DNA from: Klebsormidium nitens
Taxonomy: Eukaryota; Plantae; Klebsormidiophyceae
NCBI GenBank assembly: GCA_000708835.1
Contig: DF237439.1
Coordinates: 5,668-69,667, forward strand
Direction of reading: 5' to 3'
Length of the DNA stretch: 64,000 bases
The stretch's first letter is position 1; the number at the start of each line of letters is the position of its first letter. The translations under genes were made by a program, and so were the position numbers. Shown piece after piece: positions 1 to 64,000 of the stretch. The notes beneath the pieces were generated by a model that ran no database searches, had not been told where the DNA came from, and saw nothing but the letters and a program-made list of their open reading frames with translations.

Positions 1-756
1 CCGTGATCCCCTTCACACCGTCCTCCTTCATCCTACGGAGAGCGAGTAGGATGTGTAGCTTCTCCTCCTTGAGGGTAGCGTAGCCAGGGGAGGGTTTTAG
101 TGCTGGAGTCGGAGTCCTAGATCGACGATGGATCTTTCGTGATCTCGGGACGGAGACCAGGCTCGCGGTCTCGCTGTCCGACGCGAACATGGACCCTCTG
201 TCTCTGGGAGAAGGAGACCTCGCCGGTGGAAAACCGCCCGTACGTTGCTTCTGGGGATTGGCCAGATCATCGATCCCGAGCAGGTCGGGGTAGTGGGGTG
301 GTCTCCTTCGGACGTGCTCCCCCTCGGAGCCGTGCTCACTCGGGGCTCGTCCCCAAGCCCTTCCGGGGGCGAGGTCTGGGGTGCTGGACCTGTCCCGACG
401 TGGAGATGGGCTCCTCATGGTAGGTAATTCCTAGGAGGGTACTCGGCGCGACTGGGTTGCCTCTCGATCGGCCGCATGGGACCTTTCGGACGCTCCTCCC
501 AAGCAGGAGGCTGTCTCTCGTTCGGCCGCATGGGACCTTTCGGACGCTCCTCATTCGGACCCTCCCCAGCAGGAGTCCTCGGAGGTGGGTCGTCCAAAGT
601 GGGACTCGGGTTCATGTTGATGCTGACATTGAGATCCGGGCCCGTAGGCTGCGTGGCGATTCGGACGGTGCCCCCCTCACCCTCCCTCTTTACGGACACC
701 AGATTCTGCTGCGTTGGCTGCTTCGTTGGCAGTCCCTCTTGAGACTGCTGCTCCAT
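1..756 (-). pseudogene. NCLDV DUF5767-like protein, frameshifted, running off the window start
   Basis: ATG at 756 (MEQQSQ..). That frame stops at 415, but a second frame is open from 430 to base 1: ..PPHYPDLLGIDDLANPQK..GYATLKEEKLHILLALRRMKEDGVKGSR. This matches my recollection of the LAN-K and GY-x4-EK-x-x-LL-x-L-x-R motifs of this NCLDV family. One extra G at 430-431 (minus strand) joins the two frames. Confidence 0.55.
461..552. repeat. Two 38-bp near-identical copies, period 54 bp (in-frame ERPKGPMRP repeat)
   Basis: ctctcg(a/t)tcggccgcatgggacctttcggacgctcctc at 461-498 and 515-552. Confidence 0.9.
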
Positions 757-900
757 CTTACTCTTGTGAGCCCCATAAAAGATACCGAGCTTCGGACGCA
801 GCACTATAAAGTCGGGTCCAGGGCCCTCATTTCTTCATTCCTCCATAGACGCATACCGCGTTTCATTCCCCTCGATAATATTAGGTGCAGGGTAGCAGAT

Positions 901-1569
901 ATGGCGACCACTCAGACGAACAACCTGCCCGCGCAACAGGTGGTGGCCCCGAAGGCGAAGGTCACTAAGACGGTGGCGGGAACGAAGCGACAGAAGGTGG
1001 CGGCGAAGCCCGAGCAGATTCCTGCGGCAGAGACCGACGGGACGGCCTCTTCGGCACCACAGCCTCCGGCCACCGACATGACTATCCAGGAGGACGGGAT
1101 CATGGACACCGCGGTCTCCAGCGGCGATCCCGTCCTGGGCAAGCTGGACGAAATCATCAAGATGCAGACCAAGATGCAGAGGGCTCAGGCGAAGACCCAG
1201 AAGCAGGTGGCCCTGATCCTCTCTCTGCTGAATGCCGAGGAGGCCGAGAGCGCCGATGGAGAAGAACCCACCGTGGGCAAGAAGAGATCTCGGGCAGTGG
1301 CGACCAAGGCGAAGAAGGAGCCGAGTGGCTTTGCTAAGCCGAGCTATCTGAGCCCAGAGCTGTGCGAATTCTTGGACCTCCCCATCGACAGCCAGCTCCC
1401 TCGCACGGAGGTCACGAAGCGGCTGGTCGCCTACGTGAAGGAGCACGACCTCCAGAAGGAGTCCCCGAACGATCGCGCTTCGTCTTCAGGCCCCTCGTGC
1501 AGAGCGTGGAGAGGTTTCGGCTGGAGCTCGGGGGTTGCTCGAAGTTCCTGGGTTTCCCAGCAGGAGTGA
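901..1569 (+). pseudogene. SWIB/MDM2-domain protein, C-terminally truncated near 1477
   Basis: MATTQ.. followed by KKEPSGFAKPSYLSPELCEFLDLPIDSQLPRTEVTKRLVAYVKEHDLQK, the N-terminal part of a SWIB domain. Similarity ends after ..ESPNDR. Confidence 0.8.
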
Positions 1570-1730
1570 GTTCTTGGAACACCGAAGCAGCGAACGTCGG
1601 GGTGGATCCGAACGATCCGCTGTACGCAGGTGCGCTCGCTTCCCCCAACTACGCTAATCTCTTCGGGGACTCCTACGCCTTCCTCTCGTGCCCCGAGCTG
1701 AACACGAGCTTCCACGAGACCACCTACAAT
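1477..1730 (+). pseudogene. Fragment resembling NCLDV minor-capsid/penton-like proteins
   Basis: RFVF..FRLELGGCSKFLGF..SPNYANLFGDSYAFLSCPELN recalls the LGF..PN..NL.G..Y..L.CPE pattern. It has no start of its own and is flanked by two truncated genes. Confidence 0.35.
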
Positions 1731-2714
1731 CGAGCTGACCAGATGCGTCACTCCCTCCAACCTCCTGCCCTCGAAGAACCACTCGCCGGTGAGGACGGGC
1801 TTACGCGCCGAGAAAAAGGCCCCTAGATCCCCGGCGACGGCCTGTGGCCCGTGCTCCTCGTCGTTCCTGCCACGCAGAGTGAGATTTTGACCTGGTTCGT
1901 GCACCACCCCCAGTGCCTCCGAAGGCTCGAGACGGACGACGAAACCGTCCTCGAGTCTCAGGACGGCGGAGAAACCGTCCAGCAGAGTGGCGCTCCTCAC
2001 GTACTGAGCCTTTGACTGAGACAGAAAGCTGGGAATCACGCAGGTGTCGACGTAACCCGCTATGAGCCACTTCCGTTCTTCTGCACAGAGTATGGGGACT
2101 GCTTCTTCCCAGCGTGCCACGTTCAGGAACTTCATGATCTTCTTCTTCGAGTCAGGAGAGAGCGGGATGGCCTTGGCACAAGTGGCCCTGACGGCCGCCT
2201 GTACCGAAGACTGACAGCATCACAGAAAGTCCAAGATGACATCCCAGGCCTCCTGTGCTCCCTTTGCTACTTCTACTTTGGACCGCAACGAGCGCATCTC
2301 ATCCCCGCACTCAGAGTCTCCAAAGATCTCCTCTTCTACCAGCCCATCAAAGAGCAGATCCTCCAGCGATGATTCGAACGCCACTCGAGCGCTGCGAAAC
2401 GCCATGTGGGCCTGGACTGCAGAGTCCATACAGGTCTTCAAGAGCTGCTCTACTTGGTGATGGCTAGCTTTTGCGGAAGCCACGTCGCCGACCCACCAAG
2501 CTTCCCAAGCTTCTATCAGAGCGTCCAGAGCAGACCTATACAGAGGAACGACTTCTGCGACGCTGAGTTCATACTCGTGGGTCGGAGAGGCATAAACGGA
2601 CACCAAGTGTGCGTGAAGATCCTTTGACGTTATGTAAGAAGTCGGACTGCTGGGCGAAGGAGCGGCGGGCACCTTTTCGAAAAGACTCTCTACCTCGATC
2701 CGAAGACTCGCCAT
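1730..2714 (-). pseudogene. Hypothetical viral gene split by one in-frame TGA (2220-2222)
   Basis: ORFs 2220..2714 and 1431..2135 are in the same frame. The 28 codons between them are open (..ILDFL*CCQSSVQAAVRATCAKAIPLSPDSKKKIMKFLN..). Confidence 0.5.
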
Positions 2715-3635
2715 CGTGGCGTGGAGTTGAGATTGAAAGAATGGTCGGCTCGATATCAGCTTTTATACTCGTGACGTCCGAAAGAAATACCTCGTCCGAA
2801 AAGCGGCGTCCGAAACTCACCTTCTCGGCTCACTGCCACTCTTCCTGTTTTCTCCTTCTCAAGCTCTCCCGCAAACTCTCGTTGCTCTTCCGCCACTTCC
2901 TTCTCTGCCGCTCTTCACGTCCTCTCTTCAACCCCCTCAAATGCAGCATTGTCCGGCAGTCCAGAACAGCACCCCTGCAGCGGGCAGCCAAAAATCTTCA
3001 AGCAACCAATGTGAAACCGAGTTTCTGATGGTGCCTCTGTAAACCTTCATCACTTCCCTGCGAGATGCTATTCAATGCCATCCACGGACAGCCTGGGAGT
3101 ATACAGTCACCCTGCAAGGCAACCAACATTTTTGTGACAATATGGACAAGCCCGAATGTTGTAGAAGGCTGACAGATCTTGTTCCAAGAAAAGGTGACTC
3201 AGGAAGGCATGCTTACTTTTGTGGAAACACAATGCCAGCTTCGTCCAGCAATGCACAGATGTTGCCCTTGCCCACTGTTATTTGAATCTTCTTTTCAATC
3301 GACTGCCTTGACATGCTCCTATCCTATTTGCAGCGGCTATAATGTCTCTTCTGAAGGGTTCATTAATCTGCTGTAATTTCAAACATGCATGTTTCCCGCT
3401 CTTAGTAATCGCACCCTGACCAAGTACATTCGATACTTCCACCTCAAAGTTCCCCCGCCTGCCCTTACTAGCTCTGAGCCATGGTCCTGGCAACACTCTC
3501 CCCTCAGTGACGCAAGCCGCACATTGACACATGATGAAACCAAGCGGATATAGCTGCAGATCCTTACGGCAACGCTTCTTTCTTCCCGGTACAGGCTAAC
3601 AAGCTGGAAATATGGAGTCCTGTCACCGAAAGGGC

Positions 3636-4175
3636 TTAGCATCGCACTTCGACCGGGCACCAGAAAGGCCGCAGGTCTCGGCCGAGAGGCGCCCGGTCGA
3701 AGTATGCACTTGCACTTGCACTTGCAGTTGGCCGACCGGGCACCAGAAAGGCAGCATGTCTCGGCCGAGAGGCGCCCGGTCGAAGTATGCACTTGCACTT
3801 GCACTTGCAGTTGGCCGACCGGGCACCAGAAAGGCAGCAGGTCTCGGCCCTCCTTCCAAGCATGCTCCAATCAGTAGATTCACCATTACATTTCATGAAC
3901 TCCAAAGCCCTCTGCAAACGCTTCAAAACGCCAGTAGCGCTGACATCATCCAGGTCGGCCGCACGTACATCAGCGATCGTCGTCAGTCCCGCCCTATTGA
4001 ACAGTTCGAGCAGGCGGCCATGGCCAACAATCTTCAGATCGCCGAGATCAGCACTACCAGGCATGTTTTGCAATACAATCTCTGACAAAAGATCGAGTTG
4101 TTTACAACCGTCCGATGCGAGTAAGTTATGATAAGGCGAGTTCAGCCTAAACTCGTGCCCGAGACGGAATGACAC
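3636..4175 (-). pseudogene. Hypothetical protein disrupted by an 83-bp tandem duplication
   Basis: Protein-like for about 110 aa (LKIVGHGRLLELFNRAGLTTIADV.., possibly helix-hairpin-helix-like), then enters the 83-bp repeat and changes frame. Confidence 0.4.
3651..3850. repeat. 83-bp tandem repeat, about 2.4 copies, with internal inverted repeats and (TGCACT)3
   Basis: Units start at 3651, 3734 and 3817. acttcgaccgggc (3646-3658) pairs with gcccggtcgaagt (3691-3703). Palindrome tctcggccgaga at 3676-3687. Confidence 0.92.
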
Positions 4176-4490
4176 GTCACATACGGGTACGAAAGGGCTA
4201 CATTCATCATAGTGTCAACTGCTGACCTGTATATGACATCACTATCGTGGTAGGCCCACGTGAATTTCTAATCGGAACGGCTGTCCATCCGGTTGCTGAG
4301 TTGTCAAACCCCCAGCCTACTAGGGCAGTCCTTTCGTGGATATCAGGGCAGTCCTCTTGGAAAGTCTACAAAAGCAGATCAGGGGCCTGTTGCCTCCAAT
4401 CCATTTTTCAGAAACCTCGCACTTCTTGCCTCCAGCAACCACCTTCCATCTGTCCTTCCGTCTGCGGAATACAAGCCCTTGAACAGAATC

Positions 4491-4658
4491 ATGCCTGGAA
4501 AAACCCCCATGACAGGTGACGCCGCAGCCAGGATCCAGTCGGCCACCGCAAAGGCCGGTGATGGAGGGGTACCGAAAGGCAGCTTTGCGGCAAGGGCTCA
4601 AAGTGCAGCTGCTACCAATGTCAACACCAGCGGGTCCCAGCCTTCCGGAAAGAAGTAG
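4491..4658 (+). CDS. Small SMP/LEA-like (seed-maturation-type) hydrophilic protein, 55 aa
   Basis: MTGDAAARIQSATAKAGDGGVPKGSFAARAQSAAATN matches the MT.DAA.RIQS..GSFAARAQSAA family. A GTAAGT donor at 4666 suggests a 3'-UTR intron. Confidence 0.7.
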   Translation: MPGKTPMTGDAAARIQSATAKAGDGGVPKGSFAARAQSAAATNVNTSGSQPSGKK

Positions 4659-4749
4659 CTGCCGCGTAAGTATATGTTTGGGCATCTCTCTCAAGAATCT
4701 GCTTGTCAATTTGTTTGTGCAACCTGGAAGAGGTAGCTATGTCTATGAT

Positions 4750-5060
4750 ATGCACCATCTGAAAGACCGGAAGGTTCTGAGGAAGCCTGAGCTAACCATG
4801 TGATGCTTTCTGTATTCAGGACCTTTCGATTCTTGAGTCCCGTGGGATAGAGTTCTCGAGCAGGTTTGGGTGGACATTGTGAAGCTCCAGTAGAGGCGGG
4901 ATGCACTGCACCATCTCAAGAACTGTAGGGTCCTGAGGAAGCCTGAGCTAACATTGTGTTCCTTTGTTTCTTCAGGACCTTACAGTTCTTGAGATAGTCC
5001 CACGGCATGGAGTACTCAGCAGGGTTGGTTGGACATTGTAATGCTCAGTGGAGGCGTATT
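4750..5060 (+). repeat. Two diverged 156-bp units, each with a branch point, a pyrimidine tract, a CAG acceptor and a 23-bp stem
   Basis: gagctaac..ttcag|gacct at 4820 and 4976. Stem arms 4759-4781/4815-4837 and 4915-4937/4971-4993. Confidence 0.85.
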
Positions 5061-5440
5061 GTACTCGAGGTCTGAGGGACATATGACGCTTTGATTGGCA
5101 AGTACCAGGATAGTCGCATGGCCCAGACATGTTCTTGCCAGCAGGGTACGAGCAGCTATTTTTCTGCTGCATAGAAAGGGACAGAGAGTTATGCGGGACA
5201 TGCTGTATTCTGGCCATTGTTGAAAGTCTGTATCATTTTTTGATCAGGCGGCATGTTATGCTGATTACGCTGCATTGCATTGTGCTCGATGGGGTGTAAG
5301 GCTTGAAAATAATAATCTTGCTATATAGTACCCTTGGCATGCTAAGACAGGCACAATGTAGCATTATATGCAAACACTTGGTTCTGTTCGCAACTTTCGC
5401 TACCCTCGTGCTGATGCCGAATCCTGCCCTGTGTGGAAGG

Positions 5441-5863
5441 ATGATAAAATCCGATGGTGCTTTCGAGACATGGACCGATAAGATGGCAGATGCGAATGCT
5501 ACCAGGAAGACCATGTTTCGGGAGACGAAGTGCACGCCGTTCTGCGAGAAGGCCAAAGAGGGCCTCGAGAGAGGAAGCGAACGTTCCTATCTGTACTTGA
5601 AGGTGAAGGAGAACTCGCCATTCGATGCATATTTGCGCTCCGTACAAGGTGAAATCCTAGGAATCCTCGCGGAGGAAGGAGTGCAAAAACATGTGAGATG
5701 GCCTTACGATACGACCTCGATGGTGCTACGCATCAAGATTCCCATGAGTCACGGACGAATGGATGTGAGATGCTTCGATGCCGATTCTCATGATGCTCTA
5801 CCACCGGCTTCTATCGATGAATGTATGAATATAGCAGTGAAGATGGCCCTCTCCGAAACCTAA
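5441..5863 (+). CDS. Hypothetical viral protein, possibly an NCLDV OB-fold ssDNA-binding protein
   Basis: Intronless ORF. VLRIKIPMSHGRMDVRCFDAD resembles the LR.K.P..G.....FD.D segment of putative NCLDV SSBs. Weak similarity. Confidence 0.35.
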   Translation: MIKSDGAFETWTDKMADANATRKTMFRETKCTPFCEKAKEGLERGSERSYLYLKVKENSPFDAYLRSVQGEILGILAEEGVQKHVRWPYDTTSMVLRIKIPMSHGRMDVRCFDADSHDALPPASIDECMNIAVKMALSET

Positions 5864-5969
5864 GCAATCCGTTCCAAGAATTGCCACCGCCTTTACAACA
5901 AATCTCGCCGCGGAGAGATGGTGCGTCGACTTGGGGCACCCACCGAACACGTAGAAATTAAACCACGGC

Positions 5970-7133
5970 ATGATGATTCTCACGGCGAGCTCCGAGCGCG
6001 TTCGACAGGCGGTGACCAAGTGTTCGCGCGAGCTTTGGTCGCATCAGCTCGCGATGATACACCGTTGCATGAGGCTCGAGCGCGAGGGTCCCGTGTTTGG
6101 AACGTTGTGCGACCCCCCGGGAACCGGCAAGACGCATGCCGTGCTCGGGCTGGTGGCCGCGTCGTCAGGTAACGGCCTTACCGTGATCACGGTGCCACAC
6201 AATATTTCTCACAATGGCGACTCGCTCTGAAGGACTTTGAGCTAAAGGCGCTGACCGTCGTGAATTACGCGGATATATGCTCCCTCTTTTTTGAGTGGGA
6301 CCAACCGTTCAGGAGGGAGTTTTCTCCGCGACTAGAGGGGCTGGATCTGATCCTCGCCTCGGACGTGTGTTTCGATCCCCTCGCGAACAACCTGCAAGAA
6401 GTGGGGATCAAGGTGTCCAGGTTGGTCTTTGACGAAGCAGACACGATCCGCTATTGCGTTCGAAGCCTGGGGGACGCTCGGCATACGTGGCTCGTAACGG
6501 CTTCCTGGACCGAGAACGACGACGGTACTTGGAAGGGGCTACGGTCGGGGCGTCTCGACAGGGTGCAGTGCGAAGCAAACTTCATCGCTTCTAGCATCAC
6601 GTTGCCGATGCCCGTGTACTCGACCATCGTGTGTCGCAGCCTCCACACAGATGCTGTACTGCGGTACGTACTGGACGGAGAGGCACTGGAGGCCGTGAAC
6701 GCCCTGGACTACGCCAGGATCGTCTCGCGGCACAACCCCCGCGCGGTCACCAGCGACGTGGATGCTATAGACGTCCTGTTGAAGGACGCCGTAGGTGATA
6801 CCGAGTCGCTGGAAGAACGCTTGAGGAGCTGTCTCGCGGCGCTGCAGCGGCATGACATTTCGCCTAGGGACGTCAGAGTGTACGAAGCAGAGCGGGAGAG
6901 TGTCACGAGCGCGCTCGAGACTGCTAGGAGGACGGCAGACAACATCCGCGCTCGCCTTCGTGACGCCGAGATGTGTTTGATATGCTACGATGCATTGGTC
7001 GACATCGGGACGAAGGTGATGACCAACTGCTGCCAGAACACTTTTTGCTTGGAATGTGCGAAGGACTGGTGGAGGGGCTCCGCATTCAAGAATTGCCCCG
7101 TCTGTCGAGAGAGACGAGCCTTCGAGGACCTTG
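5970..7133 (+). pseudogene. Viral-type SNF2-family helicase with RING finger; 1-nt frameshift at about 6205; 3' end lost in assembly gap
   Basis: Q-motif LWSHQ, Walker A DPPGTGKT, motif Ia VPHNI(F)SQW (needs one extra T at 6205-6207), Walker B LVFDEAD, motif III LVTAS, and RING CLIC..CCQNTFCLEC..CPVC. Confidence 0.85.
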
Positions 7134-7433
7134 NNNNNNNNNNNNNNNNNNNNNNNNNNNNNNNNNNNNNNNNNNNNNNNNNNNNNNNNNNNNNNNNNNN
7201 NNNNNNNNNNNNNNNNNNNNNNNNNNNNNNNNNNNNNNNNNNNNNNNNNNNNNNNNNNNNNNNNNNNNNNNNNNNNNNNNNNNNNNNNNNNNNNNNNNNN
7301 NNNNNNNNNNNNNNNNNNNNNNNNNNNNNNNNNNNNNNNNNNNNNNNNNNNNNNNNNNNNNNNNNNNNNNNNNNNNNNNNNNNNNNNNNNNNNNNNNNNN
7401 NNNNNNNNNNNNNNNNNNNNNNNNNNNNNNNNN
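7134..7433. other. Assembly gap (300 N)
   Basis: N run. Confidence 1.
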
Positions 7434-7480
7434 TGCACGACGCTACTCAAGTATATTTTCCTCTCGTAAGTTACAGCGGC

Positions 7481-8491
7481 ATGATATCCGACGAAGAAGT
7501 GTACGACGCCGTTCTCGCACTGAGACCTCCGTTGGATCTTCTCCAGCGTGCCGTAGACGAACGCGGTTTCGAAGCACTCGACTACATGCTAGATAGGGAG
7601 TATGACGCGGATGAATCCCTGGAAGAAGCTATGGGGACCGCAGCGAAGCAGACATACGGAGAGCCCGTGGACGTCGGGAGTCTACCCAAGAGACTCGAGG
7701 CACTCGAAGAGCTAGATTCTTGGCGGTCGAAGCAACCGGAAAGGCTCAAGAGAGTCATCCTGTCGGGTGCTTCGCTGCTCGAAGGTGCAGTGAGACGTGC
7801 AGGTTGGACCAAGGCCGATCGCGCGGCTGGGAAGGCCATCGTGGACGCATTCGGCAACCAATCTTTCGTGGCTGCCCTGCGAGGCTTAGAGCTCGACAAG
7901 CGTTCTAAACGCCGGCACGAGGAGCTGCACGCTCCCGCTAGTGGATTCGTACAGATGACGACCCGTCTGAGGGGAAGGAACATGGGTCAGTTCGCGGATA
8001 ACCGGAGAGCGACGGAGTGGTGGACTTCGTCGCACGCGCACGAGCAACTGCGAGATGAACTCTACCGGAAGGAGTATAAGCCCCCACGTTACGTCTCGAT
8101 GCTGCGGTACTTCCTCGCAGCGGGTCTGCGTGCGCCCAGACACCCGAGAGGATTCACACGGCGGTACCTCTACCGCGGCACCGACCGAGTCAATCTGATG
8201 ATAGGTGCGTTGGAAACGACCAGAAAATTCCACGAAAGGTCCTTCTCTTCGTGGACGTGGGACGAGGACGTCGCAGCTTCGTTCGGAGACCGCACCTTGC
8301 GACTGCACTTGTCGGACATCAGGCCCGGAACACCCTGCGTCTGGTTCGGGCTCGGCAACGCGGCATCCCAAGTAGTAGGAGAACGGGAGGTGTTGCTGCC
8401 GCCCGGCAATTTCAGACTTCACAAGAAACAGGGACGCATCTATGACGTCGACTTCGAACCGGAACCCGACTTCATGCGGACGACTGCATGA
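7481..8491 (+). CDS. ADP-ribosyltransferase, R-S-E (ARTC / VIP2-C3-exoenzyme-like) class, about 336 aa
   Basis: C-terminal YLYRGTD (R), FHERSFSSWT (S-x-S) and GEREVLLPPGNF (E-x-E), in canonical order and spacing. The start is the first ATG after the gap, so the true start may lie upstream. Confidence 0.75.
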   Translation: MISDEEVYDAVLALRPPLDLLQRAVDERGFEALDYMLDREYDADESLEEAMGTAAKQTYGEPVDVGSLPKRLEALEELDSWRSKQPERLKRVILSGASLLEGAVRRAGWTKADRAAGKAIVDAFGNQSFVAALRGLELDKRSKRRHEELHAPASGFVQMTTRLRGRNMGQFADNRRATEWWTSSHAHEQLRDELYRKEYKPPRYVSMLRYFLAAGLRAPRHPRGFTRRYLYRGTDRVNLMIGALETTRKFHERSFSSWTWDEDVAASFGDRTLRLHLSDIRPGTPCVWFGLGNAASQVVGEREVLLPPGNFRLHKKQGRIYDVDFEPEPDFMRTTA

Positions 8492-8494
8492 TGT

Positions 8495-9016
8495 CTAGTG
8501 CAGACATGTCTTCACCGAAGCTCTGTCCTTGTATAGGTTCCTGGTCCAGAGACCGGCGCGGCTGAACTGGTTATCCTCTTCCATGATGCACTTTGGATTC
8601 TGGATGTTGTGCCCGTCCACCACCCACTGGGGCCCGATCCTGCTCAGGTCCAAGCTGGTCGTCTCTCCTCTCAACGAGCCCCTGAACTTGGATTCGGGCG
8701 CCGGAACTCCCTTCGATGCCCCTCGTGGCAAGACGAATGGCCCAGTGTCGCGCAGCAATGCCGAATTGGGTACGATACTGGCTCTGAGAACGTGTCCTGC
8801 GCGGTTGGTTATGCCCCGCATGATGGACTCTCTGTCGATCTGCTCCGAGCTATGCGGTGGAAATATGGCATCGCATGTGATGCCTGGAACCGTAGTATCC
8901 AGAGGGCATGCATCCCGCGCGTGATTGATCCTGTCCATGAAATAACGGCCCGGAGCGAGGCTCTGTTGCAATTGATAGTCAATGCTCTCCCTCAACGCCA
9001 TCACTACATTGATCAC
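8495..9016 (-). CDS. Hypothetical NCLDV-like protein with C-terminal R-x-G-x-x-TR motif
   Basis: Intact 173-aa ORF containing SLAPGRY.., IQNPKCI and FSRAGLWTRNLYKD; tightly packed with its neighbours. Confidence 0.55.
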   Translation of the reverse strand: MINVVMALRESIDYQLQQSLAPGRYFMDRINHARDACPLDTTVPGITCDAIFPPHSSEQIDRESIMRGITNRAGHVLRASIVPNSALLRDTGPFVLPRGASKGVPAPESKFRGSLRGETTSLDLSRIGPQWVVDGHNIQNPKCIMEEDNQFSRAGLWTRNLYKDRASVKTCLH

Positions 9017-9036
9017 AACAAAATATTTGCACCGGC

Positions 9037-9435
9037 CTAACGGATTATCACGGTAGCGGAGGGCCGGACTCTACCCATGTCGATAGCCGGTCTCTGGACT
9101 CGGCGAGTCGTGACATACTGTTTGTTTCTCTCTTCCACTCGCGTCGACACGCCTCCTCGAGCATGATTTTCGATCACTATATGATCGTAGAGAGAGCAAG
9201 GGCCATACTTGATATCAGTGGGAGGAAGGAGGTTTATGGTACCGAATCTTTCGTTTATCTGACCCCTCTCCTTGATATCCTTAGGATGCTTCGTAGCAGG
9301 ACGCGTCAGAGTGCTATCGATATCGATCTTACCGATACGACCTTCATTGCCCCTATAAGTGGAGCGCTCGATTAATTCCGTCGAGACACAAGGGATTTTG
9401 GGATCATACGTATTGAAAGGCTCACCGAAGCGCAA
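9037..9435 (-). CDS. Hypothetical NCLDV-like protein with RGGVSTR motif
   Basis: Intact 132-aa ORF with HARGGVSTRVEERN; 20 bp from the previous ORF. Confidence 0.55.
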   Translation of the reverse strand: MRFGEPFNTYDPKIPCVSTELIERSTYRGNEGRIGKIDIDSTLTRPATKHPKDIKERGQINERFGTINLLPPTDIKYGPCSLYDHIVIENHARGGVSTRVEERNKQYVTTRRVQRPAIDMGRVRPSATVIIR

Positions 9436-9697
9436 TTTAGTTTCCGTATTGACTAGCGACCCTGATGGTCGATATTGCGAATCGCACTGCTCATAGACAT
9501 TTCGACATTCCGTCGCAGGACACCTTCATAGGAACAGATATCATCGGAATATATTGATATCATATTATAATGATACATGATAAAGGCCTATATCGCATAC
9601 GTGTATACCGTGCATACTATAACATATTCCAGTAATCAAAGGCATCTGCCTGACCCTTTCGGAGATTTTCGAGAAACTGAAAGAGAACTGCCGGAAC

Positions 9698-10384
9698 GTG
9701 ACTGCAACCGAAGAGGCAGAGGAGGAAGAAAATGCAAAGGAGACTGCAAAGGTTGTCCAGTTGGCCAAGTGGGATCAGGTGGAGGTCAACCTGCCGACGT
9801 ACGAATCCCTGAAGGCGTTGTCTACGCTTACGAAGCAGCTTCCGAACATGAACAAGGTGTTAGAGTCGGTGAAAAACCTGTATATGCAGTTCTTTCCCGA
9901 TGAGCACGAGACTTTGCTCGTTCAGAAGAGTGTGGACTATCGCAACAAAGCCAGCAGTGAAAGGTGCAGCGTTGTCGGGAGGACGCCACGGCTACTAGCG
10001 GCTGAGGTGGCAATGGCTGCCTGGTTGCGTCAGGGGCGAAGGTGCTCGATCTGCGACATGCAGTGCGATTGGAACAGACTGTGCGGAGGGTGGGGCAGCT
10101 TTCCTCAGATAGACCGATCGGATGTCGCGGTTGAAACTTATGTGGGCAATTTTTCCTGGGTTTGTAGCAGATGCAACACGTTGAAGGGTCACTTCGTGGA
10201 ATTGATAAGGTACGATGAGTTGGCACTCGAGACCCTGCGCAGAATCGAAGAGAATTCCGAAGACACATTAGGGGACGACCTTGCAGGACAAGTGTTGAGG
10301 GAGATAGAGAGACAGTCGATGAGGGACACGTACGTAAGATCCATTGCGAAAGAGAAGGGGCCAAAAGGGCTTCGAAAACCGTAG
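9698..10384 (+). CDS. Zn-binding HNH/His-Me-finger endonuclease-like protein
   Basis: CSIC..IDRSD..YVGNFSWVCSRCNTLKG is the CxxC..DRxD..Y..N....CxxCN..K layout of endonuclease VII/HNH-type nucleases. The start codon is GTG per the ORF track. Confidence 0.6.
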   Translation: MTATEEAEEEENAKETAKVVQLAKWDQVEVNLPTYESLKALSTLTKQLPNMNKVLESVKNLYMQFFPDEHETLLVQKSVDYRNKASSERCSVVGRTPRLLAAEVAMAAWLRQGRRCSICDMQCDWNRLCGGWGSFPQIDRSDVAVETYVGNFSWVCSRCNTLKGHFVELIRYDELALETLRRIEENSEDTLGDDLAGQVLREIERQSMRDTYVRSIAKEKGPKGLRKP

Positions 10385-10787
10385 CCCTAAAATCCTAAAA
10401 CCGTAGCACAACAACCTTGGACGACCAAGATTTTTTTCTAAGATGTATTTGATACACCTGTCCGCAGCAATCGCACGCTTGTTGGCAGCCTGACGGACGA
10501 GGGCCCCAAGGGGGCGCACCCTCCCAGGGGGCACATCCTGGCAGGGCGCACGACGCTAGAGAGACGCAGTATACAGCTGGACGTCCTGATTTTTCTGCAA
10601 CTCTCTCATCTCCAACGTGCATCATGCGAATGTACATCATATGAATGCGTGTTCTGAAGTAACGATGCTACAGGATTCCATTCTTTCGGCCTCAAACATT
10701 TCTTCGTGGTGACGCTTTACTGGGTCATCAAAGAGGAATGTCTCTTACATGTTAACTTGGGCGAAAAGTCTCTAGCCGTATCTATCT

Positions 10788-11714
10788 CTAAGTTTTCCTC
10801 CCGGTCTTTCTTTTGCTGGACTTCTTTCCTGCTTTCTTCCTCGTGCTCGCAGACATCAGTGCTAGTAAGCCTCCGCCCACGGCCACGCCACCGCCGCCAC
10901 CACCTCCGCCGCCTCCACCAACCCCTCCTCTCCCACCGGCGCCGCCTCCACCAGCCGAGGAACGCGCACCTAGAGAAGTGCGTGGGCTGTTGGTACCGTA
11001 GGTAGCTGAGACGGAAAGTGAGGTCAGCGCCGAAACGAGGGGGCTCCCATCATAGGAAACCCGCCTCTGGCTCCCTTGACCCAAGGAACGTGGAGGGGGT
11101 AAGGCGTCGAGTTTCCTTCTCAAGCTATTCGAAAGGGGAGCTAAAGGTGGTGGGTTCCAAGGACGATTCTTGACTTGCGAATGCCTCATCGAGACTGCTG
11201 GTCTCGACCAGGCTCGAGAGGCTCCGCCGAATGGCGTCGCGGGTGCACTCTGCACCTTACTCGCCAGAGGACGCTCGCTCGACCACCACCAGTTTGGGCG
11301 CGACGAAAGCGAAGATCTGGAACTTTCGTCACCTGATACGGAACGTTCGGATAGGTCTTCGTCCTCGTAAGACGTACGGCTGCGCAACATTGCCACCTGC
11401 TCGGGGCTCAACGTGACAATCTCTGATTGACGGTAGTCAGGAATACCATCCGGTCTGCTTAGGACATTCTCACCGTCCCTCGCCCACGCATAGAGTGTTT
11501 CAACGGGTCTGATCGCGTCCTCTGGAATGATTCTTCTGTCATCGTATCCGTTGATACCTGCTTCTAGCCATTTCGGGACGTATCCATATCGGCGGCTTGG
11601 ATCGAAACCAGGGATGTTCCTTCTCAGTTGGTTGGTCGGCCGTGGAAACATCCTAGAGATATATATACATCGGAAGAAAAGAATTCCTGCACCTATATGT
11701 ATCTGGTATGACAA
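10788..11714 (-). CDS. Hypothetical low-complexity (Ser/Gly/Arg-rich, basic tail) protein
   Basis: 308-codon open frame; poly-Gly comes from a GGC/GGT tract at 10880-10950; no recognisable domain; the real start is probably the downstream MFPRP. Confidence 0.4.
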   Translation of the reverse strand: MSYQIHIGAGILFFRCIYISRMFPRPTNQLRRNIPGFDPSRRYGYVPKWLEAGINGYDDRRIIPEDAIRPVETLYAWARDGENVLSRPDGIPDYRQSEIVTLSPEQVAMLRSRTSYEDEDLSERSVSGDESSRSSLSSRPNWWWSSERPLASKVQSAPATPFGGASRAWSRPAVSMRHSQVKNRPWNPPPLAPLSNSLRRKLDALPPPRSLGQGSQRRVSYDGSPLVSALTSLSVSATYGTNSPRTSLGARSSAGGGGAGGRGGVGGGGGGGGGGGVAVGGGLLALMSASTRKKAGKKSSKRKTGRKT

Positions 11715-12334
11715 AGCTCATCCTCGCACTCGCAGTCATCTTCCTCAGTCAACATGTTTCATGTAGAGTCATCACCATTCATAACAATTGCAACACGAAG
11801 ATCTCGTGGGGTATAGAGGAGGCGCGAGGGATGCTGACGACCTCCCTCTCCAGAGAGCTGAAGCCCGGAGAGAGGTCTGCACCTATAGTAGTGCCACAAG
11901 GTTGTGGAGGTCGCATCTGGGACGATTCGAGTGAGCCGTACGCGCACACGATCGCCGAGTTCTTCATGGACGACGTGGGCGGCGATTACTACGACATCAG
12001 CATAGTAGACGGATTCGACACGGGCATCAGGTTCGCACCATCCTCAGAAAATTGCGACACGATAGAGTGTGCGTTCGATGCGAGAGCAGCATGTCCTAGC
12101 GAACTCTTACATCCTACCGGCTTTCCTTGTCTGAGTGCTTGCACCAAGTACGGGACGCCTCCTTATTGCTGTACGGGAGCCGACAACAACACTCCTGAGA
12201 AGTGCCCTGCTAACGAATGGTCTCTCTACTTCAAAACCCTCTGTCCGGATGCTTACACTTTCGCTTTCGATGACCCTACTTCGATAAGAGTCTGCAAGGA
12301 TGCTGCCTCGTACGAGATAACCTTCTGTCCCTGA
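11708..12334 (+). CDS. Secreted thaumatin-like protein (PR-5 family), intronless, 208 aa
   Basis: Signal peptide MTKLILALAVIFLSQHVSC, then ITIHNNC, GRIW, AEF, DYYDISIVDGF, CLSAC..YCC, FKTLCPDAYTFAFDD and YEITFCP. Confidence 0.95.
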   Translation: MTKLILALAVIFLSQHVSCRVITIHNNCNTKISWGIEEARGMLTTSLSRELKPGERSAPIVVPQGCGGRIWDDSSEPYAHTIAEFFMDDVGGDYYDISIVDGFDTGIRFAPSSENCDTIECAFDARAACPSELLHPTGFPCLSACTKYGTPPYCCTGADNNTPEKCPANEWSLYFKTLCPDAYTFAFDDPTSIRVCKDAASYEITFCP

Positions 12335-12336
12335 CT

Positions 12337-12636
12337 CTACACGTATTCGTCGCAATCTACATACTTCACCTGCAGATTCGTCATCACGCTGTCTTTGAGG
12401 AGGTGCACGCCTTCTCGCACATCCTGCTGATCCGGCGTTCCTCGAAAATCTTGCACCAAGACGGAGAAGGGTGAGGTGTAGACGGCGGCCCTCGTAAGAC
12501 CGGCGCTGTTGTCGTATGTGACCACCATGAAAGGGTCCTTGATCTCTCGCTCTTGGTCCAGGATAGTGAGGATGGCGTTCGCCACGCAGTCGTTGGAAGC
12601 TTGGATGGTCGTATTGCGGGCGCCTGAAGAAGCCAT
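12337..12636 (-). CDS. Hypothetical protein, 99 aa
   Basis: ATG at 12636; the stop lies 2 bp from the thaumatin stop (convergent pair). Confidence 0.45.
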   Translation of the reverse strand: MASSGARNTTIQASNDCVANAILTILDQEREIKDPFMVVTYDNSAGLTRAAVYTSPFSVLVQDFRGTPDQQDVREGVHLLKDSVMTNLQVKYVDCDEYV

Positions 12637-13906
12637 GTTTGCAAAGAACGTCAGATTGCAGAATGATGGAATGATGGGAATGATGGGAGAGGGGGCTAGG
12701 TGCTGTCTCTTATAGTAGTGGCGTCCGAAAAAAGGCCCCGTCCGAAACTTCAGACTTTTTTTCCTGGACAATAACAAACGAAGATGACTCGCCCAGGAGT
12801 TTCGGACGGCCGAGCCTTTGGCCTAGACCCTTACAGGCCCGTCGGGGCCATAGACGCCAAGGTCCTCCATGAGCTCAATCATACTGCAGATCGCAGTAAT
12901 ATGTCCGTTGGCCGTCAGTCATGGTACACTGAACAGATGTTCTGATTTCCGGAAATCGAAGTTCTTGACCCGCGCTATGGAAAACAGACAGTCTGTTTCG
13001 CGCAATAAGAAAATCTGTTTCACGCGCTGAAGACCAGACCGCCTGTTCACGACTACAAGAGTAATTTTTAAACCCTAAAGTGCAATAGGGCCGTTGTGGC
13101 ACTCTGAATCTTGACCGTCGATCGAGTTGACACCGAGCTGGGTGGCCTGCACAGAACGTGAACCAGAACATTGTTTAGTGTCAATTTCGGTTGGAGGATG
13201 TTGATTCGTCGGTAGGAAATACAATGTCGTTGAGAGGGGCTGCATGGGCGAACGCATCTGCCCCGGCGACTTGCACAACAGAGTATCACTGTCGAGGTCG
13301 CCCCGCAGACCCACATTGTATCGAGATTTCGGCGACCCCAAGAGTCGTGCAGCTTACGTTCGGCTGTACGTTCTGTCGTTTTCGGAGCCCTTTCGGAGTC
13401 CTTTCTCTACTCACTTTGATTCAATTCAATGTGTCTATCTTCCAAGCTTAAGGAATACGTCCCCAAAATAGTCGCCCCACGTTGTTATTGAACGTGACAG
13501 GACCCGTGTATCCCTACAATATGAGTTCCAATCGTGGAGATGTCGACGCGTGTCAGGGATCCGGTAAGCTGACCCACTTAAAGAGGATAATATGTCAAGA
13601 ACCTCTCCGAAACGAGAATAAAATCTGGCCGTGTATAGCAAAAGGAAGAACGCTTCACGCCAAGGGCTCCTGTTTGACCTTTACATTGGCAACAACTAAC
13701 AAGGCAAAGTAAGCATAAATAGCATGAGCCAGAACCTAGTAACGGCAGAAGTAAGAAGCTAGACAACGACAAAGACTCAGACAAGGACAAAGACTACAAC
13801 AAGAAGACATAGACAGAGACAGAAAGAAAGACGAGGATGAAGAGGGAAGAAAGAGGCAAAGATGAAGACAAAGACAAAGAGAAACGGAAACAAAGTCTGA
13901 TCTCAC

Positions 13907-14066
13907 GGTAGAGCGGAAGGGGCCCTGAACATTGAGCGCATCGTTGGTCCCGTCGAAGTAGATGCTCGCGGTGCACTGCTGTTCGAAGTCGGGGTTAGGC
14001 GCTGCGTAGAAGCAGAGCCCGTTGAAGTGGCCGATACTGTTGCCCGACAGGTCCGTCAGGCCAGCG
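13907..14066 (-). CDS. Internal exon of a spliced gene, dirigent/allene-oxide-cyclase-like beta-barrel
   Basis: Branch point GACTAAC, pyrimidine tract and CAG acceptor at 14067-69; GTGAGA donor at 13906. Encodes AGLTDLSGNSIGHFNGLCFYAAPNPDFEQQCTASIYFDGTNDALNVQGPFRST. Other exons not resolved. Confidence 0.45.
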
Positions 14067-14400
14067 CTGGGTTACGAAGAGAAAAACGGGTTAGTCGAGG
14101 TCAGCAACAGGGTCAGCAAACGAGGGGAAAACAAGTTTTGGGAACGATTGAGCTTAGTTTGCGAAGTACGATTAGAAGCACTGAGCCCGTTGGCGTTGCC
14201 GATGGTTTTGCCGGACAAGTGCGTCAGACCAGCGCTGGGTTACGAAGAGAAAAAATGGGTTAGTCGAGGTCAGCAACAGGGTTAGGACACGGGGTTAAAT
14301 GTGTATGGAAACGAGCCTTATTTGCGGAGAAGTATGGTTAAAGAGGTAGAGTCCGCTGGCGTGGCCGATAGTCGTACCGAACAGATCCGTTAAGCGCGGG
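14015..14400 (-). repeat. Three diverged units of about 167 bp (acceptor plus exon-start copies)
   Basis: Equivalent positions at 14021, 14189 and 14355. They encode LTDLSGNSIG, LTHLSGKTIG and LTDLFGTTIG. Confidence 0.85.
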
Positions 14401-16912
14401 TTTGCCAAGGGTTTTGAGTGTTCAGACAGGGTTAGTGAATATCAATCAAGGAAGGGAACGCGTCGACCTTGACTAGCGGTGATTATATCTTCAAGTAGAA
14501 AGTGGTTGACCATGACAGTCAGCCATGGCGAGCTAAAATTGATTCCTCTTGTAGCAGCGATCCAGAGGTGTCATACTGACATCCGATTCCGTGTTCCAAG
14601 TGTAAACCTGACGCCCATTGTTGACTTTTGTGTCCGCAGAAAGAGCTTGAACCGCTTTCCAAACTGGACCCTCGAAGTCTGAGTTCACGCCTATTGAACG
14701 GGCACAATTTCGAGCTTTCCCAAGCGATCGTATCTTCTTTTAGATTCCTCTTCTGTCGGTTGTCCACGTGGCTCGTGAACCAAAAGAGATGACGAATGCC
14801 CAGCTGATGTTACGCGTGCGATCCTGGAGAATTCGATCATCGCGCAAATGGGCGCCGGTTGAAACAAACCTTCAACAACGCCCATCCGAAGCGGCACTCT
14901 GATTTCTACCGGGCTACTGCAGCCGTGCCTTGTGAGGTACCCCATTGTGAAAAGCGAAGGGCCCAACAAAACCTCATCGTTCAGTCATTTGTTCGTTAGG
15001 TTTTCTATTCATTTCTTCCTCTGTTTGTTGAATGGTCATGTTTGGGATGCCTTTGAATGGTCATGCTTTAACCGCGGCAGCCTGCTCACCGGAAATAGGT
15101 GATGTCACCAAACTTGCTACCAGTGTTGGGCTGAGGGCCCAGCGATCCGTTGCTGACGTCAACCAGCTCCAGAATGGACAGGGTCGGCTGCGAATAAAAT
15201 TCGATTCTTGCTGTTAGTCAAACGAACAACTTCGAAATCAACGAGTAAATTGCTTGAAACGAGGACCCAGGGGCGTTTTTGATCTGCATCTACATGACCA
15301 ATGCACTTTCTGATGTGACGCCGCTCCTTTTGACTGTAGAAAATAAGCCTTAGAGCTAGTGAAAGTTCCAGTGGATATTCACACGCAACTTTTGGATCTG
15401 AAGACGCAGGCCTCACAATCGAGCGTCGCAGTTTCCCGCAATGGGAAGCTGCAGTGTCTCCGATTAAGCTACATAGGGTCAGATACAGTCAGGAAACTGC
15501 CAACCCCTTCGAGTCATTCTCATTATCATCCCTTCAGCGTTCCCCTTCTGAGAAAAGTGCGGTTCCGAGTATATCAAACGGCCCCTACATTAGCCGGACC
15601 CCTCTCGAGCGCTTCACTGGTCTTTTCAAACCCGAGAATCACATCAATTTGGAAGTTGGGCTTAAATAGAACGTTTACCCTCCGTGACCAATAGCCGACC
15701 CACCGTTTCGCACGTATATCAAAGAATGTCTAATGATTCCCTTCTAGCGTATGACTCACTTTCCAAGCCGCCTAGCCTGAGCTTCTATATTGAGTGACCG
15801 TATCAGAGTCAGCCAAGGATATCGACGTACTGTGACTAGTTATGTTACGGTGTTATCATTTGAACTACGTAAATGAGCGCCACATATCAAAATATTCAAT
15901 CTGAAGGGCCGCGTGCGCGTTTATTTGCGGTTGCATGGCCGGGGGATGGAACACAATTAAAGCTAGTATAGACACGCTGCATGCCGGAATTGATCGTGCA
16001 TGTCGAGTCGTTTCGAGTCATTCCGATCGAGTAACTGTGTGCCGTGAGTTGTGTGCTCTGATTGTGTCGGATTGTGATCCGATGATCGGATCCCGCCCAC
16101 ACGAATCGCGGCAGCCCGCCCACAGCAATCGATCATTGAACCCGCACATTTATTGTAGCATGGTAGATGCAGACCCAACCGTCGACTTGTCATAGCCTGA
16201 GAGTCCTATGAGGCTACGACTATTAGCCAGACAAAGAGGCGCAACAATCAATCATATTGATTGACTGATGCAATGAGGTGTAGTACAAAATGATCGATCA
16301 CAGTCACGAAGTCAAGTATAAAAACGTTTTATCAGCAGCGCTGCCGCTGTTGATGAAATCGATGGTTACTCGCAATCAATTATGTCTGCTGCAAACAAAT
16401 CGCAGAATTCTACCGACCACTTGCATCTGTCTCAAAACAAATTTACCTTCTTCAAGCTCACCCCACTATGTTAACTTTGCACAGCCTTACCAGTAATGGG
16501 TACCACTGAGATCTGCATATATGGCCGTCGACAGTCTACTGTACTTACTAACCTCGCTTTGACGAAACCTGCCTACCACAATGTTTGAATCTTACGACAC
16601 GTGTTCTTGCATGTCTGCAGCAAATTTAGCGATGGTCCAACACCTCTATTGCTCCGATTGTGGCACTAAAAGCTACGTCATTTTTGCCCACGCACTCGAC
16701 CTATACCACGTTTATATCGGCCCTGAGGAACCAAGTATGCTGTGCAATGCTTCTTATCCCCAAGCTACTGTAGTCACACGCTTATATATTCACACTATTA
16801 TGTACGATATTAAAAATCCACTACTCGCCGAACCGCCCACGTTTCTACCGCCCAAGTTTGAATTACATACATCGGAACAATATGTACACGCGCGCTCTAG
16901 TAAACGAAGTGA

Positions 16913-19900
16913 TCAGATGCCCAAGTCCATCCCCTCCCGGACGCCGCTCAGATTGACCCCTTCCAGCACCGCCTGGTCTTCACTCAGGATCCGTTGGACG
17001 GAGTACTTGAATACCGGGTCCATGATTGGCAGAGTGCCGAAGTTGCGGAGCAACTGCACAAAGTGGGCAGGACTTAAACCAATGTGGGAAAGAAAGGGAA
17101 AGGAAAAAGGAGGGAAGCCAAGGGAGCCAGAGGAGCCCGTTTCAACACGTGGGACGGTCGGGTTCAGTTGCACCTGCTCCAAAAAGCGAGTCTCCTGTAA
17201 TCATCTCAGATAGCACGCCCTACAATGCCCCGGGTAAATATTTGCACAAGTCATTATAGTTTCCCTTGTGAGATCGGGTCATCCGTCCTCATCAATCGAA
17301 TGTACTTTCAATCGTCGATGAGTGCGCCTTTGATCTGATGCCCCACTTCTGGCCTAAAGAAACCCCAGGAGACGTGGTTTAAGCGGCACACAAGCAGCAA
17401 CTTCTCCTGCGCACTCAGCTCGAAATGCCGCCCAAACTCGTCAAGATCACTACAATGCATCTCCCTTCACCGACCGTTACCTTCCAGTCACCTCGAGCCA
17501 AGCTTCTCTAGCCAAGCTTCTCGCTTGTTCCAGAAGGATTGGCTTCTCGGGGACTCCAAAGACCTCAGTCAGTCTCTTCAAACAGTCTGATCTTGGACAT
17601 TCACTCCACAAGCTCTGAAACCCCCTTTGAAGATCAGAATCTAAAACAAACGCACCTGCCAAATGAGCCAGCTGCAATTCAAAATAGTTAACGTGGACTT
17701 CCACTTCTTAAAATCTCAAACATTTTCTCAAAGCCGCGAACTATGACGACATCTTCGCAACGCACCTGCCAAATAAGCCGGCTGCTATTTTCGGACATGG
17801 GCACGACGTGCGTCAGCGTCTTCATGACCACACGATCCCGCGAGTCGCCGACAGTGACCATGGCCGAGTAGGGCGGCGACCGCTCCATCTTGACCAGCAC
17901 GCGGCCGTCGCCGAAAAAGGACGTGAACGGGTTGGTGCGGCTCATGCCGTACCTGGAGAGGCGGCGGAACATATCAGGACGGAACGCATCGGCCGGAACG
18001 GAATAAGTTTTGACGAATCCATGTGACATTGGAACGTCAGGCAACAGACGGATAAAAACGGAACGAGCTAGACGGACGGAGTCGGCAGCAAGAAATTCGA
18101 GGTGGCGGCAGCAGGACCGATTCGCCGATTCACTCCGACTGGAGGCACAGTACTTGCGAGTATCGGCGAGTATATAGGGAGTTGGGAGTTTGCTAAGCGT
18201 TCTGGAATGAGAACATTCAAAAGGGTGTTCCGTCGGATCGAGAGATTCCAGAGCATTGTTCCGAGCGTTGCTCCGTCTTGCACGATGCTGACCTGCTGTG
18301 GAGGCGGGATGAATGGAGGTAAAAAAGAAATGCGGCTAGACGAAGAAGAGGAGACCATCGAAAGAACTTCCCGCATCTCATTTCCTGTGGCGGCAAAGCT
18401 TAGCAGAGGAGATCAATAAGTCGAACAACGAGGGCCCAGAAGTTCTCACTCACGTTCTTTGAGCATTTCCCTTGCGTTCTTCGATGCCAAGCCGAAGCCA
18501 TCCCTAGCACCTTACGCGCCAAGAAAAAGTAGCTCTAGAGCACCGATCCTTGGGCGCACTCACTCAAAGCAGATGGTGAAGTCATCGGGCCTCCACGTGC
18601 GGATAAGCTCCCCGCCCCCGAATGTCGTCTTGTGCACGTACGTCATGTGGTGCAGATCGAACGTGTTATCGACCACAGCTTTCGGCGCGGCAGCGATGTC
18701 GACATAACCGCCCATGGAGCGGAACCCCCCGATGCCGAAGTGCTCGTTGAAGGGGGGCACATCGCCTGCTTCATCCGACCCCCCTTCCGTCTCCTGGCCG
18801 CTGTAGGCGTCGAGGAAGTTCTGCTCGGGGATGGGGGCCCCGAGGGCCTCGTGGAAGCCCCTCAGGAATGGCGCTAGATCGACCTGGCAATTTGAGAGCG
18901 CGAACATGATCAGTATAGGAAGGCTAAAGCGAACAAGTGTGCGAGGCCAAACGAGGAAGCGCATCCTTTAAGGAAAGAATTAAGACAAGGCGCGAGGTCG
19001 ACCTAGCAATAAGTGCGGAACTTTGACATCGCGGAAAGGCCAGAGCAAAGACAATGTGCGAGGCTGAAAGACGAGGGCGCGTTTGTTGATAAGATGCTTC
19101 CCAGAGTGGCGCAGGATCGACCTGGCAGAAAGTCTGCGAAATTCTAAAATCTCAGAGCTGGGACGTACCTCATCGGCGTCACTTTCCAGAAGATCGGTCG
19201 GAGTGAGGGGATCATCCTTCATCCACACCAGCCCATTCGCTTCCACCACCTGCAACAACATGGAACAACGAATCAGATCCCCTTTTCTTCTGACTGACTT
19301 TCCCGCTCCATTGTTTCCTTTCCGCGTATGCTCTCAGTCAACTTCATTGCCAATGCTTACTTTTACCCATTATTTCTATCCTGACAGCCCTCGACTTGCC
19401 TGAGCCGGTTGCTGTCAGCTCCGCACGACTACTGCGAACTTCGTCGTACCTTTCCCAAGAATCTGAATGCTGCTTGAGCGTTACCAACCGAATCAGAATC
19501 CGGCGAGAGCTTTTGCAGGAATCCTGACATTTGCGCGGTGCGAGTTTTCTGGGAAATGTTGAATTTACACGATCCAATTCAACACCCAAATTTCAGCACG
19601 AAATTGAGATTTTCGACTACTTGCTTGACTTGCCGATTAACCAAGCCTCGTGTGCTAATAGGTTGAGTTTCCGACCATGCATCGAGAACGCCACACAAAA
19701 TGAAGGGCACAGGGAAAGGGTAGACAGAGAAAAAAACAGGCAGAAACAAACAGCAAAGCAGGCAAGGCCTTTCAGAGAAGATAGTTGCCGCTGCCTCACA
19801 TTGAGGCTGTCCGTGAAGATGTTGGGTTTGTTGCAGCTGCCAGCGGCGTTGAACTCGAGGCCGTGGTACGGGCACTTGACGCACTTGCCCTCCTTTGCGG

Positions 19901-22900
19901 TGCCCACAAGCGAGCCCATCGATAGAGACGCGCCGCGGTGCGGGCACGCGTCGGGGACGGCGGCAACTTCATTTGGACGCGGACGCCACAGCACGTAGGT
20001 CTGGTCGTACACCTGACGTAAGAAGTGGACGGCACAAATGAGCGCTTCGTATCATGAAACGACTAGCATTTGGTATGGGGATCTTATAGGGACGTCAGGA
20101 AGACCGGCGGCCTCATTTGGACGCGGACACAAAAGCACGTAGGTCTGATCGTACACCTGACGCACGAACTGAACGGTACAAATGAGCCCTTCGTATATCG
20201 GGACAATGAGCTTTTGAAATGGGGATTTCAGAAGGACGCGTGGCAGGAAGAACGCGACCTCATTCGGACGCGGACGCCAGAGCACGTAGGTCTGGTCGTA
20301 AACCTGGCATAAGAAAAGGACGGCACAAATGAGTCCTTCGTTTTCTGGAACAATTAGCATTTGGAACTGGGGATCTCAAAGGGACGTCAGGAAGGGCGGT
20401 GGCGCCATTTGGACCTGGACGCAAGAGCACGTAAGCCAGGTTGAGTCGTACACCTGGCTTAAGAAACGGAGGCAACTGAGCCCTTCATCTTGAAAAGGCT
20501 TCAGAACTTTGAACGGGGATCTTAGAGAAACGCGCGTCAGGGACAGTGGCGACCTCATTTTGACGGAAACGCATCAATCCGTAGGTCTGAACAGACTCCT
20601 GACGGTGGGGAAGGGGTATGATGACCGGCCTCAGGAAAGATCAAACCGAACGCAAAAACGAAGACAGGAAAAGGGAGAGATACAAATGCATCAAGTAATT
20701 ATTTCTGACTGAACAGCCAAGCCGATCAAGCTAACAAAGCTCTTCTTGACCAGATGAAGCCAGCAAATGCAACATCTTCGCTCTTCGGCATTGAACGTAG
20801 AGACAAATACAACAGCCCTCCGTGATGATCTGCCTTTCAATGAGACGGGCCAGCTTTTCGTCCAACCCCTTCGCTTTGTTTACCGTACCTTTACGCTGAT
20901 GGGCTGGCTGGTGCTTAGCTGCGCTGAGAGCGCGAGCGGCACATAGATTGCCGCCTTCTTCCTGCGCTCTTTCGTAATGAAGTCCCACTCCTCTTGCAGG
21001 CTTTCGTCCTGCGGCGCATAGGTGGTGATCTCGTCCGATACGGAAGTCCCGACCTGGGGTAACGTGCTCAGAACGTAACGGAGTAGCGTGGGTATGGAGG
21101 GGATCTGGCTGGCGCTGGATGAGAGGGAGTCCGTCATGGGCTGGAAGCGGGCGGCTGCTGCGGCGACCACGGGGGCCAGGGCGGTCTGCAGCTGGTCGCC
21201 TGCAAAAGGAAGACGGGGACGACGTTAAGAAGAACGCTCTGAGCAGAGGGATTTGTAGGTTCTAGTTTTTGAGAAGAGCAATTCGAAAGTTGGGGGCGGT
21301 TGCCAAAAGTGACTACCAGGTAAGGGTGATTTAAAACTGGTCGACATGTGAGACAGAAGAAGGAAAACGTCACGGACGGTCCTGACGTCCACAGTCGCTA
21401 TACCATCAGCTCGTTCCTCGAACTTAAAAGAGAAGACAGATCAAAGAACGCCAGGCATTTGCTTGATCGAGTGCAGCAATGCATCCTAGAATTCAGATCC
21501 AACGATGCTATCTTTGCTGGCGCACCTGAAAGCGAACCTTCCACGGAGTTGAGCCCCTTTCCTAGTTGTTCCAAGACTTGGTGAATGATCCCCGTGATGC
21601 GCTTGTTGGTGCTGTCGCTGCTAGGAAGGGCGGCGCTGTTGCTTTGGAGAAGGACGCTCATGGCGGCCTCCAGCTCCTTCTTGTGCCGCAGCGCCACTGC
21701 GGGGTCGGGGTCTGCCCGGGATTCTTGGAGGAGGCGCTCCAGATTGCTGGCGAAAAGGAGGGAATAAATCAAGAGCAATTCCCTTCCCTCAAGATCTGAA
21801 ACACCGATGATTCTGAGAAGACAAGTTTTGAATCAGTCCGGTACTAGATTGTTTTGTAATGGCATGAGAGACTTAGCAGGTAACCGGTGTTCTAGATGAT
21901 GAAGAGAGTTCAAATCAAGAACTGCAGTACCCTCTTTGAACGATCCATGCGCCACAAAGCAGTGTATTTGTTGACAAAGATATGGGATGATCAAGACCCC
22001 ATCTGCGCGCATACAAGAGAAATCAACAGGGTCGCTGCAAATGTTCCCACTTTGCGACGCACAGCTTCAGCGTAAGCCTCTAACGTATGTATAAGACAAC
22101 AGATGCGGATATGGAACCAGATCTACTTCAGGGTCACACAAACCAGCAGGAAACAATCCTGTCGTAGTTCTGATTGCAGCTCACCTGATGATGCTTTGCA
22201 GCTCTTGTTGGGATGGCGTCCTCGATGTAACCAGGGAGTTGGCCTTCTGGAGAATGCTTCGGATATCCTTGGTGTCCACCATGGTCTGGCAAAGAAGTCA
22301 CATAGAGTAACCTTGGTTAAAGTGCCTAGTTATTCTCCGGGTTTAGTGCCCTCCACGACAAATAATGAGACCAAGGATTATGCTGTTACTAATGCACTGA
22401 TGACTTCAAAGAATCTTTAAGGAAAAATCCTTCACTTGATGTGACAGGACTGAATGCGCCACGACAAACAAAAGCGGAAGGCGCCTGTCACATCCTGATC
22501 CTTTTGTCGACTAAGATCATTATCGGCTGCTCTCAAAAGCATTCGCGTGACTGGCGACTCACGATAGTCAAACCAAGCACACAGGCCGCCAAGATAGCCG
22601 CAGGATCCACAATTCCTTGCAGGAGTGCCGCCATGAGGGCGCCTTGAAGGATTCCGTTCAACGAAACCAGTCCTTGCACGTCACGAACCTGTAACCAGAG
22701 TAAAGGCGACAGATATGTCAACTTTTGAGGAGATCTAGAATTCTATTTGTTTTTCTAAATTGTACAAAGACCAGCGAGCACAATCAGTGTATTGGGAGAA
22801 AATAAGAAATGAAAGAACAATGATCCCCACGCTGAGCGTCGTATCAGATCAGCCAAGGTGGGCTGATTCTTGTGCCTGGAAAGTCTGTAAATGAAAAAAC

Positions 22901-23919
22901 AGGCAGCACTACTCAGGGACAATCTCACGACAATCTAATAATCTGGGGCACAGAGTCAAGAAGTGAGAGCTGCTAGCTTGTACACAAAGATCTGGCAGGC
23001 GTTAAAATCACTGAGTGGGGAGTCTGATCTGCTGCCAAACATCCCCAGAAACTACTGGATGGACATGCATAAGCATGGGGAAGAACCTGCTTGCTGGATG
23101 TGTAATTAATCACCAGTGAGAAGGCAACAGGGTAGGTCAAAGGAGGACTGATCGTGTTGTGTGACTTTCCCACATGTAGCTCAAAACTGATTTGCAAAGT
23201 GGAATTACTGCAATTTTTCAACAGCACCTTAGAAGCACACGAGGGAACAGATGACAACGTCAGCAAAAACTTTGATTCCAACTCAAAAAGAAGAAGCAGA
23301 GACTTCAATGACAATGCAAACTTGTTGCACCTGAAGTGTATCATTCCTGATCTGCTGAGCTGCCACAACTTTTGATCTGCTATGTTGACAACCATCCAGC
23401 AAAGATGAACTAGAGTGTAGCTTCAGCCATGGATTGCTGATCATCCAATTTTGACCGGAATAAGAGGCTCACGTCCTACATGACTACTTGACAAAAGAAG
23501 TTTCTAAGATACAGCCAGAATCATGTTGCCTTCTCAAGCCAACCCACCTGTTTGCTGGCAGACTTCTCAGAAGGAACCATAGCTTCTTGATCTCTTTCCG
23601 ATGGCCCATGCGCAGCGAGAGAGTGGTTGCCCCCCTCGGCAGAGTACTGCATTCTAGAAGTTCTCCTCCTACTTTCACATGCAGGATACGGAACTGCTCT
23701 GACCATACGCAGCTGATCTAGGCCCCTTGAAGGCCGAACGAAAGCCGAGGCCCCCGAAGACAATCGGCTGGAGCCAGAATATTTACACAAAGATTTAAAT
23801 TGTGGGGTTGCTCCTTTGACCTGTCGATGGGGGTGGTGTGCCCTGTGGCCATCCCCCCAAGCAACTGCAGCAACCGTTCCGGTCAACAGGTGTCTATGCA
23901 AGCAGTTAACCGCGGCCAT
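16913..23919 (-). CDS. Rieske non-heme iron oxygenase (CAO/PAO/TIC55/VanA-like superfamily) with long N-terminal extension, about 686 aa
   Basis: Phase-consistent exons: 23919-23548, 22688-22563, 22285-22185, 21746-21538, 21199-20889, 20012-19800, 19249-19169, 18883-18564, 17952-17766, 17053-16913. Rieske ligands CPHRG and CPYHG; mononuclear Fe motif DNTFDLHHMTYVH; ILSEDQAVLE. The 5' exons and the 21538 donor are less certain. Confidence 0.85.
18883..19125 (-). repeat. Three 119-bp units: the real acceptor plus two echoes
   Basis: cag|gtcgatctagcgcc at 18883, tag|gtcgacctcgcgcc at 19002, cag|gtcgatcctgcgcc at 19121. Confidence 0.8.
19965..20620 (-). repeat. Five units of 144-150 bp: the real Rieske exon start plus four echoes
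   Basis: Exon-start positions 20012 (real), 20156, 20303, 20453 and 20598, encoding variants of VYDQTYVLWRPRPNE. Confidence 0.9.
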
Positions 23920-25666
23920 GTTCGCATCCACTCTTTGAAGATTTCAAATATGTACTAGGGATCAAAGTGACTGGCAAAATTGTTGGCCTGATCTGTGAGC
24001 GCCTGCATTAGCTCAAATCTAGTCCAAAGGACAAAACTCAAGCGGCGAAAAGCTCTCAATAGCTCTAAATGAAGAAGCGATGCTTCCTTTGTTGCCTTCG
24101 GCTGCTTTCAGCTGCTCTTGTATTGCAACACCTCAATCAACTAAAGCGTGGCAGCGTGCATGCACTTTCTTATTGTGTTTGAAGCTCTGTAGGTCAAACC
24201 AGCAAACATGCAGGCTCCTATCCTGCAAAACCCAAGGAACACGCCTTGTGTGAGGACCTCAAAAGGTTCCTTCAGCGTCCGTTCGTTCTGGAGATGGGCA
24301 AAGCGGTCTTGCTGCTTGGTGCATTGACCAGCAGTACGTCCGTGAAGGACTCTTCTGTCGCCTATGGCAGTGAAACCTGGACAGCACACACTCCTCTTTC
24401 CTGCAGCATGCAAGATCCCAAGTCTCCTCCCTCTTTCTTGCAAGTTTCGAACAGGGGTGTTTTGCTCGAAACCTCAAATCACCATTTTTGCGGCATTGCA
24501 TGAATGTGGCATGCACCAGCTTGTACAAGGAAACAACAAGTACTCTTTTGTCTCTTCCGCGTCATACGGTAAATCGAACGGTCTTGAAGCCTCTCTTTGA
24601 CCAAACGGCGGCCATCGGCAGCCTGGCGCCAACAACCTCTTACGTGGAGCTCTGGCAACCGCTTTCTGACACGATTGCTGACACACGCAAGCTCAAAAGT
24701 GAACCGCAGCCGGGCCGATACACAACAAAGTTCAAACAGCAACCGTCAGTACTTGGTATGGTACAGCTGCGGGATCGTGTACCGGCCATTGCCTGCATAC
24801 GGTACGTACTGTCTGCATGGAGTGATCCCTTTGGCCGAGCGTTTGAAGGCGGCAAGCCGGTGCCTCAGGCAGCTAATAAGCGTAGGCGGGTACCTACTCC
24901 AGCTAGGTTCCGTTCCCGGCAAGAGATCTCTGGCGAGACCTCTAGAGATCGAGAGCACATAAACCTAGACAATCATTGTTAACTGCGCTTCATGATTCTA
25001 GAGGGTTGCAATTGCATGTAGCATCTGACAGCGCATGCAATCGATGTGGGGCGGGCAATATTAGAGCAGATTGTCAGGTGCCGCCTTGCCAATGCTGCCA
25101 TGCATGTGAGCCCGGTACTTTTGCAAGCTAGCGAGCTGTTGTCATTGCATGAAAAATGGTCGCGCGAGCGCTCATTCAATGTTGAGCAGTGCAACATGAC
25201 GTTCGATGGAAACGACAGTTGTCTTGTGCAAGCATATGCTAAGGAGGGCGGCTTGTGAATGTAGAATCTGCCACCTGCTGTCGCCAACTCAATGAGTCTC
25301 CGAGGCTCTCAGCACGACTTGATGCAAGACGGATATCTGAGCTTGTGGAATGTATAGCATTAACCTATCAACCTCAATGCAAAGGGTACTTCACCGTTTT
25401 GCTCTCAGTGAATCCAGTCAAAAAACTGGATGGCTTCCCTAGCTGGTTAAAAAGGAAGTCTCGAGATTTGGAATGATTGGAGTGCACTTACATTGCAACG
25501 ATGAAGAGAATGGCAGTCAAGAGAACATACTCCAACGATTATATACATACCCGGAGTCCCCAGTCAAGCACCATGATGGCGGGTTGAGTGAGCTGTCGTT
25601 GATTGCAACCGATATTGTCCAGACTGTCTCTGCCTTTACCACTGATGAAAACAATGCAACGTCAGC

Positions 25667-28600
25667 TTACTCGTCTGCTGCGCTTGCTTGATTGAGATCT
25701 TTCTCGCTCAAATCCAGAATCTGCACACGAACCAGAAGCACCCCAGTTTGCATCAGCTATGACAGCGAACAGATCGAGTTCTTCAATCAATTGGTTACGG
25801 CAGAGCATACACTTGGAACGACTTGTTTGACGTTTATTGAGCACGCATCTGTTGCAAAGCAAAGCCCTTGAACGATTCTTGCAAGAGCAACGGCAGGGTT
25901 TACATCTGTTGAAAACGCGGTTTGCAAAACACAGCGTCGTCACCAGGCCCACCTTTCCAGTAATCCTGGTATACATGCTCAGCACATCCTCCACAGTGGT
26001 TTCGAAGTGGGTCGTCGGGTCGTAGCTCTGCATGTGCGCCAGTGTCAAATCAGAAAAAAGATCTCTCAAGGAGCAACCGACCGTAGAAATGTGTCGGGAC
26101 AAAGTCTTTCAGTCAAGCCATTGTGGTAATGTGTCAAAACGCAACCAACACAAGCCTTGCTCCTGTTCATAGAGTTGAGTTTATAAAAGCGAACCCAGTG
26201 CATCGGATCCATCCTTGTAACAGCGAACAGCGTATCCACTGACCACAAGCTTGACATCGATAGGCATGTCAATTTCCAACTGCTCTTCCAAGGTGCAAAC
26301 TGCCAAGGATTCCTGTGGAACGTCGACCATCAATCTGACCTTTCATTATTTCTCCGTGTATCACGTTTAGACGTGTATCAACCAAACCCCTTTTCGCAGT
26401 TGAAAAAGTGACCACCCCTCTCTTCACAAGCCACCGAAAAAAGCATTGAAGCACATCAAAAGCATTCCTTCCGATCTTGCATGGAGCAAATAACGCAACC
26501 ATTGTACCTACCTTGGAGATGTAGCAGTTGTCGTGACTCCCGCTCTCCAGCGGCTCGTACGTGTCGTAAATGTCGAAGATCTGTTCGTCCACCTGCCCCA
26601 ACAGCTTCAAGCCGGGGGCCAGCTCAGCTTCCGGCCGGTCCTGACAATTTGAGAAGAATGACGTCAGCAGAGGAGCCTAGAGCAGCTGACAATGACGTCA
26701 GCGAAGGGGACGACCAGCGAGGCTGTCTTGAAATGATTACAACAGAAGGGCATATGCCTCTGCTCCTGGACACCTCAGAAAACCTATCGAACAGATGGGC
26801 TAGAGGAGCGTTTGAAGTCTCTAGTTTTGAATTAGCTTTCGTCTAACGACAATAGACCATGCTAGTAGCTTTCCAGACGTCTTCTAGGTTCCAAGCATCC
26901 AGAGCGGTCTGATCTCCCAGAGCCGATAACGAAAGCGGCAAGGAGTCGTCTGACCGGAGACGGTCCTCACCGTTTCTGCAGTGGTGGTGACGAAAGCAAT
27001 GTACTTTCCCTTGGGAGCAACGTTGTGGCTGTACGAACAGCAGAAGATGTACCTGTGGTACAAAGAGAGATCTCATAAGCTTTTTACGTAAATAAATGAC
27101 TGCCGCCAGTGGTATTGACAAGCAAACACCGTCCGCCTCTTCGAATTGGCGACTTTTTGAAGTGTTCTTCAAGGACTTCAGAGGCTTCTGATGTGCAAAA
27201 AAGATTGACCCAATACCGAACCGAAAAATACGGCCCCAGTGTATGGGCGACCTTTCGACCTGATTTACCTCACCTTTGACTTGTCCAAGCACTTGGAAAC
27301 ACTGATTCTTCCACACCAACAAACTCACGGACGAAGCAGAATGTGGCATGACCGTATTTTGTTGATGTAACTTCTTGAGATGTACCCTTCCAAAAGATGC
27401 ATCATACCGAGGATTGATCATAAGCCTGCATCTCGGGACAGTACAGACGTCGGAAGCAAGCTTTGGTCGTGCTCAATAATCACAACGAAAAACCAGCTTA
27501 CATGTCGGACTTCCTGTTGAGCTGTTTCTGCGGGAGGATAATCTGGACGGACGCCGAGTCGTTCGTGTTCGGGACCGGGTGGCTCATGATGCAGATTGCT
27601 CGCACCACCTTTCCACTCTTCGCAATCTGTTGCAGAACGACTATGTCAGCTGACAAGTGGCCCTCTTCTTCCCAACTGGTTGGCACATCGAAACTAAATA
27701 TGGGCGTTGCGCATAACAGAAGCATCATAGTAACCCCTTCTTAGTAGCTTCCACGCTTTATGTGCCAGCTGCAAGTGGTACCGTATTCCGATGCTCTGTG
27801 TGTGTCTATGTGTCCTATGTCCAGCTTCTGTTGTTGTCACTTTCGGTGGATCAATCTAGTCGCAGCAAAAGCTTGACATAAGCACAAGGGGGAAGCGTAA
27901 ACTGCAAACAGGCTTGAAACCCCGGCCCTTTCTTGTGTCAGAAAACGCTTCGAGGCCGAGCTGGCAAAGTTGAAGGCTCACCTTGCCCGGGAAGTAGCTA
28001 GGGTCCCCTACGACCTTTTTGCACTTCGCCGTCTCCCCCTCCGAGCTCACGCCAATCGCCTTGCCACTGTCGTCAAACACGACCTTGGCGTCTGGCTTTG
28101 CGAGCATGTACGTTCCACCATAGACGGCGCTCAGGCGAGCAAAACCCTGAAACAAAACAGCGTGCAAAGTTGGAGAGACGAAGCGGAAATCAGAAAAAGC
28201 GGTCTAATGAAAGGTCGCGTATGTGCAAAGCAGAATTCACGAAAAATACAACTGTGACAAATTTGACCAATGAGTGTCAGGCAGAGAACTAAGAACATTG
28301 GATGTCCAAGGGCCGCCACTCCTTACCTGCGGAAGCTCGCCCAGCCCATACAGAGGGTAGATGTATGGCGACCCGCCCCCGAAGCGCAGCAAGGACTCAG
28401 CGTATAACTGCATAGAGTTGAGGACCCTTACAGGTGAAGATGAAACCTTTTTCACAAGAGACCAGGAGAGTAGCCATTCCGCAAATCCACCGGTTCAATG
28501 AAGCGAGGCCGTGAACGGTTCGGAGAAGACAAAAAATTTGGAGACTGCAGAAGTCCCAGACTGTGTTGGTTGATCAAGCACTCAAATGGTGAGGGTTGGT

Positions 28601-31233
28601 GATATCACAAAGCAACATGCAGATCAAGAACAGCATAATGATTTGCGGCAAAAAGCACAACTTTCTGGTCAGGTGCTCTTGCGCAAACGACACTTGAAAA
28701 CACAACCGCGTTGCAAAAGCGCCAAAGCCAAGCATGCCGTGTTGATTGCAAGCATGCAGTGCTCTGCAGCCGTACCTTCATCCTGAGGACTAAGTCCAAG
28801 GCAGGAGCGTTGTAGAACGATTCGTCCCGGTAGAGCGCCAGAGCGTGGCCAACAAACTGGATGACCTCGTCAGACAGACTATACTTCCTGCAGGGTAAAG
28901 CGTTTCACTTTAGGAGCGCAGGGTTGGTTCCATAAGTGGTTATATTGATTGGTTCTAACCAGAGCACGATTCTTCTGGTGTTTCAACAAAGAGCCATTTA
29001 AGATTCCCCTTGAAGTTAGACAAGGCAAAAAAAACTAGAGGCAGGCGAGCAATTGGCAGCCAGTCTGCTTTCAGAAACTCGCTAAGGAGTGTGCATAACT
29101 TGTTAGTGCTTGTTACAAGAGCTCCTTGTTGACTTACTCGAAGAACTCCCTTGCAGTCAATTTCCGCAAGTCAAGGCCATCATGTGTCTTGGGGTCGTTC
29201 TCTTCGTAGTCTTGCACGTAGACGAAGAACTTCTTTGCACGGAACTTCTCGAAGAAGCCCAGCAGTGACGACTTCAGCGCCTCTACATCAGTAGCCGGGA
29301 CCTTGTAGATCTGCAAGCAACACATATTATAATAAGACGAGGAGAATAGAGTATGAGAGGGACCCTTTGAAATCCAAATTCTGAATCCTTGCCAAAGCGG
29401 TCCGACTCTGTGCTATAAGTTCGCCTCAAGGACGAGCCCTTAGCAGCTCCACACAATTCAATTGACCAGATGAACAGAGCATGCTTTGGGGGGCACCTCT
29501 TTCCTTTCGGTTCGATGGCCGGTGAGCGGATAGAGAGCACCGTAGGGCGCAATTAGCAGACTTTCCAGAACTTTCCAAAAAATTAGCGTAAACAGCTAAT
29601 CTTTGATACAGTTTATTTCGTCAATTCCAGACAAGATGAACACGGCTTCTGTGAAGTTTCCTAGAAAGTTTACATACAATTTCATTCGACAACCAGACCA
29701 TCTTGGCATGGATGCTTTACAAACTTCTTCAGTCCTAGCCAGAATGGAGCGCTCCAAGACTTTGTCATTGAGATAAGTCAACCGCTTACCTTCCCCTTGT
29801 TTAGCACGTAGCTCCCATCAACGGCCTTGAATTGCAGATACTTGGTGACATCCGTGTGGATAAGGACTCGTACAAGCTGTCCATTGGCCATCATGAACTG
29901 CGAGAAAATCGTTTCCAGAAGAGTTGGGACTCCAGGAGGCTGAGTTTTGTTGACTGAAGGTTTCCAGCATGACCATAAGTTGCTCCTCTTACCATGCAGC
30001 ACGTGCGGCTTCGAAGCGCCGCACAGAGTCACTACATCATTCAGTCAAAAATAAGTGGTCACAAGGAGGTACAGATAACTTTTTCCAAAGCAGCACCACC
30101 CTAAGAGGATGAGATTTGGACACAAGTTCCTTTGCTTCCTCAAATATATATGAATGTAGCAAAGTCGCAAGTTTCATGGCTTGGGAGTTTCTGCATGGTC
30201 ATTCGACCTGCGCTTGAGAAAGTGGTTGACAACAGGAACAGCTCTTTCCACGGGTAAGTTACCCTAGAGGTTGGTAATCATGATAGGTAGGAGCATTTCT
30301 TTTCCTTGTCAGGCTCTATTGATTGCAACAAAAGGATACGTAGAGCCCCTCACCTTCGGAACAAGGTCAATGTTGTAATCCCTTGCAGAGCCCAAACTCG
30401 CTGGAGGCTCATCCTCTCCCTTGAACTTCTTCCAGAACTGCATGGATCAGAGCAATCGATGCTGCTGTCAGCTGGAAATTTGGTGAGCGGAGTTTATAAC
30501 AACTTTCCTTCAGAAGTGGTGTAACGGGAGATACACGTTTGGGGGTCAAACATCAGCACAGACAAGTCCCCAGGTGTCTGCGGAGGTGATGCTTTTTGAA
30601 CAACCTATAGAGGGCCATTTCACATCTGCCACACAATCCTGAAGTTACGTATGCCCTAAACATATTGGGGTCCTGACTGACCTGCTTCAGGGTGAGCGAT
30701 GCAGATTCACCGCCGTAGTAGTCATTCCTATCCATGTGCAACACCTGTGTCAAATAAAGTAGCTCGTCAGTGAGTGTGCGCCATGACAAACCCCGAAAGT
30801 TGACCACTTTTGCAACCATAAGCTTCTTGCATTCAGGGTTTTACGAGTGACGCAGGGCCGACTTCTCAAGCAGCGGCGATCCGCCCTTCATTTTGATTTT
30901 ACTTTCAAAACCAACGATCCTCAGAGAAGGCGACGTCCCAAGTCCCAAACCCTTGCAAATGTAAATTACTCGCATGCAGATTGAAAGCCATAATCTACAT
31001 GTTGTTTCTAGAGTAACTACACACGATGAGACAAGAATCTTTTTGAGTGTGCTGGTGTAGTCAGCCTAAACACTCCAGCTCCTCGCTAGTGCATTCCACT
31101 TCTTGCTTGTCATTTAACATGCTAAAATTGCGGCAAGCACTCGTACCTTGAGACCATCGACGGAGAGCAAGCCGCTGATGATGCATTCTTTCAGCCCCGT
31201 GCCAAGCACAATGACATCGTACTCCTCATCCAT
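25667..31233 (-). CDS. GDI: Rab GDP-dissociation inhibitor (RabGDI), 13 exons, 445 aa
   Basis: Exons: 31233-31147, 30744-30682, 30437-30354, 29897-29790, 29310-29138, 28887-28776, 28407-28327, 28146-27982, 27626-27502, 27052-26971, 26640-26512, 26027-25953, 25720-25667. All GT-AG and in phase, 1338 nt in total. [17 protein letters not shown].. [30 protein letters not shown].. SAADE*. Confidence 0.97.
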
Positions 31234-32644
31234 GCCTGCAGTTGTTTCAAAATCTGAGACAATAGAACATGAATTGGTATGCTTGCATCCCTTGCAGAAT
31301 GTGAGAACAAAACATCAGCAGCATGACAAAAGTTTTCCAGGTTTCTGCAAGGTCTGGCTTTCATCAGTCACGGTCTTCAATTCTGCTTCAAGTACTGCAC
31401 AATCCATGCAAGTCCCAAAACTCCATTCTGTAGGATATTTGATAGGCTCAAGGATCAGCTAGTGACCAGGTCGTCAGTAGTCTCCACAATCGCAAACCCG
31501 TCTGCCAGTACCAGAACCTTTGCAAGCAATTGCTTGGATGGGAGCACAAATCTGCTGCTACAAGACCCCAATTCAGCGCTCATCCTTGCCTCCTTACCCG
31601 CCGACAAGCTGGCAGAGCTGTCTGGCGTGTCTGGGGAGCTCCTGCGCTTCTCCTAGTCCACCCAGGCCAGCAATTGGCGTCCTCCACCACGCTAGCTAGC
31701 TGCGCTCAGCGTCAGATCTCGTCTTTCTAGACAGCAATCAGAAAGCTAGGGTTTCATGCAGCATGTATGCATGATCCTTTTTCTTCAACTTCAGATGCTA
31801 ATATTGACAGCGGTCGTCAAGCGGAAAATTCGGTTAGGTGATCTGACCATGCACTCTGCAATCAGTCTCCGGTATACGGTATGTAAGACATTCTGTTCCG
31901 AGGCTCAGATCTGTGCCCAGGGTGAGAGCCTGATCCTGCCCCGGATAGTCCTTCAAATCCGGAAGAGGTTTTCACAGATCTCAAGAAGTGGTGCTGGCGC
32001 GGAGCAAGCTTGTTGGTGGAAGTCAAAATGACTCTGTGTTAGAGCCGCTGTAGCTTCAACAAACTCTTCAGACTTTGTCAAAGGTGCTCAGAGCTGGCGC
32101 CCTTAGCTCAACCAGGAGCTGGGCTTGTTCGCCTTGCGTGCCTGGGATTGTCTGATTGGGCGCTTCGAAAAAGTGAGCGCTTCGTGGCTATTGTCAGGTT
32201 CCTTCTTGCGATACATGAAAGTTACAATTGTGTCTCTGGCATTGGCCCAAGCTACAAATACTACTACAATGCAAGGAGCCAAAGAAACATTGCTGAAGAT
32301 GTCGGCTTGCCTCTAACAGTGGCGCAACTTTCACACTGTGAACAAATGAGTTTGGGGATGGTGGCAGCACAGTGGTACTTGAATCATGCTCCTTCCATAC
32401 ATTTCGAAGTGGCTGAGAGCACATCAAGATAAATTCTGATCCTCTTAAGTGTCCTCGCTGGACTGGTTCAAAGGAGTTGCACATGTAACTTGGACTGGGG
32501 CAGAGTGTAACGAAATGCTGGTTGATTACTTCAGAGCGTATACTGACAGCCCAAGCAATGCCACAAAGTGAGTGATTAGGAAGTGCACTTGGGTTTTTGG
32601 ACGGAGAGGACTCTAAACGAAGTCTGATCACGCCTCTAGTTACG

Positions 32645-35600
32645 ATGGACAACAAACTCGTAGGCTACCTTCTGCTAGTCCTGAAAGCGAAAGAGAACTT
32701 GCCCCGGCGCAGCCTCATAGGGCAATTGTGTGCCATTCATGGAAAGGGCCGCCAAACAGTGCTCAAAACGGAGAGCGGAGTGGCGCTGGTTCCATTGACT
32801 GAGGAGTGCGAGCAAGAGGAAAGAAGCGCGGATCAGAATGTAGCAGAGGTGCCCCTGGAGGAACTAGGTGCGGATGGGATTAGTGCCGAGGTGTTGGGGT
32901 CCGCTGCTGGGGGCCTGGCAGAGGGGCATTTGTCCCCCTCTAAAAGAAAGCACCCTGGGAACAAGCAGGGCAGTGCAAAGAAAACGAAATTGGAAGGAGC
33001 GAAGAGTCCTCGATCAGTTGGGGGCGTGGGCAAGAAGAAGAAGGAAGGACAGGCAAAGAGTGGTGAGTTCAGATATAAGTTAGTGTTCTAGCCGTGTGCA
33101 AATCCCTATTCTGAGAGTCTACTCTTGCTCTTTGGTTCCTTTTGGGTTGATTGAAGGGTGCTCAACATCACCATTGCGTCAGCAGACCTTTCAAGATGTT
33201 CCCTGCTGTCTGGGACTCGTGAGCCTTCCGAGTCCTTTGCTCGCTTGCACTGACCTCAGACTCTGAAGTCCTGGGAGTGCTTGTTTGTTTGATCACTTGC
33301 GAATCACATATGCGGTTTCTCCACCCCCCCCCCCCCCNTCGCACGCACCACGACGCCNGCNCGCTCACTCCNCNCNCGTCGNNNNNNNNNNNNNNNNNNN
33401 NACCTCTAGACTCTGAAGTCCTGGGAGTGCTTGTTTGTTTGATCACTTGCGAATCACATATGCCGGTTCCTCCACCCCCCCCCCCCCCCCCCCCCACCTT
33501 TGCCAGGGACAAAACCCCCCCAGAAGGAGGGCCTGCTGCAGCACATCCACTCGCTGGCGGCCAAGGAGCGCCTCCACATCCCCGCCTGCGTGGCCGAGGT
33601 TCTGGACGTTCCCGTCACCAATGGGAGTGTGCCACTTGTCCTCGTCTGCATTGACGTCTACGTCCCTGTTGACATATGGGCGGGCAGGAGAGATTGGCGG
33701 GGTGGAGTTTCGGCCATCGCCGTGCTGAGTCACCTGCGGTGTGATTGGGAGGCACGGGTGCAGGTGCTAGAAGCGATGGAAAGGGTGGTGGAAGGTGGTG
33801 TGAATGCACCCCTGAACGGGGTGGGAACGGGCTCCAAGACTGTGGAACTAGGCGCGGAGACAGAAAAGCATGAGGATAGGGCAAGAGTGAAGGGAAAGTG
33901 GAAAGTAGACAGTTGGAGTGAACTAGAGTCTGTTAGGCCAAACCTGTTGAACAAACCCGCTGGCGCCCTGATTATCAGAGAACCAGGCACTAACCCTGAG
34001 CCTAACCCTGCGCCAACCCAACCCGACCCAACCCTGGCAGACGCCCCTTCGCTCACTGAGGCTCTCTGCGGAGACTCCCTCTCTCTAGAAGGGGTACAGG
34101 AACTTGTCGGAGCGTGCCAATCCTTGGGTTGCCAGTTGCACCCATCCCCCCCCCGAGACGAAGAAAAGCGCGGTCGCTTCCAAGACGAGAAACGGGCGCG
34201 CTTCAACCTTCCTACCCTCTTCCGCTCCCTCCCAAGCCACTTGGACGAACTAGAGGGGCTCCTCAGCAGGACGACCACTTACATGCTGCCAGGTGGCGCG
34301 CCGGCAGGCACCGGGATGTGCGACCTGCCTGATGAGGTGCTCATTCTCATCATGGAGAAACTAGGGGCGGCGGAGCTGCAGCGGATGGAGGCGGTGTGCC
34401 GCCACACGCGCGCGCTGGGGGCTGCGCTGTTCCCTAGCATTACGCTGCCGCTGTTTCAGCACCAAAGAGCGGCGGTGAGTTGTTTTCCTGGTCTCACACG
34501 AAATCACAGCTTGCCATTATGATGGTTATGTTTGAACGTCGGGTTTGTTCACAAAGAGCGAGTATGGTAAGAGCAAGATGTGATGGGCTGCCGAATCTTG
34601 TTTCAAGTGGGTCCTTGTGTCTAACAAGAGCAAAGGTTGGAGATCGAGAAAAGTTGAGCATGCTAGTATCAAAGTCTGTTGCCAAGGCCCTTGTGACTTG
34701 AGCTGGTTGCACTCCTGTCGTTGTCACCAGCATGCCTTACTTCTGTTTGCTTTCCGGCGGTGCAGAGCTTCGAAATTCTGCCAGCCGCATGCATCTATCT
34801 TGGAGCAAGCTCAGTCATTTGGGTGCGCCTCTGCCTAGAGCTCATTCCAAAGTCCCTCAGAACGGACCTGTCATGGTCTGGTTTCATTCCAATTTCAACG
34901 CACTTCCTACGTGTTCTCCCCAGGCTCGTTGGATGATTGCAAGGGAGCGCAGCCCCAGTACTTTCTCCAACCCCCTCTTCCGGTGCCTCACCTCAGAGGA
35001 CGGCTTTGCACTGTGGGTTAACCTGGTAACCGGAGAGGTTTCGGCAGAGGACCCTCCCCCGGTTTTGGACGGCAAGGGGGGACTGATCTGCGACGAGCCG
35101 GGAATGGGAAAGACTGCCACGTCACTGGCCGTCATCATGAAGACACGTGGGGTCAGGTGAGCAAAGCCGGGCTCGTCTCTGCTTGGCTGAGCTTTTGAAG
35201 TGCTTCCAGGCGCTCTGGGACGGTTCTTGAATTTCTATCTCAGCAGGTGACCTGCAGCTTGAAAATCACTTAAGCGTGGCGCAACGTGTAGGAAAGATGT
35301 AAAAGAAGGTGAAAGAAAGTGAGAGAAAGAGGGCATATTTCTAAGATTCCTGAAATACCTGAAATAAGCGGTTCGTCTCTAAACCTGTGGTACGACGCGG
35401 ATCGAGACTTGAAAAAACTGGACGGAATAACCGCAGACCCGCTTTTCTCTGCCTTCCAGATCGGGAGGTCTATCCCCACGTTTCTGACCCCAGAAGCTCT
35501 AGCCAGATAGAGAACTCAAAGCTGACTCACCCTTGTACAGTCGGCCTTCTTTGAAGACCCAGGTAAATAGCGAACCCAGAGTCTGGCTCAAACCCCAAAC

Positions 35601-38600
35601 CTGCTTCGAAATAACGGTTCTGTTACTCAGGAAAAACGGCCCACCAGAGCAGCAGAATCAAATTTGCAAGTCACCATTTTCATCAGGTCGTGTATTGCAT
35701 CTTCATACTCGTAGATTCCGGCTCCTTTCAACATCCTAAACCAACTTCAGTGTGCCTCTGCACAAACAGATCGGCTCTTCCGGCAGAGTCGTTGCCCCAC
35801 CGGAGCACCTTACACGGTTCTGCAGCTAAGGGCTTGGCGGATGGCCAGTCCAGACTTTTGTCCCTATAGCTCCAGAACTCAGACATGACCTCTGTTTTAA
35901 AAGATGGTTCTGTCGCTTCCTGTGCAGGGCTGTCGGACCGTCAGAATACCCCAAGTGGTTCTGCAAGTTCGAGGGCATGGCAGACGGCCAGGCGGGTTAC
36001 TACGTCCTCCCTGGAAACGCGCTTGTCCGCCACTCGGGTTCGGCCAACCGCAGCTCTAGGAGCCGTCAGTCCGTGAAGCTTGCACCGGAGACGCCCAATG
36101 CCGAGCTGCCACGTGGCAGGCTCATGTCGGACTTGAAGGCCGCCAGCGAGCCGGTCATGGGGAAGAAGGAACGAGAGGAGCGGTCGGGTTTGGAAGGGGT
36201 TCGGCGGGCGTTGTTTTCTGAGGGGAAAGGCGGGGAAAGAAGGGAGAAGAAGACCGACGGGGCCGTCGACTTTGAAGAGGTTGGGCGGATGGGGTTGGAA
36301 GCGGAGGTTGTGGGAAGTTTTGGACCGGGCTCGGAACCTCGAAAGCGGGGCAAGGATGTGACCAAGTTTCCCTCGATCTCTGGCGACGCGGTTCAGTCTG
36401 GTAGGGGGTTTGGTGCGCCTGCTGGTTCCTACCCCCTGAAAGAGGAGCCGTGCACCCCCCCTCGAATCGCGAAGGAAGCAATTGAGGCGGAGACGAGCGC
36501 AACAAAGAGGAGGCGAACGGAGTGTGCCGGACGGGACGAAGCCGGCGAACGGGTCCGGACGCCTGAAGGGTTGGTTCAAGAGCGGGTTGAGCAGCGGAAA
36601 ACGAAGGGTTTGGGTTCCAATGGGGTGGACGAAGGGTTCAAAAGCGTTCGGTTTTTGGACGACCTGGATCAAGCTGGGGAGGAGGCGTGGCGGTGGGATG
36701 ACGTGGACGAGGGATGTAATCGTATTCGTTCGATGAGTGAGTTTAACGATGGCTCGAATGCGGAGGGGGGGGAGGAGTGGCGATCGGACGGGGTTGACCA
36801 GGGTTTCAAGGCGGTGCGCTCTCTTTCGGCGGTGGTTAGCAGCGGGGTTAGGAAGGGTAACGTCAAACATCAAAGGGGGGAGAGCAATCCGACTGAGGCA
36901 AAGAGGTCAGGCAAAGAAAGGGCGCAGTGCAAAGAAGAGAGTGGTCAAAACGGTGGGTCGACGGCGGAGATCGTTTTTGGCGAAGAGCCCGGAATGTCAG
37001 GCCAGTGTTTTGGGGGGGCGAAGTCGGAAAAGGCTCGAGCGAAGCAAACAAAGCGAACAAAGCTCCGAGAGCTTGCCGAGGTGCTGCGGCGAATGGAGTC
37101 CCTGGAGGAACGGAGGCGCCAGTTTGCGCGAAGTGGCCTGAGCAACGGGGGTCAGGGTTGCGGAACAGACCCGGAATCTACCGAGCGGGGCACGGAAGCG
37201 AGTTCCGAAGGCGGAAGCGGCCTCCAGCAACGTGAAGGCGGGCTGTCGGGGAATCACGCTGAGCGTGGGATCGATCCGGACAGCTGTCGGAGCTTTGGAC
37301 GCTTTTTGGACGGTTCGGTCGGCCACGAATGGAGCGTTGGGTGCGGGACTGCGGAGGCGGACACGGAGCGCTCCTCCCGTCTAAACGGCGGCTTCAACTC
37401 TCACGATGTTGGCGGAAAGGGTAATTCGTTCCCTGGTCTCGGGCAATCGGAGCGAGCGCTTGACGAGTTGCCAATAGACCTGCGTACTCCGGAGCGTCCC
37501 AACAACGCCCCCGAGTGTAGCCCGTCCCCTTTCGGGGGCCCAGAAGAAGAAGCGGTTTGGCAGCCTCGCACGCACACAGCCCCTAAAAGATTCAAGAAAG
37601 GGGCATCGCTGCTCGACTCTGCAGAAAGAGAAGGCGGAAGAAAGCCTCGTCACAGGCGGAGCATTCTTTCGGATATTTCGGACGGTGAGTGGGGCGGTTC
37701 GGATGCTGACCAGGGGCGTGCGGACGGTGACACGGGGAATTTGGACGTTGCTCGGAAGAGCTTGGACCGTGGTCGCGACGATCCGGACGCCGCTTGGGGT
37801 CGTTCGGACATCGCTCGACAGAGCTCGGAGGGTAGGCAAGAAGATCTGCACGCTCCTGAAAAGAGTTCGGACACTGCTCGGGGGTGGTTGGACGTGGCTC
37901 AGGGAGGTTTGGACACAGCCCGGGGGTCTTCGGACACTGCTCGAGGGAGTTTGGAAGCCGCTCGAGGGGGTTTGGACGCCGCTCGTGGGAGTTTGGACGC
38001 TGTTCCCAGGCGTTCGGACCCTTCCCCCGGACGTTCGGAGGTTGCCGCGGGGCGTTCGGACGCTGGCGCGGGGCGGTCGGATATCAAAGCAGAGCGTTTG
38101 GACGAAGGCGCGGCTTGTTCGGACGCTTTTGGAAATGGTGCGGACGATGATGGGAAGGAAACGGACGCGGAGAGTGAGGGGCAGCTAGAGAGCGAGTGGG
38201 TGGAGTGTGAGGCATGCCACAAATGGCGGCGGCTGCCCCCTGGGTGCCCTCGTCCCCCTGAGGACAGCCCCTGGTTTTGCAGCATGAACAAGGACCCGCT
38301 GCGACAGGTAAGCGGATGTTCTCTGGTTTCAGAGGCTTTGAGGCAGAGCCCCACGGGGAATCTAGAGGCAAACATGGAAAGCTATCTCTAATATTCGTTG
38401 TCTTGCTTCAAGGTTGATGTGTAAGCGATTAGCAGAAGGAACCCGCAGAAACGTGCGAAAACGTCTGAGGTGCACAGCTCAAAGGACGGGAGTGTCAGGA
38501 TTCTCAAAAACGGACAACAAACCACCGTGCAACCATACTGGACTTTTTCTGCGATTCAGAATCATTCTTGAGAACTGCGAGTTGCAAAGGGGAGGACCTT

Positions 38601-41600
38601 CGGTAACATGACTTGCTTAGGTTCTCGCTTACTAGACACCTCATATACTTGCAGGACTGTAGCGCCCCGTCAGAGGACGTCGTGGAAAACGAGTGGTCGT
38701 CCTCGCACCCCGGTTTTGTCGCGCCGGGGGATCCCCCCGGGTCTGCCGAGAACGTGGCGTACTTCCTCGAAAGCCTGCGCTCGCAGCTGTCGGCCCTCCA
38801 GGTGAGGAGACGGGGTTCTTGCTGACGTCAAAAGGACGTCAGCGGTTGCTTCTTGCAGCGTTCGTTATGGTGCTTGTTCAGAGCCCGTGCTATCTGCCAT
38901 CTGAGTGAAGGGGACTCTTGAGGTTGGGGCACCTCGAGATGACGTCGGCAGACGAGGCCCTGATGTGGCCGCATGAGTGCGTCATACTTCGTCGGATCGT
39001 AATCGTTTGCTATGTTGTTACTGGAATCCTTTGAGGCGGTTGTTTGCTTAATTAGATGTGTAGATGCCAGCCCTTGAAGGTGAAGCTGGCGAGGTAAAAA
39101 TGTGGGAAAAAGTGTTTTGCGGATCTTCATTGGTTGCTAGTGTCACTACTGGGAGTCTTTGAGGCGGTTGCTTGCTTCATTAACTGTAAATGTAAATGGA
39201 AATGACCCCTGAAAAATGTTGGCGAGATCATTAATCATGCTTTTCTCTGAGAGGAGTCACTAATCGTGGCGGCCGTTGAACTGAACAGTCCTGGACACTG
39301 GCCCCAGGTCAGTGACCTTAGCTTCCAAGTTCGATGCTGCTCAGTCCAATTATTTCTCAGAGGCGAATACGGTGGCTGGCCACCTCAATCCCGACAGACT
39401 TCCAGAAACTTTCACAAGCTCCTAACCCATCTCAACTGAAATGAATTGCGATCAACCAGCTCAAGCCTGACAGTCTGACACCCTTGACAACAGTGTTTGC
39501 TTTTTCCTGCCACAGAACTCTTGGGGTGCCGCTACTGGCTGGCTGATCTACTTCAAATGAAACCACCACTCTAGCCGTAATACCGTGACACTTCTCAGCG
39601 ACAGGAATAGCTTCGTCTTGTGGCGCGCAACGCAGTGACTGGCTGTCTTATTTCAATTGACGTCTTTTGTACGTCGATTACTCTGAGATTGAAGCCTGAC
39701 ACCATTCATGACAAGATTTGCTTCTTTTTGTGACAGAACTCCTGGCGAGCAGCACAGTGGCTGGCCGACCTCAAATCGGAGGACCTGGAGAAACTCGCTG
39801 CGCCTACCGGTGTCATGGTTCCTTACTACCGCCGTGACGCCAACGACCGGTACATGGCAGTCTACCGTGCTCTGGGGCTGGAGCAATGTCTCCGGAGGGA
39901 TCCCTTTCCGGCGGAATGGGCTTGGGCGGAAGTCGAGGGGGAGAGCCCGAAACGGAAGCGGTGGGAAGATGTGCAGCGGAAGAAGGCGGAGGCGGAGAGG
40001 GCACGGTCCCATTTGTGGCGGTATCCTAGGTAAGGGCTTGCTTCTTTTCTAGATACTTGGCCGTGTTCTCACCTGCGGGGTTCTCTGCTTCCGGGCCCGA
40101 TCAGGACCCAGTTCCTTTGATGTGTGAATATCCTCAGGGACGCTTTAGCTTGAGTGGTTGTTACAGGTGCATCCTTTGGTGGTCATCTGGAAACGAGGGC
40201 CTTTCCCATATTTAGTCAGTTTAACTTCCGCTTGCCTGGCTTTCCAGCTGCATTTCATACGATGCAAACGTGGAAGACCCAACCCGCCTGGCAGAGGACT
40301 TATCCAATTTCACTATGCTGGTTACGCTCATGAACAGGCCGCCAAGAGGTTGTAGCCTACATGCCCCTGAGCTTTGGATTGATTCTATATTTAGCGGTTG
40401 AAACGAACAGAGCAATAAGAGTCCCTGCAGGCATATCCGGTCTGGCTGGACCTTTGACACCGCTGCGCTGAAAGCGGCGCTCGCCACCCCTGTCGAAGAC
40501 GCCAGGCGCATCTACTTGTCCAAGGCCACTCTTGTGGTCGTCCCCAGCAACCTAATCCAGCATTGGCTGTCGCAAGTGAGTATTGCGCGACCATTTTTCG
40601 GATTGTGTTGTTTGTTCCTGCTCGTCTGGGGAGCACGGGTTGACCACAAGAATATCAAGTTGTGCTGTGTTTAGTTTTTATGTTGAAAGCCTTTTTTTCA
40701 GGACTTCGGGAAGGGCCGGCTGCGGGTGTACCTCCTTGAGAGACGACGAAAGGATTCTTGTTGGAATGGTCCAAGCACTTTGCTTTGGGACTGACTTTTT
40801 CTTTTTAGTGATCTTGAAACTCTGGGCCAGAAAATCATTGGGGTATACCGGCCAACGCAGCACACGTGTTGCCCGTTTCTCCCGTCAGGCATTCGAAGCA
40901 ATCTCAGATGCTCAGAGTTGGTGCTCTCATAGAATTTTTGATCAACAATATAATCTGGTGTACGATGTGCCATTTACCATATGACGGCAGCTTAAGGTTT
41001 CCAGGCCCTAATATCACTTGACGTCTTGAAAACATGCGCCATCGTGAAAAGCTGATACGTCACTCCCTCTCGTTTTTACAATCGAACGACATATTACTCT
41101 TAAGTGCTAGGCGTTTTTGCAGCGCTGAAACTCTTCCTCTCACTTCTTTGTCAGATCCGGAAGCACCTCCCTCCCGGCCAGCTCAAGGTCCACGTGTGGG
41201 ACGGAAACGAGGCCACGTCACCCTCCGCCCACAAGCTGGCCTGGGAGTATGACGTCGTGCTGACGACATTCAGCCGGCTGAGCGTCGAGTGGGCCAACAA
41301 GGTTGACAGCACGCTCATGCACGTGCACTGGCTGAGACTCATTCTGGACGAAGGGCACACGCTCGGTGAGGGCGCTTATCCCTTCCAATGCATTTTGTTT
41401 CGCTCCTTTCTTTTATTTGTATCGGGAAGGTCCATCGCTCTAGCGTCCACGTCTTTGATCACTTTCATGCGCATCTTATGTGTAGTGGCACTTGCTGATG
41501 CTCATCCTGGACTTTAAAAACACATGCTCGGTGGGGGTTGTCAATTTTGTTTGTGATTTTGCCTCGTTCGTTCTCCTGTGCTGATTCCAACAGGCTTTCT

Positions 41601-44600
41601 CTGTTCGCCTCCGTCGTTCAAGCCATTGTATAGTTCAGGTTCTGTTCGATGCATGTGTCTGTGTGTTGACTTATCTTGTATAAGTAGACGCTTGGCGAAT
41701 TCGTCGCCGTTCCGAGGTCTGAAAGAACAATTTCCATTCTGCGAGGTTGGTCAGGTGTCTCCTGGATGATCTTCTATCCTGATCTGGTGTGCGTTCCTTT
41801 CTGCGCGCCCGTTTTTTCCTTGCTATTCTCGCATGCAGCCAATGTTTCCATTTCAAAGGAGTTCTGAATTTCTTCCCTCTGGTTCGCAATCTGTCGCTCT
41901 TTCTCGTCATCAAGACCAAGTGCGCTGAAGAATAAAGCAGAGAACGAGCGAAAAGGTGCGGACTCACGATCCACGAAAGCTGACTTTCTCGTGGCCTTCC
42001 GCCGGTGCAGGTTCCTCGTTCCAGGTGACAAACAAGCTGCAAATGACCATTGCGCTGCGGGCGGACATGCGCTGGGTGCTGACCGGAACACCGACGCCCA
42101 ACACACCCAACAGCCAGGTGCGCTGTTTGCGAGAATAGCATGCACAACTACTCTGATGTCATAGTCGTTCATTGAACACACGGCTGAGCAGTCTGTGACC
42201 CCTCTTGAGCCTCCGCTGAACAACGCGCAACGCGATGTTGCGAGGTCTCTGCTCATTGGAGTCATAGCTTCCACTTCCTCAAGGTTGTGGCTTATTGACG
42301 CCATGTGGTTAACACATGAGCAATCCCGAGGGGAACCAATCCGAGGCTTGCAGGAATTACTCCATTTACCAAGATCGAGTGGTGTGAAACCTCTTCTTTG
42401 AACGTTTTGGCGAAGCCTTCAATGCGCATTCCTTCTTGGCTGCGCATCTAATGGCTTGCATCCCTGGGACACTCTCAGCCTGCTCCGAAACCATTGTGCC
42501 CCAGCTGGAAGATGCTGTACCTTCTTCCCGTGAACTCTTTTTATAGAAGTAAAACCTTCTCCTGGTTGTCAGCCCGCTCTAAAAGTCCTTGCATGCAGTG
42601 GCGATCAGCAGTTGTTTAATGAAGTACTTCATCCTCTCTGCGGTCAAATCGACCCCAATGTTGCCACATGACCGCGGACTAGAATCCGCTTCTGGAGTCG
42701 CTTTCAAAGAGGTGCCGTGTTCCAAAGCACCAAGTGAAACTGTTAGCTGCCGACGAAGCACAAACAACAGCAATTTCGTCTTGTTTCCAAAAGTAGAAAG
42801 TCTCGAAGTCAAAGCTAGCCATTTAGCTCTTTATAGCTACTTGCCACCTCGCTTTAGTGTGAACGCTCTCCGCTTCGCGATTCTGAATGTTCTCCAGAAC
42901 CTGAAGCCGTCGGATGCCTTCGGAGCCTCGATCGTACCGTCCAAGGTCCAGACTCGTGCTCCGAGCATTTCCATTACACAGCGCTGGAAACTCCTTCGCA
43001 TATTGCCCACTCACACCGTTGCTCAGGATCTTTGCACGTAGCATTACGGCGTGCAGCGAAAGCAAGATCAGGAACCATGCTCCGAGCACTCCCAAGGAAA
43101 ACTGAAACCCAAAGGCTTTGGGAAACTTTTTGCAGGTCGCCCGTTTACACCCCTTGCTCACAAAGAGGGTTGCTACGGCGATCAGCAGAAGGTGTGGGAA
43201 GCCACGACTCAGAAGCAAGAAATCAGGCCTGCTAACCAGACCAGACATGGTTCGCCTAATCCGATCTGACGAAGTTTCCGGGTCGCGCATTTACACCCGT
43301 TGCTCAAGTTTCTGCACGAGGGGTGCTACAACGAGCTGCAGAAGGTGTGAGAAGCCACGACTCAGAAGTAAGAAGTTAGGCCTGCTAACCAGACCAGACA
43401 TGGTTCGCCTAACCCGATCCTACGAATATTTTCAGGTCGCGCATTTACATCCGTTACTCAAGTTTCTGCACGAGGGGTGCTACGGCGAGCAGCAGAAGGT
43501 GTGGGAGGCAGCGATCCAGAAGCCGTTTGAGGCGCAGCGCGAGGAGGGGCGACTGCGGCTGGAGGAGCTGCTGCGGCGCACCATGATTAGCGCGACCAAG
43601 GAGGACATGAGGACCATCCCGGAGTGCCACAGAAAGGTAAGAATTCTCCTTCTTTTGGAAAATGGGTGCCGGTTCCTAAGTTTGATTGACTCAGACTATT
43701 CCATCTAATATCGAGACGAGACTGTAAAATGGTCACGCGAGAGTTGGGCAGAAAGAAAGTCAGAAAGCAAGCACTGCGTCAGCGTGACTGGAAAGACATG
43801 CGGACCATCGCGGAGTGACACCGAAAGGTACGATTGCTGAACCGGCTGAAACATTTTTCAGGGTTTATAGCTTGATGAGGGTCTGGAAATTTTAGAAGCT
43901 AAACAGCTTGAAGCATATGACATGGAGATGCAGAGCGAGCAAGGAGGACATGAGGACCATCCCCGAGTGCCACAAAAGGTGAACAGACCCGTGATACCAG
44001 AAGAATATCTGTATCCAATAAGGCAAAACTCTTTGAATCTTGATAATTTTAATATGAGGGTCGGAGAAAGAGATGCGAGGAATTGATCACCATGACTAGC
44101 GCAACGAAGGAGGACACAAGGACCATCGCAGAGTGCTACAGAAAGGTACAACACTTCAGGATTTGCCAGGTAAAGACCATCGAGAAAAGTTCTGCTTTTC
44201 ATATAAGGCATTTGATGAGATACGAAGTCGCGTTCCTGATATGGGGCTCATCCTGGTCGATCGGTACGGGGCTTCGTTTGGGTCCATGAGCTGTCAATTC
44301 GTTGAGCAAGCTTCATCCTTTGGTGATATTTTTTCTTGGACGCTCGATCTATCTCTTTGAACGAAAGTTCCGACGCCCAGTCTGCCCACGAAAAGACACT
44401 TTCCAACCGCCTCGCCAGAGAACAAAATAAAAAACGCGCAGACAACATCTTTAGAAAGCCTTAAAATATTGAAATTTGTCTTAACCTATTTTCCGTACCC
44501 GCAGTTGGTGATGTTGGAGTTCACTTCCGGCCACGCCAAGTCGTACAACGAGCTCGTCGGCACCGTGAAGCGCAACCTGCTGCTGGCCGACTGGAACGAT

Positions 44601-47600
44601 CCGAACCACGTGGAGAGCCTGCTCAACCCGAAGCAGTGGAAGCTCGCGCGCAACACTGTAGACAACGTGCGCAAGAGTTGCTGCGTTGCTGGGAACATGA
44701 TGGTGAGGGTTTACAGGATTTGAGTTCGTATGTTTTCAGATTTCTTGCAAGCTTTGAGGGATTTAACCACGTGGAGAGCCTGCTCAACTCAATAGCAGTG
44801 GGCTGGCGCGCAATACTCTGAACCACGATCACAAGATTTGCTGGGTTGCTGGAGATGATGATGAGGGCTTCGGCGACCTTTATTCTGCTCTCAGAAAGTC
44901 TGCGCACTTTAAAAGCGGTGCCATGTAGAGAGCCTGTTGAAGCCGAAGCAGTCACGGTGGAAGCTCGAACGCCACACTGTGGATAACGCTCGATTGGATT
45001 GCTGCGTTGTTGACCCAGTATTATCGTGGGGGTGTTCGATTGTAAACAAGCATAACTTCGAGGGTCGCGGGTTGGAGCTTAGGTTTCTTGTTGACCGGGT
45101 AGCGCGCCTGACCGAGACTGAAAGCCCTGCATAACAGGCACACAAGTAGGATCATGATGGCAAGGGATTGGATTCTGTTCTTCTCGGAGGATCTGAGGAC
45201 CCAAGCGCTGGCCGAAGACAGTGTTTGCGTATTTCCCTGTTAGTGAAGGATCAGATAAGTGGCGCATGTGCTCCCCCCATCTCAAGGATCCGCTTGCAAG
45301 TGTGCGGCAGAGGTCCTTTTTGCTAGATGTGAGTCTTCGTCACTCCAAAGCTCGGCCCCCTTTGCAGGTGGAAGATACCCCAGGTGAAATCGAGGAGACC
45401 ATGGAGTCCCTCACGGTTCCCCCCGCGAGAGCTGACCACATCCGATCCGCCCTCAAGAGCGGGGGCCATTGTGACCGGTGCAGGTAAACGCGAGCACTTT
45501 ACATCACCAGGATTGACCGCGAGGAATCATGTGTACGTTGAACGGCTCTGCTTTATGAATTGATGTAAGAGTGATCAAAGTCTTCTGGAAAGGGCAAACA
45601 AGATGGTCTTAGTGAGACCTATCAATCCTACTTTGTCTGCTGACTAAGGAGTCTAAAAACTGGGCGACAACCAGGTCCCTATCTACTGAATTATCTGATC
45701 CTGAAGTAAACGGCGCAAGATCAGGACCAGCAGCGAAAAGATTAAGTCTTTGACCTGAATAACAGAATCGAAGACGGATTGATCCAGCTCGCACCTGATC
45801 ACGGACGCGGTTGAGAGGAGCCGAAGCCATGTGATTCGGGAAGCATTAATCAAAGTCCTCAACCCTGTTTCTTCTTGTCAATCTGCCTGCCGTTGGTCAT
45901 ATTTCGTGCGCACCTCCTCTGTACCGGTTCCGCTGACTGAAGCTCAAGGTCCTTAGTGGGCAGGGACTGCCATAGACCGTAAGACATGCAACAAAAGGAC
46001 CGACAGTGCCCCAAGCTTTCTCGAAAACCTGAACCTTAGACCCTTTCCCAACCAGTGTCTAGAGCTGCCTCCCTCTGGTCACACCCTGCGCGCACCTCCT
46101 GTGCGTCGCTTGCGTCAGCATAAGCGGGACTGCTACAAACCGTACAAGATGCAACACTCGGCAAAAATTCAAGCCCTGGAATCAATCTTTTAACTTTATC
46201 TTTCTATTCCTTCCTCCAAACAGTGCCTGGAGTCGTCTGCCATTCATCACGCCCTGCGCGCACCTGCTCTGCATTGCGTGCGTCAGCATAAGCGCAACGC
46301 ACTGCACCGTCGGGGAGTGCTACAAACCGTACAAGATGCAGCTGAAAGGCTGGCGGCCGGAGAACCCCAGCCCGCGGGGCCCTGTTCCGCAAGACCTCAT
46401 CGAGCTGCAGCCGTCCTACACGCAGGTAAGGGTCGTGGGACCCGGCAGAACAGGGCCGCTTCACACGTTTCCCTCGCCCCACCTTTGAAGCGCAGTGTTG
46501 AAGGATGCTGGGTGAGGTTTCGTGCTAAAGAGCGGAGGTTGAACATTGGGAATTTGGAAGGAAGAAGCATCTTGCGATGTAAGCGGGTTGGCTTCGCAGC
46601 ACATCTTTGCGGTTTTCTGTTCGATCAAAGGGCCGTACATGTGCCGATACGAAGCGGTCCCACATGACCAGTGGGCTGTGTTGAGAACCCCAGTTCGAGA
46701 CGCTGAGCACGGGCCGCCAGGCGTTGGTTGTTGAGAGGAAAGCATTCTAAAAAACGCCAATTGTTGACACCATGTATACATTTGGGTTGTCTGCACTTGG
46801 AATCCCGGTAGACAAATTCCCTCGAAACCGGAATTGATCGATAGAGTATGAGGCTGTCTTATCTGTCCGTCACTTGTGACTACCAACTTGCGAAGCACCC
46901 AAAGCACCAAGGCAACGAGTCAAGAGCTTCTTGCTTGCTAGGCTTGGGCTCGCGATTAAGGACATTGCTCGCCCTTCCCTGAGCGACTGCGTGTTGCGAC
47001 CAGTCTCAATGTAATCGCGCGTCCTAGCCGCCTACAAAGTATGAGGAAAAGATTTCGACAACGAAATCCGGTTTAACCAGGCGGAGTGGAACCCGGACAG
47101 GCAAAACACCTAGAGCAGCAAGCTGACTCAACCCTGTGGGTTTTACTCGCTTATCTGGAACGAAACGAAGCACGGATTTTGAGGGTCGTAAGCCATTGCA
47201 TCTTAAGAAATTTGAACACTGACGAAGTTTGGCGTTTTGCCCAGGCGGAATGGAACTTCGACTGGCCAGAACACCCAGAGCAGCAAGCGGACTCGACCCA
47301 TCCTTTTGCTTGGCTGATTCATGGGTCAACGATGCACGGGTTTGCGTGATCCGAGCGGATCGCTCGTAAATTGTAATCGGAGTCCCAATGACCAATGTTT
47401 GCAGTTTTCTCAGGCGGAGTGGAACCCGGATTGGCAAACACCCAGAGCAGCAAGCTCATTAACCCTCTCCTTTTCACGTGGTGCATTGTTTCTAACGAAG
47501 CACGTCTTTGCGCGTCCTAGCCGCCTACAGAAGATTGGAAAAGGGACTCCCAAAAGGAACAACTTTTTGTTACCAGGCGAAGTGGAACCCCGACTGCCAG

Positions 47601-50600
47601 CACCCAGAGGAGCAAGCTGACTCAACCCTGTCGGTTTGCTCGGCTTCTTTGGATTCAAGCAAAGCACGGGTTCGCTCAATTCAAGCTATTGCATGTCGAG
47701 ATTGTGATTGTTGACAACCTTCTACGTTTTTCCAGGCGGAGTGGAATCCTGACTGGCAGAATACCCAGAGCAGCAAGCTGTCGTACCTCAAGCGCTGCAT
47801 CCAAGAGATGCTCGCCTCCAACGCCGCGCTGCTCGCAAAGGCCGCCACAGAGGAAATTGATCCAGTGCTCCCCCAGGGTGACGTCAGCGGAGGCGAAGGT
47901 GACGCGAGCGCCAGCTGGCAGCAGTTGAAGCCAACGAAAGCGCCAACGGTGTGGTAAGTGCTAAGCCCAACTTGCGCTTCCGAGGACACAATTCGATCCA
48001 CATTTTCGGTTGCTGGACAGTCCAGTATTGACGAGGTCGATCGGCTGAGTAGGCTAGTGGTTAAGGAGTTGATTGATTGAGGAGTCGCTTGTTTCCCGCT
48101 GCCCAGTTGCGTCTAATGTTTTGTGCCACGACATTGTATTTGACGAAAGGAGGCCGCTAAACGACTCCGGCGCTTGGGGAGGGCGGTTCAGTAGGATCGC
48201 CCTTTCCATGCGCCAGGGGAATCGGAAACGTGTTGGACGCAACCGAAGAAGCAGCTTCAGAAGCATCGAGTCGTCGTCTTCAATTTCCCGGAAGTCGTTG
48301 AATGAAGCAATGTCTTCGGCCACTGGCTCCCGATTTGGATGCGACCAGAGACAGAGGGAATCGCTAGGCTTCCGTCTCTTGGGGATCAGAAGTCTCCAGT
48401 TGCAGGAGTTGTAGCAAGACGAAGAAAGGCGGTGTCTGATGCGAGGAGAGTATCGCCGCTCGAAGTCAAGCATAAGGAGCTCGCCACTCTAAGGCAAGCG
48501 CAAGACTGACAACCCCTGTTACAAATCTGACTGACATCTTGCCCGATGCAGGCCCACCGGTTCCGATGCCGGTGCTTCTGGGGGATCCCCCGAGCGGCGG
48601 CCGGAGAAGGCGATTGTGTTTTCGGAGTTCCTGGAGTATCTGACGCTGGTGGAAGCACAGCTGGCCGCTGCGGGCATTGAGAGCGCAGCAATGTACAGCC
48701 CCAAAACGCAAGGCATGAAGGTAAGGCCGCAAAACAGGGAATTGAACGTAAGCAAACGGCAGGTTCTTGGCTTTGGATGTTGTGAGGTATGTACCTTCTG
48801 AGTTGGAAAGTCAGAATAAATAGCTGGCAGCAGTGGGCAGCGATACATAGCCCCAGAATGGCATGAAGGTAAGGTCGAGAAACTGGACTTGTGTAAGCAT
48901 TCCGGAGAGGTAAAGAGGTCTTACTCTCGATAAATGGAGAATACTTGAGGCTAAGCGACAGTTCTATCTCGGGGTTCAATCCACTCCTGAACCAACTATG
49001 CAATCCGTTGTGTTTGTTCCCCCGGCCTTCAGCCCTCGGGTCTGTGTCCCTTCTCTTTCTTCTGATTCGTCCGGAAAGATTGGCGGACTGCGTAGGAGCT
49101 GGAGTGGTCCTGTGGCATACCCTCTGGTCGAGTTCAGCTGTGTCTCATACGAAACATTGCGTTCCACAAGGGCTGCTGCAGCATTCAAAACATCCGTTTC
49201 CGCCAGCCATATTCCCGCTTCCCAATCTGTCTTTACCGAAAACGTCTCGAGCGTCGTTAAGGGTCAAGTTTTGACATTCTCCTCTTCATGGTGCTAATAG
49301 ACCTCGGTGCATCACGAGCAAAGATTTCTGAATTAAATCCACCTTTTCCAGGATTTACCGATTCGCGGCTGCATTTTTGTGCCGTGCTAAGAAGTGCTCG
49401 GTTTGTGACCCCAGCGTCGTATAAGTGGTGCTTTGATTTGCGCGAAGAAAACACTGCATCAGTTCCCATTCAGGGAGAGAAGAAATTGCGGTTGCGTGCA
49501 CGGACGAATCGTATCGGAACCCCGTTTGCAAGGCAACACCCACGAACCCGACGTCTGGACTTGGTCGCCCGACATTTCTCTGAAAGGCTGTCACCACCTA
49601 TCATTACTCCCTACCATTGAAACTACATCACACGGAAAGCTCTTTTAAAGCGCTCCTGATTACCGTGTTTGCAGATGCACGCCCTGAGGCGCTTCATCGA
49701 GTCGCCCACGTGTTGCGTTCTGGTGATGGACTCGACCGCGGCGGTGGGTTTGGATCTGAGCTTCGTCAGCCGGGTCTACCTCATGGAGCCCATCTGGGAC
49801 AAGAGCCTCGAGGAGCAGGTAACGCTCACACCGCGACACCAGCCCAGCGTTATGCGCCTTTTGATCAGGTAAACCAGCATCTGCGTTCTGGAACTCTTCG
49901 CTGGATTGACTGGCGATGTTCTGCCTGGGAGTCTGGCAAAGTGACTACAGTGCGTGTCTTCCAATTGCGGATTCGGGACACTCGTCTGAGCAAGCGGTAT
50001 CATTCCAGCGGCAGAGTCCGTTTGCGCTACAAAGCGGTCTGGTTACTCTAAGTTCATTATCTGCAGTTCCCCCACTGCAAGACAGCGAGATGTTTATGTG
50101 ATTGTCACGACACGCACGGCCCGGTATTGGCAAGAGACAACCTCGCAAATCCATCTGAATCTCGTCAGAAGACTCCAAGAATTCCGTTCCTGCTTAACTT
50201 TTATATAGTCGATGGGCCATCCTGGCAGGCGGCAGATCTGTTTCCCCGCACTCGTCCCATCGCTCCAACGTGTTCCAAAACGCATGCTCTCTTTCTAGAT
50301 TGTGAGTCGTGCCTGGCGCATGGGCGCAACCCGCCCGGTTATGGTGGAGACTCTCGCGATGAGAGGCACCATCGAAGAGGAGATGGTCCAAGTGCTGCAG
50401 GTAGGCTGTCAAAGTCTCAGCTTTACGTTTAGGAATATTTCATACCCTGTTGTTCACTAACACGAGTCCCGCTATCGTCATGATTACGCCTTTACCCAGA
50501 GACGTCTCTCGAGCCGTTTGAATATGGTGGAGACTGTCGCGATGAGAGCCACCCTCGAAAAGGAGATCACGAGCGAGTGCAGGCAGGCGCCTTTAAACCT

Positions 50601-51255
50601 TTCCTACTTGCCGAGGTCCTCTCCCAACTTGCTTTGAACGGGGTGTAGATATTCCCTTCGCCCTACGTATCCCAACGCTGGTTCCATTGTGTCCCTTCGC
50701 CCTACTCTGCTGGACCTGCTTTCAATCCTACTCTGAAAAGTATGTTGCTGGGACGCTAATCCGGAGGGGTGCATGCTGGCCCTTGCGCCGAAACAGATTT
50801 GAAAAAGTTGCAAGACCGCTAGCTTTTCTTGGTGAAACTTGGTACCCTGCGCTTCTTAGACGATGTCAAAGGAGGAGCCTAACCAGTTAAGAAAGTGCCT
50901 GGTAGCTCGGTCGGCGATGTTCCAAGTCTGCCCCTCTACTGAGCTGTCGCCCCACATATTTGAAAGGCGCTGACGGGTGCTGGTCTTGATAGGCTGTGTT
51001 TCTGCAGGTTCAAGCTTTTTCACCGTTTGAACTTGCTCGATGACTGGTCTACAGAGGTGCAGGTTGCTGGATGTTTCAGAAGGGTAGCTTCTTTAAGCGC
51101 AAAGCATTCTTTATTGAAGCTTCAGAATGCCCTTTGTTATGCAGAGTCAGGAGGAATACAGCGGGAAGAGCCACCGGGAGACCCAGGAGCTGAACGCGCG
51201 TATCTCGTGCCTCTCCCGGCTGAGCCCGGTCGGGTTGCCGGACAGTCGGAAATAG
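32645..51255 (+). CDS. F-box / SNF2 helicase / CW zinc finger / RING protein (Arabidopsis At3g54460-type architecture), 18 exons
   Basis: Exons: 32645-33062, 33507-34474, 34924-35156, 35928-38307, 38655-38801, 39737-40029, 40431-40575, 41155-41365, 42011-42117, 43436-43636, 44505-44702, 45368-45483, 46224-46425, 47736-47953, 48552-48720, 49675-49818, 50299-50400, 51145-51255. F-box MCDLPDEVL; CDEPGMGKT; zf-CW WVECEACHKWRRLP..WFCSMN; ILDEGH; WVLTGTP; RING ITPCAHLLCIAC; KAIVFSEF; SRAWRMGATRPV. Confidence 0.93.
37730..38090 (+). repeat. In-frame 21-bp (7-aa) degenerate tandem repeat, D(T/A)ARG(G/S)(L/S)
   Basis: ..SDTARGWLDVAQGGLDTARGSSDTARGSLEAARGGLDAARGSLDA.. within the 2.4-kb exon. Confidence 0.85.
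43136..44150 (+). repeat. Exon 43436-43636 with two upstream acceptor echoes and three downstream donor echoes
   Basis: Copies of gtcgc..tttaca.cc start at 43136 and 43282. Copies of gaccatc..gagtg..aaag|gt end at 43827, 43978 and 44145. Confidence 0.9.
47081..47790 (+). repeat. Five units of 159-169 bp: four acceptor echoes plus the real exon start (AEWNPDWQ)
   Basis: cag|gcg(g/a)a(g/a)tggaa at 47081, 47245, 47414, 47577 and 47736 (real). Confidence 0.92.
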
Positions 51256-52110
51256 CGGCGTTAAACTTGCCCCACGGGACTCGCTGACTCGACCGAATCG
51301 AGTACAGGCAACAAGTCAGTAGGTATTACAGACAAGGGCTCCTATGTGGATATCATGACAACTACGCTTGCTCAAAACAGTTCGATTGTGTGTAGTGTTG
51401 AATGTCGGCCGCGCAGCAGTGTCCTGAGGCAAGGAAGCGTCTTAGAATATCCAACCTGCTGAAGCTGATAAACCGTCATATTGAACTTGTCTCGGCGCTG
51501 TTGGCTGAAGCATACTAACATGCACTTCACACAGAATCAAAGTACTTGCATCATAAACCTCGGATGCATCTATTTTCCTCGCTTATGCATAAGCATTTCG
51601 TATATAACCGACTTAAGTTACTAAACATACTAATGCTGATCAATCGGAATGCCTTCTCAGGCTGGTCCTGTAACGGTAAGATTCAATGATGTACACCGAC
51701 CGCGGCCTTGCGCAGACTCAAAAGGTCCGATATCATCAGATCTAATCATCAGATCTAATATATCTTTGTTGCGATTATTTGTGCTCGATCGGCCGGGCCA
51801 AGATTCGTGCACGGCCTAGCTAGCTGGTGAGGTCGGAAGGGCCTCTAAGCCTAGCTGTCGATAACCAACGGCCGGGCGGCGGCTATTCAAGGCCGGGCTG
51901 ACCGTCCCGACGTACATGGATCGGCACTTCTCTAGCTTAGAGCCCATGCGCAGCATTGAAAGGCATGGCTTGCGTGCAGATGAGTCGGTTCCCAATAAAA
52001 TCCGATGCAGCTAGCACATGCAAGCTTACGAATGGCGGCTGTCACCCAAAACAAGCCTGTTAGACTGGACGTCTACTAGAAATTCCCGGCCATTGGAGAG
52101 TCATGCACTG

Positions 52111-52238
52111 AGTAGGGGCGTCGACCTGCCATTGAAAGCCCAATTCGGCCAGTCGGAAGGCCCATGGTAGCGGCAGTAGGGGCGTCGACCTGCCATTGAA
52201 AGCCCAATTCGGCCAGTCGGAAGGCCCATGGTAGCGGC
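52111..52238. repeat. Perfect 64-bp tandem duplication, intergenic
   Basis: agtaggggcgtcgacctgcc..cccatggtagcggc at 52111 and 52175. Confidence 0.93.
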
Positions 52239-53789
52239 CCAATGATGGCGGCCGCCAAGACTCGGGCATGCACTCAGTGCCATTGCGTACTCATGCAATG
52301 GGCGGCACTGGTTGCTCAGCACTACATGGTGTCCGATTGAAGTCCTGGTTCATGCTGGATCAGTGTCCCGCATGCTGGATCGGCGATTCGGCATCAGTTG
52401 ACCTCACCTCAACTTGGGCGCGCGCGCGCGTATTGCACGACCGGGCACTCAGGAGTGAGGCAGTTCAAGAAGTCATGCATGATGCATCATGCAAATCAAG
52501 TAAATGCTGGCCGCGTTCTCCGGATTCAGGTTCTGCACGCCGTGCAGCATTTACTCAGGAAGGCAATGACAAGCATGCAGGGTTTCCCACGGCCCGGCCA
52601 CGGGTTTTTGTCCCGGCCAGCCAGCTGCGCTGGCACCCTCCCGGTTCTGCCAGCTGAGAAGTCGGTGTTTGTGGCCACCGGCCAGGTTGTACCTGCTGTT
52701 TGCTAGCTACACAGCCGGCGGGCCCCGGGGTGCCTTCGGCACCAGCTGGGGTCCTTCTTTGGCCAGCCAGGTCTGCCCCATGCTGCCAGCTGTGGCAGTG
52801 CCACAGTGGGGATGGAACTCAAGAAAGATAATCAGCAACAATTTTCATGTATGTATGCATCATACTTGGTGTGCACTGTGCACTGTGCTGGTTGATTGTC
52901 ATGATAGAAGCTCCCGGTTTATACAGCATGGATAGCGCCTGGATAGCGCCTGGCTTGGCGTGTGAAAAATTAGGCCAGCTACATGCGGTTAGTTACATAG
53001 CTCGAGTTACCTTGACTTCGCCTCTAATGCGTATGTCGCAATTCTGCGGTAACCCTGGGGTTACGTATTAGTCAGGATACTATTGTGAATAAGCCAAGAT
53101 AATAATTAAGGTACACACTAGTGGGACTCAAACCCTGATGATTGCAACGGCACATGTGACATGCATGATGCAGGCATGATGCACACGGTGCTTACCGTGG
53201 CTAAGGTCTTAACCTGTTCAGGTAGTACTACTGTCTTGTCGAAAGATTCGTGCTTCGTAATTGTGATTTAGGCCGAAGGGTGCCTCTTCACGAAGCATGA
53301 ATGCACATAATTAACAGACTTACTAAAACAAAAGGAACGCCTGAAGGCACCTGAAGGGAATGCGCCTTCCATCTCATGTAGACCTGTGCTAGTCGTGACT
53401 CGTGAGAGGTGCCCTCAAGGCTCAAAGCAGCATTCACTTTGAAACGCTGAAAGTGAAACCGGACCCGTGTGCCAAAGTGAGAAGGCCCGTATTGGAGGCG
53501 CTGGGACTCTGGTCAAATTTTGCTGAGTCGCTAACAGCTCCACCTTTGAAGCCAGCAACTTCTCCATTTACAGACAGCAAGACAGCAAGGCACTTCCTGC
53601 ACCTTCTCTGGACTTCTTGCTCTTGTCTCCTTTTGCAAGCTGATTGCCACCACTCTTCTCTGTCAGCATCTCACTAAGTTGCTACAGACCCTGCTTATTT
53701 TACGTTTTTGGCTTTAGGGTGCCAATCACAGGAATATTTACAGCATCCTCAGGAGAGCAGCAGCGTTACGTACCGTCTCTGTTGATATA

Positions 53790-56700
53790 ATGACGCCAGT
53801 CAGGACTGCAAAAGCTTGGTCGGTCATGAGCTATCCTAGTCTGGCCTCTGCCGCCGGATTGCTTTACAAAGGGTTGAGCGCCAGGAGCTTTGCTATCTTT
53901 GCTCTTTGCGCTGTCGTGAGCTGCTTGGCCCTGGCTCCAGTCATTGCAACTAGTTGTGGGGATGATACAGACTGCACCGATGGTGCTACTTGCTGCAATA
54001 ATGTGTGCGGGGTCACGTGCGGTGATGGATGTTGCCCCACCAGCCTGGGTTACAGCTGCACTGGCAGTGCTTCTTGTGGAGGTGAGCGGGTTAGGTAGGT
54101 GGTAACGAAGCTAGGAATTTGCTCTTTTATTGTCAGCAAAACAGAAAAACCATTGGTGCGGCACAGGCTTGCCATCCTGTATGTTCAGTATGAAGGTGTG
54201 TGCAGAGTTCACCAGAAGTCTCTGCTCTTGATCAACTTCAAAGGTTAAGGCCCTTTAACACTGTCTTCCTATCACTGGAGGACTGCTTAGCCAAGGGATA
54301 AACAGGCTAGCTGGTTTCACGACAGTTAACTCTCCCCATGCATCTGGGCAAGAGACAATCACATGATTGGCTTTGTTCTCAAGGAATGGCTACACCGCAG
54401 AATATTGACAATGTGCATTTGACCATCCTCGGACGTGACTAACTAAACTTTATCAAAAGCTGTGCTGACTTGGATCGAGTCAAAGGGGCAACCGCTTTCG
54501 TCCGCTTTCTTTAGGAGGTGAATGATTTTCATGGAGGGAATATTGCTTTTGACGATGTCGCAGCTAGCCTATCCATAGACATCGCAGGAAATCCACTCTT
54601 TAATGACACGCCACTGCACTTGATGATATGTCGAGCTAGGAATATAGAAGCAAGTGCATTAGAGCATCAGTTGTTATGACCTGGTCTCCTTTCTCCTGCA
54701 GCTTCGATAGGAGGGACTGGAGACCCCATTTCTTCCTCACCGTCCCCCGAGGTGGCCAGCAGCTAACCGGGGATTTCCATGGCAAGGGCAACCAGAGCTA
54801 CTGCATGGTCTCGGACAACTCAATCTGCGTAAGTCCCACAACAAACTAGTGTTTCGAAACAAGGATGAGGCAATGCTGCAGTCACTAATTAAATTGTCAT
54901 CTGCCTAGTCGGCTAGGGGCCCTGTTGCAAAAGGAAAACATGGCAGACAGAAATAGGTTTCACCTAGACTGCTTGGGTATCCTCCTGGTAATAGTATGCG
55001 CCATTATTCAAGGTAGTCTCCTTGCATAATGGCCCTGTTTTGTATCTCAGATTTAGGGTTTACAGGCTCAGAATGAAGAGGTGAGTTTTTTTGTTTTCCT
55101 GACACCCATAGTAGCAGCCTTGAGGTCTGCTGTGGTCTAATTGGCCCAACAAGGCCTGATTCAGGTAGCAACTTAGGAAGCTCGATCTGCAGCCATTAAG
55201 CAAGCCCGCTGTTTATGGTCTGCTTTTGGTGATTGTGATAGAAAACATCTTGATTTAGACAAATATTTTATTTTGGTTGCCAATGACAATGACTCCTGAC
55301 TCAGTAGGGACTGCATGTGCATCTTGCCCTTGGTTGAGTCTTCAAATGATAGAACCATCTGCTCTTTCTATTTAGTGCCGTTGCAAGATGGCTCCAGATT
55401 CTTTTTTGTAATGCATGTATCCCATCAGCTTGGATGTGTTGATGCCGTTTCTCACCTGTGCCTTAGCTTGTCTTACTGCCAAGCTCTCCTTCTACACGAG
55501 CTTACCTAAGTGTGGCGTTCCCCAGTAGTATCATGACATGATGAGCCTAGTCTCTTTCCCTGCTTCCCGGTCTTTCTGACGTGCTCATTTCATGACTGGC
55601 TGCAGTTGAACGCACGGATGTTCAACCTGCCTCCAGATATCAACATCCTCCAGCGAGCACCGAGCGAAGAGGACCCTTTTTTTGAGGGAACGTGGATGGA
55701 TGCGATTGGAGTTGTTTACTCCACACCAGAAGACGACAATCAGCAAGCGCTGGAGATCGTACTCAACCAAAGCAGGGCGCGGGCTGCTTCGAAAGAATCA
55801 CTCACAATCGGTTTAATTGCGAACAACACCATGGTTCTGGTGAGCTCTACACATTGCCCTTCGTTACTTTCAGAAGAAACGACTCGGAGTAGGTAAAGAG
55901 ACTTTAGAAAGCACAGCTGTGGACTTTCAGAACTGCAGAACCTCTATTCAGAAGAACACCGTGCGTTTCTTAGAGTTGCTCGATCAAACTGATAAGATAA
56001 TCTGCTTTGTGGATCAAGTTCCTTCCTACACCACTTGATCTGTTATGGAAGTTGCATGCAACACTTGGAGAGATCAAAGTTTTTGAGCTCCAGATTTGCA
56101 GAAACTGCAGCAAGGCATGGATGTTCCATCAGGCCCTTGAAGCTTTAAAACGAATTGAGAAGTAGTAAAGCAAATAAGGTCCAGGGACCTAAATTGACTT
56201 CAACTTTCTATCCAAGCTACTAGCTAGTCTTCAGATGGTCAAAATGGCCCGTGCTCAAGCCTCATACATGATCAACCCAAAAACCACGTCCTGTCTTTGA
56301 AGATGCCGACTGACAGACCAAATCTCCTGTTACCAAATCTCCTGTTACCAAATCTCCTGTTACCAAATCTCCTATTACCAAATCTCCTGTTCAGGTTCCG
56401 GTAGGCGTGTCCACGTGGACCAGTCCCGATAAGACGCTCAACGTGACCTACCAATCCGAGCTTCGAACCTCCGTGGCGATTTTCGTCACAAATCAGCTGA
56501 AGATGGATGTCTGGGTGGAGGTTGACAAGGAGATTGTCTCGGATCCCCCAATCTACAGCCTCAGCTTTGACATCCAGTCGATTGCGACCACGCCAGAGGT
56601 CCATGGGGTGAGCAGCCAACAGCCCTGCCTACGCTTGATTACAACCCTGCTTGGACATCGATGTTTTAGAAGGGATGTGCATAAAATGCCAGAACGTCTA

Positions 56701-59363
56701 GGCTACTGCTCGAATCTACTCGGTGAGTGTGTTGCCGTCACCGGATCAGTAGATTTTGGAACTCTCCAGGTCTCAGGTAACATTTTTCGCGCTCATCCAC
56801 GATTGCAGCGGTTCTGAGCTTCCTCAAGGCTGCTCGCTTTCCATGCGTTGATTCAAATCTACTGTAACTTCAGAGGCGCATGCTACCACATTCTGGAATT
56901 TGGACCTCTAGCTGAATCTGAGAGGAGCAAAATCGAGATCTCCTTTAGTAAGTCCGATTTGAAGCTTTAGATGTGAGTTGTACAGTCAGCTTGATGAGCA
57001 CAAGAATGCAGCAAAGTATTCTCGACGATGGTGCGGAAATGCGGCACCGCCACGGTGTCTTCAATCTGATTCCAAGACCTACTGTCCAACTTTCAAAGTA
57101 CTGAGACACCGTTCATCTGGTCTCAAGAATCACACGCGAACATCCGGGCTAATCAAACAAATCGGCCAGCCATCGCCTAACCTTGACCCGCCGGACTAAT
57201 TGCAAGAATGTAAACGACCTTGTACTTCTCTATAGTAGTCATTGTCAGAAACTTAGAGAAATCTTCGGAAGCTTTTCTATCCTCATGCAAAACCGTTGAC
57301 AGGCCGCTTCAAGATTGCAGTGCGTCAACCGCAGACTTTGGTGAGAGAATTCTTTCAGCTCCTTTCCTCAAAGGCGCTCTTTGCCCGCAAACATTTCGTT
57401 AAAAAGATATTCGTCAGATCTTCGCCTCGAGGCTCTTTTGACTATCGCAAACGCGGCGGTCAGCAGGAATGATGCTAAATCAGAAGTTCGCTCGTTTCGT
57501 AATGTTGACGTCTTACTTTAAGCCTGACTCAAAAGACTGAATCTAAACCCGTGAATCTTGCAGTTCGTCGGCCAAATGTATGCGCCGGGGGCCATTGAGG
57601 AGCGCCTGCGGATGGGCACTCTCAAAGGCTTGCTGCACCGCGAGTACGTCGAAGGCATGGACGACGACTACGCCACGTCTAACCTGACGGCGACCGACTG
57701 CTTTTACACGCGCTTCAAAACGGTACGAACGCTACAATTCCCGTTTACTGTTCCGGTAGCGAAGAGACAGTGGCCATCGCTCTTTCGCTGTGTGCACGAA
57801 TCGCACTGTTCTGCCGCCGGAACTCATTGAGGCTTCCCAAGTTCGGATTTGAAAACAGCACTTGCAGTGTTTTGTTACAGAGGAAAGTCGCTAAATACTA
57901 GGAAGTGCTTGACCGAAGGTAATCCATGAGCAACTCTTTTGCTTTCATCCGGTCTCTTTCGACCCCATCCAGTTGTTTGATCTCAGAACGAATTCCTGGA
58001 TTCTGAAGGATCAAGACATCTGGCTCAATATTTCTGTCGCAAGACCCAATCGGATAAGATTCTGCGCCTAGGAGTCATAGGGACTCACCGTCTGGAATTG
58101 GCGGCATATGATGGTTCGATTGACCACTTAGTCTAAAACTTTGGCCGACTCCATCTCTTAAAGCGCTTTGTAAGTTGAAATCACGAGAAGGACGTGACAT
58201 CGAGCGCAACCCTGATGCGTTCACAGCCGGGCATTTCAGGCGGAGGCTGACGTCACGACGCGCACGCCCATCGACGTCATCTCCACGTCTCCGAGGCTAT
58301 CCCTCACCGGCCGGCGGCTCCTCGTGGCCACGCCACCGCAGTGCGAGTGTCTGTGCGGGGGCGCCACGTGCGGGGCCAGCCAGTCATGCTGCAGCGACGC
58401 GTGCAGTGACGTCATGAGTGACGCCCGTAACTGCGGCTCGTGCGGCCACGCATGCGCTTCGGGAGAGTTGTGCTGCGGGGGCAGTTGCACCAACGTGGCG
58501 AGCCCCAGCAACTGCGGCTCGTGCGGCAACGTATGCGCTCCCGGCGAGTCGTGTTGCGGGGGCGTGTGTATCAACACATTGTGACCACCAACAGCAGCTG
58601 CGGGTCGTGCGGCCATGCATGTATGCCGTACGTCGAGACGTGTTGCGGGGGCAGATGCGTCTTCGTCCTGGGGGGCAACAAGGACAACTGCGGTGCGTGC
58701 GGCCAGAAATGCACCGGGCCAGATTACCCGGACCTGTCCTGCTGCTACCCGGGAGCTTGCACGAACGTGGCGAGCAACACGAGCAACTGCGGGTCGTGTG
58801 GCAGAGCATGCGCTCCATCCGAGAAGTGTTGCCGCGGCTTTTGCAGCAATCTGGTGACTGACAACTTCCACTGCGGCTCGTGCACCAATCAATGCCAGTT
58901 CGGCCAGCAGTGCTGCGGGGGATCGTGCACTGATCTAAAAACCAGCACCACGAATTGCGGCGCGTGCGGCCATGCGTGCGCTTCGGGCGAGACGTGTTGT
59001 GGGGGCAATTGCGTCAACCTGAAGACTGACCGCAGCAATTGTGGCTCGTGCGGCCACGTGTGCTTTGGCGGGGCGTGTTGCGGGGGCAACTGCGTCGACT
59101 TGATGAGCAACGCGGACAACTGTGGGTCTTGCGGCAACCCGTGCACCACAGTTTATGGGACGACGTGCTGCGGGGGCATCTGCCGCAACTTTGATATGGA
59201 CTTCACCAGCTGCGGCTCGTGCGGCCACATCTGCTCTCCGGGTCAGTCGTGCTGCAGTGGTACGTGCCTCAACACGGCAAGCGACCCCAATAATTGCGGG
59301 ATCTGTAACCGCCACTGCGGCGGGTCCACCCCTAACTGTGTTCAGAGTGCGTGCTCGGGCTGA
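53790..59363 (+). CDS. Secreted protein: signal peptide, Cys-rich segment, Root-cap/VWD-like domain, RRLL site, about 11 Stig1-like Cys repeats; two apparent 1-nt frameshifts
   Basis: Exons: 53790(or 53826)-54081, 54702-54828, 55606-55839, 56395-56607, 57564-57722, 58240-59363. GTGDP(H)F..DFHGKGNQSYCMVSD..LNARMF..GTWMDAIGV..VHGFVGQMY..YATSNLTATDCFYTRF, followed by repeated NCGSCGHAC..CCGG.C units. Frameshifts at 54724-54727 and about 58581, so this is either a pseudogene or a sequencing error. Confidence 0.8.
56317..56391 (+). repeat. 15-bp tandem repeat x5 (accaaatctcctgtt) abutting a splice acceptor
   Basis: Five units with one mismatch; followed directly by CAG at 56392-56394. Confidence 0.95.
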
Positions 59364-60371
59364 TGGGAGTGGGGGGGCGGCGGTGCTGGTGCGAATCAGC
59401 GGCTTCGGCGCGGCGTCTAGTTGCAGTCTAGCGGAACGGGCTCCTCTGTTTTTTGTTGCCCCGGCAGGTCGACATGGCTAGCTCTTGTGATGGGGCGAGA
59501 TCGAGTATTTGCATGACGTGCAGCAGAGCAGCACTTGTCGTGGTAAGAGAATGTTAGCCGCAAGTTTTGGTAAGAGATGTTAGCCGCAAGAAGATCCGAG
59601 ACGTGACCCCCACGATATATAGCGTCACAGGATTGAATTACACGTAGAGCTCTCATATATTAGCTAGAGGCGCCTGAAACTGCATCCACGTGGTAGCTTT
59701 CCTCTAGTTACAGAATTTCGTTTGAGCTAGTATGATCGGGCCAGGTTTATAGATCAGGAGCCAAAATGGGACAGAGCGTTAGAATTGAGAGCAGATGTGC
59801 GGGACTGGGTTGGTCCGACCAGTCGCCCGACAGCTCCTTGGTGCGCCTAAACTTCCGGTCTAGGCGTGGTATGTTCCTCTAGGCTGTATTATGGTTACCA
59901 CGACGTTCGACATTCTGTCCTTGTGCTAAAATACCACCAGTCGCCGCAGGCCTGTACTTCGATCGGCTAAGCCCCCGCTTCTGAATCTTTTTACCTTTTA
60001 GTCAGGTTGTCAGCCTTCACATCGAGTTCTGGCTGCTAAGCAGATGCGCCGGCAAGGGTCGCAATGCAGTCAGGCGCCTCATTTTCATATTCATAGTCAG
60101 CGTGTCGTTGTGTCTCACATTGTGGCATTCAGTCTGGCCGGGAGGCAGGCTCGCAAGCATGCTCACGCACGATCATTTGTAGGAGCTATGTGATCCCGAT
60201 ATCAGGTGAAGTAAGATGTGTCACTGAACTGCCCAAATAGAAAACAATTGAAGCCCATAGTGAGTCAGTGTTAATCCTAGTATCATATTACAAGCAGCTA
60301 GTACAGGCACCCCATGAACCAGCTCAATAAATGTCAATGCATGGGTGCACCCTGGCGAATCGTCATATTAT

Positions 60372-60956
60372 NNNNNNNNNNNNNNNNNNNNNNNNNNNNN
60401 NNNNNNNNNNNNNNNNNNNNNNNNNNNNNNNNNNNNNNNNNNNNNNNNNNNNNNNNNNNNNNNNNNNNNNNNNNNNNNNNNNNNNNNNNNNNNNNNNNNN
60501 NNNNNNNNNNNNNNNNNNNNNNNNNNNNNNNNNNNNNNNNNNNNNNNNNNNNNNNNNNNNNNNNNNNNNNNNNNNNNNNNNNNNNNNNNNNNNNNNNNNN
60601 NNNNNNNNNNNNNNNNNNNNNNNNNNNNNNNNNNNNNNNNNNNNNNNNNNNNNNNNNNNNNNNNNNNNNNNNNNNNNNNNNNNNNNNNNNNNNNNNNNNN
60701 NNNNNNNNNNNNNNNNNNNNNNNNNNNNNNNNNNNNNNNNNNNNNNNNNNNNNNNNNNNNNNNNNNNNNNNNNNNNNNNNNNNNNNNNNNNNNNNNNNNN
60801 NNNNNNNNNNNNNNNNNNNNNNNNNNNNNNNNNNNNNNNNNNNNNNNNNNNNNNNNNNNNNNNNNNNNNNNNNNNNNNNNNNNNNNNNNNNNNNNNNNNN
60901 NNNNNNNNNNNNNNNNNNNNNNNNNNNNNNNNNNNNNNNNNNNNNNNNNNNNNNNN
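60372..60956. other. Assembly gap (585 N)
   Basis: N run. Confidence 1.
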
Positions 60957-63900
60957 ACCACAGATCTTATATCTAGAAGCTTCGCATAAGAGTCTGAGTC
61001 TGCAGCGCGAAGTGTCAGCCTAGAAGCTTCGGTGCTCGGCCGGCCATAAGCTTAGTCTCGAAAGCTTTATCGGACGGTTCCCTTGCACGCGGTGCACGTG
61101 GGTCTTATCGGACGGTCACGCGGTGAAGCAGTAACCCAGACACGTGTCGTGTAGTGATTGGATATATCAAATAAGTCGATAGCGTATAATAACGGACGGT
61201 GCGCGGCCGCGAGTTTGGCGCGCAGCAGGAAGTCGGTGCGCAGTCGTGCCGTTACATTATCTGCATCAAGTGATGTCAAGTGTGGGATCTGGGCCAGATT
61301 ATAGCTCGCACGGGTATGTATCCTCAACGTCTAAATAGGCGGCACATATGTTGCGTATATATATGCATGTACCGTGAGACTCACAGAATCTCAACGCAGA
61401 CCGCACTGAGTACATGCAGAATGATGATGAAAGCCGGCGCGGCCGCGCTCTGTAACGAGTCGAGGTCGTCGAGCAAAAGGGGCCAATGAGCACCTTTTTC
61501 TTGACTGGGTCTCCATCTGATAAAGGCAATTCAGTTATTACGTGACTCTCAAGTACCCCTCAAGTACCTCAGCCTGGAAGGCGCGGCCGCGGCGCGGCCT
61601 TTGCGGGGATAAGTTAGGTACTTTATAACTTTATTTACGCCGTCAGTACGTTGAGCAGCCCCGGATGGCGGGCCGCGCCTTCATTTTTTGCACTATGAAG
61701 CTGGGCGTGATCTTTCCCCTTGTAAGCCGACAAACTCCGGTGGTTGAACCACCATGAAGTGCTTAGTGACGTCATTAAAGATGTGAGATCTAGTGTTCGC
61801 ACTTCTCCGATAGGATTCTGGTTCAGTACAGGCCCTAGCTAACAGGAAGTCAAAACGATCAATCCCTCAAGCTAGCTAACCAGGCTGGCAAATAACTTAG
61901 TCAGTCTCTTAATGAGGAACGGTATCTTCTTGCAAGCCAGACTTCACCCTGCCTGACGGTCGCCAGGCCCAACCTGTAGACCGCCTTCAGGACGCTCGCA
62001 GCGCCCCCTTGGCAAGTACTTATGATCCGTCCCCGGGCGCCTCCTAGCCTGTGCCGTTGATGACGTCAAGCCCCCGGCGCGGAGTGTGCGGAGTCGGCCC
62101 CGCGCGAGGTTAGAGCGCACGGGCGGAAAGGCTATGATCAAGCGAGATGCCCCGCCAGATGCAGACCAACTGGATATTGAGTCGCCCTTGGAGTGTCTCG
62201 AAGCTCGGGGTCCGGGCGCCCTTGCAGTTTCAGGGTTTTTAGCGTTTGCACATCCCCGCCTCCAGCTAATGTCCGGCCTTTACAAAGGAAGGTAACCCAA
62301 GCTGCTCCCACCACCCGGACCGGCCTCTCGATTACTCCCGCCGATTACTTTCGATACAGCCGGTCGCTCAAGTTGAGTGTCAAGCCCTCGGTCCCGCTTC
62401 ACTCGTGCGTTTCGAAGATGGGGTCCAGTTCAAAAACATGACACCGTGTGTTTTATTGCAGCATCGTTTACATTTTGCAACATCTAGAAGGGCGACAGCA
62501 GCATCGAATTATCTGAAGGTGTATTGACAGCATGTACACAAATAAGGTTTCCACCGTACAGAAGCCGATAGTCGGAGTGGGGGAGAACGAGGATCGAGTA
62601 CGTGGACGAGCGCGAGTGCGCCGAAGCGCCTAACTCAAGTTGATTGTGTTTTTCCTTTTTAACGAGAAAGTTTGAGCTCCCGGCTTCGATCCAATCCCTT
62701 TCGGGCAGGGACTCTTCCCTCCAATCCCCTTCGGAAAAATACTCTTCGCTTGAGTCACTCCCCTACGGGGATTTGAATGGCTCTACGTTCATACGTTTAC
62801 CGCATTTCAATTGCGCTCACTCTTCAAAAAAGTAGTTTCGGAAAGCGTTTATCTCTTCCTTCGTACACTGCATCAACGCAGTCACTGCCGTAAAAGATTG
62901 AAGCTATCAGACGCTTCCCTGATCAGCTTTGAGCGGCTGCAAGAGTGGGGGAGCCTCAACATGACAGGGGAAAAGGCTGTCGAAAAAACCTTCTCTGGTA
63001 CTGAGTAAAAGACGAGAGATACTAAGGTTCACGTCTGCAGGGGTGTGTGGAGGGTCCGAATGTGCTCAAATACAGAGTCCCTACGTGCAGCGAGGTTCGA
63101 AGCAGTCGAAGAAGTGCTTTTGCTTGGGAATGGGCCAGTGGCAAACGCGACCGTCCGGCCGCACTAAAGCGGAGGCTGCCGGACCCTAATGCCGTGCACT
63201 CTGAAGCGGAGAGGAAATAACGTGTTAACGGTGATGGGCGCGGCCGGATTCTTGGATCTCGATGTTCTGGGGTTGATTTGGAAGTTCCAGCCAAGATTCC
63301 CATTTGCATGTGGCTCATTGACTTCGCTTGTTGGACTTGCCTCGTTAGAGCTAGTGTTACCTCAAAAACCTCCTGACCTCACAGACTCACTAGGGACTCA
63401 GAGCACTGCGCGCGCATGTGCGCGACCAACCTGTAAATCTCTGCGAACGGCACCCAATCATTGGTGGCGACACCTCGGTCAAGTGTGAACATGCATTAAA
63501 CCAACGGCTGAAGTCGGCGGCTCTCAAGCCGTCAAACTGGGAGGTGACACGTGGCAGTTTCGGGGGGGAGATTCTGGAGACGAGGAAGCTGTAGCGAAGC
63601 GACGTAGGAGAAAATCAAGAATAAGTTCTGTGCTTAAGTAAGAGGGCCGTAGTGCAAGAAACAAGTTCTGAAGCAGCCGCGGCCTAAGATATTTTGGAAC
63701 GGGAGCCAGTTGCCAGCTTGATTTCTGGTCGCTGGTACCGAGGCTAGATAGGATAGAGATTTGTAGATATACCAAGCGATCGAAAACAATTGTTCATTCC
63801 TTCTCACGCCAAAAGAGAACGGGATCCGCTTGGGATCACCAAGTGTCTTGCCTATCATCGCCGCGCACCGCGGCAGCCATTGTTGTTTTATTGCCTGTGC

Positions 63901-64000
63901 CATCGTGTCTTTTCCAGCTTGTGTTGTTTCTTTCTGCATACCGATCTGATTGCATCATATTCTGTGCACTGTGCAATATATCACTGCGTATCTACTCGAC

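Follow-up and report, generated by a model that had tools for sequence, protein, structure and literature searches.

Results

We analyzed a window of 64,000 nucleotides from the genome of Klebsormidium nitens, a green alga that lives in soil and is related to land plants. According to the ORF list of the window, positions 1-12,640 contain about 14 ORFs in close packing. Coding density, calculated from our own picks of ORFs, was 88% in 1-2830, 95% in 5854-7133 and 75% in 7434-12872. Nineteen frames were scanned for protein families. Pfam matches at E<1e-5 were obtained for three of them (half a SWIB domain, a RING finger and thaumatin) and for none of the other 16. Among the same 19 frames there was no family match to MCP, PolB, A32 or VLTF3 and no Pfam domain of a transposase, RT or helitron. 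No terminal repeats were found at the block. The CpG observed/expected ratio was 0.91-1.16 in the virus-like blocks vs 0.64 in 2900-5330. A promoter-like motif, TCGGACG-N4-9-TATA, matched three times in the window, always within the virus-like blocks: at 792-808 (plus strand), 5' of the SWIB gene, and on the minus strand at 2764-2781, 5' of ORF 2220-2714, and at 12711-12728, 5' of ORF 12337-12636. By chance 0.04 matches would be expected, a test which is partly circular, since the pattern was derived from the very sites tested.

The window was compared with contigs from several sequencing runs. Runs X1, X3 and X4 come from the likely source sample and may be the window's own source; X5 is a soil metagenome run (one sample) from another study and year. 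Related copies continue differently at 1464, 2830, 5853, 9522 and 12872, and we refer to these positions as breakpoints.

The left virus-like block (1-2830) begins with a minus-strand ORF which runs off the edge of the window (1-418; no match in Pfam, NCBIfam or PHROG; X5 99.4% identical over 1-497). It is followed on the same strand by a Pro-rich ORF of 113 aa (415-756), without a Pfam match and with an internal repeat of 54-nt spacing. The SWIB gene (901-1464, plus strand) is cut in the middle of its domain, as it matches positions 2-40 of the 74 of the Pfam SWIB profile (E 1e-8), and its frame continues to 1569 through unrelated sequence. After 1464 the X1, X3 and X4 contigs carry other letters, therefore this sample contains a further copy with a different sequence at this point. 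An open frame without its own ATG (1465-1826, plus strand; no family match in Pfam, NCBIfam or PHROG) is likely the 3' fragment of another gene, fused to the SWIB stump. It is overlapped on the opposite strand by the 3' part of a 234-aa ORF (1431-2135, minus strand; no match in Pfam, NCBIfam or PHROG). An intact ORF of 164 aa lies at 2220-2714 on the minus strand, and here an X5 contig is 99.1% identical over 1785-2830.

The island at 2831-5853 is host-like, poor in CpG and bounded by breakpoints. It has several related copies within the source sample, and before 5854 the X1, X3 and X4 contigs differ from the window. It contains a broken ORF with an 83-nt tandem triplication at 3650-3849 (3636-4064, minus strand; no Pfam match), a 174-aa ORF (5339-5863, plus strand; no firm Pfam family match; X5 97.7% identical over 5503-5856) and a transcribed, spliced gene (4382-5214, plus strand). 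This gene encodes an SMP/LEA5-like peptide of 55 aa (4491-4658; Pfam SMP 21.6 bits, just under the cut-off of 22), and its GT..AG intron of 310 nt (4666-4975) is located 3' of the stop codon. The joint 4665-4976 was present, with no other letters, in all three RNA-type runs, which belong to three studies, and was absent from the joints listed for DNA runs. A preliminary description of this DNA had reported packed ORFs without introns; the packing stands, but this gene shows that not all of them are intronless. An island that is host-like, transcribed and also present in X5 counts against a purely viral block.

The next gene (5918-7133, plus strand) combines a helicase-like part (Walker A, DE box) with a RING finger (zf-C3HC4_3, E 2e-6). 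It is frameshifted near 6200-6230, and its 3' end falls in an assembly gap of 300 N, of nominal length, at 7134-7433. A source-sample contig over 6014-6605 is identical to the window across the frameshift, which is therefore real, and X5 is 99.4% identical over 6339-6993. Immediately 5' of 7434 an X1 contig resembles the intergenic DNA of 10500-10546 (joint 10546 to 7434). We rejected a 627-aa ORF which fuses the RING finger to the following gene as an artefact, because the 300-N gap lies between them.

An intact protein of 168 aa is encoded at 8495-9001 (minus strand). Its top ESM Atlas clusters, a set that includes all 30 matches, are 99-100% viral with Nucleocytoviricota as the commonest group and have scores of 0.96-0.97, at a "recognition" value below the level where a high score is strong evidence. 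Its unnamed relatives are 86-96% identical. A start-less open frame at 9040-9525 (minus strand) is likely a 5'-truncated gene; X5 is 86.6% identical over 8947-9522 and then has other letters. The frame at 9623-10384 (plus strand, first ATG at 9848) is endonuclease VII/HNH-like (PHROG 1035, E 1.6e-5; Pfam E 0.11). A Ser/Gly/Arg-rich ORF of 287 aa (10788-11651, minus strand) is connected with the thaumatin gene by an X5 contig (11210-12043). The last virus-like gene is an intact 99-aa ORF at 12337-12636 (minus strand; no match in Pfam, NCBIfam or PHROG). The description had also listed SWIB, SNF2-RING and HNH proteins. The half SWIB domain and the RING finger were recovered by Pfam, the HNH match is weak, and the SNF2 label is a matter of resemblance: apart from the RING finger, Pfam gave only a weak AAA_11 match (E 0.002) for this gene.

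ADP-ribosyltransferase and thaumatin

The ORF at 7481-8491 (plus strand) is open from ATG to stop, and its fold and residues predict a mono-ADP-ribosyltransferase (ART) of the R-S-E class with 336 aa. The structure model (pLDDT 91) has a helical N-domain (1-150) and a catalytic domain (166-327). In fold comparison, residues 166-327 gave Z of 11-13 to C3/ExoS/VIP2-class ARTs; the N-domain of about 150 residues had no clear fold match (best Z 7.5). The predicted catalytic residues are R232, S257-x-T259 and E301-x-E303, of which R232, E301 and E303 were the same in all 26 sequences aligned. The ExE motif is the rule for arginine specificity of ARTs.

The best BFVD match of the ART was M376R of chlorovirus MT325 (E 4.6e-8, 21% identical), and in the ESM Atlas its highest-ranking matches were clusters from bacteria and phages. 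Its family, which has no name, comprises about 30 clusters and has a GTP(W)xWF motif. There were 29 relatives at E<=1e-3; 19 were looked up besides the window's own public gene model, which has the same residues and is labelled K. nitens, and none was named beyond "hypothetical protein" (all from ENA, Logan or JGI/IMG). Relatives occur at seven IMG/VR loci. Three are giant-virus-like: L001 (K+ transporter, deiminase and C5 methylase nearby; ART profile probability 98.7%) and L002/L003, which are one contig with RNR, TBP and mRNA triphosphatase. The other four were taken as phage, L006 after examination and L004, L005 and L007 by the same 30% match, without annotation.

The thaumatin-like protein (11708-12334, plus strand; Pfam thaumatin, E 9e-36) is an intact ORF of 208 aa from ATG to stop. 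It has a hydrophobic N-terminus and 14 cysteines, has an N-terminal half some 25 residues shorter than that of plant thaumatin, and keeps the acidic residues E84, D96, D101 and D181 when aligned with solved plant proteins. The missing segment includes an arginine which is counted as part of the cleft. Its four closest relatives (56-68% identical) have the same shortened half and come from ENA or Logan as proteins without a name; none is an annotated plant gene. One thaumatin cluster includes JGI/IMG contigs of 25-27 kb together with another K. nitens gene, which lies on a contig of 3.3 kb. Both genes had thus been correctly named and called intact, and the mixture of intact and broken ORFs was borne out by the SWIB gene cut at 1464 and the frameshifted helicase-RING gene.

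Junction with host DNA and related copies in soil

We place the right edge of the block, as a best estimate, at 12872-12873, where an X5 contig has a loose end and turns unlike the window and the composition becomes host-like. The 500-nt Markov scores lie below zero from 12.5 kb onward, and virus-like features end at 12.7-12.9 kb, short of the 13.4 kb proposed before. An X1 contig (10946-17914, 0 differences) and an X4 contig (11524-13649) span the edge and connect the thaumatin gene with host sequence, as the preliminary description had assumed; these are short-read contigs of one sample, possibly the window's source, and are not independent. The ordinary intron-rich neighbour is also real: a transcribed gene of Rieske oxygenase type (16359-20000, minus strand, extending past 20 kb; Pfam Rieske, E 1e-14, and VanA_C), with four spliced joints in three of three RNA-type runs and a poly(T) loose end at 16359.

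X5 contigs match the window throughout 1-12.9 kb, and every place listed is covered by a single contig. Ten long pieces are 86.6-99.8% identical to the window, five of them at least 99%. They include the CpG-poor island (99.8% over 3036-3640). X5 has the window's letter at 1428, and has letters and a replacement of 4367-4456 in common with a further copy from the source sample. The contigs are short, at most 4,877 nt, and no more than 30 letters of their onward sequence could be read. They run into other sequence after 2830 and 5856, on both sides of the island, and after 9522 and 12872; therefore the arrangement and the right-hand neighbour in X5 differ from those of the window. Such near-identical pieces with other neighbours suggest recent mobility; they are no proof of free virus.

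Discussion

In this region virus-like pieces surround a host-like island that is transcribed, and the resulting patchwork is not the clean right end of a Nucleocytoviricota element that had been proposed. The data support an endogenous origin from this group as well as the junction with host DNA, the direct evidence of a virus coming from two ORFs, 8495-9001 and the ART. The earlier observation is thus partly confirmed, and its interpretation partly supported. We consider it likely that the first 12,870 bases or so represent a decayed, reshuffled giant-virus flank, probably from the chlorovirus/phycodnavirus side, which recently entered Klebsormidium, is joined to host DNA and is one of several related copies in the genome. 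Integration would have taken place while the virus infected the alga, and distant pieces may afterwards have been brought together by deletions and illegitimate recombination. Cytosine methylation, enriched on viral genes of K. nitens in general (PMC12344493), probably silences the virus-type genes. Like the phage Alt/Mod enzymes, the ART of the ancestral virus is predicted to have modified a host protein within the infected cell by moving ADP-ribose from NAD onto one of its arginines, with the helical N-domain directing the enzyme to its target. The secreted thaumatin might attach to beta-1,3-glucan (callose) of the wall, or loosen it, when the virus enters or leaves the cell, and SWIB and helicase-RING proteins may act on host chromatin.

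In addition to this reading, and not in place of it, it is possible, though doubtful, that the donor virus still circulates in soil Klebsormidium as an active virus, either free or latent, that it carries the virus-type genes together with a captured intron-bearing stress-peptide island, and that X5 holds the virus itself, the window being a recent defective deposit. The other arrangement and neighbour in X5 agree with this, as do the X5 contig tying the 287-aa ORF to thaumatin and the environmental contigs with relatives of ORF 8495-9001 (86-96%), ART (40-45%) and thaumatin; latent giant viruses of Chlamydomonas with intron-bearing, host-like latency genes are described in 10.64898/2026.10.09.758095. 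However, the X5 island (up to 99.8%), the 4367-4456 replacement and the letter at 1428 also fit a closely related algal strain with its own inserted copies, and the X5 contigs are short and from one sample. That the host domesticated ART and thaumatin against fungi, bacteria or competing viruses, along the lines of the preliminary description, seems unlikely to us. Both are intact amid broken neighbours, the thaumatin keeps its hydrophobic N-terminus and four acidic residues, and among the phaeovirus-orthologous genes of one brown-algal insert, only a thaumatin was expressed (PMC11890097). Yet the unrelated ORFs 2220-2714, 8495-9001 and 12337-12636 are equally intact, as expected of a young insert, the 99% identities in X5 leave little time for decay, and neither gene has an interrupted reading frame suggestive of an intron. 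The young age of the insert, and not use by the host, likely explains why both genes are still intact; they are ordinary, known giant-virus cargo and therefore more likely served infection than the host.

We think it improbable that the block is a non-viral, multicopy or transposon-derived host region with orphan genes. The absence of transposase, RT and helitron domains in the 19 frames and of terminal repeats speaks against it, as do ORF 8495-9001 and the ART, which point to Nucleocytoviricota, and the closest thaumatins, which are not annotated plant genes; in its favour are the several related copies in the sample, the host-like transcribed island, the frequency of SWIB, RING and thaumatin domains in plants and the lack of a hallmark gene among the 19 frames. 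Least probable is a contaminating free virus mis-joined to the host contig, as might be argued from the scaffold gap inside the block, the near-identical DNA in soil and the host-virus junction found on one core-gene contig only (PMC5294986, 2017). Unbroken X1 and X4 contigs span the edge, several divergent copies coexist in one sample, and the source DNA contains the frameshift and truncations, lesions that are unlikely in a replicating virus.

Such insertions have been published for this alga. Several divergent phycodnavirus-like copies with rearranged gene order are described by Gallot-Lavallee and Blanc 2017 (PMC5294986; Klebsormidium flaccidum/nitens), with expansin as plant-like wall-protein cargo where the window has thaumatin. 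That survey concerned core-gene contigs with one host-virus junction, whereas the window has a junction and no core gene among the scanned frames, and adds ART, thaumatin and an expressed island. Punuivirus of Chlamydomonas reinhardtii (10.1101/2024.09.03.611062, 10.64898/2026.10.09.758095) is likewise a giant virus, latent and integrated in a green alga, with little compositional contrast to the host and a mixture of virus-type and spliced host-like genes. It is, however, complete at 617 kb, is bounded by terminal inverted repeats, has an AT-rich promoter motif and was shown to make virions, and the block described here is a fragment with broken genes, a different motif and no edge repeat, in a streptophyte host. 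Giant-virus ARTs and thaumatins are also known. Alt/VIP2-family ARTs of chloroviruses and mimiviruses (PMC9503650; MT325 M376R) share the R-S-E fold with ExE, the stand-alone gene and the giant-virus setting, although ours is 21% identical to M376R and has the extra 150-residue helical N-domain. A thaumatin-fold gene occurs in phaeoviruses and their inserts (PMC11890097). The acidic residues of the window protein align with those of plant PR-5 proteins, from which it differs by about 25 missing residues in the N-terminal half and its 14 cysteines.

What is new is the presence of pieces up to 99.8% identical in an unrelated soil sample from another study. These near-identical soil pieces hint that the virus may still circulate.

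Gene content of the virus-like block

We observed approximately 14 tightly spaced open reading frames (ORFs) on both strands at 1-12,640. The preliminary description had presented this part as a densely packed, intronless block. The packing held, as coding density in our own choice of ORFs was 75-95% across three virus-like blocks; the purity did not, since an island at 2831-5853 is the exception and holds a spliced gene. The GC content of the virus-like part barely differed from that of the remainder of the window. Family scans covered 1-20 kb of the window and were performed with Pfam, and also with NCBIfam and PHROG. Pfam named three of 19 frames at E<1e-5, one by half of a SWIB domain, one by a RING finger and one by a thaumatin domain. 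NCBIfam gave no match above cut-off, and most other ORFs had no assignable relatives in the three collections, the majority being orphans. None of the hallmark genes MCP, A32, PolB and VLTF3 was found among the 19 frames scanned; the element extends off the window. There were no tRNA genes in the window and no Rfam matches in 1-20 kb.

The motif TCGGACG-N-TATA was present upstream of three ORFs and absent elsewhere in the window (0.04 occurrences expected, for a pattern derived from the same sites). The virus-like genes stop at 12,636, with the motif of the last one ending at 12,728. In IMG/VR the promoter motif gave a single match in each of 80 listed loci out of 120; by tblastn or blastn, these 80 showed no match to the window.

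Two ORFs, 8495-9001 and the ADP-ribosyltransferase (ART) ORF 7481-8491, had their nearest relatives in Nucleocytoviricota. The ESM Atlas clusters obtained with ORF 8495-9001 were 99-100% viral, mostly Nucleocytoviricota (score 0.96-0.97, with the recognition value flagged as low), and its relatives, which are unnamed, were 86-96% identical. IMG/VR scans with this ORF, the helicase-RING gene (5918-7133, +) and the SWIB gene (901-1464, +) gave no matches. A paralogous relation of ORF 9040-9525 to ORF 8495-9001 was rejected (probability 0.4%). In the sections of the 2017 survey concerned with viral genes, PolB, A32, MCP and VLTF3 are each said to be present five to six times in the K. nitens genome, in phycodnavirus-like, rearranged copies that were judged to be insertions (PMC5294986). 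These published copies, on other contigs of the same alga, fill part of the gap left by our hallmark-free frames. Excerpts of two further papers describe the viral genes of K. nitens as enriched for methylation (PMC12344493, PMC11244446). Giant-virus DNA has been known in this alga since 2017, and ARTs and thaumatins were already known as giant-virus genes. The block is likely an endogenous giant-virus fragment, with cargo of known types, in an alga already known to carry such inserts. The giant-virus origin that had been proposed is supported by the affinities of ORF 8495-9001 and the ART and by the published insertions.

A predicted stand-alone ADP-ribosyltransferase

The ART carries the catalytic set R232, S257-W258-T259 and E301-R302-E303 on a predicted ART fold, as in mono-ADP-ribosyltransferases of the R-S-E clade, which is cholera-toxin-like; in a profile alignment its motifs match RG and STS of ExoT. 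There were 29 relatives at E<=1e-3. Modeling with relatives gave a pLDDT of 91 and matches to the C3/ExoS/VIP2 class over residues 166-327 (Z 11-13), the best viral structural match being M376R of chlorovirus MT325; the single-sequence fold had a pLDDT of 35. The N-domain was helical, without a clear fold match (best Z 7.5). A word search with the ART and a single-sequence search of PDB returned 0 matches each, and scans of JGI metagenomes and GTDB with the ART alignment gave none. Distant relatives were present in seven IMG/VR loci, of which three were algal-giant-virus-like and four are taken as phage, one of the four having been examined. One 60-kb Algavirales-like IMG/VR contig holds at least two related ART-like genes (L002:9707-10705 and L003:11928-12983). 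For two protein relatives, P0007 and P0012, the longest ENA contig was in both cases 358,175 nt; they possibly come from one giant-virus genome.

A public gene model labelled K. nitens, P0002 (KFL_004900030), matches the ART at 100%, is 624 aa long and splices three ORFs. Compared with the window at 5440-8491, it runs from ORF 5339-5863 through part of the helicase-RING gene and, over an assembly gap, into the ART. This gap (7134-7433, 300 N) contains the 3' end of the helicase-RING gene and creates an apparent 627-aa RING-ART ORF. We rejected the RING-ART fusion, as it crosses the gap. Further, a 45% identical relative, P0003, begins at the position of the ATG at 7481, and before the right edge of the gap the contig sequence is similar to the intergenic stretch 10500-10546. 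The latter two observations show that the ART begins at 7481 as a gene of its own, and the 624-aa model is likely a mis-annotation. With the correction, the ART emerges as a separate and testable member of an unnamed family.

The ExE motif marks arginine as the target of ADP-ribosylation. On this motif, the enzyme would transfer ADP-ribose from NAD to an arginine of a host protein during infection, and the helical N-domain is predicted to aim it at its target. According to part of a published account, ARTs occur in approximately 10% of NCLDVs, chloroviruses included, and most of these enzymes belong to the Alt/VIP2 family (PMC9503650).

A shortened thaumatin

The thaumatin (11708-12334, +) matched PF00314 with 123.9 bits against a cut-off of 27.4. 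Its N-terminus is hydrophobic (by eye) and approximately 25 residues are missing. In antifungal PR-5 thaumatins the acidic cleft is complete (R, E, D, D, D) and the cysteines number 16. Here the segment of the cleft arginine is missing and there are 14 cysteines; the four acidic cleft residues are kept. The N-half is likewise shortened in the four most similar thaumatins (56-68%), which come from contigs of ENA or Logan. One cluster among these also included JGI/IMG contigs of 25-27 kb and, on a 3.3-kb contig, a second gene of K. nitens. Scans gave only three matches (29-32%), on one RNA-virus-like and two prokaryote-like contigs. A 29% thaumatin-like match, L008:9749-10513, lies on an 18.6-kb IMG/VR contig with gene content resembling, by eye, a closterovirus-type RNA virus (RdRp, Hsp70h). 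Another K. nitens model, P0044, joins a kinase-like piece to a thaumatin, similarly to P0002.

The thaumatin would bind or loosen beta-1,3-glucan of the wall. Callose in Klebsormidium has reportedly been the subject of a published study. Expansins in other viral contigs of the same alga were given the same wall reading in a passage of the 2017 survey (PMC5294986). The genes may instead serve the host. A brown-algal virus insert carries and expresses a thaumatin, as stated in an excerpt of that study (PMC11890097), which keeps host use of the thaumatin in consideration. Still, we regard host use of the cargo as improbable, and the host role that the preliminary description gave to the ART and thaumatin was overstated, both being ordinary giant-virus gene types.

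A transcribed, spliced gene in the island

The island at 2831-5853 had been missed earlier. It is CpG-poor (0.64 for 2900-5330) and has breakpoints at both ends. Its gene is transcribed at approximately 4382-5214 with a 310-nt GT..AG intron, in three studies and with no other letters. Identical copies may exist elsewhere, so the transcript need not stem from the copy in the window. The product is a 55-aa peptide, which reached 21.6 bits for the Pfam seed maturation protein family (SMP/LEA5, PF04927) against a gathering score of 22 (E 2.7e-4) and 27.3 for Ifi-6-16 against a cut-off of 29.1. A direct repeat with 156-nt spacing and a 31-nt inverted repeat overlap the intron at 4751-4998, and one RNA run has a second acceptor near 4820.

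RNA contigs from the runs X6, X9 and X13 covered both the gene in the island and the Rieske gene of the host, in 8 of 30 equal bins across 1-20,000 each. None lay on SWIB, helicase-RING, ART, 8495-9001 or thaumatin; such contigs show presence only, not silence. Among the runs listed for 7434-16000 none was of RNA, an absence that is not proof of silence.

Scanning with the SMP peptide returned two identical bacterial-type loci. At L011:9960-10150, an SMP-like peptide (76% identity across 29 aa) is encoded immediately upstream of bacterial-type genes, among them ATPase and PAPS-reductase-like ones (labels by eye), in a cluster that resembles a defence island. Our literature search found no paper tying a seed maturation protein to a giant virus.

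Junction with host DNA and rearrangement

A 6,969-nt contig from the DNA run X1 spans 10946-17914 with zero differences, and a contig from X4 spans 11524-13649, crossing the edge. Together they bear out the proposed join to the host chromosome. Both come from one sample, possibly the source of the window, so these short-read contigs confirm the assembly and do not represent an independent culture. A contig of a soil metagenome run (X5) departs from the window at 12,872, and composition becomes host-like in the same bin, by a Markov model whose training was partly circular. The right edge of virus-like DNA is near 12.87 kb as our best estimate. No long repeat was present near 12.9 kb within 1-20 kb, and the left end lies outside the window. 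In the part of the 2017 survey that treats junctions, a host-virus junction is given for one contig only (PMC5294986); the window adds a junction of a second type.

Past the edge, the host gene from 16.36 kb was spliced in all three RNA-type runs, and its product contains the domains Rieske and VanA_C. In its introns lie repeated exon-like blocks, with 119-nt and longer spacing (18866-19127 and 19970-20600), and a transcript from a related member of the family aligns here too in the RNA runs. The first gene past the edge (13920-14400, -) is host-like, with small exons and repeats of approximately 168-nt spacing. Long frames at 33443-46700, including an 853-aa open frame at 35830-38388, resemble by eye an intron-bearing host gene of F-box/SNF2/RING type. 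An intronless 310-aa cysteine-rich repeat frame, which resembles stigma-specific STIG1, is present at 58431-59360, where CpG content is normal and a gap of 585 N is close by.

Same-sample contigs had other letters at many sites and diverged after 1464 and before 5854, which indicates related copies elsewhere in this genome. The SWIB gene breaks off mid-domain and continues into part of a different frame; the helicase-RING frameshift is present in source DNA, and ORF 9040-9525 is without a start codon. With these genes damaged and several breakpoints, the block does not have the intact gene set of a latent provirus of the punuivirus or phaeovirus type. A giant virus probably integrated recently, deletion and illegitimate recombination would then have joined distant pieces, and the virus-type genes are probably methylated.

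A near-identical relative in soil

The X5 run, from another study and year, covered 19 of the 30 bins, all within 1-13,340. Ten long pieces were 86.6-99.8% identical, five of them at >=99%. Among the differences listed for the endonuclease ORF, 14 of 29 were at third positions (p = 0.07, purifying-selection test). Beyond 2830, 5856, 9522 and 12872 the X5 contigs carry sequence unlike that of the window, and one contig connects a 287-aa ORF with the thaumatin. These genes, among them the thaumatin, are therefore present elsewhere in another arrangement and with another right-hand neighbor.

These contigs may come from a circulating or reactivated virus, island included, or from a related strain of the alga that has copies of its own. 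For the virus there is a precedent, as punuivirus is described, in excerpts of two reports, as carrying spliced, host-like latency genes (10.64898/2026.10.09.758095, 10.1101/2024.09.03.611062). Even at 80% likeness, no X5 contig covered any of the 10 bins of the host flank (13,341-20,000) or the ART bin 7338-8004. The uncovered flank fits a host-free virus; being a hole in a shallow, filtered assembly, it is not counted as evidence. The strain is favored by the evidence, as X5 has the island at 99.8%, shares letters with another copy of the source sample and has the window's letter at 1428. We consider a virus in X5 possible but rather unlikely.

A fuller proposal is that a giant DNA virus infecting Klebsormidium is active in soils today and integrates repeatedly. 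It would carry an arginine-directed ART, a shortened thaumatin that acts on the algal wall and, as a latency gene, a captured, spliced, host-transcribed gene for a desiccation-type peptide, and X5 would hold its genome. Taken whole, this seems doubtful to us.

Klebsormidium is a streptophyte alga near land-plant ancestry. Our literature search found no giant-virus isolate of streptophytes and no paper on soil Algavirales of streptophytes. As of 2017 no giant virus had been reported for streptophytes, according to part of the survey (PMC5294986). Our analysis extends what was known by correcting the ART, mapping a junction, and describing an expressed island and a soil relative of near-identical sequence. 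If the fuller proposal is true, X5 would lead directly to a first isolated giant virus of streptophytes. With a 99% match in a soil sample that is unrelated, it can be tested whether the predicted giant virus of streptophyte algae still exists.
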